This document shows, piece by piece, positions 1-64,000 of a DNA stretch of 64,000 nt. The position numbers and the translations under genes were made by a program. The notes beneath the pieces were generated by a model, which searched no databases, had not been told where the DNA came from, and worked only from the letters and a program-made list of their open reading frames with translations. The first letter of the stretch is position 1. Every line of letters starts with the position of its first letter. The DNA lies in the NCBI GenBank assembly GCA_000002445.1, contig CP000067.1:832001-896000 (forward strand). The letters are read 5' to 3'. Source of the stretch: Trypanosoma brucei. Taxonomy: Eukaryota.

Positions 1-1
1 C

Positions 2-1480
2 CTTCCAGTCAGTTTGTCTTATGATGAACTACTAGAAACGAAGTTGTATGCGGCGGAGCAGCTCGGGTTGTCAAAACCAAGGGAGAGTGTTGGAAACCTT
101 GTGCGTGCAAGTTCCGTGCTCAGCAGGAGGCATGGGAAGATTCATGTCCATGTTGCCGAACCCCTCTCATTGCGATCCTTCTGCCACAATCCAAGCCAAT
201 GCCCCGAGGGGTTTGAGCCGGTAACAGGAGGAGTTACAGCCGCAGCGCCTAACAAAAGTAGCGATGGCGAGGGAGCACGTAGTCCGTCCCATATCCCTAA
301 GCAGGTTTTAACGAACATCGCGTGGCACGTAACGCACACTCTACAAGACAATACAATCATTACGCCAACGGCATTGCTCGCTGCAGTTCTCGGAACCCTT
401 TCCCCTCCGGCAGGGTGCATGTCACTTCGGGAGGCGCAAGCTAAGATGTTGTGGCTCCGTGACCACATTATTAGGAGAAGAGCTCACGTCAGTGAAGATT
501 GTGTAAATAATAACGGTGAGGAACTTTCTCGCATGGCTCTCTTTCATCTTGCGGAGTTTGTAGAGACGCGGGTTGAAGCTGGTGAGACATGGGTGGCTAT
601 GCGCCAAGACAGCAGGGCTCCATTGGGCGTGGCCATCTGCAGCAACCAGTTAATCCATGTGTTTGTGGACGAAGGCGTTGTGGCGTTAGTAGCGCGTGCG
701 TCAGGGGAGCTCAGCGACAACAAAAAAACAGCGCGTGTGTCAACTGATCTCTTGAAGCGTGAATGTGAGCTGCTGCGCACGTTGCTCGCAGGGGAGTTTC
801 AGGACTACCTTCCTTGGTGCCCATATACATATGCATCATGGTTCAAATATGCTGTAACACGGCTACTCGCTCACGATGACATCCACAACGATGGGACAGT
901 TACTTTAGAAGGAGGCGGTTCCGCCGAAAGCACCAACAAGGTGAAAAAAGGTGGCACATATGCGGTTGCGAGTGAACCCCGCTTGCATGACAGCGAAGAT
1001 ATCGTGATTCACTTCACACGCCGGTTTCGATTCATTACCGGTATCCTCTATCCATTTGTAGAGTCCCTATATGTTGTCAGCGTTGCAGTGGCTGCCGTTG
1101 CTGAAACACATGTAGAACATCTGCTTCGTAGGAGACCACTGTTGTTGGCATGTCAGAAATGGGCCTTGGAACTATGCAATGAGAAGCGACTTGTTGTGCA
1201 TATACAATCCTGTGGAAGTGTTGCGCTGAAGAGTGCCTTCACCAGCATTATGGAATTCATTGGTCTCAAGTCGCGTACCGAAGAAAAGGACCTCGTGTAC
1301 ATCCTTCCAATACCACCAAATGGTCTGGAAACGCAATTGCAGCCAGTGACGGAGCAGTTGAAGAAGTTACTGCGCCCCCTCATAGAAGTAAAAGAGGAGG
1401 AAGAGCGAGAGGCGCGAAATCACATGGTTAACGTCTATAAAAAAATCCAAATGAGTTCCAAGCGGGCATCAAGGATGTAG
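2..1480 (+). CDS. 5'-truncated CDS (open to the window edge); C-terminal region of a probable glycerol-3-phosphate/dihydroxyacetone-phosphate acyltransferase-like protein
   Basis: ORF runs from window start to a stop at 1480 (488 codons) in coding-like composition. The product call is weak and rests on remembered resemblance to GNPAT/DHAPAT C-terminal regions. No catalytic H(X)4D motif is present because the N-terminus is missing. Confidence 0.5.
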   Translation, partial: LPVSLSYDELLETKLYAAEQLGLSKPRESVGNLVRASSVLSRRHGKIHVHVAEPLSLRSFCHNPSQCPEGFEPVTGGVTAAAPNKSSDGEGARSPSHIPKQVLTNIAWHVTHTLQDNTIITPTALLAAVLGTLSPPAGCMSLREAQAKMLWLRDHIIRRRAHVSEDCVNNNGEELSRMALFHLAEFVETRVEAGETWVAMRQDSRAPLGVAICSNQLIHVFVDEGVVALVARASGELSDNKKTARVSTDLLKRECELLRTLLAGEFQDYLPWCPYTYASWFKYAVTRLLAHDDIHNDGTVTLEGGGSAESTNKVKKGGTYAVASEPRLHDSEDIVIHFTRRFRFITGILYPFVESLYVVSVAVAAVAETHVEHLLRRRPLLLACQKWALELCNEKRLVVHIQSCGSVALKSAFTSIMEFIGLKSRTEEKDLVYILPIPPNGLETQLQPVTEQLKKLLRPLIEVKEEEEREARNHMVNVYKKIQMSSKRASRM

Positions 1481-1550
1481 GAAAGCATCAAGGAAATAAT
1501 ATTAATAATAATATAGAAAAAGAAGAAGGGGGGAAACGAGAAAAGAAAGC

Positions 1551-1586
1551 GAATGAATGAATTGAATGAATGAATGAATGAATGAA
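1551..1586. repeat. (GAAT)n tetranucleotide microsatellite
   Basis: gaatgaatgaattgaatgaatgaatgaatgaatgaa. Confidence 0.9.
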
Positions 1587-1892
1587 GTCCTCCGATGTGC
1601 TTCTCGCCGTGTGTTGGTGTTCAGTTAGTGTTTGCTTCTTTTTTTTAATTTATTTCCTCATATCATCTACATTACAACCATAATTTCATGATCCCTCCTT
1701 ATTATTATTGTTGTTGTTATCACTTTTTTTTCTTTTTTTGCAATCATTCATCCGATTGTTGTTGTGTCTATTTCTTGTTTGGCTTGTTTTTCTCTTTCTC
1801 TTTTTCTGTACCGTTCAGTGTGCATGTTTCACTTCCCGCAGCCAGTTTCTTTTTCATTTTTACTTTTTCCTTCCTTTCTTTTTGTTTTTCCG

Positions 1893-1893
<1 letters not shown>

Positions 1894-1955
<62 letters not shown>
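1894..1955. repeat. (TG)31 dinucleotide microsatellite
   Basis: Direct read of gtgtgt..., about 62 bp. Confidence 0.95.
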
Positions 1956-1956
<1 letters not shown>

Positions 1957-3157
1957 TTTGCATTTTCGGCCTTGTTATTCTTCTTTCATTTTGTTTTCAT
2001 ATCGTGCATGGCGTGTGACGGTACAGAAAGTCTTTTCATTTAACAAACTAGTCATTACTTAACAACACGTAACAAAAATATAAGATACGAAGTGGCCGAA
2101 GAGGGTTATGGCAGAGCAGATGGTCAACTTAAAGGGTATTTGTTCTTTTAATGTTGTTGTTGTTATGGTTATTGTTATTACGGTTGAAGTTTTAAGTTGG
2201 CGTTGTAAACTTCAAAGGGGAAATGTTGTTTGGTTAGCTTCATCTCACCCAGTATCAGTTCTAAGCATGTCGTCCAAACATCCGTGGGCCTATGGGTGAA
2301 AACATGAAATAAAAATAGCTAAGTAATATATGTATATTTGCTTATCTTTATTTACGTGTGCGTTTTTGTTTTGGTGGTGAGCTGGAGTAGATTGTCCAAC
2401 CCACACCTGAATTTCACTTGTGCTTATTTGACCTTACGCGGATTCGCACCCTTTTTTTTTTTCCTCTCCTCTTCTTTTCTCTCCGGGCAGTAAATATCGC
2501 ATGGATCATAGAAAGGGGGTCAAATATAATACAGCGGAAAAAAAGAAAGGAGTTCACTACGTTTTCGAATAAATAAGAAAAACGATAAAAACAATCGAAT
2601 GAAGAGAATAAACGAGTGGGACGCTAAATAAGTGGCCTGCTTCTGTTTGTTTCGTTCCGTTTTAGCTACTGCTTTTTTCTCATGTTACGGAAAGGCGTAG
2701 ACAAAAGAAGAAAAGAAAAAAAAAGAGAAGAGAAAAGAGGGAGGGAGGGACAGCTGCCTGGAGAGCACAAGTTGCAATTAGTTGTGTGGGCGTCTGTATG
2801 ATTTGGTTTGTCTCAGTCGCTACAGCGTTGTCGCATGTTGATTTTGTTTTATTTTGTTTTTTATGCATGTTTGAGTGCTCAGGCATTATTTCCTCGTAGT
2901 TTTCGGTAACTGTTCCGACATCTTCATTTTCTTGTTTCAACGTCGACTTCTGCTATTATTTACTTATTTTTTTTTATTTTATTTTATTTTTTGCCGCGTT
3001 AAGGTCACGTAGGTGCCAACCTTCACCCGTAGATCAGTAAGTCCTGTTATCCCAACGTAGGGGGGAGGAATCTTCTGGGTGGGTGGGGAAAACAAATAAT
3101 TAGTTATCTTTTAAACAAAGAGGAAACTTTCTTTTTTTCAAAAAAAAAAAAGAAAGG

Positions 3158-5848
3158 ATGCAGGGAGACACTAAAACTATGGGGAAAAAAAAAACAGTTT
3201 CAAGTTTGAATGAAACGCGAGAGCGCCGTCGTTTGGATATTGGGAAGGTACGAGACGTATGGAACACATTTCAAACCGCCATGTGGCATGTTTGTCTTCC
3301 TAATGAACTTGTCATGTGCTTCGATCCGCTGCTACGCTGCATCTTTGCGTTATATTATTTACCTCCTGTGGCATTAGTTGTGGCCATCACCCATAGCGCA
3401 TTGGCACGTATTGTTTGGGTGCTCGTTACTCCGGTTGCGCAGGAAATGGAAAAACAGCCATATGATGCCTCACGCATCGTAACACTTGCACTTGGGCTCT
3501 ATCAAATAATTATTTGCATGTTACCCTTCACCACGCTAAGTATTGCAGTGGCCACTTTAGGTCATAAGGCACTCAACTGCTTCATGGAAAGCATGGTGGA
3601 TAGTTGGTGTACGTATGAGCAGCGGGATTATCCACTTTTGGCAGCGCGCCTGCGTTTCATGATGGAGGACCGCTGGCGATGTTGTACCTTTCTTGTGGTG
3701 CTTTTCCTTCTTGGTACACTTGTGCTTTCAGGTTTTCATACCGACTTGCTCGTCGCATGGCCAGACCGCGAGGGCAATGTGGCATTAAATGTGTGGTTAA
3801 TCATTTTTATTGACTTAACATTCGTTGTAGTGTCGGCATTTACTTGTTCGCCGCCGGGGTTGCGGTTACTCAACTCAAAAAAAGACACAGCGGATGGAAA
3901 GGATGGATCATTTCTGGAATATTTCTTCGATACATGGTGGCGGAAACGTGTTTTCTATATCCGGTACGCCACGGGTTATATGGTGATTGCGCTCGGCGTG
4001 TTCACAACATATCATGATGGTCCATTGCGGGCGCTATCCATGCTGCTGGAGACTTTGATGTATTTACTCATACCTCACGTTATGGTGCACGCAGTGCTTT
4101 CAATTTCAATCGTAGCGGTTAACTTTCACCGCTCGGTGCGGTGGTTGTCCCACCACCGTGCGGCCGTGCCCCACACAATTGCCTTTATCCTACCTTACGA
4201 AGGAGTGCTGCTTTATTCCATGTATTACTTTAGGCACCACTGGATGACGGTGTGTTTGCTTGTGGGAGTCAGCGTTCTTCTAATATACCGCTCTATAGAC
4301 ATTGCGAGGGAATTTGAGGTGACAGAAGCCGGTTCCGTGCTTTGGAAACGGGAAGATGACGGAACCGTAGCGCCGCCAGATCTCGCTAAAGTGCTGGAAG
4401 AGGCGCACGAAAACAAATCACGGCACCTGAACACCGTAAGCCTTGGTGTATCAGGAGATATGGAACGGATGCGGTTAATATCGGATGGAAAGGAAATACC
4501 ACTGCAACGTGTGGTGATCGAACGAATCGGTGAGTCGAGGAGTCTTTCCAAAAAGGCAGTTTTCCTCGCGTACGCATTTCCGAGGGTGTTACACGCACAG
4601 AAACCGAACTATTTGGGTGGTAAGCATTTTCGGACGGGCCGGCTGCTGCTTCGTACGATTACGTCAATCCTCTTAACTTTCTTCGCCCTACTTGTGGCAG
4701 GTGTAATACTTCAGGCAGCTTTTCCAGAATTACGTAAATGGCCCGTCCGCTTACGGATATCGGAGGGGGGCGAAATTTTGACTATCGATCATATTGTGGT
4801 GCGCATGCATTTACTCTCTAGAAATGCAAGTGCAAATCCATTGTCGCCACCTGTTACCTCCGCCATGACGCCTGCACACGCCGCATTTCAATGGGGCAAT
4901 ACAACGGCGTTTAATACGGATTGGTATGCGTCGCTGTGCGCACGAGAGTTCCATGGCGCTTCAGTATGGGAAGTTTCATTACTTGCGCTGGCCACATACC
5001 TTTCAACTGAAGAGGAAGTGCGTCAAATGCTGCATTTTATGAATACACACATGGAGACAGACTGGATCATGCGCGAGCGTCATGGAATGGATTGCGTAGC
5101 CGTGGATTCTTCCACGAAGCCCACAGAATGGAATGGTTATTTCGACTTTTATAGTGCCAAACACGATCTCTCCGTGGTTGCCATTCGCGGAACCGATATG
5201 ACATCGGCTATTGATTTCCTTATCGACTTCAACATGTTTTTTGAGGTTGTTTTGTATCATCTCTTATCTAATTTCGTTCCTGGGGCAGGAATTTTACCCT
5301 CGCACCTAATCGCAGACTTGATTGGACTGGCTTCACTCCGGTCGGATGGAAACTTCCAGTACGGGACTTGGGAATCCCTCATTGCAGAGAGTAAAGCAGA
5401 TGATAAAAATAACAAACTCCAGTGCGTGAGTAATAACTATCGCCGTGACTTTTTTGCAGACGTTTATAATCACATCCGCTACATTGGCAGTAGGTCAAAG
5501 AGGCCGAAGCATGTTATCTTGACGGGCCACTCATTAGGTGGTGCCGTTGCCTCAATTGTTGGAGCCAAGATGGGAATTCAAGCTGTGGGTTTTGGAGCTC
5601 CGGGAATAACATTAGCGCGAAAAAAGTTCAACGTGGATTTGCGGAGTATTAACAAACACGTTGGGAATATCATATCCTCGCACGATATATTTCCCATGAT
5701 TGGTGGTAATGTTGGGGAGCAACATCGCATAGAGTGTCTGGCAACTACACGGGAACTTTGCCATGCCATGGAATTTCTCGTTGGAGCGCTATGGCGGTCA
5801 TGCGGGTCAATTCGCTCACGATTTCCCTCCATGGGCTCAGTTTTGTAA
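3158..5848 (+). CDS. Polytopic membrane protein with C-terminal class 3 (fungal-type) lipase domain
   Basis: 896-aa ORF. The N-terminal ~450 aa contain multiple hydrophobic helices. The C-terminus carries the GHSLGG nucleophile elbow (ILTGHSLGGAVASIVGA) typical of the lipase_3 family. Confidence 0.8.
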   Translation: MQGDTKTMGKKKTVSSLNETRERRRLDIGKVRDVWNTFQTAMWHVCLPNELVMCFDPLLRCIFALYYLPPVALVVAITHSALARIVWVLVTPVAQEMEKQPYDASRIVTLALGLYQIIICMLPFTTLSIAVATLGHKALNCFMESMVDSWCTYEQRDYPLLAARLRFMMEDRWRCCTFLVVLFLLGTLVLSGFHTDLLVAWPDREGNVALNVWLIIFIDLTFVVVSAFTCSPPGLRLLNSKKDTADGKDGSFLEYFFDTWWRKRVFYIRYATGYMVIALGVFTTYHDGPLRALSMLLETLMYLLIPHVMVHAVLSISIVAVNFHRSVRWLSHHRAAVPHTIAFILPYEGVLLYSMYYFRHHWMTVCLLVGVSVLLIYRSIDIAREFEVTEAGSVLWKREDDGTVAPPDLAKVLEEAHENKSRHLNTVSLGVSGDMERMRLISDGKEIPLQRVVIERIGESRSLSKKAVFLAYAFPRVLHAQKPNYLGGKHFRTGRLLLRTITSILLTFFALLVAGVILQAAFPELRKWPVRLRISEGGEILTIDHIVVRMHLLSRNASANPLSPPVTSAMTPAHAAFQWGNTTAFNTDWYASLCAREFHGASVWEVSLLALATYLSTEEEVRQMLHFMNTHMETDWIMRERHGMDCVAVDSSTKPTEWNGYFDFYSAKHDLSVVAIRGTDMTSAIDFLIDFNMFFEVVLYHLLSNFVPGAGILPSHLIADLIGLASLRSDGNFQYGTWESLIAESKADDKNNKLQCVSNNYRRDFFADVYNHIRYIGSRSKRPKHVILTGHSLGGAVASIVGAKMGIQAVGFGAPGITLARKKFNVDLRSINKHVGNIISSHDIFPMIGGNVGEQHRIECLATTRELCHAMEFLVGALWRSCGSIRSRFPSMGSVL

Positions 5849-7373
5849 CCTCCCGATACGTCACATTCAAGACAAACATGGAACTGGATTTGTGTTCGTA
5901 TTAGGCTCCCTTTGTTTTGTTTTGTTTTGTTTTTTCTTTTTTGTTTCCGTCGTTGACCTTTCAATGGGGAGGAGAGGAATGAAGGGCAAGTAGAAGAAAA
6001 GAAAACAGAGGGAGGAGAAAATATGCACCAATGGGAGTTGATTAATGGGATATGTGCAAGGTGAGAGGGAGGTGTTGAAAATAAAATAAATGAGCACAAG
6101 CGCGTGTGTTGAATAATTTCATAATTTTTTTTTCTTCGCTGTTGACTTGTTCATTTGTCTCTCTCTGTTGTATTAATCTACCTAATCGCTTTCCTTCACC
6201 TGTTCTTCAACACTTTTTTTTTTCTGATTCACCTGTTGTTAATGCTTCATTTTTATCCGCACGGCAACATGCTTTTCGGCAGCCGCCGTTGTGAAATTCA
6301 ATTCAACACGCACGTGCGATTATGCCCATTTGTAGTCATAACACCCACCTCATATTTCTTTTTTCTTCTTTTATTTATCATTCCAATTTTACAGTCGGGC
6401 GGAAGTAATGCGCTTCAAACCTGCTGAGTTGTTTTGTTTTGTTTTCTGGAATGTGTGTGTTTTGCGTCAACACGAAGAGGCCATCGCACAAACCCTTCAA
6501 CACACGTCCAACTCATCAAAAAGAAAATTATTAATAATAATAATAGTATTGGCAACAGTAATAATAATATTGTTATTAACGTTGATAACACGACGTGAGG
6601 AAGTGAACCGCACAGTTCTGCCCAACATTTAATTCAGTCTGGTGAAGGAAAGAATAAAAGGAAGGAGGAAACATATTCCTTTACTTCGGAGAAACACATC
6701 TGGGAACGGATTTCGTAGAATGTAAACACCACTCGAATTTGTCATGAAATTCCGTTTTAGCCCCTGATTCTCCTTTTTTTTTTTTTTATTTCTTTCTTTC
6801 TTCCTTTCTTTGTATATTCATCGCTTTTGTGATGCTTGTGTTTTCTTTTTTTTTTCTCTCTTTTTTTTCTGTCAGTGAGTTCACGTGAATAAGGGATTAT
6901 AGTCTCACTGGTGGGGAATGGTTTCATGTCTTGGCAGTAGTTACCGCACTTAAGTCTGTCGTTTCTTTTTTGTTGTTGTTGTTGTTGTTGTTGTGGAGTT
7001 GCCACCATTCGGCCGTGAGAGAAAAAAATCCTTGCGTAAAATCCATGCGAGATTTGGTGCTCGCTCCCTTTGTTGTTGTTGTTTTCCTTACTTTTACTCA
7101 CTTGTTCTGTTTTGCTTTGTCGTCCGCATAAAAGAAGAAAGGCAAACAGGACGAAGCACATTTTAACCTTCTGCTTTGGGGAACGTGGCTGTTCCCAGGG
7201 GGGATTTTATTGATTGATGTTGCTTGTTTTTGTGTTTTGCTTTCTTTTGCACATGCAATCCGTGAGTATGGCACATTCACAATAACATGAGGCTGAAAAC
7301 AGTGATGCCTTTACGTCCTTTACCTCATCTCTTTATTTAACTTCACACACATATCCGTCAATAAAAGGTTGGA

Positions 7374-8021
7374 ATGAGTACCACAGGAAGCTGGACAATT
7401 GAACGAAGCGATGGCGTCATCGTTAAAATTGATAAACCGAATGTCTCTTTTCGCTTCGGCCGCGGAAAGGAACTTCCTCCTGGACAGCAACTTAACGACA
7501 AGTACATCTCCCGGAATCACATCTCATTCGAGTGTAAATCATCTTCGCTTTTCGCAAAGCAAAGCGGCCGGAACCCAACATTTTATTCAGCAGCGTTCCG
7601 TCAAGTTCCGAGAGCCGGATTGGAGTTCCGGCCTGCCGATGCCAACAAAACTTCTGCCGCGCAACCCGATGGTTCCGGCAACAAAAATGAGGAAAATATT
7701 GTTTTCGTTCCATGTGGTAATGAAAAAACAAATCAAGTTGTGATAAGCAGCAGCGGGAATGAAATAGAACTGTGTACCCTTCACTTCCCAGAGGAGTTGA
7801 GACTCCCAAAACTTACGGTACGTTACACACCGCCACGCATAGAAAAGGTGGATCACATGCCAAGAGGTGTTCCCGCCGTTCCACTCGTTTTCCCTAAGGA
7901 TGATGATGATGATGATGACGATGACAATAACAACAACAACAACAGTCACGGCTCCACCCCGCCTGCTTGGCGCGGGATTCTTGACGCCGTTCTTCAATCC
8001 AATAAAGGCAGTGACAGTTAA
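7374..8021 (+). CDS. Small FHA-domain-like protein with poly-Asp/poly-Asn tract
   Basis: 215-aa ORF. The N-terminus has an FHA-like signature (FRFGRG ... ISRNHISF). A (GAT)n(AAC)n microsatellite at 7897-7945 encodes DDDDDDDDDNNNNNN. Confidence 0.5.
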   Translation: MSTTGSWTIERSDGVIVKIDKPNVSFRFGRGKELPPGQQLNDKYISRNHISFECKSSSLFAKQSGRNPTFYSAAFRQVPRAGLEFRPADANKTSAAQPDGSGNKNEENIVFVPCGNEKTNQVVISSSGNEIELCTLHFPEELRLPKLTVRYTPPRIEKVDHMPRGVPAVPLVFPKDDDDDDDDDNNNNNNSHGSTPPAWRGILDAVLQSNKGSDS

Positions 8022-8512
8022 CATAAGCGCAATTCATTTGGAGCGCGCAACAGGCCGTTGTGGTTTGGACGATGGTTTGAACCACCAATTTGATTAAAGT
8101 TAACTTAATTGAATGGAGAGGCGCATTGCCTCCACATAAGCAGATACGGAGGGCGCCTGAATTTACACGGCAAATAAACAGCCTTGAGGGTAATGCGGCG
8201 AGTTGAACAAACGCTGAAATTGATGCGCTTATTCGGTTGCGAGGAGTTGCGGTATATCTTGTGCGCATATGTTGGTGGTTGGTTGCATGTGAGTTTTAGC
8301 AATGCTGAACAAAAGTTGTCGTAGAGCTGCTGCTGAAATGTAACGAAAGGTGTGGCGATCATGTCGGTCATATATTGCTCCGACTGAGTTCGCATGTGTG
8401 CTTGTCAAATTGCTCTTCCCTTGTGAAGCTAAGCCGTGTATGCGTGTAAGAGCGGATCCTCTTGCTTCGACAACCTCTGCCGGTGACTTAACCCGCGATA
8501 CGTTGCTGCCTT

Positions 8513-8583
8513 TTTGTGGTTGTTGTTGTTGTTGCTGTTCTTTTTCTTGTTTTAAAAAAAAAAAAAAGAAAAAGGTATCTCAG
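8513..8583 (+). promoter_or_regulatory. Polypyrimidine tract plus AG, a putative trans-splice acceptor region for the UBC6-like gene
   Basis: tgttgttgttgttgctgttctttttcttgtttt followed by an A-run and AG, then ATG at 8584. This is the typical kinetoplastid splice-leader acceptor context. Confidence 0.4.
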
Positions 8584-9246
8584 ATGCCGGCGCCGCCAGC
8601 GGCATCCGGTGTGCGTCGCCTGCAGAAGGAGTTACGCGACATCACCCTGGACCCTCCACCGTATTGTAACGCTGCTCCTTCGTCGGAAAGCATTTTCACG
8701 TGGTATTTCACCCTCGATGGACTACCTCAGACGCCTTATGAAGGTGGTCGATATGTTGGGGAGCTGAGGTTCCCACCTGAATATCCGATGAAGGCACCCA
8801 AAATAATTATGCTGACGCCGAGTGGACGGTTTGTTATTAACAGTCCCATTTGCCTTACCATAACTGATTTTCATCCGGAAGAGTGGAGCCCAATGTGGGG
8901 GGTGCGGACAATAATCACTGGTTTGCTTTCATTCATGGTCAGTGAGGAAAGTGGGTTGGGCGGGATGACGGCAACTGCAGAGAGTCGAAGGGCTCTGGCT
9001 GCAGAAAGTCATCGCTATAATGTGGAGCGTGTGCCGGTATACAAGGAATTGTTCAACAGCGAGTACCAGAAAGATTTAAAAAAATTGAACGAGGAAGCAG
9101 AGGCATTGCGCAAGAACTGTGGTGACGTTAGCGAGCATTTGGGTAACAAAACCACCAACGCAGGCAGGGCGCAGCTGCGTGGAATCGTTGCTTCTATCGT
9201 TGTGTTGGTTGCCCTTGCTGTGGGGCTCTTAGTGCTTAGGAATTGA
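8584..9246 (+). CDS. Ubiquitin-conjugating enzyme E2, UBC6/UBE2J-like, tail-anchored
   Basis: Start chosen at Met79 of the 8350 ORF, immediately after a long polypyrimidine tract (8513-8580). UBC fold motifs are YEGGRY and TPSGRFVINSPICLTITDFHPEEWSPMWGVRTI (active Cys, and the HPN motif is absent as in UBC6). A C-terminal hydrophobic anchor is present (IVASIVVLVALAVGLLVL). Confidence 0.85.
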   Translation: MPAPPAASGVRRLQKELRDITLDPPPYCNAAPSSESIFTWYFTLDGLPQTPYEGGRYVGELRFPPEYPMKAPKIIMLTPSGRFVINSPICLTITDFHPEEWSPMWGVRTIITGLLSFMVSEESGLGGMTATAESRRALAAESHRYNVERVPVYKELFNSEYQKDLKKLNEEAEALRKNCGDVSEHLGNKTTNAGRAQLRGIVASIVVLVALAVGLLVLRN

Positions 9247-10079
9247 CGGGCTGTTGACTCCATCCTTATTCCCATCCCCACCCAAACGCGCACGATCACA
9301 ATTATTCGTATGAAATTCTCACAGGCAAAGCGTTCATTTCCGCCCACCTCCTCCGTTGAAAATTACCTTCCCACCCGAGCTTCAGTTGATGGCATTACCC
9401 TTCAACACACGCCTGCACTTGACGCCAACATTAACTTTATTACATGTAATCTCTTCTCCACACCATTAAATAGTAAATGTTAAGGAAATGCGCCTGGGAC
9501 AAATGCATATGATACTTTCATGCCTTTCGTTGGATCGCAACCCACTTTGACACTCAGTTGCGGCGTCGCCGAAGTGTTTCAAGAGGGTATTTTTTGTTCG
9601 CCGACTTCCTCTCGACCGTTCAAACTGACATGGGTTTCGGTCATTTCCCCTGTTTGCCGGATTCCGATGGATGTGAAGAAGTGCAATAAAGCGTTGCATT
9701 ATGGAGCAAGTGGAGAAATCACAGCGGTCTCTCAGTGTTGCTGAATTATTTCTGTTTCCCTCTCCCCGATCTAGGGCAACGGTGCAGTTCCAAAACAATA
9801 AAAAGGTCGGGACGCGAAAGTGGACAGAGAGTGCTCAAGGAACGCCATTGTGAGGTTTGACACACTTCACGTATGCGAATACCGGAATTCACACATGGCC
9901 CTCGACGGGCATCGGCTACACGGGCGCCATAGCGTTACGAATCCGTGGGGAGTCCAACTTTTTTGCTTCTGAAGCGCCGCATTCCTGTCACTTGAAATAG
10001 CAGTCCATCGTGAACTAAATGAGATCGTGCAAACACATTCCGGAAGCAACGGCCAGAAAAGGAACCTTACCGAGACCAC

Positions 10080-10800
10080 CTCCAAAACCATGAAAAAAAG
10101 GACATATTGCACACATTTGTTTTCCCCTTATTTTCCTTCCTGTCACTGTTCCTTTCCCAGCCCAGTTCCAGTTTCCCATGACAGCACGGGTCCAATACCT
10201 TCCTCTTTTATAATGAACAATGGGGCATTTGATGGAATGTTTGCAGCAGCACCGCAACACCCCGCCACACATTGCAGCCTCGTGAGGTGATGTTTGAACT
10301 CTGTTGGTATGGGGGTCATCCTCTCCCTGCCTTTCTGGTATTTTAGCATTGCTTTCTCAACCAACCCAATAAAAGAAAAAGCAAAGCAAGGCAAAGAGCA
10401 AAAAGAGACGAGCCGTCCACTGACTCACGTTTTAGTTGATGGGGATGTTACTCTCGATGTAATGAATAATGGATATGCTGCTTCATTAGTAACTAAAACA
10501 GCGACCCCTTTTCCTTTCATTCGTTTCCGTCCCAAATGTCACCACCTCAGGCCACACACACACGCACAATCTCAATCCCTCTTCCCCTTTCATCCGAACA
10601 TTAAAATTTCACGGCAGCAAAATTGAGGGAAACGGAGAAATGACGAAAACCTACGCCGATCGGGACTCGAACCCGAGACCTTCGCCGTGTTAAAGCGACG
10701 TCATAACCACCTAGACCATCAGCGCTTGCCCGCTCCGGCAATTTTTGTATCATTTCCTCAGTTCAATTGATTTAAACACGAAAACGACTGACGGTGGTGG
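10080..10800. repeat. Inverted repeat, left arm (721 bp): noncoding segment plus tRNA-Val plus the 3' 12 nt of tRNA-Leu
   Basis: By eye, this is the reverse complement of 29012-29733 at about 98% identity. The ORF-track 110-aa ORFs at 10294-10626 (+) and 29186-29518 (-) are identical. Boundaries were located by direct comparison. Confidence 0.85.
10652..10725 (-). tRNA. tRNA-Val(AAC)
   Basis: 74 nt. Acceptor stem GCGCTGA/TCGGCGT (two G-U pairs); anticodon arm TCGCT-TTAACAC-GGCGA; T-arm TCGGG-TTCGAGT-CCCGA; GG in the D-loop. A T4 run follows on the minus strand. An identical copy lies at 29087-29160. Confidence 0.9.
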
Positions 10801-10822
10801 GGTTCGAACCCACGCCCCTAGA

Positions 10823-10861
<39 letters not shown>

Positions 10862-10868
10862 CACCGCC
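10789..10868 (-). tRNA. tRNA-Leu(TAG), type II with long variable arm
   Basis: Acceptor stem GGCGGTG/CACCGTC; D-arm GCC-GAGTGGTCTAAG-GGC; anticodon arm CCAGA-TTTAGGC-TCTGG; T-arm GTGGG-TTCGAAC-CCCAC. A T4 run follows downstream. Confidence 0.85.
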
Positions 10869-10926
10869 ACCACCGCCGGTTTCGCGGGCGAATTTCTGTT
10901 ATAAACTTACTCCCGCAGTAAAAATA

Positions 10927-10999
10927 TGCGATCGGTGAGGCTCGAACTCACGACCTTGGGATTATGAAACCCACGCGCTGCCGACTGCGCCACGCTCGC
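10927..10999 (-). tRNA. tRNA-Met(CAT), elongator-type
   Basis: 73 nt with standard numbering. D-stem GCGC/GCGC; anticodon loop TTCATAA; T-arm GTGAG-TTCGAGC-CTCAC; G1:C72 and T54, so not initiator-like. A T5 run follows downstream. An identical copy lies at 28774-28846. Confidence 0.85.
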
Positions 11000-13900
11000 A
11001 GCAGCTTCCGTCACATTTCGGATTGCCTTTTAACGGCTGGAAATCAGTTTCCAACCAGCAGGCTCATTCTGTAAATTCGCGCTGGGAAGCTTACATCCGC
11101 TTCTTCTATGCGAACACAACAATATACTTTCAAAATAACTACTCACTGTGAAAGTATCATATTTTACTGTTTTTATGTCGTCCCACTGAAGGAGTTTGGT
11201 GTATACATGAAGCATCCGCCGCAACGACAGCTGAAATAACACCTTTTCTCCACGCGAACGCCATTGAATATGGGTTGCCTAGAGGACTGGACGGAACAAC
11301 GGGAAGTACGTGTACACGGCGTCTGGAGCTCGTAAAAAATTAAATGGAATAGTTATACTTGTATTTATTTCAACGGTTAAGAAGATTGATCGTTATGGTA
11401 AAAGTATGGAAAGAAGTAAAAATAAGGTAGCGTTGAATGAGGAGTCGTGAAGGGGATGAAAATGAAAGAATGCTCCAACTCGCAGACTTTATTCTCACTA
11501 ACTAGATCCGCTTTACCGTATATTTCAATGTAGTATAAGAGTGTTATTCTTCCGCGAGGTGAGTGTGAGATTTGTAAAGGTGAGCATCCCCTCACGCTGT
11601 TGGTACAGAGCCATCGGTGTCGGAAGCGGCTGCTGCCATATATCCGCGGAATGTGAATGACCTCCAGGAAACAGTAGAAGCCACCAGAAAGGAAGTAAAG
11701 TGAGATTTTCCCATGATAATCCTAGAATCAACGCTAGCCCTTGGTTTCTCACAAGTTTGTATCTTTTTTTTTCCTTTATCGTCTTGTTACGTTTTGCAAT
11801 TCACCCTTTTTTTTCGAGCCTCTCCTTAAACTTTTTTTTCAAGAACCTTTCTCGTTTCTTATTTAAATAATTATTAGAGTTTATATCCTGGATACCTTCA
11901 TGAAGTTCTTTTGCGTCCCTTTTTGAAACCTATGTGCATGGCACCGTTGTAATGTTTCACAAATCCTGTTGCATTCCATGCGATTGAGATTCATATCTTC
12001 CCTGGAGGCGTCAGAAATTGCAGAGTAATGGTGAGTTGAGTTTACCGTTAGGGGGAGGCCAAATGACTGTTCGCACCCTGTCATCAGGGAGACATGGCAG
12101 CTCACCGGCTGTTGGTTGTTGGGGTAACGGGGGAAGTGGAAACGATATTGGCTCCCTGATGTGGGAACCGATATCTTTGTTGTCCCTTGCACGCTCTTGC
12201 ATGTTCCCGTGGGCGTGTAGGGACAACTCCTGTTGTGGAGAAGACATCAGAGGCAACTGTAATTCACCTACTGGCGTATGGTAAGGGACTGTCTCTTCAA
12301 ATTTTTTGGGGGGAAAAAGGAAGGCTTCTTTTGCGTTTTGAAGGGGACATACATCCACGCGACGAAGAAGTGAAATGCAAAATGATGCCTGTATTTCCGG
12401 AACATTGATATAGCAAACCCTTCTAGGGGTTGACGAGTGTCAAAATCGGCAGAAAATAGCACAGGTAGAATGCAAGGCTCGTAACAAAATGGAAACTGGA
12501 AGAGTGTCAGTTAAACCGAAACTCGCTCAGGAGTAGTGGAACACACTCGTGTCAATATTTTTCTGTGGCCAAATCTGGAATCACCTGACCACTACTGGAA
12601 GGTTGCATGGAAGAGATAGTTTGAAGGTTTGCAGAAAGGCAATGGAGTAGCAATTCGACGAAGGAGGAAACTTAAATACCCCACATATCACGCGGAATGC
12701 TGCCTTGGAATAGGATTCCGCAGAATATGAGGGATAAATGTTATTGCCGCCTGAAGGAATAATAGTCACTTATAGGGATAGGGGTTTACGATGGGAATTA
12801 GGCAGTTCCTTCAGCTGTTGGAAGTTTTGAAGCAAATAGACAAGACAGCAAAAACAATGAACTTCCTGAGGAATCAGAGCAGGCAATGCAAAAGGCACTG
12901 ACCGAAGCGCAGAGTAGAACACGATACAAATGTAGATGGTGCGATTATTAGCGTGTTCATGTGTCGGGGCCCATTCTGCACACAAGGAACAAACACTCGG
13001 TGGAAGTTGGAATGAAAAAAGATACAAATGATAAAGCATCTCCGGCATCAAAGACAGCTCCAAAGACCCTCCAACGCTCGCAGTACAAAATGCGTGCAAC
13101 AAAGTGACCTCACTGAACTCATGCAGCGGAAAGGCGAATGCAAAATAGGAAAAAAAGCACAACACTGTAAAAAGTGGGTACTACTCATCTTCCCTAAAAC
13201 CGTCACAACACCCCTCCCCAGGAAGCGCTGCGTAGAGAAAGCGGTCGAAAATGCGGCAAACAGATGGTTGCCGTTTCGCATGCAACTGGCACGTTTCCAT
13301 GCAAGCTATTTCAACCAAAGGATTTGGAGCTAAACACAGAGGAGCGTCAACAGACTCAAGATAACTGTCAAAGGAATTCACACTGAAACGACCATGGGTT
13401 GGTTCAACACAAAAAAACACGCTCTTAATTAACTCTATAAGATTCTTTCGCATTCCACAGTTTCTCACGTCTCCACTGACTTGTTTCCTCTCTACGAAAA
13501 AGCAGCTCTACTTGTTTGCTACACGTATCTAAAGGGATACTGACACTTTTTTGAAACGTGTTCATCGCCTCATATCGCTTATCTTCAGACTGTTCCCACA
13601 AAGGAGCTGAAGAGCTTAATAAAAATAATAAAAATATGTTCGCATTCATACCATCAAACCCCAATAACGGAAAACATTGAAGAAAAGAATTTCCCTGCAG
13701 TTACTGATATAACATGAAGACCAACAAAAGAACTTACTCAACACTCCATAGATGGTATGTAATTAACATGCACCCAGAAACATACGCAGCCGATAGATAA
13801 TAGAAGGATCGAAATAAGTCCTCAAAATATATGCGATACAGCCTCCACTTTTTTTTTGACCTTCGCCTACGCACAAACCGCTATAAAATTGCTATGTTCC

Positions 13901-15179
13901 TTTTGAGTCGACAATTATTTTGCGTTTCTGTCAGCGCATATATCGATCTTTTCAAAAACTTTCAAACAATGCGTACAATCCTCCCCACCTAGGCAATTGC
14001 AACCAAATTTTACCAACCACCTTTACCACATATTTTGCCGAGAAAATACCCCGTGATTTGATTTTTCGTTAAATTTTTCGCCATGGAAAAGTGCATTTGT
14101 TGCTTTTCTTCGCTTCATTAATTTTACCACTTACTCTAGTAGTGTGTTTCAGGACCTCCAATAATTTGCTGCTATCGTTTATTTTGTTGGAGAATTTCTC
14201 TTCGCTAGATAAAACTTTACTGAAGGTTTTGAACGTTGTCAGTAAATCTGGCTTCTGCGGTGCACAAGCGCCGTATATTTATTTTTTTCATAAGTGCGTG
14301 CCTCAGAAATAGCACTTCCCTGGCTCAGTAATGGGACAACCACGCCCCTGTTGACTTTATTTTGAAGCTTTCTCTTACTACATCTCGGAGTAAGTTTCTT
14401 TCCCTCATGAGCTCATAAATTTCCACCACTGGTTCTTTCTCTTTTCTAGAGATGTCATTTTCACACGTCAAACCAGCTGTGATGACCTCAGATGTTCTAT
14501 TTTTTATTTTCAGTGTGGTCCCAAGGTCTCTTTCATGTAGTGAAGTTCCGGAATTGGTCTTTTATGGCTTTCATCTGTCTTTGTTCACTTCTTTTTTCAC
14601 TTTGTTTCTGCGAGTCACATATTCCAACCGTTGTCACTATGTTTTGTTAGCTCCTTGGTAGTATGTCTGTTCTGACCCACAGTAATCTGGCACTTCTTTC
14701 TTTCCATCCGTTCCATAGTGTTCATATAACCTCACCTTCGTCGTCGCAGACAAAACCATCATTTGCTCTTGATCACCTTCTTTGTACACGTAACGTTCTA
14801 TTTTCTCCCCCTTGCCATACACACGCAAATACGCAAAAATGGAGAGAAAAGTATACATCCTTGCAACCTGAACTCCCTTGTTTACCTATAACTTCAACAT
14901 AGTTCGGTCTTTTCTCGATCCACTGTATCCCCTTCTGAAAAAAAGACAAAGCATATGAGCGTACATGCTTCGTATCAAACGAAAACTCAAACTGAAGCAC
15001 GTGTGTGACCATGCATGCTCTCGCGTGATATTTAGTATCGTATACCTGTGCTACTAAGAAAATATAAAGATGCGCGCAAAGAGGAAAGGGGGTGTCTATG
15101 ACAATAGTGGCTCTGAAGATGAAGCTTAAAAAGGGAAGTAACACAAACGAGTGGAAACTGTATTCACACATTCTTGATA

Positions 15180-16109
15180 TTATACTGAAGACGCCATAAG
15201 ACTACTGAAAAGGGAATGGAGTTTGTCAGAGAGGGTGTCAATTCTGGAAGCACGTTCCGACAGCTTAGAAAGCATGACTTCAATTTCTGAGGATACATCA
15301 TTTATTTCTTTGAGGTGAGGAAGAAAAGACTTGAAAACTCTTGTTACGTTCACATCTTCTACCAGGCCGTATCTATTCGCAAGGACCTTGTCCCTACCCA
15401 AATTACCCCTTATTCCCCTGTGTTTGAAGATGTGTCCATGGGAAGTGGACACCGAATCAACTCTGTCAGCCAGTTTTCTTCCTCCAGTGCTATACGCCGT
15501 TCCATTGTGAAACCTCAAGTCGACGTGCTCGTCCCTGCTGCTGTCAAATTCGGTAATTATATCAGAAACGTCCCTTCCAGTTAAGGTTCCATCACACGTG
15601 ACTTGTATCCCATTATTCCTACAAAAGCCATGTGAATTATTCAGCATGCGCACTGCCTCCGATCCAACTCTGTACATCTCCTCCATTGTGGCTGCATACC
15701 TGGTTCCGGTTCTTACAACATCCATTGCCTTTTCCTCCATATAAGAAACACTAAGATCGAATTTCTTCCGTAAGTAGCTTTCACCTTCGAAAACACTCTC
15801 CATCTCATTTAATATTTCCTTCATTTTATCACCCTTCTCTTTTTTCATAAATGGTTTTCCGCGTAGGAATAATTCTCTCCACGCTGCATTCTGTTCTTCT
15901 GCCGAATACCTCTTCTCATACACCTCCTCTGCATGTACTCTAGTTCTTAAAAGTAGATCCTCCGTCACATTAATCATCCAATTAAGCTTCTTCACGACAC
16001 AGTCAATTTGTTTAAGGGTTGAGAGTGCTTCTTTATCAGTCTCCTGCATTCGAGAATCCACCAAGACAACAGAAATTGCAGCAAACACTACCGGAACTAT
16101 CCTCACCAT
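15180..16109 (-). CDS. Array gene B1: secreted-type ~310-aa protein of an unrecognised family, with signal peptide and no GPI-type C-terminus
   Basis: Start chosen at the internal Met (MVRIVPVVFAAISVVLV) of the 15180-16187 ORF, matching the signal-peptide starts of its paralogs. Conserved blocks are IDCVVKKLNWMINVTEDLLLRTRVHAEEVY and DKMKEILNEMESVFEGESYLRKKF. Confidence 0.7.
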   Translation of the reverse strand: MVRIVPVVFAAISVVLVDSRMQETDKEALSTLKQIDCVVKKLNWMINVTEDLLLRTRVHAEEVYEKRYSAEEQNAAWRELFLRGKPFMKKEKGDKMKEILNEMESVFEGESYLRKKFDLSVSYMEEKAMDVVRTGTRYAATMEEMYRVGSEAVRMLNNSHGFCRNNGIQVTCDGTLTGRDVSDIITEFDSSRDEHVDLRFHNGTAYSTGGRKLADRVDSVSTSHGHIFKHRGIRGNLGRDKVLANRYGLVEDVNVTRVFKSFLPHLKEINDVSSEIEVMLSKLSERASRIDTLSDKLHSLFSSLMASSV

Positions 16110-16254
16110 CCCAAGCACTTGTACCACGTAAAAGAGAACTACAGAAAAATACACGTTCTTTAAGAGAAGCACCACACACACACACACGCTAGTAGCGTGA
16201 AACTTACAATTGTAAAAATATTTTAGAAAATTACTAACATTTCCCCACCTATTT

Positions 16255-17439
16255 CTAAAACGGTACCAAGACGCACAAAAGCAACGCTACCCATGGTAGA
16301 GTTTGTTGAAACTTCACCACACCATTATTATCTTCACTATAATTATCATTCCATGGAGAATCCTTCGCGTTTCCTAATGTTTCCGTAAGTTCATTGGTCC
16401 TTTCCTTCATTTTAACAATACTTCTGACTTTTTCTTCAAGTTCCAGAAGCAACCTATCGAGTACAGCTCGTTGAGCTGTGATGGAGGTGTTTCCTGCAGA
16501 TATCTTTATGACGCTGGCACTCAGCAGATCGATTAGTTCCTGAAATTCTTCTCCAATAGAACTGAAGTTTGCCATAAGTCTGTCATTCTGTGTGTAAAAG
16601 AGGCCACCAGAAAGTTCATTGATAAAGGGCTTCTTCCCTTTTGTGTACGGCTGGTATGTCGTCGTGATATAGCATCCATAAACAGCATCGGCACCTTGAT
16701 CTCCTGCATTTCCCATAGTCAAACTGAGTTCTGTATTAAGAGGATTTTCATACTCAGCAAGGCCACCCTCGCTGTGCTGTGGTGGCTCAACTGTGCAGTC
16801 TCTGGGAACACTGCCGCGTTTACCACCTCTTATGCAATCGCCAGTTGCCCCTCCATCCACCACAAGACAGCAATTTCCATATCCTAGTGCTGCATGGTGG
16901 AAAACTTCCACCATATCCTTAATCCAGTACGCGTACGAGTCAGACATATTCAGAAGGTTCCACGATGGCAACCTCATAGCCCGCAGTGAAGTATTCATGT
17001 TTTTAATGCTTTTTTTTAACTCCAATAGTGACTCTTCCGTTTCAATCAACAACTTTGCCACCTCATTCACTCTTTTACCTCCATCTGGAATTACTTCTTT
17101 CAGAACATCCACTAAAATTGTTTTTGTTCGAACACGTGCACTGTAGTGAGCTACAATTTTTTCACAGTCTTCCACTATTTTCTCCCCGAATTTCATATTA
17201 TGTGTCACATTGTTCCTCAGTTCCCTCAGCTTCCTAACTATACTACAGATGGCATTTGCATCACTTTGTGTCAGTGCCTTGCCCTTACCCTTTTCATCAC
17301 CCTCCGGTCCACTGTTAGCACATGCCACCACCAGAAAACTAAACATAATCACCACTCCTCCAACTGAAATCATATTATCACCTTCATACACAAAACAAGC
17401 AAAAAGGAGCTTTGAAAGCATGTGCTTCTTATTCCCCAT
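16255..17439 (-). CDS. Array gene A1: ~395-aa predicted GPI-anchored surface glycoprotein of an unrecognised family
   Basis: N-terminal hydrophobic signal (an alternative start is Met23, MISVGGVVIMFSFLVVACA). Many NxS/T sites. Motif CCLVVDGGATGDC. Hydrophobic C-terminus LPWVALLLCVLVPF. The first ~135 codons are identical to A2 and A3. Confidence 0.75.
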   Translation of the reverse strand: MGNKKHMLSKLLFACFVYEGDNMISVGGVVIMFSFLVVACANSGPEGDEKGKGKALTQSDANAICSIVRKLRELRNNVTHNMKFGEKIVEDCEKIVAHYSARVRTKTILVDVLKEVIPDGGKRVNEVAKLLIETEESLLELKKSIKNMNTSLRAMRLPSWNLLNMSDSYAYWIKDMVEVFHHAALGYGNCCLVVDGGATGDCIRGGKRGSVPRDCTVEPPQHSEGGLAEYENPLNTELSLTMGNAGDQGADAVYGCYITTTYQPYTKGKKPFINELSGGLFYTQNDRLMANFSSIGEEFQELIDLLSASVIKISAGNTSITAQRAVLDRLLLELEEKVRSIVKMKERTNELTETLGNAKDSPWNDNYSEDNNGVVKFQQTLPWVALLLCVLVPF

Positions 17440-17728
17440 ATCATACTGTTATTCAAGTAAAGACAAATCTTCGCTGACACATTATCAAGGCACCCAAAAA
17501 CATGATATCGCAATGCGACCACACGTAGTCGGCCAGAAGCAGCAATAGCATATAAACACACATTCATATTTGCACATGCACATTCATTTCATGGTTATTG
17601 GACGGTTATTTTATGGTTATTTGCAAGAGGAGGGTGCAGTGAGAGTGTTAATACTGCTGACAGTTGTTGAGGCACAGGGTGTAAAAAGAGAAGGTGAGCG
17701 AAAGAGGCGTGTGTTCTCTTTTTCATTT

Positions 17729-18658
17729 TTAAGCTGTGGATATGGTGATGCTGCTGAAGATTGACTGGAGTTCCTTTTCGAGAGCGTCGATTCTGGAAGT
17801 TTGTTCCAACAGCTTGGAAGGCGTGGCTTCAATTTCGGAGATGATGTCGTTGATTTCTCTTAGAGGTGTGACAAACAACTTGAGAAGCTCTGATGCATTC
17901 ACCTTTTCTACCGAGCGAAGTTTATTCGTTTGGACGTTGTCTTTACCCAAATTGTTCCTTATTCCTCTGTGCTTGAGGACGAGCCCAAGGGAGGTGGACG
18001 CCGTATTGACTTTATCGGCCAATTTGTTTCCCCCATGGCTCTGAAACCCTCCACCGGTAAATGACAAGTCCATATAATCAGCGTCGCTGTCGAAATCGCC
18101 AACAATACCGGAAATATCTTTCCCAACAAAAGTTGTCCCGCACTTGACGTATGCACCATTATCCCCACAATAGCCATGCGACTTATTTACAATACATACT
18201 GCCTCTAATCCAACTCTGTACATCTCCACCATTGTGGCTGCATACCTGGTTCCGGTTCTTACAACATCCATCACCTTTTCCTCCAGATAAGAAACATTAA
18301 GGTTAAATTTCTTCCGTAAGTAGCTTTCACCTTCGAAAACACTCTCCATCTCATTTAATATTTCCTTCATTTTATCACCCTTCTGTTTTTTCATAAATGG
18401 TTTTACGTACACGAATAATCGTTCCCAGGCTGCGTATCTTTCCTCCGCCGAATACCTCTTCTCATACACCTCCTCTGCATGCACTCTAGTTCTTAAAAGT
18501 AGATCCTCCGTCACATTAATCATCCAATTAAGTTTCTTCACGACACAGTCAATTTGGTTAAGAGTTGTCAGTGACTCGTCGTTGTCCGCTTCTGGTGACA
18601 TGTTCTCTGCCAACACAACCCAAACTACAAAAAGCATCACTAGAAGTATCCTTATCAT
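17729..18658 (-). CDS. Array gene B2 (309 aa): signal peptide, no anchor signal
   Basis: MIRILLVMLFVVWVVLA signal. Conserved B-family blocks. C-terminus SIFSSITISTA is not hydrophobic. Confidence 0.75.
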   Translation of the reverse strand: MIRILLVMLFVVWVVLAENMSPEADNDESLTTLNQIDCVVKKLNWMINVTEDLLLRTRVHAEEVYEKRYSAEERYAAWERLFVYVKPFMKKQKGDKMKEILNEMESVFEGESYLRKKFNLNVSYLEEKVMDVVRTGTRYAATMVEMYRVGLEAVCIVNKSHGYCGDNGAYVKCGTTFVGKDISGIVGDFDSDADYMDLSFTGGGFQSHGGNKLADKVNTASTSLGLVLKHRGIRNNLGKDNVQTNKLRSVEKVNASELLKLFVTPLREINDIISEIEATPSKLLEQTSRIDALEKELQSIFSSITISTA

Positions 18659-18779
18659 CCTATAAACTTATTCCACACAAAATCGAACTACAGAAAATAA
18701 TGCCCCTTTCCGGAAAGAGACCACACCGCTAGTAACATGAAGCTGTTATTAAAAATATTTTATAAAATTACTCACTTTC

Positions 18780-19970
18780 TCAACTATTTCCAAATACAAA
18801 TGGGAGAAGAAGCAGAGCCACTCCTAGCAGAGTTTGCTGAACCCTTGCTACACTGTCACTCTCATTACTCTCTTTATCATTCCAATGAATATGTTTCACT
18901 ATTCCTAGTGTTTCTGTAAGTTCATTGGTTGTTTCCTTTTTTTCCAGAATATATCTGACTCTTTCTTCAAGTTCCAGAAGCAACCTATCGAGTACAGCTC
19001 GTTGAGCTGTGATGGAGGTGTTTCCTGCAGATATCTTTATGACGCTGGCACTCAGCAGATCGATTAGTTCCTGAAATTCTTCTCCAATAGAACTGAAGTT
19101 GGCAACGACGTTGTTATTCTGTGTGTAAAAGAGTCCTCCTGAAAGTTCATAAATGAGAGATTTCCTCCCCGAAGTGTAAGACTGATGTGTCGTCGTGATA
19201 TAGCAGCCATACTCCGAGTAGTTTCTGTAGTTTCCTGCATTTCCCATCGTTAAAGTGAGTCCTTCATCAAGAGGGTTTTTGTACTCAGCAAGGCTACCCT
19301 CGCTGCGCTGTAGCGGCTCAACTATGCAGTCTCTGGGAACACTGCCGCGTTTACCGTTCTTCATGCAATCGCCCGTTGCCCCTCCATCCACCACAAGACA
19401 ACAACTTAGAGTGCTAAGTGCCGCGTGGGCAAAACTCTCCACCGTGTCCTTAATCCAGTACGCGTACGAGTCAGACATATTCAGAAGGTTCCACGATGGC
19501 AACCTCATATATCCAAGCGACGAATGCATTTGCGCAACTAAATTTCTTAATTCATCTTTCAGTACTTTCATATCGCTCAAAAGCTTTATTATTTCAGTTA
19601 AAATTTCATCTTCTTCCGGAATTACTTCTTTCAAAACATCCACTAAAATTGTTTTTGTTTGAACACGTGCACTGTAGTGAGCTACAATTTTTTCACAGTC
19701 TTCCACTATTTTCTCCCCGAATTTCATATTATGTGTCACATTGTTCCTCAGTTCCCTCAGCTTCCTAACTATACTACAGATGGCATTTGCATCACTTTGT
19801 GTCAGTGCCTTGCCCTTACCCTTTTCATCACCCTCCGGTCCACTGTTAGCACATGCCACCACCAGAAAACTAAACATAATCACCACTCCTCCAACTGAAA
19901 TCATATTATCACCTTCATACACAAAACAAGCAAAAAGGAGCTTTGAAAGCATGTGCTTCTTATTCCCCAT
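18780..19970 (-). CDS. Array gene A2 (396 aa): predicted GPI-anchored surface glycoprotein
   Basis: The 5' ~400 nt are identical to A1 and A3. The central region is divergent. C-terminus LLGVALLLLPFVFGNS is hydrophobic. Confidence 0.75.
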   Translation of the reverse strand: MGNKKHMLSKLLFACFVYEGDNMISVGGVVIMFSFLVVACANSGPEGDEKGKGKALTQSDANAICSIVRKLRELRNNVTHNMKFGEKIVEDCEKIVAHYSARVQTKTILVDVLKEVIPEEDEILTEIIKLLSDMKVLKDELRNLVAQMHSSLGYMRLPSWNLLNMSDSYAYWIKDTVESFAHAALSTLSCCLVVDGGATGDCMKNGKRGSVPRDCIVEPLQRSEGSLAEYKNPLDEGLTLTMGNAGNYRNYSEYGCYITTTHQSYTSGRKSLIYELSGGLFYTQNNNVVANFSSIGEEFQELIDLLSASVIKISAGNTSITAQRAVLDRLLLELEERVRYILEKKETTNELTETLGIVKHIHWNDKESNESDSVARVQQTLLGVALLLLPFVFGNS

Positions 19971-20259
19971 ATCATACTGTTATTCAAGTAAAGACAAATC
20001 TTCGCTGACACATTATCAAGGCACCCAAAAACATGATATCGCAATGCGACCACACGTAGTCGGCCAGAAGCAGCAATAGCATATAAACACACATTCATAT
20101 TTGCACATGCATATTCATTTCGTGGTTATTGGACGGTTATTTTATGGTTATTTGCAAGAGGAGGGTGCAGTGAAAGTGTTAATACTGCTGACAGTTGTTG
20201 AGGCACAGGGTGTAAAAAGAGAAGGTGAGCGAAAGAGGCGTGTGTTCTCTTTTTCATTT

Positions 20260-21204
20260 TTAAGCTGTGGATATGGTGATGCTGCTGAAGATTGACTGGA
20301 GTTCCTTTTCGAGAGCGTCGATTCTGGAAGTTTGTTCCAACAGCTTGGAAGGTGTGGCTTCAATTTCGGAGATGATGTCGTTGATTTCTCTTAGAGGTGT
20401 AATAAAGGACTTGAATATCCTTGGTGAGTGAACAAACTCTACCAAGCCGTTTCCATTCGTGATGACCTTGGATTTACCCAAGTTACTTCTTATTCCTCTG
20501 TGCTTGATGATGTGCCCATAAGAGGTGGACGCCGCATTAACTTTATCGGCCAACTTGCTGCCTCCGTGTCCGCTCTGCGCTACTTTCTGTGTTTTCCTGT
20601 TTTGGAATGACAAGTCGATGTGTTCAGAGCTGTTTTCCAACACTCTAACGACGTCAGAAATGTCTTTCCCAACAAAAGTTGTCCCGCACTTGACGTATGC
20701 ACCATTATCCCCACAATAGCCATGCGACTTATTTACAATACATACTGCCTCTAATCCAACTCTGTACATCTCCACCATTGTGGCTGCATACCTGGTTCCG
20801 GTTCTTACAACATCCATCACCTTTTCCTCCAGATAAGAAACATTAAGGTTAAATTTCTTCCGTAAGTAGCTTTCACCTTCGAAAACACTCTCCATCTCAT
20901 TTAATATTTCCTTCATTTTATCACCCTTCTCTTTTCTCACAAAGTTTTTTACGTATACGTATAATTCTTTCCATGTTGTGAACCTTTCCTCTAGTGAATA
21001 CTTTTTCCCATACACCTCCTCTGCATGCACTCTAGTTCTTAAAAGTAGATCCTCCGTCACATTAATCATCCAATTAAGTTTCTTCACGACACAGTCGATT
21101 CTTTTTAGAGTAAAGCATGGTTCTCTATAACTCACCTGTGTTCTTCCAGCATATGGCAACACAAAGAAAACGACGGTAACGGTCACTTGACTTATCTTAA
21201 TCAT
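20260..21204 (-). CDS. Array gene B3 (314 aa): signal peptide, no anchor signal
   Basis: MIKISQVTVTVVFFVLPYA signal. Shares the IDCVVKKLNWMINV and DKMKEILNEMESVFEGESYLRKKF blocks. The C-terminus is identical to B2. Confidence 0.75.
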   Translation of the reverse strand: MIKISQVTVTVVFFVLPYAGRTQVSYREPCFTLKRIDCVVKKLNWMINVTEDLLLRTRVHAEEVYGKKYSLEERFTTWKELYVYVKNFVRKEKGDKMKEILNEMESVFEGESYLRKKFNLNVSYLEEKVMDVVRTGTRYAATMVEMYRVGLEAVCIVNKSHGYCGDNGAYVKCGTTFVGKDISDVVRVLENSSEHIDLSFQNRKTQKVAQSGHGGSKLADKVNAASTSYGHIIKHRGIRSNLGKSKVITNGNGLVEFVHSPRIFKSFITPLREINDIISEIEATPSKLLEQTSRIDALEKELQSIFSSITISTA

Positions 21205-21337
21205 TCCACACTCTTACTTCAGGAAAAACTAAGCCAGTTCGAAGAGCGTACCTTTTTTGGAAGGGCACATCGCTTACACGCTAGTAGTAATAAGCTGTCA
21301 ATTGCACAAATATTTTAGAAAATTACACACTTTCCAC

Positions 21338-22525
21338 CTATTTCCAAAATACAGAAAAGACGAAAAGAAGCAGAGCCACTTCTGATAGATTTGGTTTCTT
21401 GCTCATACCATCACTCTCATAACTCTCATTATCATACCAGGAAACATCTTCTATGCTTCCTAATCTTTTCGTAACATCCATGACTCTCTTTTTCCTTTTA
21501 AGGATATCTCCAACTTCTTCCTCAAACCTCAGTAACAAGCTGTGGAGTATAGTTCGTTGACCTGTGATAGATGTGTTCCACGTGAAAATGTCGCTGATAC
21601 TAGTGTTCAGTTGATCGATTAGTTCCTGAAATTCTTTTCCAACAGAACTGAAGTTGGCAACGACGTTGTTATTCTGTGTGTAAAAGAGTCCTCCTGAAAG
21701 TTCATTTATAAAGGATTTCTTTGTATTAAAGCCACCTGCGGTGCTTGTGATGTAGCAACCGTAACTATTTGGGGTTTTACCGTAGTTTCCTGAATTTCCC
21801 ATAGTCAAACTGAGTTCTGTATTAAGAGGATTTTCATACTCAGCAAGGCTACCCTCGCTGTGCTGTGGTGGCTCAACTATGCAGTCTCTGGGAACTATTC
21901 CTCGTTTTCGGTCAAAGGGACAATCTTCCATTGACCCTCCATCTACCACAAGACAGCAACTCCCGGGGCTAAACGCTGCATAGTGAAAAAAATCCACCAT
22001 ATCCTTAATCCAGTACGCATATGAGTCCGATATATTTACAAGGTTCCACGATGGCAACCTCATAGCCCGCAGTGAAGCATTCATGCTCGTAATTGTCTTC
22101 CCTAATCCATCCCTCAGTTCCCCCATCTTCTCCAGGATTCTTTCCATCCCACTGAAACTTGACTTTTCTTCTGCCATTACTTTCTCCAACACGCTCACCA
22201 GCATTTTCTTAGACATAACTTTCGCGCCGTAGTAACTTTTCACGTCTTCAGCCTCGTCCACTATTTTCTCCCCGAATTTCATATTATGTGTCACATTGTT
22301 CCTCAGCTCCCTCAGCTTCCTAACTATACTACAGATGGCATTTGCATCACTTTGTGTCAGTGCCTTGCCCTTACCCTTTTCATCACCCTCCGGTCCACTG
22401 TTAGCACATGCCACCACCAGAAAACTAAACATAATCACCACTCCTCCAACTGAAATCATATTATCACCTTCATACACAAAACAAGCAAAAAGGAGCTTTG
22501 AAAGCATGTGCTTCTTATTCCCCAT
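21338..22525 (-). CDS. Array gene A3 (395 aa): predicted GPI-anchored surface glycoprotein
   Basis: Same N-terminus as A1 and A2. Motif CCLVVDGGSMEDC. C-terminus LSEVALLLFVFSVFWK. Confidence 0.75.
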   Translation of the reverse strand: MGNKKHMLSKLLFACFVYEGDNMISVGGVVIMFSFLVVACANSGPEGDEKGKGKALTQSDANAICSIVRKLRELRNNVTHNMKFGEKIVDEAEDVKSYYGAKVMSKKMLVSVLEKVMAEEKSSFSGMERILEKMGELRDGLGKTITSMNASLRAMRLPSWNLVNISDSYAYWIKDMVDFFHYAAFSPGSCCLVVDGGSMEDCPFDRKRGIVPRDCIVEPPQHSEGSLAEYENPLNTELSLTMGNSGNYGKTPNSYGCYITSTAGGFNTKKSFINELSGGLFYTQNNNVVANFSSVGKEFQELIDQLNTSISDIFTWNTSITGQRTILHSLLLRFEEEVGDILKRKKRVMDVTKRLGSIEDVSWYDNESYESDGMSKKPNLSEVALLLFVFSVFWK

Positions 22526-22813
22526 ATCATACTGTTATTCAAGTAAAGACAAATCTTCGCTGACACATTATCAAGGCACCCAAAAACATGATATCGCAAT
22601 GCGACCACACGTAGTCGGCCAGAAGCAGCAATAGCATATAAACACACATTCATATTTGCACATGCATATTCATTTCATGGTTATTGGACGGTTATTTTAT
22701 GGTTATTTGCAAGAGGAGGGTGCAGTGAAAGTGTTAATACTGCTGATGCTTGTAATTAACATTGGCTCAAAAGGAATTATGTTCACGCATTTTTTTTATT
22801 ATACTGAAGACGC

Positions 22814-23740
22814 TCAAAGGCTGTTAAAGAGGGATTCAAGTTTCTTTTCGAGAATAGAAAACTTGTGAACACGTTCCGACAGCTTGGAAGGTGTGGCTTC
22901 AACTTCGGAGGTGAGATTACCGACTTCCCTTAGATGTGTGACAAACAACTTGAGAAGCTTCGCTGCACTCACGTGTTCTACCAAGTCGCGTTCATCCATG
23001 AGAACTCTGGCCTTTCCCAAACTATTACCTATTCCTCTGTGCTTGATGACACGTCCAAACGTGGTCGATACATTATGAACTCTATCAGCCAGCTTGTTTC
23101 CCCCTTTACTCCAGTGACCTCCGTTCTCAAACCTTAGATCTATATTTTCTTCAGTGCCGCTACCAAATTCAGCAACGATAATAGATAAATTTCCCCCAGA
23201 GAAGGCTCTCTCGCATGTAACATTGGCTTCATAAATTTCACAACTTTTTGGTACTTCTTTTCCAGAACGCACAGCTTCCAATCCAACTCTGTACATCTCC
23301 TCCATTGTGGCTGAATACCTGATACCGACTCTTACAATAGTCATCATTTTTTTTTCAAAGTAAGAAACATTAAGGTTAAAGTTTTTCTGCAAGTAGCTTT
23401 CAGTTTCAACGATTCTCTCCATCTCATTTAATATTTCCTTCATTTTATCACCCTTCTGTTTTTTCATAAATGGTTTTACGTACACGAATAATCGTTCCCA
23501 GGCTGCGTATCTTTCCTCCAGCAAATACTTCTTTTTATATACCTTTTCTGCATGCACTCTAGCTCTTAAAAGTAGATCCTCCGTCACATTAATCATCCAA
23601 TTAAGCTTCTTCACGACACAGTCAATTTGCTTAAGAGTTGAGAGAGATTCATCTCCGTGTGTTGTTTCCGCTATAACCCCCCAAAAAACAACTAGAACAA
23701 CTAAAGTGACAGCAAACACCACCTGAATCATCCTCATCAT
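22814..23740 (-). CDS. Array gene B4 (308 aa): signal peptide, no anchor signal
   Basis: MMRMIQVVFAVTLVVLVVFWGVIA signal. Conserved B blocks with a more divergent C-terminal half. Confidence 0.7.
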   Translation of the reverse strand: MMRMIQVVFAVTLVVLVVFWGVIAETTHGDESLSTLKQIDCVVKKLNWMINVTEDLLLRARVHAEKVYKKKYLLEERYAAWERLFVYVKPFMKKQKGDKMKEILNEMERIVETESYLQKNFNLNVSYFEKKMMTIVRVGIRYSATMEEMYRVGLEAVRSGKEVPKSCEIYEANVTCERAFSGGNLSIIVAEFGSGTEENIDLRFENGGHWSKGGNKLADRVHNVSTTFGRVIKHRGIGNSLGKARVLMDERDLVEHVSAAKLLKLFVTHLREVGNLTSEVEATPSKLSERVHKFSILEKKLESLFNSL

Positions 23741-23870
23741 ATGTACCTATTCCACGAAAAGCGAATCACAGGAAAACGTGTAGCCTTTAGTAAGGGTACA
23801 ACACACGCGGTAGTAGAACATAATTGTCGTCTGTATAAATATTTTAGATCACTTACTTCTCCACATACTT

Positions 23871-25019
23871 TTAGAAGAATACCAGGAAGAATAGAAACAG
23901 ACTCACCCCTCGGAGGGTTGGTTGCGTCCCCATACCATCGCTATTCCCACTCTCGTTACCAAACCATGGAATGTTCTTCGTGCTACCTAATGCTTCCGTA
24001 ATTGCTTTGTTCTTTTCTTTCTCAAGGACATGTCTGATTTCTTTCTTCAGCTTAAGTAGCAAACCATCGAGTACAGCTCGTTGTCTTGTAATTGATGTGT
24101 TCCACGCGGAAAAATTGTTTGTGACTCTTCTTAGCGGATCGATTAGCTCCTGAAATTCCTTTCCAACAAAAGTGAAGTTGGCCATAAGTCTGTTATTCTG
24201 TGTGTAAAAGAGGCCACCAGAAAGTTCATAAATGAGAGATTTTTTCCCCCTGCTGTAAGTGTCATTTGTTGTTGTGATGAAGCAGCCACATAGCGGGTAT
24301 TCGCCTTCGTCCCCTGCATTTCCCATCGTTAAAGTGAGTCCTTCATCAAGAGGGTTTTTGTACTCAGCAAGGCCACCCTCGCTGCGCTGTGGCGGGTAAA
24401 TAGTGCAATCCGTGGGGACACTGCCGCGTTTACCACCTCTTATGCAATCTCCCGTTGCCCCTCCATCCACCACAAGACAACAATTCCCGCTTCCGAATGC
24501 TGTCTGGGCAAAGAGTTCTACCATATCTTTCACCCAGTACGCATACGAGTCAGACATATTTGTGAGGTTCCACATTTGCACACTCATGCACCCGAGTGAA
24601 GCGTTCACATTCGTAATACTTCTTTTCAACACCTGGATCGGCTCCTCCATATCACTCAGCAGCTTTCCCATCACGCTCAACTTTTCTCCTTCTTCAGGAA
24701 TTAGTTTTCCCAAAACCTTCACTAACATTTTCTTTGCTTCAACACGTGTGCTGTAGTAAGTAGCAACGTTTTCGCCATTGTCCACGATTTTTTCACCCAA
24801 TTTCATATTACGCGTCACGTTATTTGCCAACTCCCTCAACTGTTTGACCACATTGCAAATGGCATCTGCATCACTTTGCGTCAGCGCCTTGCCCTTACCC
24901 TCGATGTCACCCTCCGCTTGACCGTAAGCACATACCACCACTAAACAAGCCACAACCATTCCCCTTTTGAGTGGCATCATATTATCCCCTCCTTCCAGAA
25001 ACGCAAGAAAGGCAAACAA
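23871..25019 (-). CDS. Array gene A4 (382 aa): divergent A-type predicted GPI-anchored surface glycoprotein
   Basis: Different signal peptide (MMPLKRGMVVACLVVVCAYG), but it shares ALTQSDADAICNVVKQLRELANNVT, CCLVVDGGATGDCIRGGKRGSVP and the ELSGGLFYTQNN blocks. C-terminus LRGVSLFLFFLVFF. Confidence 0.7.
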   Translation of the reverse strand: MFAFLAFLEGGDNMMPLKRGMVVACLVVVCAYGQAEGDIEGKGKALTQSDADAICNVVKQLRELANNVTRNMKLGEKIVDNGENVATYYSTRVEAKKMLVKVLGKLIPEEGEKLSVMGKLLSDMEEPIQVLKRSITNVNASLGCMSVQMWNLTNMSDSYAYWVKDMVELFAQTAFGSGNCCLVVDGGATGDCIRGGKRGSVPTDCTIYPPQRSEGGLAEYKNPLDEGLTLTMGNAGDEGEYPLCGCFITTTNDTYSRGKKSLIYELSGGLFYTQNNRLMANFTFVGKEFQELIDPLRRVTNNFSAWNTSITRQRAVLDGLLLKLKKEIRHVLEKEKNKAITEALGSTKNIPWFGNESGNSDGMGTQPTLRGVSLFLFFLVFF

Positions 25020-25092
25020 ATTGTGGATCCCTACGTGCGTATTCAGTCGGAGAACAGATCTTGATTACAATAAGTAGAACATTTGGGCTATA

Positions 25093-26325
25093 TTACGAAA
25101 ACACCAACAAAACAAAAATGCTCACCATTAAATCGAAATGGGCATCACCCTCCGTGTCAACATCCAAATTTTCTGCCTTGCCCCAGATATCTATGTTTCC
25201 TCCAAGTTTGTACTCAAGAAACATTTCCTCAGCGTCATGCTGTAAATCTTCCAACTCGTAAATATGGGAGTTTGCTTCACTTTCATACTTCTCCATGTCT
25301 TCCATGTTCTTTGTGGCATTGGTGAGACGATTGTGCCACGGTATGCCGCCATGGGATAAGGTGTGTTTGTAATTCACACACGTTGTTCCGGGTCTGTGGC
25401 CATCACATAGAAATGTTTCATTACTCGTATCATTCACGTGGCCAAATACGCCTTCCACCTGAAACTTGTCCTGCCTCATGTTAACAGATTTATCAAACTC
25501 CTCCAATGCAGCCTTTAACAGCTTTGAGTTGGATGCAATGTGCCTGTACACGCATCCGCGCTTTACCACTTGCCAAGCATCTTTGAGTGTCATTGATGAA
25601 TTAACCTCACATTTCTCTTCGGCCAAGGCGCACTCATTGCTCATGCCCGTCCACTTATTTTTTTCTGGTCGCCTCAAGTAGGTCCTGCAGGGCGAACTAT
25701 GCCCGTTGTAATAGTAGCTGCTGCTGTTCGCCTCGTCTTTCGCCTCTCCCACACATACACAAAAAAAGTCGTTAACAAGTGTTTTTCCAGTTTCATTACC
25801 GTTGCTTCCACAGCTTTCCAGAGCAGATTCATTGCTGTTGAACAGTAAACTTTTATTAGTTTCCATAATATCGTCAATGGGTCTGTTGGTCTTATGTGCC
25901 TCATCCACTAAATCACCATACACAGCTTTCATCATGCTCTCCTCAGCCTTACTGCTCTCCCGCATCGCCCTCTTTCTATTCCTGTCAATCTCTCCCTTCA
26001 CCGCTTTTGCTCTTTTGTATAGTTTCTCAATCCCTTCACGCGCCTTTTGGCTCACAGAAGTTTCTTTTCCGTTCGCTCTCGCCTCACTCACCATTACCTC
26101 GAACCTCTTCATAATCTCATCTTCCTTCTCACGGTTTCTAAATTCCGGCCTTGGCACCTTTGCTTGAGTGATCCTGTAAATCTTACAAAGGATCTCAAAC
26201 TCTCCGGTGTTGTGTTGGTAATCAGTAATGTTGAAAACACCCTTCTGTTGACCCTGACTTCCTCTTATTGATCCCCATAAAAGAGCAACCAACAATAGCA
26301 CCCCAGCGCAACCACGTCTCTTCAT
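25093..26325 (-). CDS. Gene C1 (410 aa): predicted GPI-anchored, Cys-containing, charged helical surface protein; paralog of C2
   Basis: Signal MKRRGCAGVLLLVALLWGSIRG. Motifs LVNDFFCVCVGE and CVNYKHTL are shared with C2. Multiple NxS/T sites. Hydrophobic C-terminus LMVSIFVLLVFS. Confidence 0.7.
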   Translation of the reverse strand: MKRRGCAGVLLLVALLWGSIRGSQGQQKGVFNITDYQHNTGEFEILCKIYRITQAKVPRPEFRNREKEDEIMKRFEVMVSEARANGKETSVSQKAREGIEKLYKRAKAVKGEIDRNRKRAMRESSKAEESMMKAVYGDLVDEAHKTNRPIDDIMETNKSLLFNSNESALESCGSNGNETGKTLVNDFFCVCVGEAKDEANSSSYYYNGHSSPCRTYLRRPEKNKWTGMSNECALAEEKCEVNSSMTLKDAWQVVKRGCVYRHIASNSKLLKAALEEFDKSVNMRQDKFQVEGVFGHVNDTSNETFLCDGHRPGTTCVNYKHTLSHGGIPWHNRLTNATKNMEDMEKYESEANSHIYELEDLQHDAEEMFLEYKLGGNIDIWGKAENLDVDTEGDAHFDLMVSIFVLLVFS

Positions 26326-26435
26326 AATTTCCTATTACAACCAAATGGGAAGCAAATATCAACAACATGCCACGCAGCAGCAGTCATTTAGGAAAATGCG
26401 GAAGCTGGGAAAAGCTAAAAATATAACACGGAAAG

Positions 26436-27767
26436 TTAAGCGACAAAGGCAGTCAGCGCCATCATTGCTAAAACAGTCAAAGATATTGAAAAGCCGGCCC
26501 CATCCTCTTCCACCTCGTTCACTTCACTCTCCATCATTAAGTGTTCCAAATTCAAGTTAATCTTTGCTGCTGCACTTTTCATATTCTCCGCTAATTTCCA
26601 CAGCCTTCCAAGCAAAACCTTTGCCTCCTTATTGTGCCTTTCCATTTCCACCAGGTACTTCTCCGCATCCAGCAACCTCAGCTGCCACTCAATTCCCTTC
26701 TGCGTCAGAAGTCTATACGCATAATTCACGCACATTTGGTCATTCTTCCCCGTGCATATGTTTTCGCTGCGGTCAAAAACACCCGTATGTATTTTTTTTG
26801 CTCTCCCAAACACGTAGGTCCGAAATCCCTCCGATTCTTTCATGTTCATGATTATATTCTCCCTCTGCCTTCCAAGAAGCTTATTGAACTCCCTCACTGC
26901 ATCTTGGATTTTTTCTGGCGTTATCAATTTCAAATTTTCATTTTTTGGACAGGCTTCATCCTTTATCTTAAACCAGCCGGGGCCAAAAGCCACATCACTT
27001 CCATCATACGACACATTTTTCCACAGTTTCTTTCTACCCGGCCCCTTGATACTTTTGTGACAAACGGTCTCATTATTCTCTTCTCCAACGCACAAGCAAA
27101 AAAAGTCCCCCACGAGCGAACGCCCAGCCATGGCATCCTCAGTCGAGGGATGATACCCAGCTCCGCACGTTTCCTCTGCGGAGTTTCCTATTAAAGTGTC
27201 TCCGGTGTGCACCGCAAACTTTTCAAACTCCTCCTTCTCCATCAGCCTCCCAGCATTCGCCCCATAAACGACTTGCGCCATTCTTTCGAGTGCAAATTTC
27301 CTTGACACATTCGCCAGGCGCCGTTCCTCTCTTATTCCACTCACGAGTATGGTTGCCTTTTCCGCTAGTTTTATTAACTTCTCATGTGTTACCCTCCACC
27401 GAATAATATCATTTGCACGATGCATACTCATCTTAGCGGCCCCACTATTGTTAACTGTTCCTTTCCTCCTTTCCATAGCTTCTTTATACAAGGAATCCTT
27501 CACGTATGTCGCTTTCACAAACATCTGTAGCCTGTCGATGATACTCGTTAGATTCGCAGGCTCTTCCATTATTTTCTCTGGTTCCCCCTCCGCCAACCTC
27601 AATATCTCACACATTTGGTTGAACTCTTTTTCATTCACTAACTTTGAATCCTCTCCACACACCAAGTGGAAGGCACCAAAGGCCGTTAACAAGAATGTCA
27701 CTATGATTTCCTTCATTATCAAAGCCCTGCTACAAACAAAAAGAAAGTAAAGGCACCAACAAGACAA
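26436..27767 (-). CDS. Gene C2 (443 aa): predicted GPI-anchored surface protein; paralog of C1
   Basis: The probable start is the internal MKEIIVTFLLTAFGAFHLVCG signal at 27716. Motifs LVGDFFCLCVGE and CVNYAYRL. Hydrophobic C-terminus SLTVLAMMALTAFVA. Confidence 0.7.
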   Translation of the reverse strand: MSCWCLYFLFVCSRALIMKEIIVTFLLTAFGAFHLVCGEDSKLVNEKEFNQMCEILRLAEGEPEKIMEEPANLTSIIDRLQMFVKATYVKDSLYKEAMERRKGTVNNSGAAKMSMHRANDIIRWRVTHEKLIKLAEKATILVSGIREERRLANVSRKFALERMAQVVYGANAGRLMEKEEFEKFAVHTGDTLIGNSAEETCGAGYHPSTEDAMAGRSLVGDFFCLCVGEENNETVCHKSIKGPGRKKLWKNVSYDGSDVAFGPGWFKIKDEACPKNENLKLITPEKIQDAVREFNKLLGRQRENIIMNMKESEGFRTYVFGRAKKIHTGVFDRSENICTGKNDQMCVNYAYRLLTQKGIEWQLRLLDAEKYLVEMERHNKEAKVLLGRLWKLAENMKSAAAKINLNLEHLMMESEVNEVEEDGAGFSISLTVLAMMALTAFVA

Positions 27768-28605
27768 TCCTCCAACCAGAAGATGCTCCTAATCGCAGAT
27801 AAAAGAGATCACTTTTGTAACGCAAGAAAAGCATCCAAAGCCACCAACCGAGCATCCCAACCGTCATACAAACGTATTTCCGAATGGCCAAACCACCGTA
27901 ATTTTAAAAATCTCTCACACATTCACGATTGAACACTATACGTGATAAAAAAAGCGTGCTCTGATTTAAGCCTTCCCAATGCATTGCTGAGCCCACGCAC
28001 GGCCCCTCTCAACCTTAACGCGCAGTTTTTCACGGAGTGAAACCAACCAAAAAAGCAAGCAGGTCACAGCTTTTTTAATGTCTTCACGCGCAGGCAGCTT
28101 ATATATAATTACTGCGGCAAAGAGAGGAACAGAGTAATGGAAAGTATTTAAAGGATCACAGACAAAAAGAAGCAGAACAAACCTGAACGTTATTCCGTGG
28201 TTACTGCCTTGTGGGGAAAGAGGGCCGCGGCATGGGAAAGCGCTTTAATTCAGGTCTCGGCGCCACACGGAACTGCAGAGGCTCACGCGCCAATGAGTGG
28301 CGACAAACCGACTGACAGCGATATCACACTTCTGAACTTCCTTTTCCTTTGTGGTGAGTGCCCTGAGGCTCATCCTCCGTTTTTCTCCTGAAGCTTCCCC
28401 GAATCAATTTTATCCTCCTTAACAGCGATGAAGCAGCGGAGTTATGCGCAATAGACAACCGCTGCGGGAGCGGCGAAACATTGAAATGTCCTCGACAGAG
28501 GATACTGGCACGGCAGCTGCAACGGTCGGCAAGTTCCAAAACTCATCGTCTTGGACCGTTCTCTCGAGTAACGTGCCCGTCGCCGCATCAAGCACGTTGA
28601 CCTCT

Positions 28606-28612
28606 AAAAAAA
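28606..28612 (-). terminator. RNA polymerase III T7 terminator for tRNA-Glu
   Basis: An A7 run on the plus strand immediately 3' of the minus-strand tRNA. Confidence 0.6.
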
Positions 28613-28614
28613 GT

Positions 28615-28686
28615 TTCCGGTGCCGGGGATCGAACCCGGGTCTAGCGGGTGAGAGCCGCTTGTTCTAGCCACTATACCACACCGGA
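28615..28686 (-). tRNA. tRNA-Glu(CTC)
   Basis: 72 nt. Acceptor stem TCCGGTG/CACCGGA; anticodon arm AGCGG-CTCTCAC-CCGCT; T-arm CCGGG-TTCGATC-CCCGG. A T7 run follows on the minus strand (28606-28612). Confidence 0.9.
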
Positions 28687-28773
28687 GATGCATCTCGTCA
28701 AATCTACACTTACGTTCTAAACCATAAGTTGTGATGCAGACGTTCATAATTTACTATCGAGCGGCCCCGCACC

Positions 28774-28846
28774 GCGAGCGTGGCGCAGTCGGCAGCGCGT
28801 GGGTTTCATAATCCCAAGGTCGTGAGTTCGAGCCTCACCGATCGCA
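28774..28846 (+). tRNA. tRNA-Met(CAT), elongator-type, second copy
   Basis: Sequence identical to the 10927-10999 copy, in opposite orientation. Divergent from tRNA-Glu, 87 bp away. T6 run at 28848-28853. Confidence 0.85.
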
Positions 28847-28847
28847 C

Positions 28848-28853
28848 TTTTTT
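28848..28853 (+). terminator. RNA polymerase III T6 terminator for tRNA-Met
   Basis: A T6 run begins 2 nt after the discriminator base. Confidence 0.6.
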
Positions 28854-28889
28854 GATTTCCACCTGCGAGTTTTTCAGCAGGAGAAAACC

Positions 28890-28970
28890 CGTCGACAGCA
28901 GGGTTCGAACCTGCGCGCGAGATCGCATTTGATTTCAAGTCAAACCCCGTAACCACTTGGGTATGTCGAC
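28890..28970 (-). tRNA. tRNA-Ser(TGA), type II
   Basis: 81 nt. Acceptor stem GTCGACA/TGTCGAC; anticodon arm TTTGA-CTTGAAA-TCAAA, which pairs perfectly; 13-nt variable arm; T-arm GCAGG-TTCGAAC-CCTGC. A T4 run follows downstream. Confidence 0.8.
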
Positions 28971-29011
28971 AACGGTTTACCCGACTATTTCAAACTAATA
29001 AAAAAACAGAT

Positions 29012-29733
29012 CCACCACCGTCAGTCGTTTTCGTGTTTAAATCAATTGAACTGAGGAAATGATACAAAAATTGCCGGAGCGGGCAAGCGCTGATGGTCTA
29101 GGTGGTTATGACGTCGCTTTAACACGGCGAAGGTCTCGGGTTCGAGTCCCGATCGGCGTAGGTTTTCGTCATTTCTCCGTTTCCCTCAATTTTGCTGCCG
29201 TGAAATTTTAATGTTCGGATGAAAGGGGAAGAGGGATTGAGATTGTGCGTGTGTGTGTGGCCTGAGGTGGTGACATTTGGGACGGAAACGAATGAAAGGA
29301 AAAGGGGTCGCTGTTTTAGTTACTAATGAAGCAGCATATCCATTATTCATTACATCGAGAGTAACATCCCCATCAACTAAAACGTGAGTCAGTGGACGGC
29401 TCGTCTCTTTTTGCTCTTTGCCTTGCTTTGCTTTTTCTTTTATTGGGTTGGTTGAGAAAGCAATGCTAAAATACCAGAAAGGCAGGGAGAGGATGACCCC
29501 CATACCAACAGAGTTCAAACATCACCTCACGAGGCTGCAATGTGTGGCGGGGTGTTGCGGTGCTGCTGCAAACATTCCATCAAATGCCCCACTGGTCATT
29601 ATAAAAGAGGAAGGTATTGGACCCGTGCTGTCATGGGAAACTGGAACTGGGCTGGGAAAGGAACAGTGACAGGAGGAAAAATAAGGGAAAACAAATGTGT
29701 GCAATATGTCCTTTTTTTTCATGGTTTTGGAGA
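29012..29733. repeat. Inverted repeat, right arm (722 bp), containing tRNA-Val and a 12-nt relic of the tRNA-Leu 3' end
   Basis: CCACCACCGTCA (T-stem plus acceptor 3' strand of tRNA-Leu) is retained at 29012-29023, but the rest of the gene is absent. Homology then continues through tRNA-Val to 29733. Confidence 0.85.
29087..29160 (+). tRNA. tRNA-Val(AAC), second copy inside the inverted repeat
   Basis: Identical to the 10652-10725 copy. A T4 run follows immediately. Confidence 0.9.
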
Positions 29734-30493
29734 AGAAGAGTGTTTGTGATAATACTGGAACCGTTGCACCACACCAAAGGGACACCGGCAGCAATATTAC
29801 ATGCTACGAAGGCTTTGCACACGCCTTGCGCTGTTCTAAACGCTACGCGCGCCCTTGACTTCAGGGAAGGGAATGGAAGGGGAAAATGAAGAAACGATCT
29901 TCCCAAAGTCAATTAAGCGTTACGCCCTCGGTCGCATCCATGAGCCTTTCACTCCAATTGCCAACAACAACGGCTAACAACATCCTCATTACGACATTGT
30001 ATTGCTTTGCCTTTTAGGGGAGAGAGTTGATTTTCTTCCCGCGTGCGCGAATAATGCACATCCGCGCGGAGGCATCTTTACCGTTCCAAAAGCAAAAAAA
30101 AAAGATGAGTAAAAGAGGAGACGAAAAGAATAGAAGCAGAAAAGTGAAGTTGGGGTGTGAAAAGGTGCTATGAACAAACTTCATCCACTTCAGCTGGCGC
30201 AGCGTGAAAAAATTTACATTCACCCCACGTGACTTCTCACTTTCTGTTGGCCAAATTATTGCATCCGGTTAGAAAGAAACCAGGTGTATCGCACACACGC
30301 GCTCGCACAAGAAACACGCAATCACCAACACGCGGCTACGCACACGTCACTCACGAAGAGAGCATCAGCTATTCAAAAAAAAAATAATAATAACAATAAT
30401 AATTAAATGGAGGATACGAACTTGAAGTCCACCGCCAGATCCCATCCTTTTAGTACCCAACCACACACACGGATTCACAAGCACACACTCTCC

Positions 30494-32662
30494 TTAGCTC
30501 TCCAGATAAGTGCGGAACTCTTTTGTCATGACAGGACGGTCGCCAAGTAAAAGCCAAAGCTCGTGCGCTGTAAGTGTCTCTTGTCTTGCCAAAAGGCCCG
30601 CCAGTGCACGCACCTCCCTAAGATATTGTTTTAATATGGACCGCGCCCTGTTGAGCGCCTCGGTGATGAGCTTGTGAACGGCCTCATCCACAATATCCTC
30701 CTTTAATGGTCCAAACGGTTTCTGAATGCTGTCTTCCTGGTCTAAGTTGTAACCAAAGTGACCAATATTCTCGGGATCCATCCCGTATGTGCAGACCACC
30801 TGTCGCGCCCTGTTTGTAGCATGCTGCACATCATCTGCAGCAGATGTTGAGACGTCCTTAAAGAAGTACTCCTCCGCTACGTAGCCTCCCAACTGTGCCA
30901 CCATACCTTGCATGAGTTGTTCCTGCGTCGAAATAAAAGCGGTTTGAGGCAACTTTTGGGTTACGCCGGAGCGATGCTGCCCACGAGGAAGGATAGTGGT
31001 TTTGATGACGGGATCGGTTTTCTCTTGAAACCAATGAAGAACGACCTTACCCGCTTCATGAAATGAAATGCGCTCCCGCTCTGCATCGCTCAGCTTCACT
31101 GCACTCTTCTCCAATCCAACTAGCACTCGGTCCACTGCTTGGTGGAAATGGCGTGTTGAGACGTATTCCTTTCCCTCCCTCGCGGCTTGGATAGCGGCCT
31201 CGTTGCAAATGTTAAATATATCCGCACCACTGCATCCAGGGGTAAGCGCGGCGACGGTTTCTGCGAAGCCCCGAATAGTTCCCGACGGCTCAAGCTTAAG
31301 TGGAGCCAAGTGAACCTCGGCGATGGCAACCCTATCCTTATGTGAAGGTTTTTCCAGCGTTATCTTTCGGTCGAAACGCCCGGAGCGCGTGAGGGCGTTG
31401 TCGAGAATGTCGGCACGATTAGTGGCTGCCAGTACCATTATTCCTGTGGAATCCTTGAAACCATCCATTTCAGAAAGAAACGCATTCAGCGTACCTCGCA
31501 GGCTCCCTCCGGAGTCGGATTTTCTTTTCCTCCCGAAGGCATCGATTTCATCCACAAAAACGACGCACGGCTTGCACTCGTGAGCTTGTTTGAAGAGTTC
31601 CCGAGCACGCTGCGCTCCAACGCCGACGTACACTTCCTCAAACTCACTTCCAGAACAACTGAGAAAAGGAACCATGGCCTCACCAGCAATGGCTTTCGCG
31701 AGAAGTGTTTTCCCCACACCAGGTGGCCCGTCAAGCAGAACGCCTTTGGGAAGTTTGGCCCCAAGTGCCTGGTAGCGGCTGGGGTTCTTCAAGAAATCAA
31801 TCACTTCAACCACCTCGTGTTTTGCCTCAGTTAACCCCGCCACATCACTTAGCCGAGTGGCAACGGAAAGTTCACGCTTGAATGAATAACTACTCTTCTC
31901 TGCCGTGAGGGATGCGAGCCTGGCCGATGTGTTAAATAAGGAATGCGTTAGGGCCAAAAGGGGCAGGAGACAAAGGAGTAACATAGGCACCCATGGGTAA
32001 TACGTTTGGATTCCAACGAGTATATCCTTGTTACTATCACATGAAGCTTCAAAAGCCCTGTAATCTACGAAGTTCCGTACGCCAAGAGCCTCGCCCTTTT
32101 GCCCACGGAAGACCGCCCTGTGTCCCGCCAAATCCACTTCCACAGTGGTATAGCCACTGATGTCCCCTTCTGCGCGCGAATGCAAAAAGTAAAAGCGCAC
32201 CGCCATCGTGACTCCAAACAAACACGAAAAGATGACCAACATCCGTACACGTCTCGCCTTGCGTGCCTTGGCTGAAATAATGGCTATGAGCATACGCTCG
32301 TCAGAAGACATTGCGTAGGCACGATTCACAGATTCCGAAGAAGGGCGTGAAAATGGAAGCCTCCGCAGTAACGACACCGAGTAAAATGCCTCAAAACCTT
32401 TGGGGTAGCGTTTCTCAGATGAGAGCCCCGGCGCGCGCCCGACAGCGGCATTGCTATCACTGGTGTTGGTATTGCTGGTATTGTTGTTGCTTCTGGACTT
32501 TGAGGAAACACCTCCTGCAACTGTTGCCTTCTCGCCCTCCTTCGGTGCGTCGGCCTTTCCGTCACTATTGCTGCCAGTTGCACAAAAACACTTGGATGTT
32601 TGAAGGGCCGCCGCGGCAAATGACAAGTGGGCTGATCGGGGTATCCTAAACATATTGTACAC
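30494..32662 (-). CDS. FtsH-family AAA+ membrane protein (mitochondrial-type) with a degenerate zinc-binding motif
   Basis: Two N-terminal TM helices. Walker A GPPGVGKT, Walker [10 protein letters not shown], second region of homology ATNRADILD. The protease-domain motif reads FHEAGKVV where canonical FtsH has HEAGH. Confidence 0.85.
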
Positions 32663-33212
32663 CCGCGCCCAGACACCTACGGGTGCAAAGAAAAGATAAA
32701 CTTAACTTATTTGCCCGCATGGCGGGGCATGGCGTGGCGTAAAACCGAAGGAAAGAGAAAAAGGAGACGAGTACACACGGAAGCCACATGGTGCAGGACG
32801 GAACCACACTCCACGTGGATCTGTTATAGACACGATCGTCAATTTACACCGAGGCGCAATAACATTTCTTTCTTTTTTAACGTGCATATATTCTGGTATT
32901 CACACGCAGAGTTGAAACCGGTAATAACACAATAATGACAGTAAACAAACACCGAAGTTTCTGGCGACCACCTGTGCGTGGAGAGCTTCGTTGGGAAGTG
33001 GAAGATTTAAAAAAAAAACATGCATCACTTATTTGACAAGAAGAAAAGTAAAGGGGCCCCGAAACGAAAATGGACCCAGTGAAGTCAACAGATCACAACA
33101 ACCAATATCATAATGTTCAGGATTATTATTCCATTAGAAGGCAGTCACCGGCCGAAACGAAGGGATGACGCAGACGCACGCACACCAATTAACAATCGTT
33201 CGATTATTTCAT

Positions 33213-35234
33213 TCACAACGCCCTCTGGCATGGAGATGAGCGAGTCACAAAACTCTCTATGCGCCGAGTTTGTTCATCAAGCTCCCTTGACTGTGCATAG
33301 AAGCGGCGCAACAGCTCTACAGCCCGCTCTGCCGACTTCCTCCTCTTTTCCTCCGTGGCTTCAAAAAATGCAAGGCGAATAAAATCATCGGCCATTTCTA
33401 CATGATCCGTCCCATAAAGCGTATTATCCAACTCCACCTTCTTTACGAGGTGCTCCACACATTTCCCATCATCTCTTAACCGGTTGAAAGCCTTTGCGAG
33501 GGCCATGTGGACTTTTGGAACCATAGTTTGAGGTGGCCTCGGCGGTGGGCACAAATGCTCCATTGTGAGGGCATAACTCTGCGAAAGGACATTTACCGCG
33601 GTCTCAAACTGACCCTCACGTATCAAACGACATCCTTTTTGGTACAAATCACTCGCCTGAATGTAATACGCCTTTTTCTCAGACGTGACGCTTTCATCCT
33701 TGTCATCACGGCAGGCGCTACACTCGCACAAGAAGCCACACCGCTCAACCAGCGAGCGGCGGCGAGTGTGGGCACTTACAGCTTTATACTTTGTCATGTT
33801 GTGATAAGCAATGGTGAGTTCCTCCCCTGCCTGAACAGAACGTATGGCACGGATACAGAGTTGCAAAGAACATCCAAGAGGGTTTCCCACAAATGATGCA
33901 AAACAGTTTGGTTGACATGAGTGACGGAAGCGCGCTGCAGTAACGTACACCGCCTTTCCCACTGGTATGGTGCGTGACTCATCGATAAGAGCCTCGCGTG
34001 TCTCCGTGTTAATGTTGATCTGCGTACCGGTATGAAACTTCAGCTCGAACGCAGAGAGCGTAACTTGACGTTGGGCTAATCGTAAGCGATCCGCACCATC
34101 CGCATCCGCGGCACCAAGCACCAGAGCTAATAAACTCACTGCTGTCTCATAACCCCCAATAACTGCTGCGGGATACAACTCACCTGTAAAGTTGCTGCGA
34201 AGGGGAAGCTCCTCACCACGCAATACCTGCTCCGATCGCAGCATTCGGCACGCCACCAACGCATCGACGGGACACAAATGAAAGAAGGCGTTAGTGGTTT
34301 CGTATTGCCCATCACGCTCCCAACTTGTGGCGGCGCAAACTTCACTGCAGAAAAGACCCCGAGCCGACTTGCCACGCGAGCGGTAAGCGGCACCCGAGTA
34401 GAGAAGCCGAGTAGCCTTTAAGCAAAAGCAACACCGCACCCCCCAATGATCATCATACAATGCGTAAGCAACAGGAACCTCCCTGATGATATCCCCGGGA
34501 TCCAAAGGACCCTTCGCCACAACACCACTCACTCCCGTCCCATATGAAATATTTGCAGAACCAGAAACAACGGTAGCGTTTCCGCAAACAACATTGCCAC
34601 TGGAACCATCGCAACATCCGTCACTCCTACCGGCGTGAAGAATTTTCTTCACAACCTCCTCTCCATTCGCACCTGATGCCTCCTCTCTGGAAGCCGCCTC
34701 CATATCCTTCGTGCCTTCCTCAATAAATCCCAAGCGCTGCAAACAGGAGCCGCGCCTCTGGAGAGCTTTCCAGTACGATGGCGTAAGTGTAAAGGCGGCA
34801 TGAGCATCGGCCAGTGCCTCTGTGATGCGACCTTGTGCCATGAACGCTGCACTGCGGTTATTAATAAGTGCTGCCAATGTATCATCTTCACTAGCTGACA
34901 TCATTCCGCGAGTATACATGAGGATGCATTCTTCCAATTTCTTGCAACTATATGCATCATTCCCCCGACTCTTCCACTCCAGCGCATCGGTGTCGTTAAC
35001 ATTACATGCATGACTTACCCCCGCCTCCAAACTCTTCAGTGCGTTCACAACACCGGCCTTATCTTCTGCTTCTCGCAAGTATTTTAATGTTTCCTCAACT
35101 GGTTTCAAACCACTTCCAGGAGGAAACTCTTTGGATAACGTTAATAACATATCCCTCCATGAACCCAACTGAGCTGCGGCCTCTCGTCTAGCGGCAGCCT
35201 GCGCCGCAACCTCAGGGGACACACCACCACTCAT
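33213..35234 (-). CDS. SET-domain protein with MYND-type zinc finger and TPR-like region (SMYD-like)
   Basis: RFRHSCQPNCFASF, ELTIAYHN and the CGFLCECSACRD post-SET region. A Cys-rich MYND-like segment (CCFCLKATR...CSEVCAATSW) is present. Confidence 0.75.
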   Translation of the reverse strand: MSGGVSPEVAAQAAARREAAAQLGSWRDMLLTLSKEFPPGSGLKPVEETLKYLREAEDKAGVVNALKSLEAGVSHACNVNDTDALEWKSRGNDAYSCKKLEECILMYTRGMMSASEDDTLAALINNRSAAFMAQGRITEALADAHAAFTLTPSYWKALQRRGSCLQRLGFIEEGTKDMEAASREEASGANGEEVVKKILHAGRSDGCCDGSSGNVVCGNATVVSGSANISYGTGVSGVVAKGPLDPGDIIREVPVAYALYDDHWGVRCCFCLKATRLLYSGAAYRSRGKSARGLFCSEVCAATSWERDGQYETTNAFFHLCPVDALVACRMLRSEQVLRGEELPLRSNFTGELYPAAVIGGYETAVSLLALVLGAADADGADRLRLAQRQVTLSAFELKFHTGTQININTETREALIDESRTIPVGKAVYVTAARFRHSCQPNCFASFVGNPLGCSLQLCIRAIRSVQAGEELTIAYHNMTKYKAVSAHTRRRSLVERCGFLCECSACRDDKDESVTSEKKAYYIQASDLYQKGCRLIREGQFETAVNVLSQSYALTMEHLCPPPRPPQTMVPKVHMALAKAFNRLRDDGKCVEHLVKKVELDNTLYGTDHVEMADDFIRLAFFEATEEKRRKSAERAVELLRRFYAQSRELDEQTRRIESFVTRSSPCQRAL

Positions 35235-35280
35235 TTCACTAAGCTTCCCGCTACTGCAATATATAAATTATACCAATACA

Positions 35281-35326
35281 CACAAACACACACACACATA
35301 TACACAGAAAGAGAGAGAGAGAGAAA
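35281..35326. repeat. Compound (CA)n/(GA)n microsatellite in the SET-UPRT intergenic region
   Basis: cacaaacacacacacacatatacacagaaagagagagagagag. Confidence 0.8.
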
Positions 35327-37335
35327 AAAAAAAACGGAGAAAAAAAAAAAGAGAAAAAGTGTGTGTCTCATTTTCGGAAGTCGCAGATAATTGAGGGACG
35401 TTACAAATGTCATGAGAAGTGGTAAAGTCAAATGAGCATCCCCATGCAATACTTTTAACGGAAAATAATAACAACGCGTACATTACACATACAAAACATA
35501 CACACACACACACACACTTACACATATACGCGCGCACGCACAGATACGTATACGTTTTAAATGTGGCACGACCCCACTCAGAACCTTTTTTTTTCCTTTG
35601 AAAAGGGAAAACGAAACAAAAAAAAAAGAGTAAAAAAATTTATGGGGAATGAAAAACCCGCACACGCAAGCCTTTTCACTTCTCCCCGTACGTGGCCTCA
35701 CACGCACAGAGATGAAATAAAATAAAATAAAGATGGAAATGGAAATAGAAATGGAAATGGAACTACTGCAGACTACGAAGTGCTGAAAGCCGAAAGAATA
35801 AAGGGAGGAGTGATGATGTCTCCACCATTCATTCTTTTTTTAATGTATATATTTTTTATATCTTTTTTTTCCCCCTTTTAAAAGAGAAAAAAAAAAAGAG
35901 GAGCACAATTCATATCACAATCCATTTCCCGGGGGCCCCACACCATAAGAAGTTCGTAGTTGATCATTCGGTTGCTCAGCGGCGTCGGCGATACAAATTA
36001 AAGGAAATTAAAACAAAGAAAGAAAAAGAAAAAGAAAAATAAGGAAAAAAGAAGAAACATGTCAGAAAAGAAGCAGGTTCTGCTTATGAGTATTATGACC
36101 TTCCACTATGCGTATATATTTATGTAAGTATATATGTAAGTGCGTGTGTGTGCTTGTGTGCATTTTTTTCTTTTCTTTTTCTTTTTTTTTTATTTTTTGT
36201 GTCCTGTTGTTGCTTGTCCGTTGTTGTACAGTTTCCCGTAATGATGTTGAGGGGGAAATAAATTATGAAAAGGAATTTAAAAAAAGAAAAAAAGAAAAAC
36301 GGGGGCAAAAAGAACTGGCGCGCGGTAACAGGAGACATAAACGTAAGGAAGGGGAAAGAAAGAGACGGAGAATGGAAATTAATAATAATAATAATAAACA
36401 GTCGCTCGTTGAACCTTTCGCACAACTAAACGTCATCACCACTTCTTTCTTGTTTCTTTTTATTTTGTTTTATTCACGTAAACAAAACTTTAAAAAAAAC
36501 GAAAAGAGAAGAGAAGAAAAAAGGAAAAAGAGGGAAAAACAAAAAAAAGGGGGGGAAGGAGTGGTAGCGCGTAATTTTTTTTAAAAAAAAAACTTTGGCT
36601 AACGGTCATGTCGGGCCTCACCGTAGTCACGGCCAAATAAAAAGAAAAAAAAACAATAAAAACAAGATAAACTTTTTTCTCTTCAATAAAGAAGAAAAAT
36701 AAAGAGGAGGAATGGAGTGAAGTGAAACTTATATCCATCTCTACGTTTTGGCCACTCGTTGAACACACTTTTTTTTTTGTTTAAAACACAGACACATAAA
36801 TGCCTACCACCTCCCTCTACAAATACACACATATATAAATAAACATATATGAATATATATATATATATGTATGTTAAATCTCACATGTGTGCAACTGCGT
36901 GCTGTAATCACTTCCACTCACACGTCAAAATTCCCACCATTCTCTTTTTTTTCCCCCTTTTTCGTTCCCCTTCCTTCTTTTGTTGTTTCCTTCATTGTCG
37001 TTTTGTTATCTTGTTATCTTGTCTTGTCTTGACTTGACTTGACTTATCATGTTTCTTTTTGTTGTTGTTTTTTTTTTGGGGGGGGGGGTTTCGTTTTTGT
37101 TTTCATTCTTTCCATTTTTTTTTAATTCTATTTTTTCTTTTTTCGTATTCTTTTTCTTTTTCTTAATTTCCTCTCTTTCCTAACAAAAACTCTTTTTTTC
37201 TATGTACAGAGGCAATATGCCATATCTTTCTTCTTTATATATATATATATATATATTTATTTATTTAATTTATTTTTTATTTATTGACCTCCACTTCAAT
37301 TTTTTTTTTTCACTTCGCTTCCCATTTGCGCTCGC

Positions 37336-38058
37336 TCATTCGCATGTGCCGAAGTATCGGTCGCCAAAATCCCCTAAACCGGGAACAATATATTTTCTTG
37401 AATCCAGTCCAGGATCTAGCGCAGCGGAGACGACATTAACATGTGGGAATGCAGTTAAATATCGACGAAGGCCCTCAGGGCAGGAAATGAGGTTGAGGAA
37501 AATAATATTCTCCTCTGGTACATTATATTCATTAATAAGTATCTCTGTTGCCTTAATAACACTACCACCGGTGGCAATCATCGGATCCAGCAGCAGCACA
37601 TGGCGCCCGCTCACATCACTGGGAATCTTGCTGTAATTAAAACGCTCATCAGGTGCCTTTTCCAAACTCTTCTCATCACGCTGAACGAGGATTTTTCCAA
37701 TACGAACACCTCGGCAAGTTTCCCGCAACACACGTTCCATAGCCTCGCCAGCACGTAAAATACTGATGCCAATTATTCCTTGTCCATCTGTCATACAACC
37801 CTGATATTTAGAACCTGTGGGTGTGATGACATCATATGGAATGGTGGGAATGAGATTAAGTGCCGCCTCCACAATGAGGCGAATGATACGCTCGCTGTAA
37901 AAAACAAAGTCGGTGCGACCCGTTTCTCTCTGTCGTATTATGGTGAAGAGATAATGAAGTTGATTCGTCTGAGGAAGCAGGTGGAAAGTCGGAAATTCCT
38001 TCAAGAGCGCTTCCTCCTGTTCATTGTAATTCCTTCCCGCGTTGTCGTGTAGAGCCAT
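37336..38058 (-). CDS. UPRT: Uracil phosphoribosyltransferase
   Basis: 240 aa. PRPP-binding motif LLLDPMIATGGS, and a C-terminal YIVPGLGDFGDRYFGT that is characteristic of UPRTases. Confidence 0.85.
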   Translation of the reverse strand: MALHDNAGRNYNEQEEALLKEFPTFHLLPQTNQLHYLFTIIRQRETGRTDFVFYSERIIRLIVEAALNLIPTIPYDVITPTGSKYQGCMTDGQGIIGISILRAGEAMERVLRETCRGVRIGKILVQRDEKSLEKAPDERFNYSKIPSDVSGRHVLLLDPMIATGGSVIKATEILINEYNVPEENIIFLNLISCPEGLRRYLTAFPHVNVVSAALDPGLDSRKYIVPGLGDFGDRYFGTCE

Positions 38059-38947
38059 ATTATAAAATATTCTTAAACTTACCTACTTACTTCTCTTTCC
38101 CTCTCTTTTTTTCCTTTTCTTCTTCTATCTTATTGATAAAGTGTCTCTACTTTCTTCACTTCCTCCTCCCTTCAAGTGCTTGTGGGACGCGTACCGTGAA
38201 ATTAATTACAAGCACAAGAAGGGAAAGATAAATTAAGGAAGGAAGGAAAGAAAGAAAAAATAGACAAACAACCAACTCCTGAAGTCGCTGTTGCAAATCA
38301 ACTGAAAGCGCGCTGTCCCCTTCCATAACTCATGTCTTCACACAAATGTTGCGAAGCTGCGGGTAACGGAAGCTCTCAAATGGAAATTTACATGGCGCAA
38401 ATTAAAATAATCCCGCACTATGCGAGTAAATGTTGAAAAAAAAAAAGCAACAACAACAGAGATAGAAACACACACAAGTACATACATACACACACACATA
38501 CACACACATTAATTCACCGTTCGCGTGAGCCCGACCAATGAAATAAAAGAAAAAAAAGCCTACGAGGTGCGGGTGAAAATACGCCTGCTAACAAATCAGA
38601 ATCCCAGCGGAATCAAGATGTGTCCCCCCCCCTAAAAAAAAAAAAAAAAGAGAAGAAGCGACAATAACTTTCCTTCTCTCTTACGTTCGTCTTAGTTGCG
38701 TGCCGGCATCTCTGTTATCTTTACTCCTGCTTTTCCTCTTTTTTCCTCATTTCCTTTTTCTTTTTCTTTTTGCTTGCCTCTTTCTCTTCTACTTTTCTGT
38801 TCTTCAGACCACAAACACAAACACAGATGCACATGTACATGTACACACGAACGTGTGCCACTGGAAACAAACAAAAGCAAAGAAAGAAAGAAAGAAAGGG
38901 GGGAAAAACAAAACAAAACATGATGCCGAAGGAAAGCTGTAAGAATT

Positions 38948-39532
38948 CTAACGATGATTTGAGAGAAAGTTCATGAAATCTTCCAAACTGATTTTCCCGT
39001 CGTTATCGAAATCTGCTGGGCGGATGAGGAGCGTCAACTCATTTGGTGACAAATCCCCAAATCCAATAGTTTTCATAATATCCGCCAGCACCACAACATC
39101 CACCGAACCGCTGCCCTGCGGATCATAAATTCGAAATGCTTCGCGTATGGGATCAAAACGCAAACTTCCGGCAACTGCTGGCGGCATGGCCGTCCGTGTG
39201 GTGTTGAAGTTGTCAATAATATTCCATAACGTGTCTACTGTAAAAGGGGCGCCACTCGCTTCATCAAGAAGGAATTTATACTCGGATGATGTCATATTGG
39301 GGTAAAATGCTGAAAGACGTTCCTTAAGTGTAGCCGGCTTTAGGCATTTATGGTTATGCAAATCAAAAAAAGCGAAGGCCGCTTCCACATCAGCACGGCT
39401 AAGTGTTACGTTTGGATCCTTCACAGCATTTGTCACAGATGAAGTGGAAGCATTTTTGCTGCTGTCGCCTACAGTTCGCGTAGAGGCTGAAGCAGGCATC
39501 GGTGGTGGGCTTTTAACTAAATGCAAATCCAA
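38948..39532 (-). CDS. EF-hand calcium-binding domain protein
   Basis: 194 aa. Canonical EF loop DFDNDGKISLEDF at the C-terminus, with additional degenerate EF-like segments. Confidence 0.6.
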   Translation of the reverse strand: MDLHLVKSPPPMPASASTRTVGDSSKNASTSSVTNAVKDPNVTLSRADVEAAFAFFDLHNHKCLKPATLKERLSAFYPNMTSSEYKFLLDEASGAPFTVDTLWNIIDNFNTTRTAMPPAVAGSLRFDPIREAFRIYDPQGSGSVDVVVLADIMKTIGFGDLSPNELTLLIRPADFDNDGKISLEDFMNFLSNHR

Positions 39533-40258
39533 ATAATCAAATGCACAACTAAAAAGTGTATGAAGCGTATGTAATCGCTCAAACTAAAGTCAACGCATGC
39601 TCACGTGAGAGGTGAAGACGAAAACACAGAAAAATGGAAAAGAGAGAAGGAAATAAAGCACCTGAAGTGAATCGATGCAGTCAAAAAAGTGTCTGTTCAA
39701 CATGCAGGAAACATATATATATATATATTGTAAACGCAGTTGAGCTGTGAGCACACCAACGGGCGTTTAAATTAAAAATAATTAAGAGAAAAATCAAAAA
39801 CGAATGGCAAAACGATGGAACGCAATAAAACTATAAATAGAAAAAATACTAGAAACGAAAAACAAATAAATAATAAGAACATGAGTAATAAGAATGATAA
39901 CAATAATGACAGAAACATCCGCGCGCACCGACAAAACAAAAAATGAACTGCAATGTGAAGAGAAGTTAACAAAGTTTCACAGATATCGCGCAGAACACAT
40001 TCCAGTGATGAGTGACACACCGTAGCTGCAGAAGACAGAGAAACACAAAATGCAGACACCCTTTGATGCAGAACAGTTGCCTTCGAGAAAAGGCAACAGG
40101 GAAGTCAACCAAAGGAAAAGAAGAAAACTATGTCCGCAAAACAAAACGAAGGGGGAAAACTTTAAAAAAAAAAAGATCCAACACACAGAACAAACGCCCG
40201 CACTGAAATTGGTCACTCGTACACACAAACAAATGTACATATGTGTACTAAACTCATT

Positions 40259-41569
40259 TTAGCGTGCACATCCCTCTTTGAAAGACGGCGGCGCCGGAAG
40301 GTGCCGCTGACGAAACGGCCCACAAACTGTTGTGGGCATTCTGTTGGCCAACATGAGGGCCATAACTTGTGCCCGTGTCTTTCGTTTGTTCATCCACACC
40401 ACTTCATTTTTCATCGCACCATCCACAACGTGGCCACTGAGCTCCGCGCGACGCTGAACCCGCCGTCTCACACTGGACTGGCGCACGCGCAATAAAGTGA
40501 TGATTGGGTCCAATTGGCGGCGATGGCGATTACAGATGAATCCCCAGTGATTGCGGCGTCCATAGCAACGGGGACACTTCAACTCTCCTTCCCACCGCGG
40601 CAAAAGGGCATTGACACTCGCAATTGCATCCTCCACCTCGAGCATTGTATCGGTTGATAGACATCTAAATCGACAGGTGTGAGGGAGCTCCCGTACCCTC
40701 TCAACCTCCACAATGTGTGCTGTGAGAAAATCGTGAACCAACGCTTCAGGAAGCCACAATTTGAATGTTATGCCGTTGTTTCCCGCGGCAGCACGCGGTA
40801 GAAGCGAAACAAAAAACATCGGACATTTCCACCCAATGGGCACGCGCCTCGGCACTTTATCCCCACGTTCCGTCCTCATTGGTGGCTCATCTAAACGACT
40901 TCCTTCAGGCGCAAAAGTGAGTTTCTCCCATAGCGCCTGTGCTTCGCCCGCCAGACTTCGCATGGCCGTGCGTTGAAAGTGCCGGAAGGGTAACCGACTC
41001 CCCCCCGTTCTGATATGCTCATGGAATATTCGAGAATAAACGGAACGGATTTCCTGAGGGCGAGGACAAACCATTCCAGCGAATGGCCCTCTGCTTCCCC
41101 CATGCCTCGCCGTATCGATCGTTTGGTTATAGTCGACGTGTGTGACATGTTGAGTGATGACAACCGGAGCGACTTCGAAACGACAAACACGACGTACCAT
41201 ACGGCATGCGGCACCGCCGCCGGCACTGGGGGGCTGAGAGCGCAACTTAATGGTTCGCCGCTCTTCGGCTGCAGGCGGGTGTCTACGGACGATCCAGGCG
41301 AGAGTGTGCCGCAGGCCGTAAGCTCCGCTGCAAAACTGCATGTGCAACTGACAGCCTTTGCAGTTGGGGCAGCGAATGCATGGTGAAACAAAGGGACGAG
41401 TCACAGGAAAGGAGAAGCATCTGTGAAGTGGACTAACGGCAGCTGCCATTTCACCAAGGGAAAAATAAATGCGCACCGAATCCGATGACGGGTGAGAACG
41501 GCTTTCTGGTCCAGCGTCTTCATTGAATGGAAGCGCCTCTTTGTTGTGAGTAGGGAAAGGCAAGTTCAT
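40259..41569 (-). CDS. Hypothetical protein with CxxC zinc-ribbon-like motifs
   Basis: 436-aa ORF, co-oriented with its neighbours. CIRCPNCKGC and KCPRCYG motifs. No family is recognised. Confidence 0.55.
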   Translation of the reverse strand: MNLPFPTHNKEALPFNEDAGPESRSHPSSDSVRIYFSLGEMAAAVSPLHRCFSFPVTRPFVSPCIRCPNCKGCQLHMQFCSGAYGLRHTLAWIVRRHPPAAEERRTIKLRSQPPSAGGGAACRMVRRVCRFEVAPVVITQHVTHVDYNQTIDTARHGGSRGPFAGMVCPRPQEIRSVYSRIFHEHIRTGGSRLPFRHFQRTAMRSLAGEAQALWEKLTFAPEGSRLDEPPMRTERGDKVPRRVPIGWKCPMFFVSLLPRAAAGNNGITFKLWLPEALVHDFLTAHIVEVERVRELPHTCRFRCLSTDTMLEVEDAIASVNALLPRWEGELKCPRCYGRRNHWGFICNRHRRQLDPIITLLRVRQSSVRRRVQRRAELSGHVVDGAMKNEVVWMNKRKTRAQVMALMLANRMPTTVCGPFRQRHLPAPPSFKEGCAR

Positions 41570-42913
41570 TTACCTTCTCTTGATCCGCTTCCTTCCGTTT
41601 CCTTCTCGCCTGTTTATGGCCAAACAATACGGAGCGGAAACAGTTTTTGCACTACATTCCGAAACCAAGAAGGGACCCACAAAGGTGGGGAGATAAAAAT
41701 GGAAAGAAGGTGTAAGTGGCTAATGATGATCAGACAACATTGCACGAAACCGCAGTTCAATGTCGTACTTTCATACCGTTCTTATTCAAAACCCCTCCAT
41801 TTTCCTCCCTCTCTAACCCTGACATTCTCAGTCGACTAGTTTTCCAGCAAAGCAAAATGAAGGGGAGAAAGCAACGCACCCCCAGGCAACTAGGACGTGA
41901 AAGAGGGCAATAAACATATGCATTCGCGTGGCCACAGAACGGTGGTACCCCCGCACATACACACACACACATACGCGTATGAAGACCACCCCGCCTCAGA
42001 TGTTTGCTTCACTTCGAAAACAAATCCATTGATGCGAGAAAAGAAGGTCATGTGCCACGCAAATGCAAGTCAAGGCAAGAAACACTGCGCACGTAGACTT
42101 TATTCTCTCAGTTTACTGCCCCACGCTCTCAACACCACATCCCCTATCCTTCTTTCCACGACTTCCAGTGATCTCCGCACCCCAGCATTATCCTGTACAT
42201 CACTGACAGCTTTGCGCCCCAGTGATTTTCCACTTCACTTTGCGCACTTTCGCATGTGCTCGCGCGCGAATGTGCAGGTCTGAATAAAAAGGCAGAGTGA
42301 GACAGTGTCGTTGTCTTTACCACAGAGGCATGAGATGTTCGCATGCGATTAGCTTTGGGTTTAACTTAGTTGTCCTTTCTGGACTTATATTTAGTGTGAG
42401 GACGTTCCACGATAACACCATTCAGTCAAGGTGCAAAAAAGGGGGGAAGGGATTGAAACAACTTGCCCTACGCATGTACCCAACCAAAACCCACGAGGCA
42501 TTGCAGGCGCTTGCCGTGCTTTTCATGTCCCGTCCGCGTCGCCCACAACTCAGTTATCTGACAGTGTGGCTGATCATCCAAAGAATATACGCATGCTTTG
42601 TTATAACCATCCCAATAGGCGTACACGTGTGGACCAACATCCACATATGTGTAAGAAAAAGTATAAGCTATATGTGTTTTGAACATTGACCCCCGTCGTC
42701 CTCCTCTTCTTTATACTCGCCCTCCACTTACCCACGCGCGCATTCACACATTCTTCCTTCGCTCCTTCCCGATTCATCAACCCATCAAAATGACTACCTA
42801 CTTCCCTCTTCCTCACACCTTTACTTACCGAACTTGCCGTTCATAAACACGCAAATATCCTCAAATCATCACCACAACCGAGGCGTCAGTCCCTCACGCA
42901 CTGAGTTAGCAAT

Positions 42914-44167
42914 CTACGCAGCTTCCCTCGTATCGACAGGCGGGCGCTGCAATACGAAGAAAGCACAGCGATACAACAGCTGCTTCATACTGCGATAGTT
43001 GTTGGTGTACGTGGTGTCGATCAGGATCGGGTCACGACGAACGACAAAGCCAAAACGCATAGCAACTGTCAGCACCTCGGAAAGGGAAAGTTCAATTGAA
43101 TCGCCTTCGGCGTTGCCAGCGAAGTGGTAAAGCAGTGGCCCGCAGTTCACCCAAATCCCGCCGGGCACAAGCAAGTTGTACAAAATCTTGATGTATTCCA
43201 CGATGTTATGAGCAGTGTCGATGAAGAAGCAAGTGACCACCGCGTTCCATTTCTTCAACTGACTCCCCTTGGCGTAAACCTCCGTAAAGTCCCCTGCAAC
43301 CATGGAGAGTTCACCGAAGGAATACGGCTGTTGGCTACGGCGCCCCACTTCCTCACTGGCGCACAGGTCAGGAATGTTTAGCTCCACAAACTGGTGATCC
43401 CGCTCCACCAAGTTGCACGTATTATCCACATAAGGAAAAATAGTGTGCTGACCGGGCGCCACGACATGATTCTGTATGTAATGAGCCGCAATGAGCATAT
43501 GATAACTGAACTCATTACCCTGTGCTGAAAACCCGCGAAGAGCGAGCTCCACCACGAGACGGCAAAGCCCCGCACCAGGAACGAGGATCTGAACACCTGA
43601 GCGGCGGGACACGTCGGGGAAATGCTCTTCCAACGTCTGAAGCATCGGCTTGTACACGGCATCCCGCTCTGCTGCTCCTTCGGCTGACCAGTCGCGAACA
43701 AACTGCCGAAGTGTGGAAAAGACCTTGTCAATATCAAGCGGCGTTGGCGGTGGAACCTCCTCAGGAGTTACGGTGGTGCCGTTTGGCCAGTACGCGTCAA
43801 ACAGGCCCTTCGAGGCATCGCAGATGCATTCAAAAAATTCGCTGTTGGCCTCTATGCACTTTGCGTACTTGCCGAACGTAGCCTCCAGGTCAATGCACAG
43901 TACCTCCCTGTATTCATTGTTGAATTTGTTGAAGCTCGCTAGCCGCGCCTCCCGTGAGCTCATCGCGTACTTTATATACTCACGGAACGCCTTGACGGTG
44001 CGCATGAAACTGATATGATCATCGCGCATCTCTCTATCCCCAGAAGGTGACTGGTCGGACCAAGGAAGCTGACCGTGTGGGGGGCATGCCGAATCGTAAC
44101 AGAAATCTAAGCCTGGATCGTGCGGATACGGTGGTGGCGGACCAGGGTAGCGGTCGTCACCAAGCAT
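42914..44167 (-). CDS. N2227-like (carnosine N-methyltransferase/UPF0586 family) SAM-dependent methyltransferase
   Basis: ILVPGAGLCRLVVELALRGF (the SAM-binding GxGxG-like region), and the HMLIAAHYI and VTCFFIDTAHN blocks typical of the N2227 family. Confidence 0.7.
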   Translation of the reverse strand: MLGDDRYPGPPPPYPHDPGLDFCYDSACPPHGQLPWSDQSPSGDREMRDDHISFMRTVKAFREYIKYAMSSREARLASFNKFNNEYREVLCIDLEATFGKYAKCIEANSEFFECICDASKGLFDAYWPNGTTVTPEEVPPPTPLDIDKVFSTLRQFVRDWSAEGAAERDAVYKPMLQTLEEHFPDVSRRSGVQILVPGAGLCRLVVELALRGFSAQGNEFSYHMLIAAHYIQNHVVAPGQHTIFPYVDNTCNLVERDHQFVELNIPDLCASEEVGRRSQQPYSFGELSMVAGDFTEVYAKGSQLKKWNAVVTCFFIDTAHNIVEYIKILYNLLVPGGIWVNCGPLLYHFAGNAEGDSIELSLSEVLTVAMRFGFVVRRDPILIDTTYTNNYRSMKQLLYRCAFFVLQRPPVDTREAA

Positions 44168-44268
44168 CGCTGTGAAAGTGTGCCTCCTTATCTAAACACG
44201 TATTTTCGTTCATGTTGGAATCCAACGCATTTCATTAAAGCGTTGTCAGTAAAAGACGTGGAACAGCA

Positions 44269-44270
<2 letters not shown>

Positions 44271-44298
<28 letters not shown>
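44271..44298. repeat. (CA)14 microsatellite
   Basis: Direct read of cacaca... Confidence 0.9.
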
Positions 44299-44301
<3 letters not shown>

Positions 44302-44619
44302 AAATAAGAAGTGAAGGTAAAGAGTTGAATTGTAGAGGATGCAAGCATGTGGGAAAAAGCGCGAAACCAAGTAGAAAGGGGGATTCAATGAGCAGAGGGG
44401 TCCGTGATGAATTCAGAGGTCCCTTGAACGTGAGATCACAATTGCATAACCAAACACCAACACATACACAGGCTGATTCAAGCCCAACAAGCTCCCGTCG
44501 CATTGCCCACAACCATACGGATGGGCCACCATCTCGTCACTCCTTTACCCTCTGTGCAGCATATACAAACAAAAAAGGCAATGACGACGGGGAAAGCCCA
44601 ACCTGCATACGCATGGAGC

Positions 44620-45987
44620 TCACATCATAACCCCCCACTGACGGAGGTTGACATAATCCTCAATGTCCCGCTTCAAACGATAGAGCGCCTCATGAACCGC
44701 ATCCATAGCTGTGACAAGCTTCAGGCGAGGGGCCTCCTGCCTTTCGAACCAATTACGTAGTTCTTCGTTCAGCTCCCTCGTAAAGCGGTCCCCTTGAGTC
44801 TGACTCCACCCCCGCACTTCCTCACTTACTTCCTCCAACCGCTTTAGACGGTCGTGAATTTTCGTGTACTCACTCCGGAGAATCCCATAACGCTCTTGGG
44901 CTGTGGAAAGTTGTTCAGGGCTCATAATCGACATTGGGGGCAAGCTTTTGCCTGCTGACGCCCTCGCATTCTTTGCGGCGTCTTGCAGTTGCTTAAGCGC
45001 CTCCGCCGCCGCCGACGGCATCTCCCACGGTTCCTTCGTGAGGTCAGCATCGTTCCATCGAATGTAGCTCTGACTCATTGAAGTAAACATGACAACGTCG
45101 CCCTTTGCGGCAATACTCACAGCATTTTGTGCAGAGGACTTGAAACCCGAAGCACTGGGCTCCGCACCGTTCCCTTTATCTTCGTCGTCGTCACTGCCAC
45201 TGTTGTCATCCACATCATCGCGACCACGTTTACTCCTTGAGCTTCCTAATCCAGCCATAATACCTTTCGAGCACGCCGCAAGCAAAACGTCGCGGTCCGC
45301 GTACAAAGAAAAGCGATCCACAAGTACCTTATTATGAGCAATCTTCTGAAGGGCTCGATCGGCCACCTGCTGCTTAACAGCTTTGGAGTCATAACTCTCC
45401 ACGTCCACTAATTCGTAACCTGCTGCGGTGAGCTCGTACTGTCCGCGGCCGTTCATCGTGGTGAAGGCGTTCAGAACAGCCTTCAAGACTTTACCATCCT
45501 CCGAGGAGAAAAACCGCATAAGCTCACCACTTTCACGTGGGAGCGGGGCGAGATAGTGTACGATCCTCACAACCAAGGGTCGGTACTTGGTCAGTACCTC
45601 CGTAACGTTCATGATTGGAGGATTTAATGAACCATCCGATTGAACTGGAGCGGGGGCGTTCTCCTCAACTGTGGTATCCGCAAGGTCCTTCACCCGATGC
45701 ACTTCACTGCGGGTAATCCTACCGATGCGCGGAACACAAGCGGACCCACCCTCGCCCGTCCTCTGGTGACGAAACGACACCGGTTGAAGCTCTTTTCCAT
45801 CCGGCTTTGCATCCAACTCACACCTCCAGCTGCAGCAGTTGATGTCATCGTGGAAAACAACAACGCTGTCACCTTCCCAGTGGAGTTCGACCGCGCCGCC
45901 CCGAATGGCATCAATGAGGTCTTCGGGAAGGGTTCCAACCGCAGCTACCTTCATGACACCCCACACTGTATCTAACGCCAACCACAC
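44620..45987 (-). CDS. Conserved hypothetical protein with acidic D/E-rich stretch
   Basis: 455-aa ORF in the same orientation as its neighbours. It has an acidic stretch RDDVDDNSGSDDDEDKGN. No family is recognised. Confidence 0.55.
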   Translation of the reverse strand: MWLALDTVWGVMKVAAVGTLPEDLIDAIRGGAVELHWEGDSVVVFHDDINCCSWRCELDAKPDGKELQPVSFRHQRTGEGGSACVPRIGRITRSEVHRVKDLADTTVEENAPAPVQSDGSLNPPIMNVTEVLTKYRPLVVRIVHYLAPLPRESGELMRFFSSEDGKVLKAVLNAFTTMNGRGQYELTAAGYELVDVESYDSKAVKQQVADRALQKIAHNKVLVDRFSLYADRDVLLAACSKGIMAGLGSSRSKRGRDDVDDNSGSDDDEDKGNGAEPSASGFKSSAQNAVSIAAKGDVVMFTSMSQSYIRWNDADLTKEPWEMPSAAAEALKQLQDAAKNARASAGKSLPPMSIMSPEQLSTAQERYGILRSEYTKIHDRLKRLEEVSEEVRGWSQTQGDRFTRELNEELRNWFERQEAPRLKLVTAMDAVHEALYRLKRDIEDYVNLRQWGVMM

Positions 45988-46427
45988 CTGGCCGTTTGAG
46001 TACTCTCTCCTTCCTCCCCCACACCACTCGGCTCGTGGCTGCGCAAATTTATTAGCAGTGAAGACACAAAAAGGAGCGGAGGAAAAGGGTCAAGCGCGAG
46101 GATAATTTGAAAGAAAAAACGAAATTGAGCAAGAGAAAACATCTCTTCGCATGCTACTAGAGTGTCTCATGTGGAGTGGAGGGAGCAGATGACAGCTACA
46201 GTTAATCGCTTTGCCACCACAGAGTGGGGCTTACACACCTCAGGCACACGCACACAAATCACGAACTGAGTCAATTGTTGAAGATAATAATAATAAATAA
46301 AAGTGGTGATAGTGATAAGAATAATAATAATAATAGTGTCCTTTCTCCTTCCCATCGTGCAGGCAATCCGCGAGCGGCGCTCACCCCACTCCCAACTCTA
46401 GGGAAGCCGCTAGTGCAGAGGCCCTCC

Positions 46428-47384
46428 TCAGCCCTTCAATTCGTCGCCGCTCAGCACCCTCATTAGCTGTCGCCTACAATCATCATCTTCTAAGAGCTGA
46501 CTCTGCCACTGCGAAAGGCACCCCGGTTTCTCCTCCTGCAGTACCGCACGAACAGCTGACAAATTCTTAGCCGCAAGTGACAAAAGGGCCCGGGCAACCA
46601 CAACTTGGACCTCATCGTCGTCACTGTCAATCACCGCAGCTATGCGCTGCGTTAAGTCCGGTACGTCGACGGTCACAACCTCAGCAAGATATGACAGGAA
46701 GAACAACACACGCTTAACTATCTTATCGTTGCTGCGCGAACCGATACTGTCCACATCGAGAAAGCCCTTGATGATGTCGACACCATCTGCACGAGCAAAT
46801 AGCTGTGCATTCGGTGCATAATCACGACACAGACAGCTACATGCGTGGAGCAAAGCAGCAATAACGGCGGGATCTTCTTCCTTCATCAGCATGGGGACCA
46901 GTACACTTTGCCATTGTATTTCCTCAAAGCATTTCTGTGCACGTTCATTGAGCTGCGCAGCGTGAGCAACAACCATCGCAGCAGCCTGCCGTATCTCCGC
47001 GCTCCCAGCGGCCAGCTTTCGCTTATGCATGAAATCCAGGATAATCCGGTGACCGCCACCGAGGACGAACTCGACAGCCCAGTTGGTGTCCTCAACCATG
47101 TCGCTCAACTCTTCCAAATGCTCCAAACAGACATCCTCAGAAAGGCCCTCACCCGCTACGGCATCCAATATGCGCCTTATTTTCCTCTCCGGCTGCTCCA
47201 CGGATGCTAGTGCTTCCCTCAACCATTGCATTTCCTCCGGACTACGCTTCGGGAGGTTACTTTCACCGCTACTCGCTTTCGGCCCATTGTCCAGTCGCGT
47301 ACAAAAGTCGAGTAACGCTGTGTTTATGCACGTGTTGCTTGACATGTGTGCTTCCGAGCCTGTATGAATTGCGTATATGTACAA
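46428..47384 (-). CDS. Armadillo-repeat Hsp70 nucleotide-exchange-factor-like protein (Fes1/HspBP1-like)
   Basis: ARM/HEAT-like repeat pattern with an N-terminal Fes1-like segment (PEEMQWLREAL). The true start is possibly the internal MSSNTCIN at 47345. Confidence 0.55.
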   Translation of the reverse strand: MYIYAIHTGSEAHMSSNTCINTALLDFCTRLDNGPKASSGESNLPKRSPEEMQWLREALASVEQPERKIRRILDAVAGEGLSEDVCLEHLEELSDMVEDTNWAVEFVLGGGHRIILDFMHKRKLAAGSAEIRQAAAMVVAHAAQLNERAQKCFEEIQWQSVLVPMLMKEEDPAVIAALLHACSCLCRDYAPNAQLFARADGVDIIKGFLDVDSIGSRSNDKIVKRVLFFLSYLAEVVTVDVPDLTQRIAAVIDSDDDEVQVVVARALLSLAAKNLSAVRAVLQEEKPGCLSQWQSQLLEDDDCRRQLMRVLSGDELKG

Positions 47385-47883
47385 TCACCTACTCGAACGA
47401 CCTTCCAGGCTTTACAAATTACAATAAAGGCACCAATTACTTTTCGCCTTCGCTGCCCTCAGAGATGGGTAGTTGTCTCACAAGTTATTTACCTCTTGAC
47501 GAACAGAAATGTAATTTCTTAATGTTGTGAAAGCGGAAGATCTATTTCACAACGTCAGGCGGCAAACAACAAAACACGCAAGGAAAAAAGGGAGTGTGAG
47601 ACGCGGGAAATACATGTGGTAATCAAGTGAATGGAAAGGGTAGAAAAAGCCGGGCCCAGCAGCAGTAACAAAAAAAATGACGTTACCAATGGCAGCACGA
47701 GTATCGAAAGGGTAGCAGGAAAGCCAGCCCTGCTCGCACAACTGCATAACTTTATGGCGACTCCGGTGAGCCACCTGAGCATGTACACAAATCATTTAAC
47801 AAACAGAAGTATAGCAAAGCAAAGAAATAGGGTTAAAAGCCCCCTCGCCCCCACATCGCCAGAGTGGTAAAAGCCGCAACGGC

Positions 47884-47907
47884 ACACACACACACACACA
47901 CACACAC
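47884..47907. repeat. (CA)12 microsatellite
   Basis: Direct read of cacaca... Confidence 0.9.
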
Positions 47908-48013
47908 AAGCTGTCATTTATCATTTGGCGCCCCTCATGGGCAGGGCACACCTCAGCCTGGCGCGGCCACGTTCTCACCGAAAGCACGTTCCAACGCTAC
48001 CATCTGTTACTAA

Positions 48014-51000
48014 TTACCGCTTTGACCGTTGCTCCACGACCCGTGCCTCCGCCTCCCGGCGTTCCCTTGCAGCGTTCTCTTGATGCAACCGTTCCGCTTC
48101 AGCGGCCTCCGCAGCAGCCGCACGCGCCCTACGGCGCTCTTCCACAATTCTTTTGTGTTCCTCTTCTCGCTCCCTCTCCCTTTCGGCCTCGCGGGCACGC
48201 TCCTCCTCCTCCTCCTTTCGTCGCTGCTCGGCTACGGCCTGCCGCCGCTGCTCTCGTGCTGCCTCGATGGCGTCTATTGTTTCTTTTGTAATTCCCGCGG
48301 GTGCGCTCACCACCAGAGTGTTAGGGCCTCCAGGAGTTATGGTTGTGTCCGAGCTGGAGGAATAGGGTATTGCTGTCAGTTGCCGCTGTTGTTCCTCTCC
48401 GAAGAGGTTATACCCCAGTGAGTCGTTAATATTCATGTGTAACTTGTTGCCCATTAGCTGATGGTAAGCCTTACGTAAAACTGCCACCATCTCTGTTTTC
48501 ATTGGGCTCAGTAGCACTATGTCCTCGACAGGCTCGTAAGGTTCCCCACTCACGCAGTTCGGACAAACCCTCACATCTTTGCCACCTGCAAGTAGCATGG
48601 GCAACGGCCGAGAAAACGGCAAGCAGTTCTTTAAACAACACAGACGACCGCACCCGGGGCAGTTCTGTTTCTTCGTCGCAGGCGTTAGCTTGCATCCACA
48701 GCATTCACAGGAACGTGTTGATTTGATCGGAGTGCATATAACAGTTCTGTAAGGGACAGATGGTTGATAAGTGTGAATTACAAGGACGGTGTCAGCATGC
48801 TTTGTTACAGAGAGCCCTGAGAGTAAACGAAGATCGATACGCTTCTGCAAGACAAACTGCACAGTCGAGCTAGCCGGAATGGGGGCAGAACCCGTGACCT
48901 TCTTTTTCGGCCCCTTCTCGGCTGGCGGAGGTAACGACTTGATCCGCTCGGTGAACAGGTACAGAGCCATATCTGTTACAATAAGAATATCCGTTTCAAT
49001 CAATGCCTGTTGGTGGTCGTACACACGCTCAACAGTGGCAGTGAAAAGAATCCTCCGCTGTTGCATCTCCCGCGGGCATTCCCATTGGCTCTGCTCGAGA
49101 ATGTAATTGTAATAATACTTCTTTCCACCATCGCTCCAATACTCTTTCCACGCACCCCCCACGGGGTCGTAATCGACAATGGGATGCATAGGCGCCAGCT
49201 GAGTACGATAGTCTAAATATTCACCAAGGTAAGGACGAAAAACACTGTCTGCCCGCCGCACTTTTGACGCCTTGGTATACATTCTCCCCATACCTGCCTT
49301 CAATAAAATGCCGTGCTTGTTCTGCAGGTACCGCCGCCACGCACGTTGGATCTTGTACACTATATCACTGAGTGCGGCGTCGCGAAGTTCCTCGAGGATG
49401 GACAAATGTTGTGGTTGTCGGATGAACAACTTTTGCTGTCCAAGCTGCCAAGACCCATCCGGCAGACGGCCACCAACCTGTTTAAGAATGGCGGCACATG
49501 CGTCGCGATCAGAGCCTTTGAACGGGCGGGGAAACGTCGCTGAACTGAGGTACTTAAAGCGCTTGATAAACTTATCAAAGTGTTTTCGGTAGCTGTAACC
49601 GGCCCGCCTCACGCGTAGATTTTCCAGAAGCCCCAAGTACTTCACCTGATGTTGCACCCTCGCCTCGTCAATGAAATCAGCCCTCTTCTCGTCATTGGAT
49701 TTGATAGTACGCAGATAATGAGGATTACACGCCATGAGCGTCTTGACAAGGTGACCGGCCTGCTGACGTATCTTTGACCCCGCAGTTGTTGACCGTTTCT
49801 TCCTCCCCCCGGCACCCGAAACGGCAGCACTTTCCGCCTCCGCCGCCTCATTGAGTGTCTCTGCAAGAATATCTAGTATAAAACGGTTTGTCACGGAGCG
49901 GAGGAGTCCAATGAGATCGGGACTGAGTGTGTCTTTATTCCGGTTCGTAAAACCGTCAGCGTCATAGTGCACATCACCTGCATAGTGTTTGACAAAGAAA
50001 CCTCGCTCCGTCCTGTTGAAATGACGGTTTCCCGCGTGCACGGCGTCTAGCTTGTCAAGCATCTTAATATCAGCAACAGACTCCTTCTCCTTCGCCATCG
50101 TGGCGCACACATCGTCGAAGATTGGGAAGAGTCCCGGTGGTTGCATCCCTTCAATAAGATCACAGACAACTTTGTTGTTAAAATACTTGATTTCCTCCCA
50201 AGGTATCTTCTCTCGCACGTACTCTTCTTGTTCGACCTTCAGAGTTAGCTCGATGAATATCTGCTGTAACTTTTCATTGACGTAGTTGATACAAAACTGT
50301 TCAAACCCATTCTTGTTGAATACCTCAAATCCATAAATGTCGAGAACACCCAACATCAAATCATACTGCTTCTTCCCTAGCGCAGTGTTCACAGAATCCA
50401 CTACAAAATCGAAGAGATAATGGTAGAGTGTCTTCGCCATTGCGTCCCTCGTGTTGCGGCATTGCTGCGCATCCAATGGAACGTCCACCACCTCATTGGC
50501 GCCCATGGCAAGTCGTCGCTTAGTGAACGCCTTCTCCATTGCTGCCGCGTCTGCTCCGAGTAATCCAGCGCAGAATTCCAACTCGTCACGGTTCGATACA
50601 ACGAGGGTGTTTGAGTCACCTCCCGCGGCAGACGCTGAAGAGGGGGGCCCAAACTGCAGCTCGCCTAAATGCAGGATGAGAGAAAGAGTTTCAAAAATGG
50701 CCTGCTGCTTTTCAGGCGTAAGCATCAAAGTTTCCATCGAGGTGAGCATCTCCTCCCAGCCCCTCACATCATCAATGCCACTGCGGTCATGCACTCCACC
50801 TTGGTTGAGGTACGCAAAGTTACCCGGGTCCCGCAGCCTAAGCTTCTCGCGGAGCTCCGGTTTGGCCCCGCAGCACATTTGATAAAACACATGGAAGTTG
50901 CGCTCTCCCTTCTGTTGACTAACAACACGTGACTTCTCTAGAAGGAAGTTTGACAAGCGGCCGCCAATAGGACCACCCATCTGATCGAAAAAAATTTCAA

Positions 51001-51517
51001 AGAACTTCCCGAAACGAGAGCTGTTGTCGTTTCTCACTGTCTTCGCATTTCCAAACGCCTCTAGTACAGGATTAGAGGCTAAAATGATGTGCTTCACCCT
51101 CTGCATCTCCTCTGTATCCCCCGAAACGGCGGAAATGTACCGCATGATGTGTTTAGAGGCCTCCGTCTTCCCCGCACCCGACTCACCCGAAATGATAACA
51201 CATTGATTCTCTCCATCAGACACCATGGTGCGGTATGTCTCCTCTGCGAGACCGAAGATGTGTGGCCCACCGTAGCTGCCGCTGCCCTCGCCTTTTCCGC
51301 CGTTTCGGAAGTATGCTACACACTCATCGCTGTAAAGATTAGGAATGTTCTTGAATGGGTTCACACTCAGCAAAACAGAACCGATACTCGTGTATATCAA
51401 ATCTTTACTGTGACGTAACTTGAGGTTCTCCATGATGGCTTTGTCTGAGAGCTGCGGGAGGAGCACGAGGTCCTCCACCCCAACCATCGGCTGTTTATTA
51501 AGGTCCAGATGCGCCAT
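48014..51517 (-). CDS. MYO1: Class I-like myosin heavy chain with WW-like and FYVE-like zinc-finger tail
   Basis: 1167 aa. P-loop GESGAGKT and the LEAFGNAKT and switch-II (DIYGFE) motifs. WW-like YYYNYILEQSQWECP. Cys-rich segment CECCGCK...CPGCGRLCC...VCPNC. C-terminal E/R-rich coiled region. Confidence 0.9.
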   Translation of the reverse strand: MAHLDLNKQPMVGVEDLVLLPQLSDKAIMENLKLRHSKDLIYTSIGSVLLSVNPFKNIPNLYSDECVAYFRNGGKGEGSGSYGGPHIFGLAEETYRTMVSDGENQCVIISGESGAGKTEASKHIMRYISAVSGDTEEMQRVKHIILASNPVLEAFGNAKTVRNDNSSRFGKFFEIFFDQMGGPIGGRLSNFLLEKSRVVSQQKGERNFHVFYQMCCGAKPELREKLRLRDPGNFAYLNQGGVHDRSGIDDVRGWEEMLTSMETLMLTPEKQQAIFETLSLILHLGELQFGPPSSASAAGGDSNTLVVSNRDELEFCAGLLGADAAAMEKAFTKRRLAMGANEVVDVPLDAQQCRNTRDAMAKTLYHYLFDFVVDSVNTALGKKQYDLMLGVLDIYGFEVFNKNGFEQFCINYVNEKLQQIFIELTLKVEQEEYVREKIPWEEIKYFNNKVVCDLIEGMQPPGLFPIFDDVCATMAKEKESVADIKMLDKLDAVHAGNRHFNRTERGFFVKHYAGDVHYDADGFTNRNKDTLSPDLIGLLRSVTNRFILDILAETLNEAAEAESAAVSGAGGRKKRSTTAGSKIRQQAGHLVKTLMACNPHYLRTIKSNDEKRADFIDEARVQHQVKYLGLLENLRVRRAGYSYRKHFDKFIKRFKYLSSATFPRPFKGSDRDACAAILKQVGGRLPDGSWQLGQQKLFIRQPQHLSILEELRDAALSDIVYKIQRAWRRYLQNKHGILLKAGMGRMYTKASKVRRADSVFRPYLGEYLDYRTQLAPMHPIVDYDPVGGAWKEYWSDGGKKYYYNYILEQSQWECPREMQQRRILFTATVERVYDHQQALIETDILIVTDMALYLFTERIKSLPPPAEKGPKKKVTGSAPIPASSTVQFVLQKRIDLRLLSGLSVTKHADTVLVIHTYQPSVPYRTVICTPIKSTRSCECCGCKLTPATKKQNCPGCGRLCCLKNCLPFSRPLPMLLAGGKDVRVCPNCVSGEPYEPVEDIVLLSPMKTEMVAVLRKAYHQLMGNKLHMNINDSLGYNLFGEEQQRQLTAIPYSSSSDTTITPGGPNTLVVSAPAGITKETIDAIEAAREQRRQAVAEQRRKEEEEERAREAEREREREEEHKRIVEERRRARAAAAEAAEAERLHQENAARERREAEARVVEQRSKR

Positions 51518-52010
51518 TATAACGATTTTTGTTTTATATCATCAACTGGGATATTTATGTATTATTCCCACCTAACCCCTTCCTTTTTACGCTTTTTATG
51601 TGTTCAGGGGCCTAGCAACCTTACCCTTCGCCATCATCACAGTAAGCGCACACACGAAGTAATATAAATAAATAAATAGTGAAAACAGCAAAGGATATGG
51701 CTGGGTACAATAGGAGGTGAATGGGTAAAGGGGTTTCAGAGTCGATGAAAGGAAAAAAAAGAAAAAAAACAGAGAAAATGTTAATCAATTTTTCTTTTTG
51801 GTCACTGTCAATGTTACAGTTGATTCACAGATTTCAGAGAGGGACCTAAAACGGACTCCCCCCTGCACAGCGAAAGGAAAAAAAAACTTCATAACTCTGC
51901 GTAAATTTCAAATGAAGAAGGCTTCGCAGCAACGGTGCGGCAAGCAACCAACACATACACTTACACAAAAACCAAAAGCGGCACTCTTCCAGACTGCGTG
52001 TTGCATTGAC

Positions 52011-54038
52011 CTATTGCCAGCAGCGAGCCGCCGTGTGGAAAACTTTCTGGTGAAACATCCAAACATCAGATACAGGATTGTACATAACAATGTCCCGCAG
52101 TGCCTCACTGCGCAGGCTGGAGTAATCGTACCCCTCCCGCTGTCCGGCCTCGAAAGGAAACTTCGCGAGATTAATGACGGCCTCGCGAAGAGACGGGTCC
52201 TTCGACCACGCAGCCTCCAACTGTCGCATGGCCTTGACAAGCTTCTGATTAGTATATGCGCTTGCCGACATCCTCCCGTGCTGCACCGTAGCAAAAAGTT
52301 CATCAATGTCGTTGCTGTTGGTCCCAGCGACTTCGACGAAGTTGAGAAATTCTAGCGGATCGATCATGTGGTTTGTGTAGCGGAAGGCCTCTCCCACGGA
52401 GAAGTTAGGTATCAAATGGAAGTCCAGACGGGGAAGGGCAGTCATCGCAAGCGTCAGACTTTCGATGGGCACCTCAATCACAACGTGGCAGAGCCTGCGG
52501 TCGCATGCAAGAGCCACAAGCTCATTGTAAACACGCATCAACGAGCTTCCTTCGCACAACTTAACTACAAACAACGGCGACACGCCATTCATTGCCTTTT
52601 TGGCGCGTTCTGAGGCATCAACAATGAAGTCAAGTAAATCACCGCATGCCTCGATATTTTGTACACCCAACGATTTCACTATCGAGCGGACAGGGTCTTC
52701 GTTCGCGCGAATGTCAACGAGGACAGCCGCCATCTTCTCCTTACGAATGGCCGAACGAACCAAAGAACTCTTGCCACAGCCGTGAAACCCGGAGAAGACA
52801 ATGATTCGTGGGTGCGTGACGTCCTGTTGGCGCAGTATCTGCCGCACCCGCTGCTCTTCGGCCTCACGTGGAACGGTCCCTTTGATGGGATGCCGCACAG
52901 TTCGCTGAGAAAGTGTGTTTGCCGCGATTGCCAGCTGGTAGGACCGCTGCTGTTTCGTGTAGTTCTTGAAGTTCCACCCAAAGACAGACATAACACCAAG
53001 TACTGCCACACATGCACTGAACACGCCGCTGTACTTTGTGAGGACATAACGCAACTCCTTCTCTTTCATGCGTTCCTTGATCTCCTCACGCCGGTGACGG
53101 TGCTGGTCGCGCTCCCATTCAGACTTCTCCAAAACACTCATGCGAACCGATTTGTTAAGGTGCGAGAGGCAGTGCACATCTGCACTTTCTAAAAGGTACA
53201 ACTTGTCCGCTCGCCAGCCACGGTGGTAGAGAATGCATGATGTGCTCTCTTGGTCAGACCGTCGGTCCACACCCGCTGACTTTACCCACTCCAAAACTTC
53301 CTGAAACTTCTCGTTGGAGATGAATTTTGACCTCCCTTCGGAGAGCATGATCACTTCGCGGGGCACCGCAAGATCAAACCGGTCATCATCCAACAATACA
53401 CCAAATGTTCCATTACCATTAACCTTAGCCACCAAACCACCAATTATAGTACCACCACCATTTGAATAGGGACAGAAGGGTCCGGCAGTAACCGGAGCGG
53501 TGGTGCCGCCACCTCCTCCTCCTCCTCCCCCTCCTCCTACCGCCGCCCCGGCTGACCCCTCTGCTCCTCCCACTGGTTGCTGCTCAACACCTTCCCCTTT
53601 AGGGGACGAAAGATTAACTGGTGCTGTTATCTCATTGCCACTTGTATTGGATGTGTTTGAGTGATTCAACACATCTGGAGCTGTAGAATCCTTTGGGGTC
53701 GGGGCCTCCTTGCGGCAGGAGACGTACACTCGTGATCCAACCTCAATAACAGGTGAAAGCGCAATCTCCTTGAAGAAGACAGCATAGACGGACTCTGATA
53801 TTTGTGCTGTTATGTGGCCAATAGCAATGGGCTCGTCGGTGCTCGCCGTCTCAGAATTGCGAAAGTACGCAGCAACGCCAAGACCCTGCAAACTCATTTG
53901 CGTCGCCGCGTCACGGCTGCAGTCTGCGGTGGATGTTGAGATCCCCACATCCGATGAGGAAGGTTTTGACGCAGTTGGAGGCGTCCTGCTCGCCGAGGCC
54001 GAAGCGATCCGCATTACACGCCATGTCCGCCGCCACAT
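52011..54038 (-). CDS. Hypothetical P-loop NTPase-like protein with poly-Gly tract and a TM segment
   Basis: 675 aa. Walker A-like FSGFHGCGKSSLV. A GGGGGGGGGGG run. One hydrophobic helix (VFSACVAVLGVMSVFGW). Confidence 0.6.
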   Translation of the reverse strand: MWRRTWRVMRIASASASRTPPTASKPSSSDVGISTSTADCSRDAATQMSLQGLGVAAYFRNSETASTDEPIAIGHITAQISESVYAVFFKEIALSPVIEVGSRVYVSCRKEAPTPKDSTAPDVLNHSNTSNTSGNEITAPVNLSSPKGEGVEQQPVGGAEGSAGAAVGGGGGGGGGGGTTAPVTAGPFCPYSNGGGTIIGGLVAKVNGNGTFGVLLDDDRFDLAVPREVIMLSEGRSKFISNEKFQEVLEWVKSAGVDRRSDQESTSCILYHRGWRADKLYLLESADVHCLSHLNKSVRMSVLEKSEWERDQHRHRREEIKERMKEKELRYVLTKYSGVFSACVAVLGVMSVFGWNFKNYTKQQRSYQLAIAANTLSQRTVRHPIKGTVPREAEEQRVRQILRQQDVTHPRIIVFSGFHGCGKSSLVRSAIRKEKMAAVLVDIRANEDPVRSIVKSLGVQNIEACGDLLDFIVDASERAKKAMNGVSPLFVVKLCEGSSLMRVYNELVALACDRRLCHVVIEVPIESLTLAMTALPRLDFHLIPNFSVGEAFRYTNHMIDPLEFLNFVEVAGTNSNDIDELFATVQHGRMSASAYTNQKLVKAMRQLEAAWSKDPSLREAVINLAKFPFEAGQREGYDYSSLRSEALRDIVMYNPVSDVWMFHQKVFHTAARCWQ

Positions 54039-54657
54039 ATTCTGCCCCCGCTCTTAATACACACCCAAGCGTACGTGTGGAAATACACGGTGCACGTGAG
54101 GATAAGCAAGACTGTTGGGGCAGGTAAATAAAAAAAAAACTCCCCTCAATTCCTCGTTGGCCACCGTGTCGTGCTTGCGCTGTAGCGTCGGGTCTTCAGT
54201 CTCGTTTCTCCCCCTTTCTCCCCTGTGCTTTCGTTTGTTTGAAAAGTAAAATAAAACGAGACAAGAAAAGGGGCGACGGTACAACGGACACCAAATGGGA
54301 AAAGAAGAACAGACGAACGACAAGAACACAGCGTGAAGACGAGGCACGGTTACGTTTGCGCAACACTTAAACCCCAGCACAGCAAAAAAAGAAAAGAAAG
54401 AAAGTGCCAATTATTTTCTTTCTTACATTACTCCCTGCTATCCAGAAAAAACGCTGACTGCGTACAGAATAGGAAAATAAGAAAGGGAGACGGTGTGCTG
54501 GGGAGCGTAGGAAGAGCAACGCTCCTCGATTAATTAAACGCAAAAGAGGGGGGTGAAAAGCGAAAAAGCAAGGATGAAAAAAAAAATGCTCGATTAAACA
54601 TTTTCACGCATTTGTAAATAGTAGCGGTCATCCTTACACCCTTGCTCAGCACGCCAG

Positions 54658-56475
54658 CTATCGGCGAGGGCGCTTCGACAACCGATGAGGTGCCCCCTCG
54701 TAATCACTGTAGCGAGAAGAACGCGGCACTCCATGATGCGTATGTGAAGGCGGGTGATGATGAGGATGATGACTGGGCGAATGATGACGCGGGGTCGGAG
54801 AATACGACGAATGATTACTGGAGTAATATTGGTGGTTAGAAGGAGAGGAGTGGGACTGAGAATAGGGATTCCGTGACTCATGCCTGGATGTAGGCGCACT
54901 GCGTCCCACAGTAGTCCCTTCTGTTAAGCGTGGGTTCGAGGTTACGGTGGGGCGCGGCTGCTCAACCACCTCAATCTTCCACGACGGAGCGAGGGTGCGA
55001 GCCGCACTGGCTATGTCACTCGCCACAGCTTTCCAGTGTTCCTCATCGGACTTGTCTTCTGGTTTACTGCGATTTTGGGCTCTACACACGCGGCACATCG
55101 CGGACACTGCCCGTAACACCCGCAATGCACTGAGCATAGTTTGTTGCTGCTCATCACTCATGTTCCAGAAATCATAATCTTTCTCCTTGCCCCCAGGCCC
55201 ACTATGATTGTCCCGTCGAGACTTCTTTTCGCAAAACGGTCCAAAGGATTCTATCTGGTTGTGGGAATCGCTCAGCACAGGTAACATCACGTTGGAAACA
55301 TCCACCAGCTCTTGTAGCAGCTCCCGCATCTCATCTGCACCCGCGCACACACAAGATAAGATGCGGAGGGTAAGGTTGAACACACACTCCACGAGGGGTA
55401 AATGGCAATCAAGTGCAGCGGCTTCATTCCTAATCGCCAGAAGCGGTGCGCAAAGCTTTCGCACCTCGCTAATGCTCACACATCCAGGAACGGCGGTTAC
55501 GATACCACTCAACTTCACGAGAGAGCGAAGGATGGAAACAACCAGTGTAGACTCTTCTTGGGTCATCTTTATGCAAGGCCATGGCCCCTTAGCGTCTTGC
55601 TGTTTATCGTCCTTATTTTCTGCACCGACGATGTCCAGCAGTCCCACGGTCGTGGATACAACAAATGAATTAGGAACATGCGTCCTGACGATCTCACGGT
55701 GTAGCATGCTGAAAGCATGAACAACTTGCAGGGCGCCTTGTAAAGTCCGAAGGCTGCTCATGCTACTCAGCGATCCACTCGAGAGGAGAGTACTACAGGC
55801 CTTCTCACACAACAATGAGCCAAATCCCGAGAAATTCTCCCGTAGCAGTCTCTCGATATCGCGCGCGCAATCGGCGTGCTGTGACGCGTTGCCAGAAAGG
55901 ACAAGCCACTCCTCAAAAGCACGCTTTAACAAATCTGAGGCGGAGGAGTTCGTCAAGATGGCTTTACACAGAGGCAAGGACTGTGGCAACTGCGATGCGC
56001 AGAACTGCACAATTTTACTATAGCATTCTTTGGGAAGTACGAGTAACGCCTTCAGTGCAGCACGCCAGTCCTCCTGATGCTTGCTGTCACCCGCTGACTC
56101 TCCTTGTTTTCTAACTGTTGCCAATAGCCATTGTAGCAACACGTCACAGACCGATTCTCCATGTGCCTTAACATCCGAATCTCCCTCCAACAGTCCCGGG
56201 AGCAACTCCAACAGGAGGGTGCGGTGAGCACACGAGAGGGCGGCATCGGCAAGCGCATCGTGGAGGAGTTGCAATATATCGTTCCACTCGCTTGGCCACA
56301 CCACCGCAGCTCTCACAAGAGCCTTCAGGGCCTCCTGCGTGTTGCTACCTAACTGCGGAATATCAACTAGCGCAGACTTTAGACGCTGAACTGCCTGTAA
56401 AAGTGATTCGTCTGCAGAGGTTTCCCCCGTTGATTGATATCCATTCACAAGATCAATAATCTCCCGAATATCCAT
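54658..56475 (-). CDS. Hypothetical helical-repeat protein with His/Ser/Pro/Tyr-rich C-terminal tail
   Basis: 605-aa ORF. Leucine-rich helical body. Tail reads ...SYSPTPRHHSPSHHPHHHPPSHTHH...KRPRR. Confidence 0.6.
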   Translation of the reverse strand: MDIREIIDLVNGYQSTGETSADESLLQAVQRLKSALVDIPQLGSNTQEALKALVRAAVVWPSEWNDILQLLHDALADAALSCAHRTLLLELLPGLLEGDSDVKAHGESVCDVLLQWLLATVRKQGESAGDSKHQEDWRAALKALLVLPKECYSKIVQFCASQLPQSLPLCKAILTNSSASDLLKRAFEEWLVLSGNASQHADCARDIERLLRENFSGFGSLLCEKACSTLLSSGSLSSMSSLRTLQGALQVVHAFSMLHREIVRTHVPNSFVVSTTVGLLDIVGAENKDDKQQDAKGPWPCIKMTQEESTLVVSILRSLVKLSGIVTAVPGCVSISEVRKLCAPLLAIRNEAAALDCHLPLVECVFNLTLRILSCVCAGADEMRELLQELVDVSNVMLPVLSDSHNQIESFGPFCEKKSRRDNHSGPGGKEKDYDFWNMSDEQQQTMLSALRVLRAVSAMCRVCRAQNRSKPEDKSDEEHWKAVASDIASAARTLAPSWKIEVVEQPRPTVTSNPRLTEGTTVGRSAPTSRHESRNPYSQSHSSPSNHQYYSSNHSSYSPTPRHHSPSHHPHHHPPSHTHHGVPRSSRYSDYEGAPHRLSKRPRR

Positions 56476-57457
56476 CTACGATCACCTCTTTTCATCCAAA
56501 GCAAATAATAATAATAATAATAATAAGGTATGAACAACAGAATTAAAGGAACCGATAGAGATTCGAGCGAGAAGGAAGGGTTTAAAAAAAAAACATGTAC
56601 TGCCAAAACAGGCGCATGCGCGCGGCAACGAGTAAGTGCGAAAACACAGCTACAGAGTTGGCGGAGTGGGAGGCACGAAGAAATAAAACGGTGATCCACC
56701 TATCGGAAGTAAAACTAAAGGAAAAAATACACAGCCTTACAACATACTAGGTGCCCTTCCATCATGAGCGTTTCACACAACCTACTCATTACTGTTTGCT
56801 TTATTAGTATTAATGCGTCCCAGATGACCGCTGCAATGGTTCCGCCCCCTCAAAAAAAAAAAAAAAATCGTGCGGGCAACACAACACCACCAACACACAT
56901 ACACACTCACAGTCACCTGGTTTTTTTTCGCGGAAACGTGAAGGCGAAAAGTCACGCACTGTTTTCACCGACGACCCGCAAGTAATTTCAGCTGACAAAC
57001 ACCTGTGACGGGTTTTCCTCCGTCAGCGTCATATATTTATATTCGCGGGGCCCTCCACACCGTCGACAGCAAATCGAAAGAGGAAAGGCTCCCGCACCAG
57101 GCGACAAAACTGAGTGGTCGTGCGTGACCGAAATATAAAGGGAAATAGCAGATGTGAAAGCAACAGGTGTCAGTCCATTCTGGCGCTTGCGCTGTTCCAC
57201 ATCCGCAACTGTGCACAGGACAGGAAAGGAAACAAGACAGGAGGGTGATGAAAATAGAGGAAGGGCATGACCTGAACATCAGACTCTAACATACCACCAG
57301 CACGGTGAGCGTGTGTGCGGCTATGAGCGCGAAGTGGCATGTTGATGTACTGCATCATTTCAAGTGCCCAATTCACACCACCACCTCCTCCTCCTCATCC
57401 CTCGAACCCCTCCTTGAAAGCCCCCTCTCCCAAACTCCCGTGCAAAGTTTACCTGGG

Positions 57458-59791
57458 TCAGCTAATGCATATGATAGAACGATCCTTCACAGTCCAAAGA
57501 TCAGGACGTTGTTGCATCACCTGAAGAGCCCCGCCCGCCACATCGTACACCACAATGTCTAGCGAAGCAGCTTCGAAGGCTCTCCTCATGAGCGAGGCTG
57601 CAATGAGCGATCGATAACCTGTGGCGCAATAAACAACGATCTTGCGAATCCCCCGACATCCTGGCCGGCACTTGAGACCGGATGCAAGCGCGGCTTCGTA
57701 CATTCTATCAAGTATAATGCGTCCAAGCTCAGGGGAAGGCCAGCCGCCACAATGCACGTCTGCCTCTGGTGTCAGTTGCTGCGCTACTAAATCCAGGGCA
57801 GTTATGTGGCACAGGTCTCCCAAGGAAAGAAACACGCTACGCGTGTGCGAACCATTCCTGAACTCGTAAGGAGTCCGGCAGTCCAAGACAAGCGTGTCCT
57901 CTGCTGGTTCGATGAACTGCAATTTCTGATAGCAGTCAAGCCGCGACTGCGCAGAAGCGGTTGAATCGAATACCCATGTGAGGTGTCGCGGTAGATGCCG
58001 TGAGTCAACGGTCGCCGGAAGACTTGTTGTTACGTCCACACGGTTAAATACCTCCTTTTCCTGCCCGTCCACCGCGTGGACGCCACAAGGAGGGCACAGC
58101 TCCTGCAAAGTGAAGGTTTCAACGGAGGCACCTGGTGAAATCAGCTCCAGACGTTGACGCGCCAAGTGGCACTGCCTCTCGTTTGCACAGACAACAACTA
58201 CTGGCTGGAGGGGCTTCAACATGCACTGCAACCACAGCTCCGCCTTCTTCACACCGTAAGCTGCAGCAGGAAAGGTCATGGGAACGTTTACAGACCCCTT
58301 TAAATGCATTGTCACGTGATCCGCTGCACTGCGTATGTCCACAACAACAGGACCCGGGCAAGGGGAGGTAAGGGCGCAAGCCGGTGGCGGTAACAGACGG
58401 CGCCTTAGGAGTCCCTCCCCGCTTCCACCAAATGCAGATGGAACAGAAAGTAAATTCCATTCTCGAACATGCGAGACCAACAACGGCTTTGGTAACCGCG
58501 GGCGATCAAGCATGTGCTGGGCATATTTCTCAGGGTCTAAGATTTTGTCCATTACCGTGCGAGAGTGTTTCATCCTCTTCATATCCCCGATATGTACGGC
58601 CCAGTAAAGATCCAACTGGTGCGTAACATTACTGTAACCTCCGTGCGAAGGGAAGACAACAACGTGATCCCATGGCTGCACATGACCCGCGGCAGGATCA
58701 GGAAAGAAATACGCATCCCAAACTCGCTCCCTGAGAAAGCGCCGTGCCACCTCAGGGGCCGGCATTGCGCTTGTGTGTTGGAGATCCCCTTGAGGCTCGA
58801 GGGGAAGTGGAAAATCACCGAAGAATTCGTAACGAGGCACAGCATCTGTCCCCATCACAGTGCCCGTGAAGAGGGCGAGCAACTGTGCATCCAGGTGAAG
58901 TTCAACGACAAGACACTCCGGTGAAAAAGAAGGAACCGATATGCACCGCAAGTGTAGGCGTGAACTTAAATGGAGTGACAACCCGTCAGAGCAACCGTAC
59001 CCCGTCGACACAAAAGGCGTACCGCTCAGTAACTTTGCGGTTGGGTGATGCTCAAGTAGAGCCGCGTGCCCCATAGCAATATCGACGAAGCAGTGAGTGA
59101 GTACAATTCCGACCAACTGAACCTGCAGAAAGGCCAGATCCTCCTCGTAGCATGAAACATCCACCTGGGGGTCAATAATGGCAGCCGCTCGCTTGGAAAG
59201 ATCCGCCACAAGGAAGGATGCTGTACGTGTGGCTTCGTGCACATAGTGACGAAGCACGAATGGTACATCGTCAGGTGAAATATTCGGTTGGCAGTTGTGC
59301 AGTAACGCCAGTGGAAGAAAGTGATAGGACATAAACCTCTCAAGTTTTTCTACAGCGTCAGGGACCTCCTTGTCGTGTAGGCGGTGCACGACAATTATTC
59401 GTTTCTCAGCGACAACCGCACAACGCGGAGCGGTTATGAGCGGCTCACCTCGTCCTCGCTTGACCCCGCCATTTCTGCCGCGCAACGCACCGTCGCCCCC
59501 CACAACTGCTGTTGCTCCTGCCATCTCAGTCACTCCTTCCTTCAACCTTCCGTCATCAGCGACGGCCGCCGACTCCACGCACGAGTCATCATCGCCAAAC
59601 AGCTGGCTTTCCTCCATAACTGGGGCAATAAGCGTGGTAACCAGTCGCAATATTGGGGCGTAGCGATTGCGGTACTGCCGGAGGCGCCGCGTCACATCAG
59701 CGCAACGATTGTCGACAAGTGCTCCCGCCACCTCTAACAGTACCGGCTTAAACCGGGAGCCGTTCGCCCTCCCCGCTTCAGAAACCATCAC
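57458..59791 (-). CDS. Rhodanese-domain fusion protein (sulfurtransferase-like)
   Basis: 777 aa. C-terminal rhodanese active-site loop VVYCATGYRS. An additional central rhodanese-like segment, and an N-terminal region with His-rich possible metallo-hydrolase-like motifs. Confidence 0.6.
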   Translation of the reverse strand: MMVSEAGRANGSRFKPVLLEVAGALVDNRCADVTRRLRQYRNRYAPILRLVTTLIAPVMEESQLFGDDDSCVESAAVADDGRLKEGVTEMAGATAVVGGDGALRGRNGGVKRGRGEPLITAPRCAVVAEKRIIVVHRLHDKEVPDAVEKLERFMSYHFLPLALLHNCQPNISPDDVPFVLRHYVHEATRTASFLVADLSKRAAAIIDPQVDVSCYEEDLAFLQVQLVGIVLTHCFVDIAMGHAALLEHHPTAKLLSGTPFVSTGYGCSDGLSLHLSSRLHLRCISVPSFSPECLVVELHLDAQLLALFTGTVMGTDAVPRYEFFGDFPLPLEPQGDLQHTSAMPAPEVARRFLRERVWDAYFFPDPAAGHVQPWDHVVVFPSHGGYSNVTHQLDLYWAVHIGDMKRMKHSRTVMDKILDPEKYAQHMLDRPRLPKPLLVSHVREWNLLSVPSAFGGSGEGLLRRRLLPPPACALTSPCPGPVVVDIRSAADHVTMHLKGSVNVPMTFPAAAYGVKKAELWLQCMLKPLQPVVVVCANERQCHLARQRLELISPGASVETFTLQELCPPCGVHAVDGQEKEVFNRVDVTTSLPATVDSRHLPRHLTWVFDSTASAQSRLDCYQKLQFIEPAEDTLVLDCRTPYEFRNGSHTRSVFLSLGDLCHITALDLVAQQLTPEADVHCGGWPSPELGRIILDRMYEAALASGLKCRPGCRGIRKIVVYCATGYRSLIAASLMRRAFEAASLDIVVYDVAGGALQVMQQRPDLWTVKDRSIICIS

Positions 59792-60240
59792 AACGCTTAT
59801 TACACTTCCTTTCCCGTACCTTCACCAATGGTGTAAATCAGTATAAACAGGTCAACCGAGTTGCGTTTGGAAGAGATAAGGGGGGTATCAGGCCCAAAGT
59901 TCTCTTTTAGTGGGTTTTCCAAAATGCATCAGACACCAACACATTTCAAAATAAAAAAACGTCAGAGGGAGAAATTTTATGTGCTTGGAATAAAATAGGG
60001 ACCTATTAGGTCTAACTCTAACCACATGCAGGGCATCAACTCAGGAGAGAGTTAAAAACAATAAACAGGCAGTAGTGAGCGGCAGCTGGTACCCTCCTAC
60101 AAAATCATATCTTCTGTCAACGGGGAAAAGTTAAAAAAAACGGCCCAAATGCAATATCCAACACACCTTTTACCCCTCAAGAGAGCGCGGGCCACTTGAC
60201 TTGTATGGGAAATTTTCTTCCGTGTGAGTTTATGTTTATG

Positions 60241-60289
60241 CACACACACACACACACACATCTATATATATATATATATATATATACTT
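60241..60289. repeat. Compound (CA)n(TA)n microsatellite
   Basis: cacacacacacacacacacatctatatatatatatatatatatatatac. Confidence 0.9.
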
Positions 60290-60336
60290 TCACCTTTCTT
60301 CATTCCCAACTTTTCATTACGTTGCTCTAATCATCC

Positions 60337-62148
60337 CTAAAATTTTGCACTATCTCCCCTATCCCCCTGAGAGTTCTGATCTGTAGCAGGGTCCTTAGGC
60401 GTACACATGCCATCTACTTCGGCAAACACTCGGCGCCCAGCAGCCACACCAGTTGACTGACTGGATGCAATGCTTCCGCGCCGAAGCAACCGACGCGCCT
60501 TGTCTAATATCCGAGCAGCAACCTCTAGGGCGGCGTGAGTGTAACGGACGTCCAGTAGCAAATTAGTCTCATCCTCCCCTACTTGCGAATCCAGTGGTGG
60601 AGTATCCCCTACAACCCACTGCGACATAACTTGGGGGACATGTGGGGGAAGTTGAAAGAAGCAAAGCGCATCACGTGCCGTCGGCCTGGACGTCGGTTCC
60701 GCGTGCATCAGCTCAGCAACGAAGGCGGTAAGACGCTTCGAGTAGCCACGACGCTCAAGGAGATGCAGCGGAGGGTGCTGGCGCAGTTCGAGAAAGCCCG
60801 CGCCATGGTGGGGCAGGGGTTCACCTGACATAAGCTCAAAAAGTGAAATGCCGAAGGAAAACATGTCCCCTTCCTTGAGGTAACGTTTTTGGTTGAGCAT
60901 ATCCATGCACAGGTACCTACAATCACCCTCTTCCACACTAACCACACTAAGTTGGGTTGGGAAGCTCAGCGGCCCCGCGTCGGCCATGCTGTTGTTGTTC
61001 ACACCGGCCGTTGAGGAAGGAGCACTGAACAAGTTCCCGGTTTTCGCACCCGCAGCTGCAAAAGTTTTTCGGGGAAAACCATCATCATCCACAAAGACGC
61101 TGCACCCGAAATCACTAAGTTTATAATCCCCTGCCTCGTCTATCAGTACATTATCCGGCTTAAAATCCACATGCACAATGTTGGCGCTATGCAGAGCATC
61201 CAATGCTAGGGCCATGTGTCCGAAAAACACAAACAACTCACGTTCATCCCACACCTCACCGCGCTGCCGTCGTTGCTCCGCCCGCTCCGCCACGGATCCT
61301 CCCGAGCAATATTCTAACTGCAAGAACACCTGCGGCGCGTGACCCTCCTCCCACGAATCTAACAGTTGCACAACGTGCGGAAACCCTTTCGTGATGCTCA
61401 TCACAGCCCTCTCCCGCGCGAAACGTTGCCGTTGCTCCCGGCTCGCATTTGGTGGCGACGTCTTCACCGCAACAAGTGCACCCGTACCGGTTTCTTCATA
61501 AAGCGTTACCCTGCCGAAGGAACCAAAACCAAGCTCCTTCACCTCCTTGTAGTCAGTCAGAATGCGACGGTTGAAGATATTGGAAAATTCCGACTCCGCC
61601 TGAGAGTACTCCGGTTGATCTGGAGAATAGGGCATAAAAGGAAAACTGCTACCGACACGTGCCATCCAGTCACGCTGCGGGGAGTTCGGAGCTGAGTTCA
61701 TCAACGACATACCGCCGGTAGCTAAAGGCCCAAGGTGGGGGCGCAAGCAAGACCGCGTGGCCTCAGATGTACTACACTCAGGTGGTGGAAAAGGAACGGT
61801 ATCACTGGGATCGTCTAACCGCAGTGCGCTGAACTGTGAAAGCTCGCTGGATGGACGTTTTCTCGACGCCAAGTTACAGCGCCGGTCAGGTGCAGCACCA
61901 CGTTTGTGGGAGGCACCGCCACTAAGATACGTAATCGTCTGACCACCGCGTTCTTCATGTCTCGTACGGCGTTGTTTTGCAGGTGTTTCTGGTGCCCTCG
62001 GAAGCGCCCACGAGTTGAGGCGCTGCTGTGGGGGAACGGGTGTACACTGGCCATCCCGGGCAGTGCTGAAGTTAGTGTTGCTGTTACTTCCTTCTGCGGC
62101 CGTAAAGGGAACGACGGAGCCATCATTCCCCCCTTTAGGCGCCAACAT
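60337..62148 (-). CDS. WEE1: Wee1-like protein kinase
   Basis: 603 aa. GFGSFGRV glycine loop, VAVK, HVDFKPDNVL catalytic loop (an HxD variant, as in Wee1), DFG, and a long activation-segment insert. Confidence 0.85.
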   Translation of the reverse strand: MLAPKGGNDGSVVPFTAAEGSNSNTNFSTARDGQCTPVPPQQRLNSWALPRAPETPAKQRRTRHEERGGQTITYLSGGASHKRGAAPDRRCNLASRKRPSSELSQFSALRLDDPSDTVPFPPPECSTSEATRSCLRPHLGPLATGGMSLMNSAPNSPQRDWMARVGSSFPFMPYSPDQPEYSQAESEFSNIFNRRILTDYKEVKELGFGSFGRVTLYEETGTGALVAVKTSPPNASREQRQRFARERAVMSITKGFPHVVQLLDSWEEGHAPQVFLQLEYCSGGSVAERAEQRRQRGEVWDERELFVFFGHMALALDALHSANIVHVDFKPDNVLIDEAGDYKLSDFGCSVFVDDDGFPRKTFAAAGAKTGNLFSAPSSTAGVNNNSMADAGPLSFPTQLSVVSVEEGDCRYLCMDMLNQKRYLKEGDMFSFGISLFELMSGEPLPHHGAGFLELRQHPPLHLLERRGYSKRLTAFVAELMHAEPTSRPTARDALCFFQLPPHVPQVMSQWVVGDTPPLDSQVGEDETNLLLDVRYTHAALEVAARILDKARRLLRRGSIASSQSTGVAAGRRVFAEVDGMCTPKDPATDQNSQGDRGDSAKF

Positions 62149-62903
62149 TTGAGGTCGGCGGACAGAGTCGGATCCTCACAGCACCTCCTTTCAATAGCCA
62201 AATCTTCTCTCCCCTTGCAGATGTATGTATGTTTATATATTCAATTTATGAATGTATGCTAATATTGGTACTTTTGGCTTCGTAGCCTCTCTATGTGACA
62301 CACACACGCACGAAAGAGGTGGTATTCCGTGTGCACAGGTGTGCTGCCTATACTCCTGCACGCGCCGAAAAGAGTGCAAAAAGAAAATAATTTTTAAAAA
62401 ATATTGGTACAGTGCTAAAGCCAAGATGTACTTATCTGCGCTCACGTACACATACACAGATATGTGAGCATGGACACACCTGTAATTACTACTTTGGTCC
62501 GTTGCAGAGCTGCTTTTCTCTCCCATAAACAACACCCGACATGGACAAACACATTCACTCCTCCTCAACGTTATCGTCTTAATTCGCTCGCTTTCACCCA
62601 GTCTCCGAAACAATCGAGCAGTGCGTCGCCTCGCTCCACACCACACATCCCCTTCCCCGTGCAGCCTGAAAGCAAATCCACTTTCTTGCTATTAAGCATG
62701 AATTACTTGGTTAGCACCTTGACGCCGAAGGGTAATCCCACTTCAACAAGCAAGGTGTAACGACCACACACTTACAGTTACGCCCGGCCTGCACGATCAG
62801 ATGCGTTGGCCTTTCGGTGCTGCGCAGCCTTCAGATACGACCCAAAGAGCCCGTTACAACACCCACCTCCCCAAGCGCTGCAAGTACGTAATCTTCCGAC
62901 TTT

Positions 62904-63233
62904 TTAACGACTAAGTTCCTTTCTCGCCTGCTGGGTCATCATTTCCACGCGTGCTTTCTCAAACATGTCCCTTTGGTATTGTTCATACAGTTGGCTGAAT
63001 TGAGCGAACCCGTTCTTACCATACGCGCTGTACAGTAGAGCAAACTCTTCCACGCATGCCCTCTCCCCGCTGTCCAAACCCAAACCATTTTTATCACCAG
63101 CTCCACCGTTAAGGGGAACGACACATTTCTGGAACGCGCGGCGAATGATGTCCTGGCGTGACACTTGATGGGCGCGGTATTGTTCACCTGAAATGGTGTC
63201 GTTTGCGAAAGCCATGGATTGGTCCTGACCCAT
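62904..63233 (-). CDS. Small conserved hypothetical protein (109 aa), possibly small-Tim-like
   Basis: Co-oriented ORF with coding-like composition. A two-helix pattern with spaced Cys (KCVVPL ... ERACVEEF). The assignment is weak. Confidence 0.4.
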   Translation of the reverse strand: MGQDQSMAFANDTISGEQYRAHQVSRQDIIRRAFQKCVVPLNGGAGDKNGLGLDSGERACVEEFALLYSAYGKNGFAQFSQLYEQYQRDMFEKARVEMMTQQARKELSR

Positions 63234-64000
63234 CTTGCGTTTGGTATGGCCGACAAAACGCCTGTATTCCTTTTCAGGCTACTTTTAGGTGGTTGATCGG
63301 TTGTTAAAGACATTGACGAAGTCATCAGTGGAATAACAATGGCGAAGGAAAGAGCAAGAAGCGTAAAATTAATGGTTCGTTTCCTCGTACCCATTCCCTT
63401 TCGTTCTCTCCACAAAACACACATGCACACATGCGCACGCGCACACCTCCACAACGAGTAAAGATTTTTTTTTTACAAAACATACAAGAGTTCACACTCT
63501 AACTGTGTTCGTACAAGTGGCTCACTTTGTATAACAAAGAACACATGATATCAAGAAGACAACAAAAGATCGTAACGAAGAAAAGGAGGGAGGGAAGGGC
63601 TCCCGCAACGTCAACAAATGTATACTACCAACAATCATAGCAGCGTCGCGGAAACCGTTTCCGGCATTACATCTTTGACAACTATCACATGTAACCGCAT
63701 CCCACAACTGAAGAGTGATATTTGCCGCACCACTTTGGCCCTCACCCAAACCACTGAACAGATGAGCAGAACACGCGCCTCTTGTATATATCCATATATA
63801 GATATACACATATGCGCAAGAGGGCTGTGGACTTCCCATCCCACCCCCGTTTCCAGCTACCCTTTGTCTTTTCGTCAGTCGCTAACGAACTCCAGTTCCA
63901 GCAGTACTTCATGCACACTGCAAGCACCTGTCGACCCGCGGGTACACACGGCAACGGATGCCCCAGCCGGTAGCAGCAAGTAGTCTGAGAAGGTCCACGT

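Follow-up and report, generated by a model that had tools for sequence, protein, structure and literature searches.

Does RNA polymerase II stop at a group of tRNA genes that lies inside a run of same-strand protein genes, and does it start again behind them? This question is raised by a 64,000 nucleotide stretch of Trypanosoma brucei DNA (the window), which matched gene identifiers and coordinates place on TREU927 chromosome 4 at about 832,001-896,000. An earlier note on this DNA proposed that four tRNA genes interrupt a unidirectional run and that the surface-gene array behind them is a separately initiated transcription unit. Our analysis favours another answer: the site is probably an ancient convergent termination zone into which the array was inserted in the T. 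brucei lineage, and the array, for which no separate start of transcription could be detected, appears silent or nearly so in cultured procyclic forms.

The tRNA genes, the array and its spacers

The cluster is located between the FtsH gene (Tb927.4.3300), whose stop codon is 1.3 kb away, and the array, which begins with Tb927.4.3290 and runs to.3200. Two methods, ARAGORN and Rfam, agree on four tRNA genes in mixed orientation (-,+,-,+) at this place (Table 1). Their Rfam RF00005 scores are 55-60 bits compared with a gathering score of 29 (E <=3e-9), and a run of four to seven T follows the 3′ end of each gene on its own strand. tRNA-Glu(CTC) is the member closest to the array; its transcription points at the array and its run of seven T is found at 28606-28612. 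Apart from the four tRNAs, a permissive Rfam scan of positions 27000-31000 returned a single chance match below threshold, and no snRNA, 7SL RNA or other Pol III partner. The surroundings are also as the earlier note described them: all long ORFs from 15180 to about 63.4 kb, among them FtsH with its end at 30494, are on the minus strand, and another tRNA cluster and a strand switch are present to the left of the array. This left cluster is scored "no TTR" in the Lister 427 annotation, which is odd.

The array consists of four copies of a gene pair, a hypothetical gene (~310 aa) and an ESAG11-related gene (~395 aa), followed by two further genes, here called C1 and C2. Its copy number differs among strains, and a homologue search with C2 matched T. 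brucei-group proteins only. For C2 and C1 dN/dS is about 0.24 and the ORFs are intact in several subspecies; judged from these comparisons both genes are under purifying selection. C2 has a canonical polypyrimidine tract and AG splice acceptor on the minus strand, ~14 nt upstream of the ATG. Because of the purifying selection, the intact ORFs and the splice acceptor of C2, the two genes probably have a stage in which they are expressed.

In the annotation C2 starts with the ATG at 27716 and not with a TTG at 27767, and therefore the non-coding interval between C2 and tRNA-Glu extends from 27717 to 28614 (898 bp). The earlier note had given it as an ~830 bp, GC-rich stretch at 27768-28600; it is indeed non-coding, the bounds had to be moved, and the GC-richness is marginal. 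The GC content of 27768-28600 is 0.485 compared with 0.467 for the whole window, and twelve other intergenic regions of the minus-strand unit have 0.34-0.48, four of them 0.475-0.477. A GT-rich sense strand is a feature of dispersed promoters (Wedel 2017). The sense strand of the 898 bp spacer contains 57.7% G+T, mid-range among the twelve ordinary intergenic regions (52-64%). Searches with blastx and blastn, in which the two spacers (0.9 kb and 4.2 kb) and the two 3′ flanks were compared with the array proteins and the window, revealed no relics and no repeats. The proposed promoter or initiation region is thus a stretch of ordinary composition, unique within the window and free of coding relics of array genes, and the proposal finds no support here.

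The same spacer could hold a procyclin-like or expression-site-like promoter, which would make the array a Pol I unit. The sole argument for this, a circumstantial one, is the presence of ESAG2-like and ESAG11-related genes, whose expression-site relatives are transcribed by Pol I. Rfam and blast found no repeat or recognisable element in the spacer and procyclic cells yielded no array transcripts (Kolev 2010), and we regard a Pol I unit as very improbable.

Table 1. Features of the locus (positions in the window; a dot marks features given without strand)
Feature	Position	Strand	Remarks
Ubiquitin-conjugating enzyme (UBC), Tb927.4.3190	8584-9246	+	last gene of unit Tb927.4.2100 to.3190
Left arm of 0.72-kb inverted repeat	10093-10800	.	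holds tRNA-Val(AAC) 10652-10725 (-)
Second tRNA cluster, Val/Leu/Met	10652-11000	-	ARAGORN
Second tRNA-Val(AAC)	10652-10725	-	inside left inverted-repeat arm; identical to right-arm tRNA-Val
tRNA-Leu(TAG)	10788-10869	-	left cluster; ARAGORN and Rfam
tRNA-Met(CAT)	10926-11000	-	left cluster; ARAGORN and Rfam
4.2-kb spacer	11001-15179	.	left tRNA cluster to last array gene; without long ORFs; unique in window
Ten-gene array, Tb927.4.3200-.3290	15180-27716	-	
C1, ESAG2-like	25093-26325	-	
C2 (Tb927.4.3290), VSG_B-domain	26436-27716	-	
Non-coding spacer, tRNA-Glu to C2 ATG	27717-28614	-	898 bp; candidate promoter of the earlier note
tRNA-Glu(CTC)	28615-28686	-	ARAGORN and Rfam RF00005
tRNA-Met(CAT)	28774-28847	+	ARAGORN and Rfam RF00005; divergent partner of tRNA-Glu
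tRNA-Ser(TGA)	28889-28971	-	ARAGORN and Rfam RF00005
Right arm of 0.72-kb inverted repeat	29012-29718	.	tRNA-Val and about 560 bp on FtsH side
tRNA-Val(AAC)	29087-29160	+	ARAGORN and Rfam RF00005; antisense to incoming FtsH unit
FtsH/AFG3-type mitochondrial metallopeptidase, Tb927.4.3300	30494-32653	-	last gene of unit Tb927.4.3740 to.3300

Origin of the layout and the inverted repeat

In T. theileri the gene order is FtsH(+), Val-aac(-), Met(-), Glu-ctc(+), Met(+), Ser-tga(-), Leu-tag(+), followed by the UBC and lipase orthologues (-). The order in L. donovani is FtsH(+), Val-aac, Ile, Met, Leu-tag, Ser-tga, then lipase(-), and at the two loci lipase and UBC orthology was confirmed at 46-53% identity. 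Thus, in the outgroups T. theileri and Leishmania, FtsH and the lipase/UBC unit are directly convergent, with one cluster of the same tRNAs between them. This shows that the array was inserted in the T. brucei lineage and that the convergent strand-switch region which received it is older. The T. vivax contig ends after FtsH, Val-aac(-) and Ser-tga(+); the contigs of T. vivax, T. grayi and T. rangeli stop 0.3-2.1 kb past FtsH. Synteny of chr04-III with L. major chr34-I has already been published.

To say that the tRNA genes interrupt a unidirectional run is therefore misleading, and the unidirectional run at the array is, as far as gene order tells, secondary. The useful outcome is this correction: what looked like a run interrupted by tRNAs is an old convergent end colonised by ESAG-like genes. 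The tRNA-Leu and tRNA-Met of the left cluster make up the second half of the tRNA cluster that occupied the ancestral strand switch.

The array is enclosed by a 0.72-kb inverted repeat with tRNA-Val, and the two arms of the repeat evolve in concert in each genome, which is a new observation. The arms are 99.4% identical (the match in the self-comparison is 680 nt at 99%), and arm identity is 98.1-99.9% within a genome and 95.4-97.1% between genomes. A further inverted repeat (80 nt, 98%) connects tRNA-Met at 28774-28847 with the Met gene at 10920-10999. The adjacency of FtsH and Val(AAC) is kept in T. vivax, T. theileri and L. donovani, and the right arm is probably the ancestral copy.

Taken together, the history of the locus is probably as follows. 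An ancient tRNA cluster lay in a convergent strand-switch region, and the Glu/Met/Ser/Val genes are its half on the FtsH side, where Pol III-occupied tRNA genes and the surrounding chromatin would halt Pol II coming in from the Tb927.4.3740-.3300 unit, presumably as a roadblock. In the T. brucei lineage the ESAG-like array was inserted into this termination zone, at a point between tRNA-Glu and the second tRNA-Met, its orientation being the same as that of FtsH by chance. It is now flanked by two Pol III-bound tRNA sub-clusters, inside an inverted repeat kept uniform by gene conversion. The array appears silent or nearly so in cultured procyclic forms and probably is in bloodstream forms too, and any expression would come from leaky read-through or belong to an unsampled life-cycle stage.

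Pol II termination and transcription of the array

The earlier note took the cluster as a mark of Pol II termination, and published annotation and factor binding at the orthologous cluster of Lister 427 support this. There, the Glu-ctc/Met-cat/Ser-tga/Val-aac cluster (Chr4_core 780197-780742) overlaps cTTR_70, one of the convergent Pol II termination regions (cTTR) of the 427 annotation, and is scored "yes" for all eight RNAPIII/TTR factors, TBP, BDF7, ELP3b, PHD2, PHD4, TFIIS2-2, DOT1A and TRF (Staneva 2021, Table S8). The units mapped by Kolev run from Tb927.4.2100 to.3190 (plus strand) and from Tb927.4.3740 to.3300 (minus strand), the latter thus ending at FtsH (Kolev 2010, Table S14). Since the 427 site is labelled convergent and not single (head-to-tail), no minus-strand unit was recognised downstream of it. 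An inversion of the array in Lister 427 was considered as the reason for this label and rejected; tRNA order and spacing match 927. The boundary alone adds little: that tRNA genes delimit Pol II transcription in trypanosomes is textbook knowledge, and this very cluster already has an entry among the termination regions.

Separate initiation of the array, the second part of the proposal, finds no support in the procyclic data. Genome-wide mapping of 5′-triphosphate RNA revealed no unit starting at Tb927.4.3290 (Kolev 2010). Table S14 of that study has an explicit "next to tRNA" class, used three times on chromosome 4, and assigns no transcription unit to Tb927.4.3200-.3290 in procyclic forms. 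All ten array genes are without detectable transcript in these cells (Table S2), and there are no splice-acceptor entries between.3190 and.3300. These results come from one stage, procyclic T. b. rhodesiense YTat1.1, with short reads mapped onto the 927 reference, and reads may be undercounted at the array because strains differ by 3-5% in this region and some of it is repetitive. The supplements of Nilsson 2010 and Siegel 2010 contain nothing on the array genes.

A model in which Pol II stops at the tRNAs and restarts in the 0.9-kb spacer, and so transcribes the array as a separate unit that may be confined to unprofiled stages (tsetse epimastigote or metacyclic, in vivo bloodstream), has well-established general precedent. 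In L. major, peaks of acetylated H3 have been published downstream of tRNA clusters inside gene clusters, and the intact, selected array genes with the splice acceptor of C2 would fit as well. Against it are the lack of an array unit and of array transcripts in procyclic forms, the convergent label in 427 and the ordinary G+T and GC content of the spacer. Indirect evidence comes from a tsetse/bloodstream RT-PCR survey, which detected 21 of 25 candidates: Tb927.4.3290 is named only in its in silico candidate table and is absent from those expression-table passages that a text search retrieved. Taking both sides together, we consider re-initiation in the spacer unlikely.

The array could also be the distal end of the FtsH unit, with an internal terminator formed by tRNAs, H3.V and base J and with expression set by read-through. 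It lies on the FtsH strand and is silent in wild-type cultures, and VSGs, ESAGs and hypotheticals with very low normal expression are frequent among the genes regulated by H3.V/base J (Reynolds 2016). Knock-down of the termination factor PNUTS by RNAi raised the 427 orthologue of C2, which adjoins tRNA-Glu, 3.2-fold (log2FC 1.69), one of only three Chr4_core genes up at least 3-fold; however, at q = 0.30 the effect lacks significance and no other array gene appears in the list, which leaves this response as a weak hint of leakiness. Moreover, synteny shows that the site was a convergent and not an internal end, in agreement with the 427 annotation, and this explanation too appears unlikely.

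Bracketed as it is, the array may be pictured as a tRNA-insulated, potentially invertible cassette with a cryptic, stage-specific Pol II or Pol I promoter in the 0.9-kb spacer, which might fire only in unsampled stages, for example tsetse salivary-gland or early mammalian forms. We think this improbable; if true, it would be a rare case in which T. brucei regulates a chromosome-internal surface-gene cluster at the level of the promoter. For the favoured reading, an insertion into an old termination zone, the point that stands out is that the array genes now lie in a silent pocket yet are under purifying selection. The timing and route of array transcription, if shown, would bear on transcription-level control of core-chromosome gene clusters.

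Comparison with known systems

In T. brucei, tRNA-associated RNAPII termination regions were reportedly described by Siegel in 2009, and as at the present locus Pol III genes are located at the ends of polycistronic units. Chromosome 3 of L. major, with a tRNA gene at a convergent region, is a comparable system. Published analysis places 34.6% of the T. brucei tRNA loci in convergent strand-switch regions, and 20 termination regions overlap tRNA or snRNA genes (Staneva 2021). The locus described here differs in that surface-protein genes, inserted as a segment of 12-18 kb, divide the convergent region; termination would therefore occur at two sub-clusters, with silent genes between them.

With the head-to-tail "next to tRNA" boundaries (Kolev 2010) the locus shares the layout of an upstream unit, a tRNA cluster and same-strand genes, whereas no initiation or unit is reported downstream here and the downstream genes are without detectable transcript. 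Base J/H3.V-dependent repression at the ends of units (Reynolds 2014, 2016; Kieft 2020) likewise concerns silent ESAG/VSG-like genes distal to a termination site; at the present locus there is a hint of de-repression upon PNUTS depletion, but it is statistically unsupported.

Species-specific "disruptive" insertions of surface genes occur at synteny breaks on trypanosomatid core chromosomes, and the T. brucei ESAG-like array resembles them. In T. cruzi, GP63 genes or fragments are found just downstream of the orthologous FtsH gene. In the literature examined we found no description of a homogenised, tRNA-bearing inverted repeat around a surface-gene insertion. The T. brucei array differs from the other disruptive insertions in being bracketed by such a repeat, which provides a small but concrete example of how recombination shapes a strand-switch region.

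Termination and proposed re-initiation at the right tRNA cluster

The window corresponds to about Tb927_04_v4:832,001-896,000 on chromosome 4 of T. brucei brucei TREU927 (927); Tb927.4.3290 is listed at 859716-858436 on this chromosome (Kolev et al., 2010, Table S2). The four tRNA genes reported in the earlier note between FtsH and the surface-gene array were recovered by both ARAGORN and Rfam (55-60 bits; gathering score, 29). Each of the four is followed by a T-run, and a permissive Rfam scan of 27-31 kb found nothing beyond them. The second cluster on the far side of the array was also confirmed, as was the minus-strand-only gene run, since every long ORF from 15180 to ~63.4 kb lies on that strand. 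An intergenic region of unusual length (2.1 kb; 35235-37335) separates the SET/TPR gene from the next gene on the minus strand; it is AT-rich (GC 0.337) and contains a lone plus-strand ORF of 158 aa (36108-36584).

Features of the tRNA clusters, the array and the adjacent FtsH gene (positions within the window)
Feature	Gene	Position	Strand	Description or method
Left cluster Val-AAC/Leu-TAG/Met-CAT		10652-11000		ARAGORN
Array, pair copies (4x)	Tb927.4.3200-.3290 (whole array)	15180-24980	-	hypothetical (~310 aa) + ESAG11-related (~395 aa)
C1	Tb927.4.3280	25093-26325	-	ESAG2-like; follows the four pairs
C2	Tb927.4.3290	26436-27716	-	VSG_B-domain protein, predicted GPI-anchored; after the four pairs
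tRNA-Glu(CTC)		28615-28686	-	ARAGORN, Rfam
tRNA-Met(CAT)		28774-28847	+	ARAGORN, Rfam
tRNA-Ser(TGA)		28889-28971	-	ARAGORN, Rfam
tRNA-Val(AAC)		29087-29160	+	ARAGORN, Rfam
FtsH	Tb927.4.3300	30494-32653	-	described as mitochondrial zinc metallopeptidase

The earlier note proposed that Pol II terminates at this cluster and re-initiates downstream of it, with the spacer between tRNA-Glu and C2 as candidate promoter. Published data support termination. In strain Lister 427 (427) the convergent RNAPII termination region cTTR_70 overlaps the orthologues of the four tRNA genes (Chr4_core 780197-780742), and every RNAPIII/TTR-associated factor (TBP, TRF, BDF7, ELP3b, PHD2, PHD4, TFIIS2-2 and DOT1A) has a "yes" score at these genes (Staneva et al., 2021, Supplemental Table S8). 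The left cluster (767118-767466 in 427) is bound by these factors too, yet overlaps no annotated termination region (Staneva et al., 2021). Genome-wide mapping of 5'-triphosphate RNA in procyclic forms defined chromosome 4 units from Tb927.4.2100 to.3190 (plus strand) and from Tb927.4.3740 to.3300 (minus strand), the latter ending at FtsH (Kolev et al., 2010, Table S14);.2110-.3190 was independently treated as a clean unit (Kelly, 2012). The right cluster is a genuine Pol II termination site, already annotated and ancient.

Re-initiation fared differently. Table S14 contains no unit for.3200-.3290 in procyclic forms, and its "next to tRNA" class is applied three times on chromosome 4. All ten array genes are listed among annotated ORFs without detectable transcript in these cells (Table S2), and the splice-site table has no entries between.3190 and.3300 (Kolev et al., 2010); reads at the array are subject to mapping limits, the segment being divergent and repetitive. 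In bloodstream forms, only three Chr4_core genes are listed with mRNA increases of 3-fold or more after PNUTS RNAi; among them is the C2 orthologue Tb427v9_000847500, which lies next to tRNA-Glu (log2FC 1.69, q = 0.30; Kieft et al., 2020, S4 Table), a result suggestive of de-repression at most. For cultured procyclic or bloodstream forms, the available data thus support neither a separately initiated unit nor a promoter at 27.7-28.6 kb, and the earlier interpretation was half right.

The spacer and the array genes

C2 had been taken to start at 27767. The annotated start is 27716, which gives a spacer of 898 bp (27717-28614). Its description as GC-rich was not borne out: GC is 0.485 over the interval originally proposed, against 0.467 for the window and 0.34-0.48 for twelve other intergenic regions of the same unit. 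The sense strand has 57.7% G+T, mid-range among ordinary intergenic regions of this unit (52-64%). Between 927 and T. b. gambiense the spacer is 96.5% identical, so its conservation does not exceed that of the neighbouring C2 coding sequence (97.0%). It has no second copy within the window and no coding relics of array genes. A polypyrimidine tract and an AG lie on the minus strand ~14 nt upstream of the C2 ATG, so C2 could be trans-spliced if transcribed.

The nearest relative of C2 beyond its own orthologues is an ESAG2 (47% identity). Its dN/dS is ~0.24 between 927 and T. b. gambiense or T. b. equiperdum, and that of C1 is ~0.25 between 927 and T. b. equiperdum. Such purifying selection implies expression at some time; it is the main evidence against a permanently silent array and does not indicate the route of transcription. 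Both 927 and T. b. equiperdum have an intact C1, but in T. b. gambiense DAL972 the gene is frameshifted (L006:11392-12624), with many stops past about residue 225.

The number of pair copies is four in 927, ~2 in T. b. gambiense and ~3 in T. b. equiperdum; in megablast matches, the repeat units of the latter two are only ~72-77% identical to those of 927. The tRNA clusters are 12.7 kb apart in 427 versus 17.6 kb in 927, from which we infer ~2 pairs in 427, two fewer ~2.5-kb repeat units. In the 4.2 kb between the left tRNA-Met and the last array gene (11001-15179), no ORF exceeds 132 aa, and the sequence neither resembles the array nor recurs inside the window; T. b. gambiense shares a conserved part of this stretch (~93-94%).

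An inverted repeat around the array

A near-perfect inverted repeat encloses the array (10121-10800 versus 29012-29691; 680 nt, 99%), with full arms of 0.72 kb reaching ~10093 and ~29718 (10093-10800, 29012-29718). The tRNA-Val(AAC) copies in the two arms are identical, and the converging units both cross the same ~560 bp before they reach an antisense tRNA-Val. Both T. b. gambiense and T. b. equiperdum have the repeat as well. Arms of the same genome are 99.4% (927), 98.1% (T. b. gambiense) and 99.9% (T. b. equiperdum) identical, while any arm is 95.4-97.1% identical to an arm of another genome. This points to concerted evolution by ongoing gene conversion across 12-18 kb. Exchange between the arms could also invert the 18-kb array segment. 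A possible inversion and loss of repeat units have been reported for T. evansi, with the flanking tRNA genes flagged as a possible source of assembly artefacts (Carnes, 2015).

Comparison of 927 with T. b. gambiense or T. b. equiperdum shows a steep increase in divergence at the edge of the arm (~29718; region considered, through 26436). Identity to T. b. gambiense is 99.6% in the FtsH coding sequence, 98.1% in its 3' flank, 94.8% in the arm and 97.0% in C2; dS is 0.078 for C2 versus 0.016 for FtsH. This increase could reflect old haplotypes, or else more frequent mutation or recombination within the termination zone. In the literature examined, the one point for which no description was found is the homogenised inverted repeat, with its tRNA genes, that flanks the silent ESAG-like cassette.

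An ancestral convergent strand-switch region

FtsH orthologues and their flanks were compared across trypanosomatid genomes. Upstream synteny (CARME, EF-hand, UPRTase, SET, FtsH) is kept in all loci compared. T. theileri has just one tRNA cluster after FtsH(+), in the order Val-AAC(-), Met(-), Glu-CTC(+), Met(+), Ser-TGA(-), Leu-TAG(+); beyond it, on the minus strand, lie the orthologues of Tb927.4.3190 (UBC, 53% identity) and Tb927.4.3170 (lipase, 49%). L. donovani has FtsH(+), Val-AAC(-), Ile, Met, Leu-TAG, Ser-TGA and a minus-strand lipase orthologue (46% identity); T. vivax has FtsH, Val-AAC(-), Ser-TGA(+) and then the contig end. In the same orientation T. brucei reads FtsH(+), Val(-), Ser(+), Met(-), Glu(+), array, Met(+), Leu(+), Val(+), UBC(-). 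The outgroup order thus shows that the two T. brucei clusters were once a single ancient cluster at a convergent strand switch, now in two halves, with the array between Glu and the second Met. The tRNA genes had been said to interrupt a unidirectional run; this appearance is secondary, because the array was inserted into a convergent region. The cluster (chr04-III) has been described as syntenic with L. major chr34-I, and convergent regions hold 34.6% of T. brucei tRNA loci (Padilla-Mejía, 2009).

Of the two arms, the right one is the original copy, because a tRNA-Val next to FtsH is the ancestral arrangement. The inverted Met-Glu-Met layout is already present in T. theileri, so the inverted Met pair that now flanks the T. 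brucei array is ancestral as well. The two T. theileri tRNA-Met genes around tRNA-Glu form a 136-nt inverted repeat (88%; L004:14166-14724), and a third tRNA-Met lies between the UBC and FHA genes (L004:16962-17034).

Three independent draft assemblies, of T. vivax, T. grayi and T. rangeli (L003, L010, L011), end 0.3-2.1 kb past the FtsH stop, which suggests repeats or assembly-breaking sequence after FtsH in several species. T. cruzi has no tRNA within 10 kb downstream of its FtsH orthologue; GP63 (Peptidase_M8) genes or fragments lie just downstream on the same strand (L001:15331-21802, L002:17659-19290). In this species, the same break in synteny has been occupied by surface genes of a different family.

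Follow-up and report, generated by a model that had tools for sequence, protein, structure and literature searches.

The window analyzed here, a stretch of 64,000 nucleotides of Trypanosoma brucei DNA, carries on its reverse strand, to which all the features described below belong, an uninterrupted open reading frame of 722 codons (positions 30494..32662) that begins with GTG, ends with a stop codon at 30494..30496 and encodes a protein of the FtsH/m-AAA type. The deposited protein starts instead from the ATG at 32651..32653 and has 719 amino acids; from M4 of the reading frame onward the residues are 100% identical to those of P0121 (XP_844480.1/AAZ10921.1, T. brucei brucei/gambiense). The gene is probably Tb927.4.3300, called FtsH33, as is indicated indirectly by the name of the chromosome 4 orthologue and by the gene spacing to a myosin gene of the window, the myosin gene being taken by us as TbMyo1 with the gene number Tb927.4.3380. 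A SET/TPR gene lies upstream of the FtsH gene in the window and likewise in locus L001, a shared arrangement that supports the orthology of the FtsH gene of L001 (the reading frame upstream in L004 was also considered as a SET gene and rejected, since it is a different gene). Tb927.4.3300/FtsH33 has been seen in mitochondrial proteomics of T. brucei, in the class 'Membrane integral' (supplement of bioRxiv 10.64898/2026.06.30.735475).

The N-terminal part of the protein agrees with such a location. Its first 23 residues (32585..32653), as read from the sequence, are basic and hydroxylated and include no acidic residue, so that they may form a putative mitochondrial presequence. Hydropathy analysis (Kyte-Doolittle, 19-residue window, >1.5) then finds the N-terminal membrane anchor of the FtsH family in the form of two hydrophobic segments, namely predicted transmembrane helix 1 (aa 141-161, 32180..32242) and predicted transmembrane helix 2 (aa 220-243, 31934..32005), which are separated by about 58 residues; the second is aligned by phmmer with the second transmembrane helix of E. 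coli FtsH. The predicted topology is one of two membrane-spanning helices with the AAA+ and M41 domains facing the matrix.

The first-pass annotation of this DNA had described the AAA module as intact, and our analysis fully bears this out. The AAA+ ATPase core (aa 308-436, 31355..31741; Pfam PF00004, 1.2e-39) contains Walker A (GPPGVGKT, 31706..31729), the pore-1 loop with its aromatic residue (VYVG, 31622..31633), Walker B (VDEID, 31541..31561) and the second region of homology with the arginine fingers (RSGRFDR, 31367..31423), all of which belong to the definition of the FtsH / MEROPS M41 family, and it is followed by the AAA lid domain (AAA_lid_3, aa 468-507, 31142..31261; Pfam PF17862, 9.9e-12). 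The DGF and sensor-1 (TNR) motifs are also present. In an alignment of 62 homologues none of these motifs varies, be it Walker A, Walker B, the pore loop, DGF, sensor-1 or the arginine fingers; the invariant residues include a set of 20 in the T. brucei protein together with RSGRFDR.

The peptidase M41 domain (aa 524-702, 30557..31093; Pfam PF01434, 5.7e-40) covers profile positions 3-188 of 191, and its fold is recognized not only by Pfam but also in the AF2 model of aa 255-722 (pLDDT 82.7), which matches AFG3L2 and FtsH and reaches TM-scores of 0.86/0.88 to AFG3L2 6nyy_F. In the place where the family has its zinc-binding HEXXH, the protein reads HEAGK (31046..31060, codons CAT GAA GCG GGT AAG on the reverse complement; residues 535-539 of the 722-codon reading frame, equivalent to 532-536 of the 719-aa protein), as the first-pass annotation had noticed. 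The motif still has its first ligand His and its catalytic Glu, but Lys stands where the second ligand His should be. This replacement, also claimed beforehand, is confirmed by phmmer alignments to solved structures (E-values from 1e-106 to 1e-122): HEAGK shares its columns with HQAGH in AFG3L2 (6nyy, which carries an E-to-Q mutation) and with HEAGH in the FtsH of T. maritima and of E. coli. The equivalent of the third zinc ligand is Asp611 (30830..30832), which lies about 74 residues past the motif, as in the M41 family, and is aligned with the GAANDIE Asp of T. maritima FtsH; the latter has chain index 355 and corresponds to D500, reportedly the third zinc ligand (Bieniossek et al. 2006). 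A misleading alignment, with the real HEXXH located in another part of the protein, was the objection that the first-pass annotation itself had raised, and its probability is negligible: a regex scan of all 722 residues found no other HEXXH, the alignments are gap-free around the motif, and in the AF2 model HEAGK sits in a long helix with pLDDT of approximately 90-95. This candidate was accordingly rejected.

We then considered how the motif varies among the best 120 homologue matches, within which the T. brucei protein belongs to a clade set on a long stem branch, with 100% bootstrap, apart from other FtsH. All 23 of the 23 trypanosomatid sequences among the matches listed lack the second His, HEAG being followed by V in 11 cases, I in seven, T in three and L and K in one each; among all clade members without the His the same position holds V, I, T, L, K, E or D. 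More distant members of the clade, 14 among the matches listed, retain HE[A/S]GH, and outside the clade the same motif is present in 66 of the 68 matches listed, the motif not having been located in P0070 and P0071. Unlike the second His, the first His and the Glu show no variation in 46/46 clade members listed. The third-ligand Asp is retained in 22 of the 23 trypanosomatids listed; it is changed to Gly in P0024 and to Lys in P0030/38/40/42/44, a group that joins the trypanosomatids with 99.5% bootstrap support and would represent a sister or nested branch with additional loss of the third ligand. Since all trypanosomatid orthologues are devoid of the motif His whereas more distant members of the clade have HEAGH, the loss, as judged from this distribution, is old and fixed and goes back to the trypanosomatid common ancestor. 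On the same kind of evidence there is a second, independent loss in the branch of P0048 and P0049, which also have HEAGK and group with the HEAGH-bearing P0047 in 100% of bootstraps. (The HEAGH-bearing relatives within the clade might be bodonid or other euglenozoan sequences, but this is a guess.) No second trypanosomatid FtsH paralogue was found among the best 120 matches.

This distribution settles the suspicion that the Lys came from faulty sequencing or assembly or from a mutation peculiar to one strain, or that the gene is a decaying pseudogene. A difference in a single codon might a priori be an error, and this is all that speaks for such an explanation, which we regard as having practically no chance of being right. 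The same HEAGK is present in five independent sequences of the T. brucei group (TREU927/gambiense, T. equiperdum, T. b. equiperdum and two Logan assemblies), none of the 23 trypanosomatid orthologues among the matches listed has HEAGH, the 722 codons are unbroken, the AAA and M41 domains are both highly conserved, and the probable product of the gene has been detected by mass spectrometry. Error and strain variation are consequently rejected, in agreement with the earlier opinion that a simple sequencing error was unlikely. The argument offered for that opinion has a different fate. It is correct that two base changes separate a His codon (CAT/CAC) from AAG; however, with Leu, Ile or Val in the closest orthologues, His was probably not the immediate ancestor of the Lys, and the number of changes from His is irrelevant given that the loss of His is ancient and the residue is variously V, I, T, L or K. 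What is conserved across the trypanosomatids listed is hence the absence of the His, while the Lys emphasized at first is restricted to the T. brucei group.

A domain that had become useless would be expected to evolve under relaxed selection, and this possibility was rejected for the M41 domain as a whole: the ratio of M41 to AAA divergence is 2.1 for the lineages that lack the motif His as compared with 2.4 for those that have it. Purifying selection acts on the AAA and M41 domains alike. Such constraint lends some weight to the idea that the protein is still a working metalloprotease, in which His535 and Asp611 would bind zinc or a different metal jointly with a third ligand (water or a further side chain), with Glu536 still as the general base. 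The first His and the Glu in the 46 clade members and Asp611 in 22 of the 23 trypanosomatids (matches listed) would fit a re-wired site of this kind, as would the relative constraint on M41, equal to that of the HEAGH-bearing relatives. A candidate for the missing ligand may even be at hand in His563 (30974..30976), at the tip of the beta-hairpin that follows the motif helix (PRGQHRSG; located by alignment, the hairpin being evident in the secondary structure of the AF2 model), which might act as a compensating ligand: the hairpin His (PRG[RQ]HR) occurs in trypanosomatids, P0030 and P0044, all lacking the motif His, and is missing from the HEAGH-bearing relatives (PRGGNMTG). Nevertheless, the hairpin His is not found in P0031/36, P0038/40/42 and P0048/49, which are equally without the motif His, and because these sequences break the pattern the association amounts to approximately one evolutionary event; moreover, canonical FtsH proteins vary at the hairpin turn. 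The position of the lost ligand varies among V, I, T, L, K, E and D, with no common substitute since the residue there is free to vary, and P0024 lacks the Asp too, as does the P0030/38/40/42/44 group, in which the gene is still kept. As a general rule, a zincin in which either motif His is replaced loses zinc binding and activity. On balance we hold a re-wired metalloprotease to be unlikely.

The explanation that we consider probable is that the protein is an ATP-driven unfoldase or extractor of the m-AAA type, located in the inner membrane and unable to cleave by itself. Because one of the three zinc ligands is lost, the subunit is most likely devoid of catalytic zinc and of peptide cleavage; from this one residue we infer that zinc binding and proteolysis have been lost, and the ATP-dependent, zinc-dependent proteolysis of the family is predicted to be absent. 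Formation of the hexameric ring, ATP hydrolysis and the pulling of polypeptides should instead persist, the ATPase motor being complete and strongly conserved. The two N-terminal transmembrane helices would anchor FtsH33 in the mitochondrial inner membrane, where its hexamer would bind and hydrolyse ATP and the tyrosine of the pore loop would pull polypeptides through the central pore. In the protease chamber below the motor the second His is gone, and the residues that have taken its place in trypanosomatids (V, I, T, L or K) provide no shared metal ligand; the M41 domain would most likely have been kept as the ring that holds the hexamer together. Two arrangements can be envisaged. The protease-dead subunit might be mixed with protease-competent FtsH paralogues, the mixed m-AAA complex of yeast Yta10/Yta12 being known to tolerate a protease-dead subunit, or it might form a homo-hexameric chaperone or dislocase. 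Two facts sit uneasily with a protease-dead motor, namely that conserved His, Glu and Asp would be unexpected in a wholly dead site and that the M41 domain shows no relaxed constraint.

Of the known systems, the m-AAA proteases (human AFG3L2/paraplegin, yeast Yta10/Yta12) appear to be the nearest to the protein. Among solved structures, AFG3L2 gives the strongest match by sequence (6nyy, 3.8e-122), and the best fold matches are to the E. coli FtsH model, which comes first, and to AFG3L2 chains, with 43-44% identity and a top TM-score of 0.88 for 6nyy_F. The order of two transmembrane helices (predicted in our protein), AAA+, lid and M41 is common to both, as are the ATPase motifs and the third-ligand Asp, and in the NJ tree the clade adjoins the m-AAA proteins of Paramecium, yeast and fish, on a long stem and at a node that carries no bootstrap. 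Differences are nonetheless clear. Besides having HEAGK rather than HEAGH, the T. brucei protein has RSGRFDR where m-AAA proteases have RPGRFDR, a divergent hairpin after the motif helix and a highly conserved, clade-specific C-terminus of 15 residues. FtsH_ext (PF06480), which is listed for most canonical homologue matches, was found between the transmembrane helices neither in the query by Pfam nor in the precomputed Pfam lists of clade members. Bacterial FtsH (E. coli, T. maritima, T. thermophilus) resembles the protein in domain architecture, in about 40% identity over the soluble part and in the aligned second transmembrane helix, but it is a homo-hexamer whose HEXXH...D zinc site is intact and whose FtsH_ext domain is periplasmic.

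The first-pass annotation had drawn a parallel with the inactive FtsHi proteins of plants, and this parallel stands in part. Plant FtsHi1-5 are protease-dead homologues of FtsH that serve as an ATP-driven import motor, combining a usable AAA+ module with a degenerate protease site and being regarded as motors or scaffolds rather than proteases (PMC11266112). The T. brucei protein likewise has an intact AAA module and a degenerate HEXXH, and its AF2 model matches chains of the Ycf2-FtsHi complex (8xku_E, TM-score 0.78). Nearly all protease-site residues have gone in FtsHi1-5 (Table 2 of PMC11266112), whereas the trypanosome protein has lost only one of three ligands and retains the catalytic Glu, a much milder change; since the first His, Glu and Asp are conserved and M41 does not evolve faster than in the HEAGH-bearing relatives, its zinc site is only partly degenerate. 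The context is also mitochondrial instead of plastidial, the trypanosome having no plastid. We know of no Ycf2-like partner for T. brucei FtsH33. Identity is 29-33% to the chains of the FtsHi complex as against 43-44% to AFG3L2, and the His loss arose within the present lineage, because HEAGH-bearing members lie inside the same clade; on these sequence comparisons the origin is independent of plant FtsHi and there is no common descent with the FtsHi/Ycf2 complex. A bolder proposal is that trypanosomatids independently turned an m-AAA protease into a protease-dead, ATP-driven motor of the inner membrane, a mitochondrial analogue of Ycf2-FtsHi in which the remnant His, Glu and Asp would bind substrate without cutting it, and which would serve the insertion or extraction of proteins or complex assembly in the trypanosome mitochondrion, itself an unusual organelle, rather than mere dilution of active subunits in a mixed protease. 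In this specific form we judge it to be rather doubtful.

Pseudoproteases of a different kind, the rhomboid-like ones, are found in the trypanosome inner membrane, TimRhom I/II among them. The rhomboid-like TbRPLP shares organelle and organism with FtsH33, for which it sets a precedent, and has lost its catalytic residues while having a role in protein biogenesis (bioRxiv 10.64898/2026.06.30.735475), but its fold and mechanism are unrelated and it has no ATPase. With TbRPLP, FtsH33 is not enriched (log2 ~0.3), whereas FtsH14 is (~1.2; supplementary table of bioRxiv 10.64898/2026.06.30.735475).

If a protease-dead motor is indeed what FtsH33 represents, then ATP-driven unfolding and extraction have been separated from degradation in the trypanosome mitochondrion. 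Quality control in the mitochondrial inner membrane is chiefly the work of FtsH-type proteases. Six FtsH homologues, an unusually large number, are reported for T. brucei (Kovalinka et al. 2020), and the present reading would yield a concrete idea of how these paralogues divide their labour. In the literature searched we found no mention of a degenerate HEXXH in a kinetoplastid FtsH, although an earlier notice in Kovalinka et al. 2020 is possible, and a 2024 review of pseudo-metallopeptidases includes for M41 only plant FtsHi (PMC11266112). Protease-dead FtsH motors have so far been described only in plant chloroplasts; the trypanosome protein is probably such a motor and, if so, would constitute a second, independent case of an FtsH becoming a pseudo-protease besides chloroplast FtsHi. 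The label 'zinc metallopeptidase', which databases give to the FtsH33 gene, would in that case mislead in every trypanosomatid genome. That the site has decayed only in part, with His, Glu and Asp retained and a single His gone, is useful in itself.

By its fold, motifs and closest relatives, the product of the minus-strand ORF at 30494..32662 (722 codons) belongs to the FtsH/M41 family and is probably of the m-AAA (mitochondrial) type. Pfam detects an AAA domain (1.2e-39), AAA_lid_3 (9.9e-12) and an almost full Peptidase_M41 profile (5.7e-40), and among solved structures the top sequence match is human AFG3L2 (6nyy; 3.8e-122), with bacterial FtsH and yeast Yme1 next. What the protein lacks is the HEXXH zinc-binding motif of its family: the reverse complement of 31046..31060 reads CAT GAA GCG GGT AAG, or His-Glu-Ala-Gly-Lys (residues 535-539), as the first-pass annotation had reported. 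The HEAGH of T. maritima and E. coli FtsH and the HQAGH of the AFG3L2 E-to-Q mutant align onto this HEAGK without gaps nearby, and the idea that the true motif lies elsewhere fails, no second HEXXH being found in the whole protein. From its fourth codon (ATG) on, the sequence is 100% identical to XP_844480.1/AAZ10921.1 (T. brucei brucei TREU927, T. b. gambiense). Sequencing error, already judged unlikely in that annotation, is ruled out because HEAGK recurs in T. equiperdum, T. b. equiperdum and two independent Logan read assemblies, whose copies show 1-8 residue differences elsewhere.

The gene is probably Tb927.4.3300, named FtsH33 in recent papers, since its T. congolense orthologue is TCIL3000_4_2990, the window also contains a class-I myosin (48014..51517), presumably TbMyo1 (Tb927.4.3380), and Tb927.4.3300 is the sole chromosome-4 'mitochondrial zinc metallopeptidase' met in the literature searched. 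Public annotation still labels the protein a zinc metallopeptidase. Tb927.4.3300/FtsH33 has been seen in T. brucei mitochondrial proteomics, in the class 'Membrane integral' (supplement, bioRxiv 10.64898/2026.06.30.735475).

A putative mitochondrial presequence forms the N-terminus ([23 protein letters not shown]), and hydropathy indicates two transmembrane segments (residues 141-161 and 220-243, about 58 residues apart), the second of which aligns with TM2 of E. coli FtsH. This predicted arrangement is that of m-AAA and bacterial FtsH and would place the catalytic domains in the matrix. Between the two helices Pfam detects no FtsH_ext domain, which most canonical matches carry. The AAA module is intact, as previously noted: Walker A (GPPGVGKT), Walker B (VFVDEID), the pore-1 loop (VYVG, its Tyr shared with a yeast Afg3-like sequence), DGF, sensor-1 (TNR) and both arginine fingers (RSGRFDR) are present and do not vary in an alignment of 62 homologues. 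An AlphaFold2 model of residues 255-722 (mean pLDDT 82.7, about 90-95 in the motif helix) superposes on AFG3L2 (6nyy_F; TM-scores 0.86/0.88) and on FtsH structures; its match to Ycf2-FtsHi chains is weaker. The counterpart of the third zinc ligand is kept: Asp611 falls on the Asp of GAANDIE in T. maritima FtsH, D500, reportedly that ligand (Bieniossek et al. 2006).

Among the matches listed (the best 120), 46 proteins form a distinct clade holding every named trypanosomatid match (seven Trypanosoma species, Leishmania, Leptomonas, Novymonas, Phytomonas and Angomonas). None of the 23 trypanosomatid sequences among these matches has HEAGH: the fifth motif position is Val in 11, Ile in seven, Thr in three, Leu in T. 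congolense and Lys in the T. brucei group, while the third-ligand Asp is retained in all except P0024, which has Gly. In five further clade members (P0030, P0038, P0040, P0042 and P0044) the fifth residue is Glu, Val, Val, Val and Asp, respectively, and the third-ligand Asp has become Lys; Asp is retained in P0031 and P0036 (Ile), in P0048 and P0049 (Lys) and in 14 more distant members with HEAGH. Positions 1-4 are His-Glu-Ala-Gly in 46/46 clade members among the matches listed. Outside the clade, HE[A/S]GH occurs in 66 of the 68 matches listed, and no HEXXH-type motif was found in P0070 and P0071. The P0030 gene is a positional orthologue of that of T. brucei, because the same SET/TPR gene lies immediately upstream of both. 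Of note, P0030 (HEAGE) and P0038 (HEAGV), both with Asp to Lys, come from one project and the same sequencing runs (loci L002 and L007, both SRR22803237), and represent either paralogues within a single organism or a sample that contained two organisms. Another set of matches (P0027, P0029, P0032, P0034, P0035 and P0051-P0067; about 1100-1200 residues, very high scores, bacterial wherever the source is named) has HEAGH intact around residue 890-975 and Pfam lists with many overlapping P-loop/AAA families plus M41; these look like FtsH with a long additional N-terminal part, perhaps another ATPase module.

A neighbor-joining tree (200 bootstrap replicates) sets the entire clade apart on a long stem (100%), joins the trypanosomatids with the Asp-to-Lys group (99.5%), and recovers the main HEAGH-bearing subgroup (100%) and a group of the HEAGK pair P0048/P0049 with HEAGH-bearing P0047 (100%); P0031/P0036 fall with the trypanosomatids and the Asp-to-Lys group in 54.5% of replicates and with the HEAGH-bearing subgroup in 39.5%. 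From these groupings, the second His was lost independently at least twice, once at or below the trypanosomatid base, and the additional loss of Asp in some descendants goes the way expected of a metal site out of use. Among trypanosomatids, Lys at the fifth position belongs to the T. brucei group only; the remark that Lys stands two nucleotide changes from His was hence right as arithmetic but not as a description of the actual history.

The M41 domain overall is still under selection, since its divergence relative to the AAA domain is similar in trypanosomatids (ratio 2.1), the Asp-to-Lys group (2.2) and HEAGH-bearing relatives (2.4). This constraint, and the fact that the first His and Glu of the motif are never lost among the 46 clade members listed, keep alive the explanation of residual catalysis at an altered metal site, which we nevertheless consider unlikely. 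A candidate substitute ligand is His563 (30974..30976, minus strand), at the tip of the hairpin adjacent to the motif helix, which reads PRG[RQ]HR[TS]G in trypanosomatids, P0030 and P0044, all without the second motif His, as against PRGGNMTG in the closest HEAGH-bearing relatives and PRGxxALG in canonical FtsH. However, this His occupies a variable turn, and several more of the lineages that lack the motif His do not have it; it could be a compensating residue or mere lineage history. In our reading, the M41 ring is most likely retained to keep the hexamer assembled, and substrate may still be bound at the remnant site. The C-terminal 15 residues (30494..30541), DRPVM[TS]KEF[RQ]TYLES, are near-invariant across the clade, HEAGH-bearing members included, and unlike the tails of canonical m-AAA/FtsH, which suggests a clade-specific interaction. 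Plant FtsHi1-5 differ from the T. brucei clade, which always keeps the first His and Glu of the zinc site, in having lost nearly the entire site (Table 2, PMC11266112).

Judging from one residue, the protein's own proteolytic centers are most likely dead, and it would work as an ATP-driven hexameric unfoldase or extractor of the inner membrane. It might do so in mixed hexamers with protease-competent FtsH paralogues; yeast Yta10/Yta12 reportedly tolerate a mutated catalytic site in one subunit of the two (Arlt et al. 1998), so a protease-dead subunit in such a hexamer would be viable. Alternatively, it might form a homo-hexameric chaperone or dislocase, for which chloroplast FtsHi, a motor, is the precedent (PMC11266112). 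In a published immunoprecipitation table, FtsH14 is enriched with the rhomboid-like pseudoprotease TbRPLP and FtsH33 is not (bioRxiv 10.64898/2026.06.30.735475). Plant FtsHi resemble the T. brucei protein in the proposed way of working but are unrelated by descent. We count the T. brucei protein as a probable member of the FtsH-derived pseudo-proteases, on the strength of a single residue; the finding is well supported at the level of sequence, old, conserved and easily tested. The literature searched makes no mention of any kinetoplastid FtsH with a degenerate zinc motif, a scope that does not take in Kovalinka et al. 2020, reportedly the only study devoted to the six FtsH homologues of T. 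brucei. Under M41, a 2024 review of inactive metallopeptidases has only FtsHi1-5 (PMC11266112).

Elsewhere in the window, the minus strand carries a tandem array (15180..25019) in which two genes alternate in four diverged pairs, the longer (about 382-396 residues) at 16255..17439, 18780..19970, 21338..22525 and 23871..25019, and the shorter (about 308-335 residues) at 15180..16187, 17729..18658, 20260..21204 and 22814..23740. Copies of one type share 52-78% identity; both types begin with a signal-peptide-like segment, the longer ends in a hydrophobic tail, and neither has a Pfam match. The alternation recalls what we take to be the arrangement of heterodimeric ESAG6/7-type receptor genes. 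Between this array and the FtsH gene lie two chromosome-internal, minus-strand ORFs with a VSG_B domain (25093..26325, 5.8e-27; 26436..27767, 4.5e-36), which share just 24% identity. ORFs of 250 or more residues are absent from two stretches of about 5-6 kb: 9246..15180, where plus-strand genes (up to 9246) give way to a long minus-strand run (from 15180), and 35234..40259, between the SET/TPR gene and the next gene, with ORFs of at most 240 residues. In two HEAGH-bearing relatives (loci L004, 514..4628, and L008, 1093..6868), a Myo1-type myosin directly follows FtsH on the same strand, whereas in T. brucei about 15 kb, including the SET/TPR gene and others, separate the FtsH gene from the myosin upstream of it; the neighborhood is shared, with its gene order rearranged.
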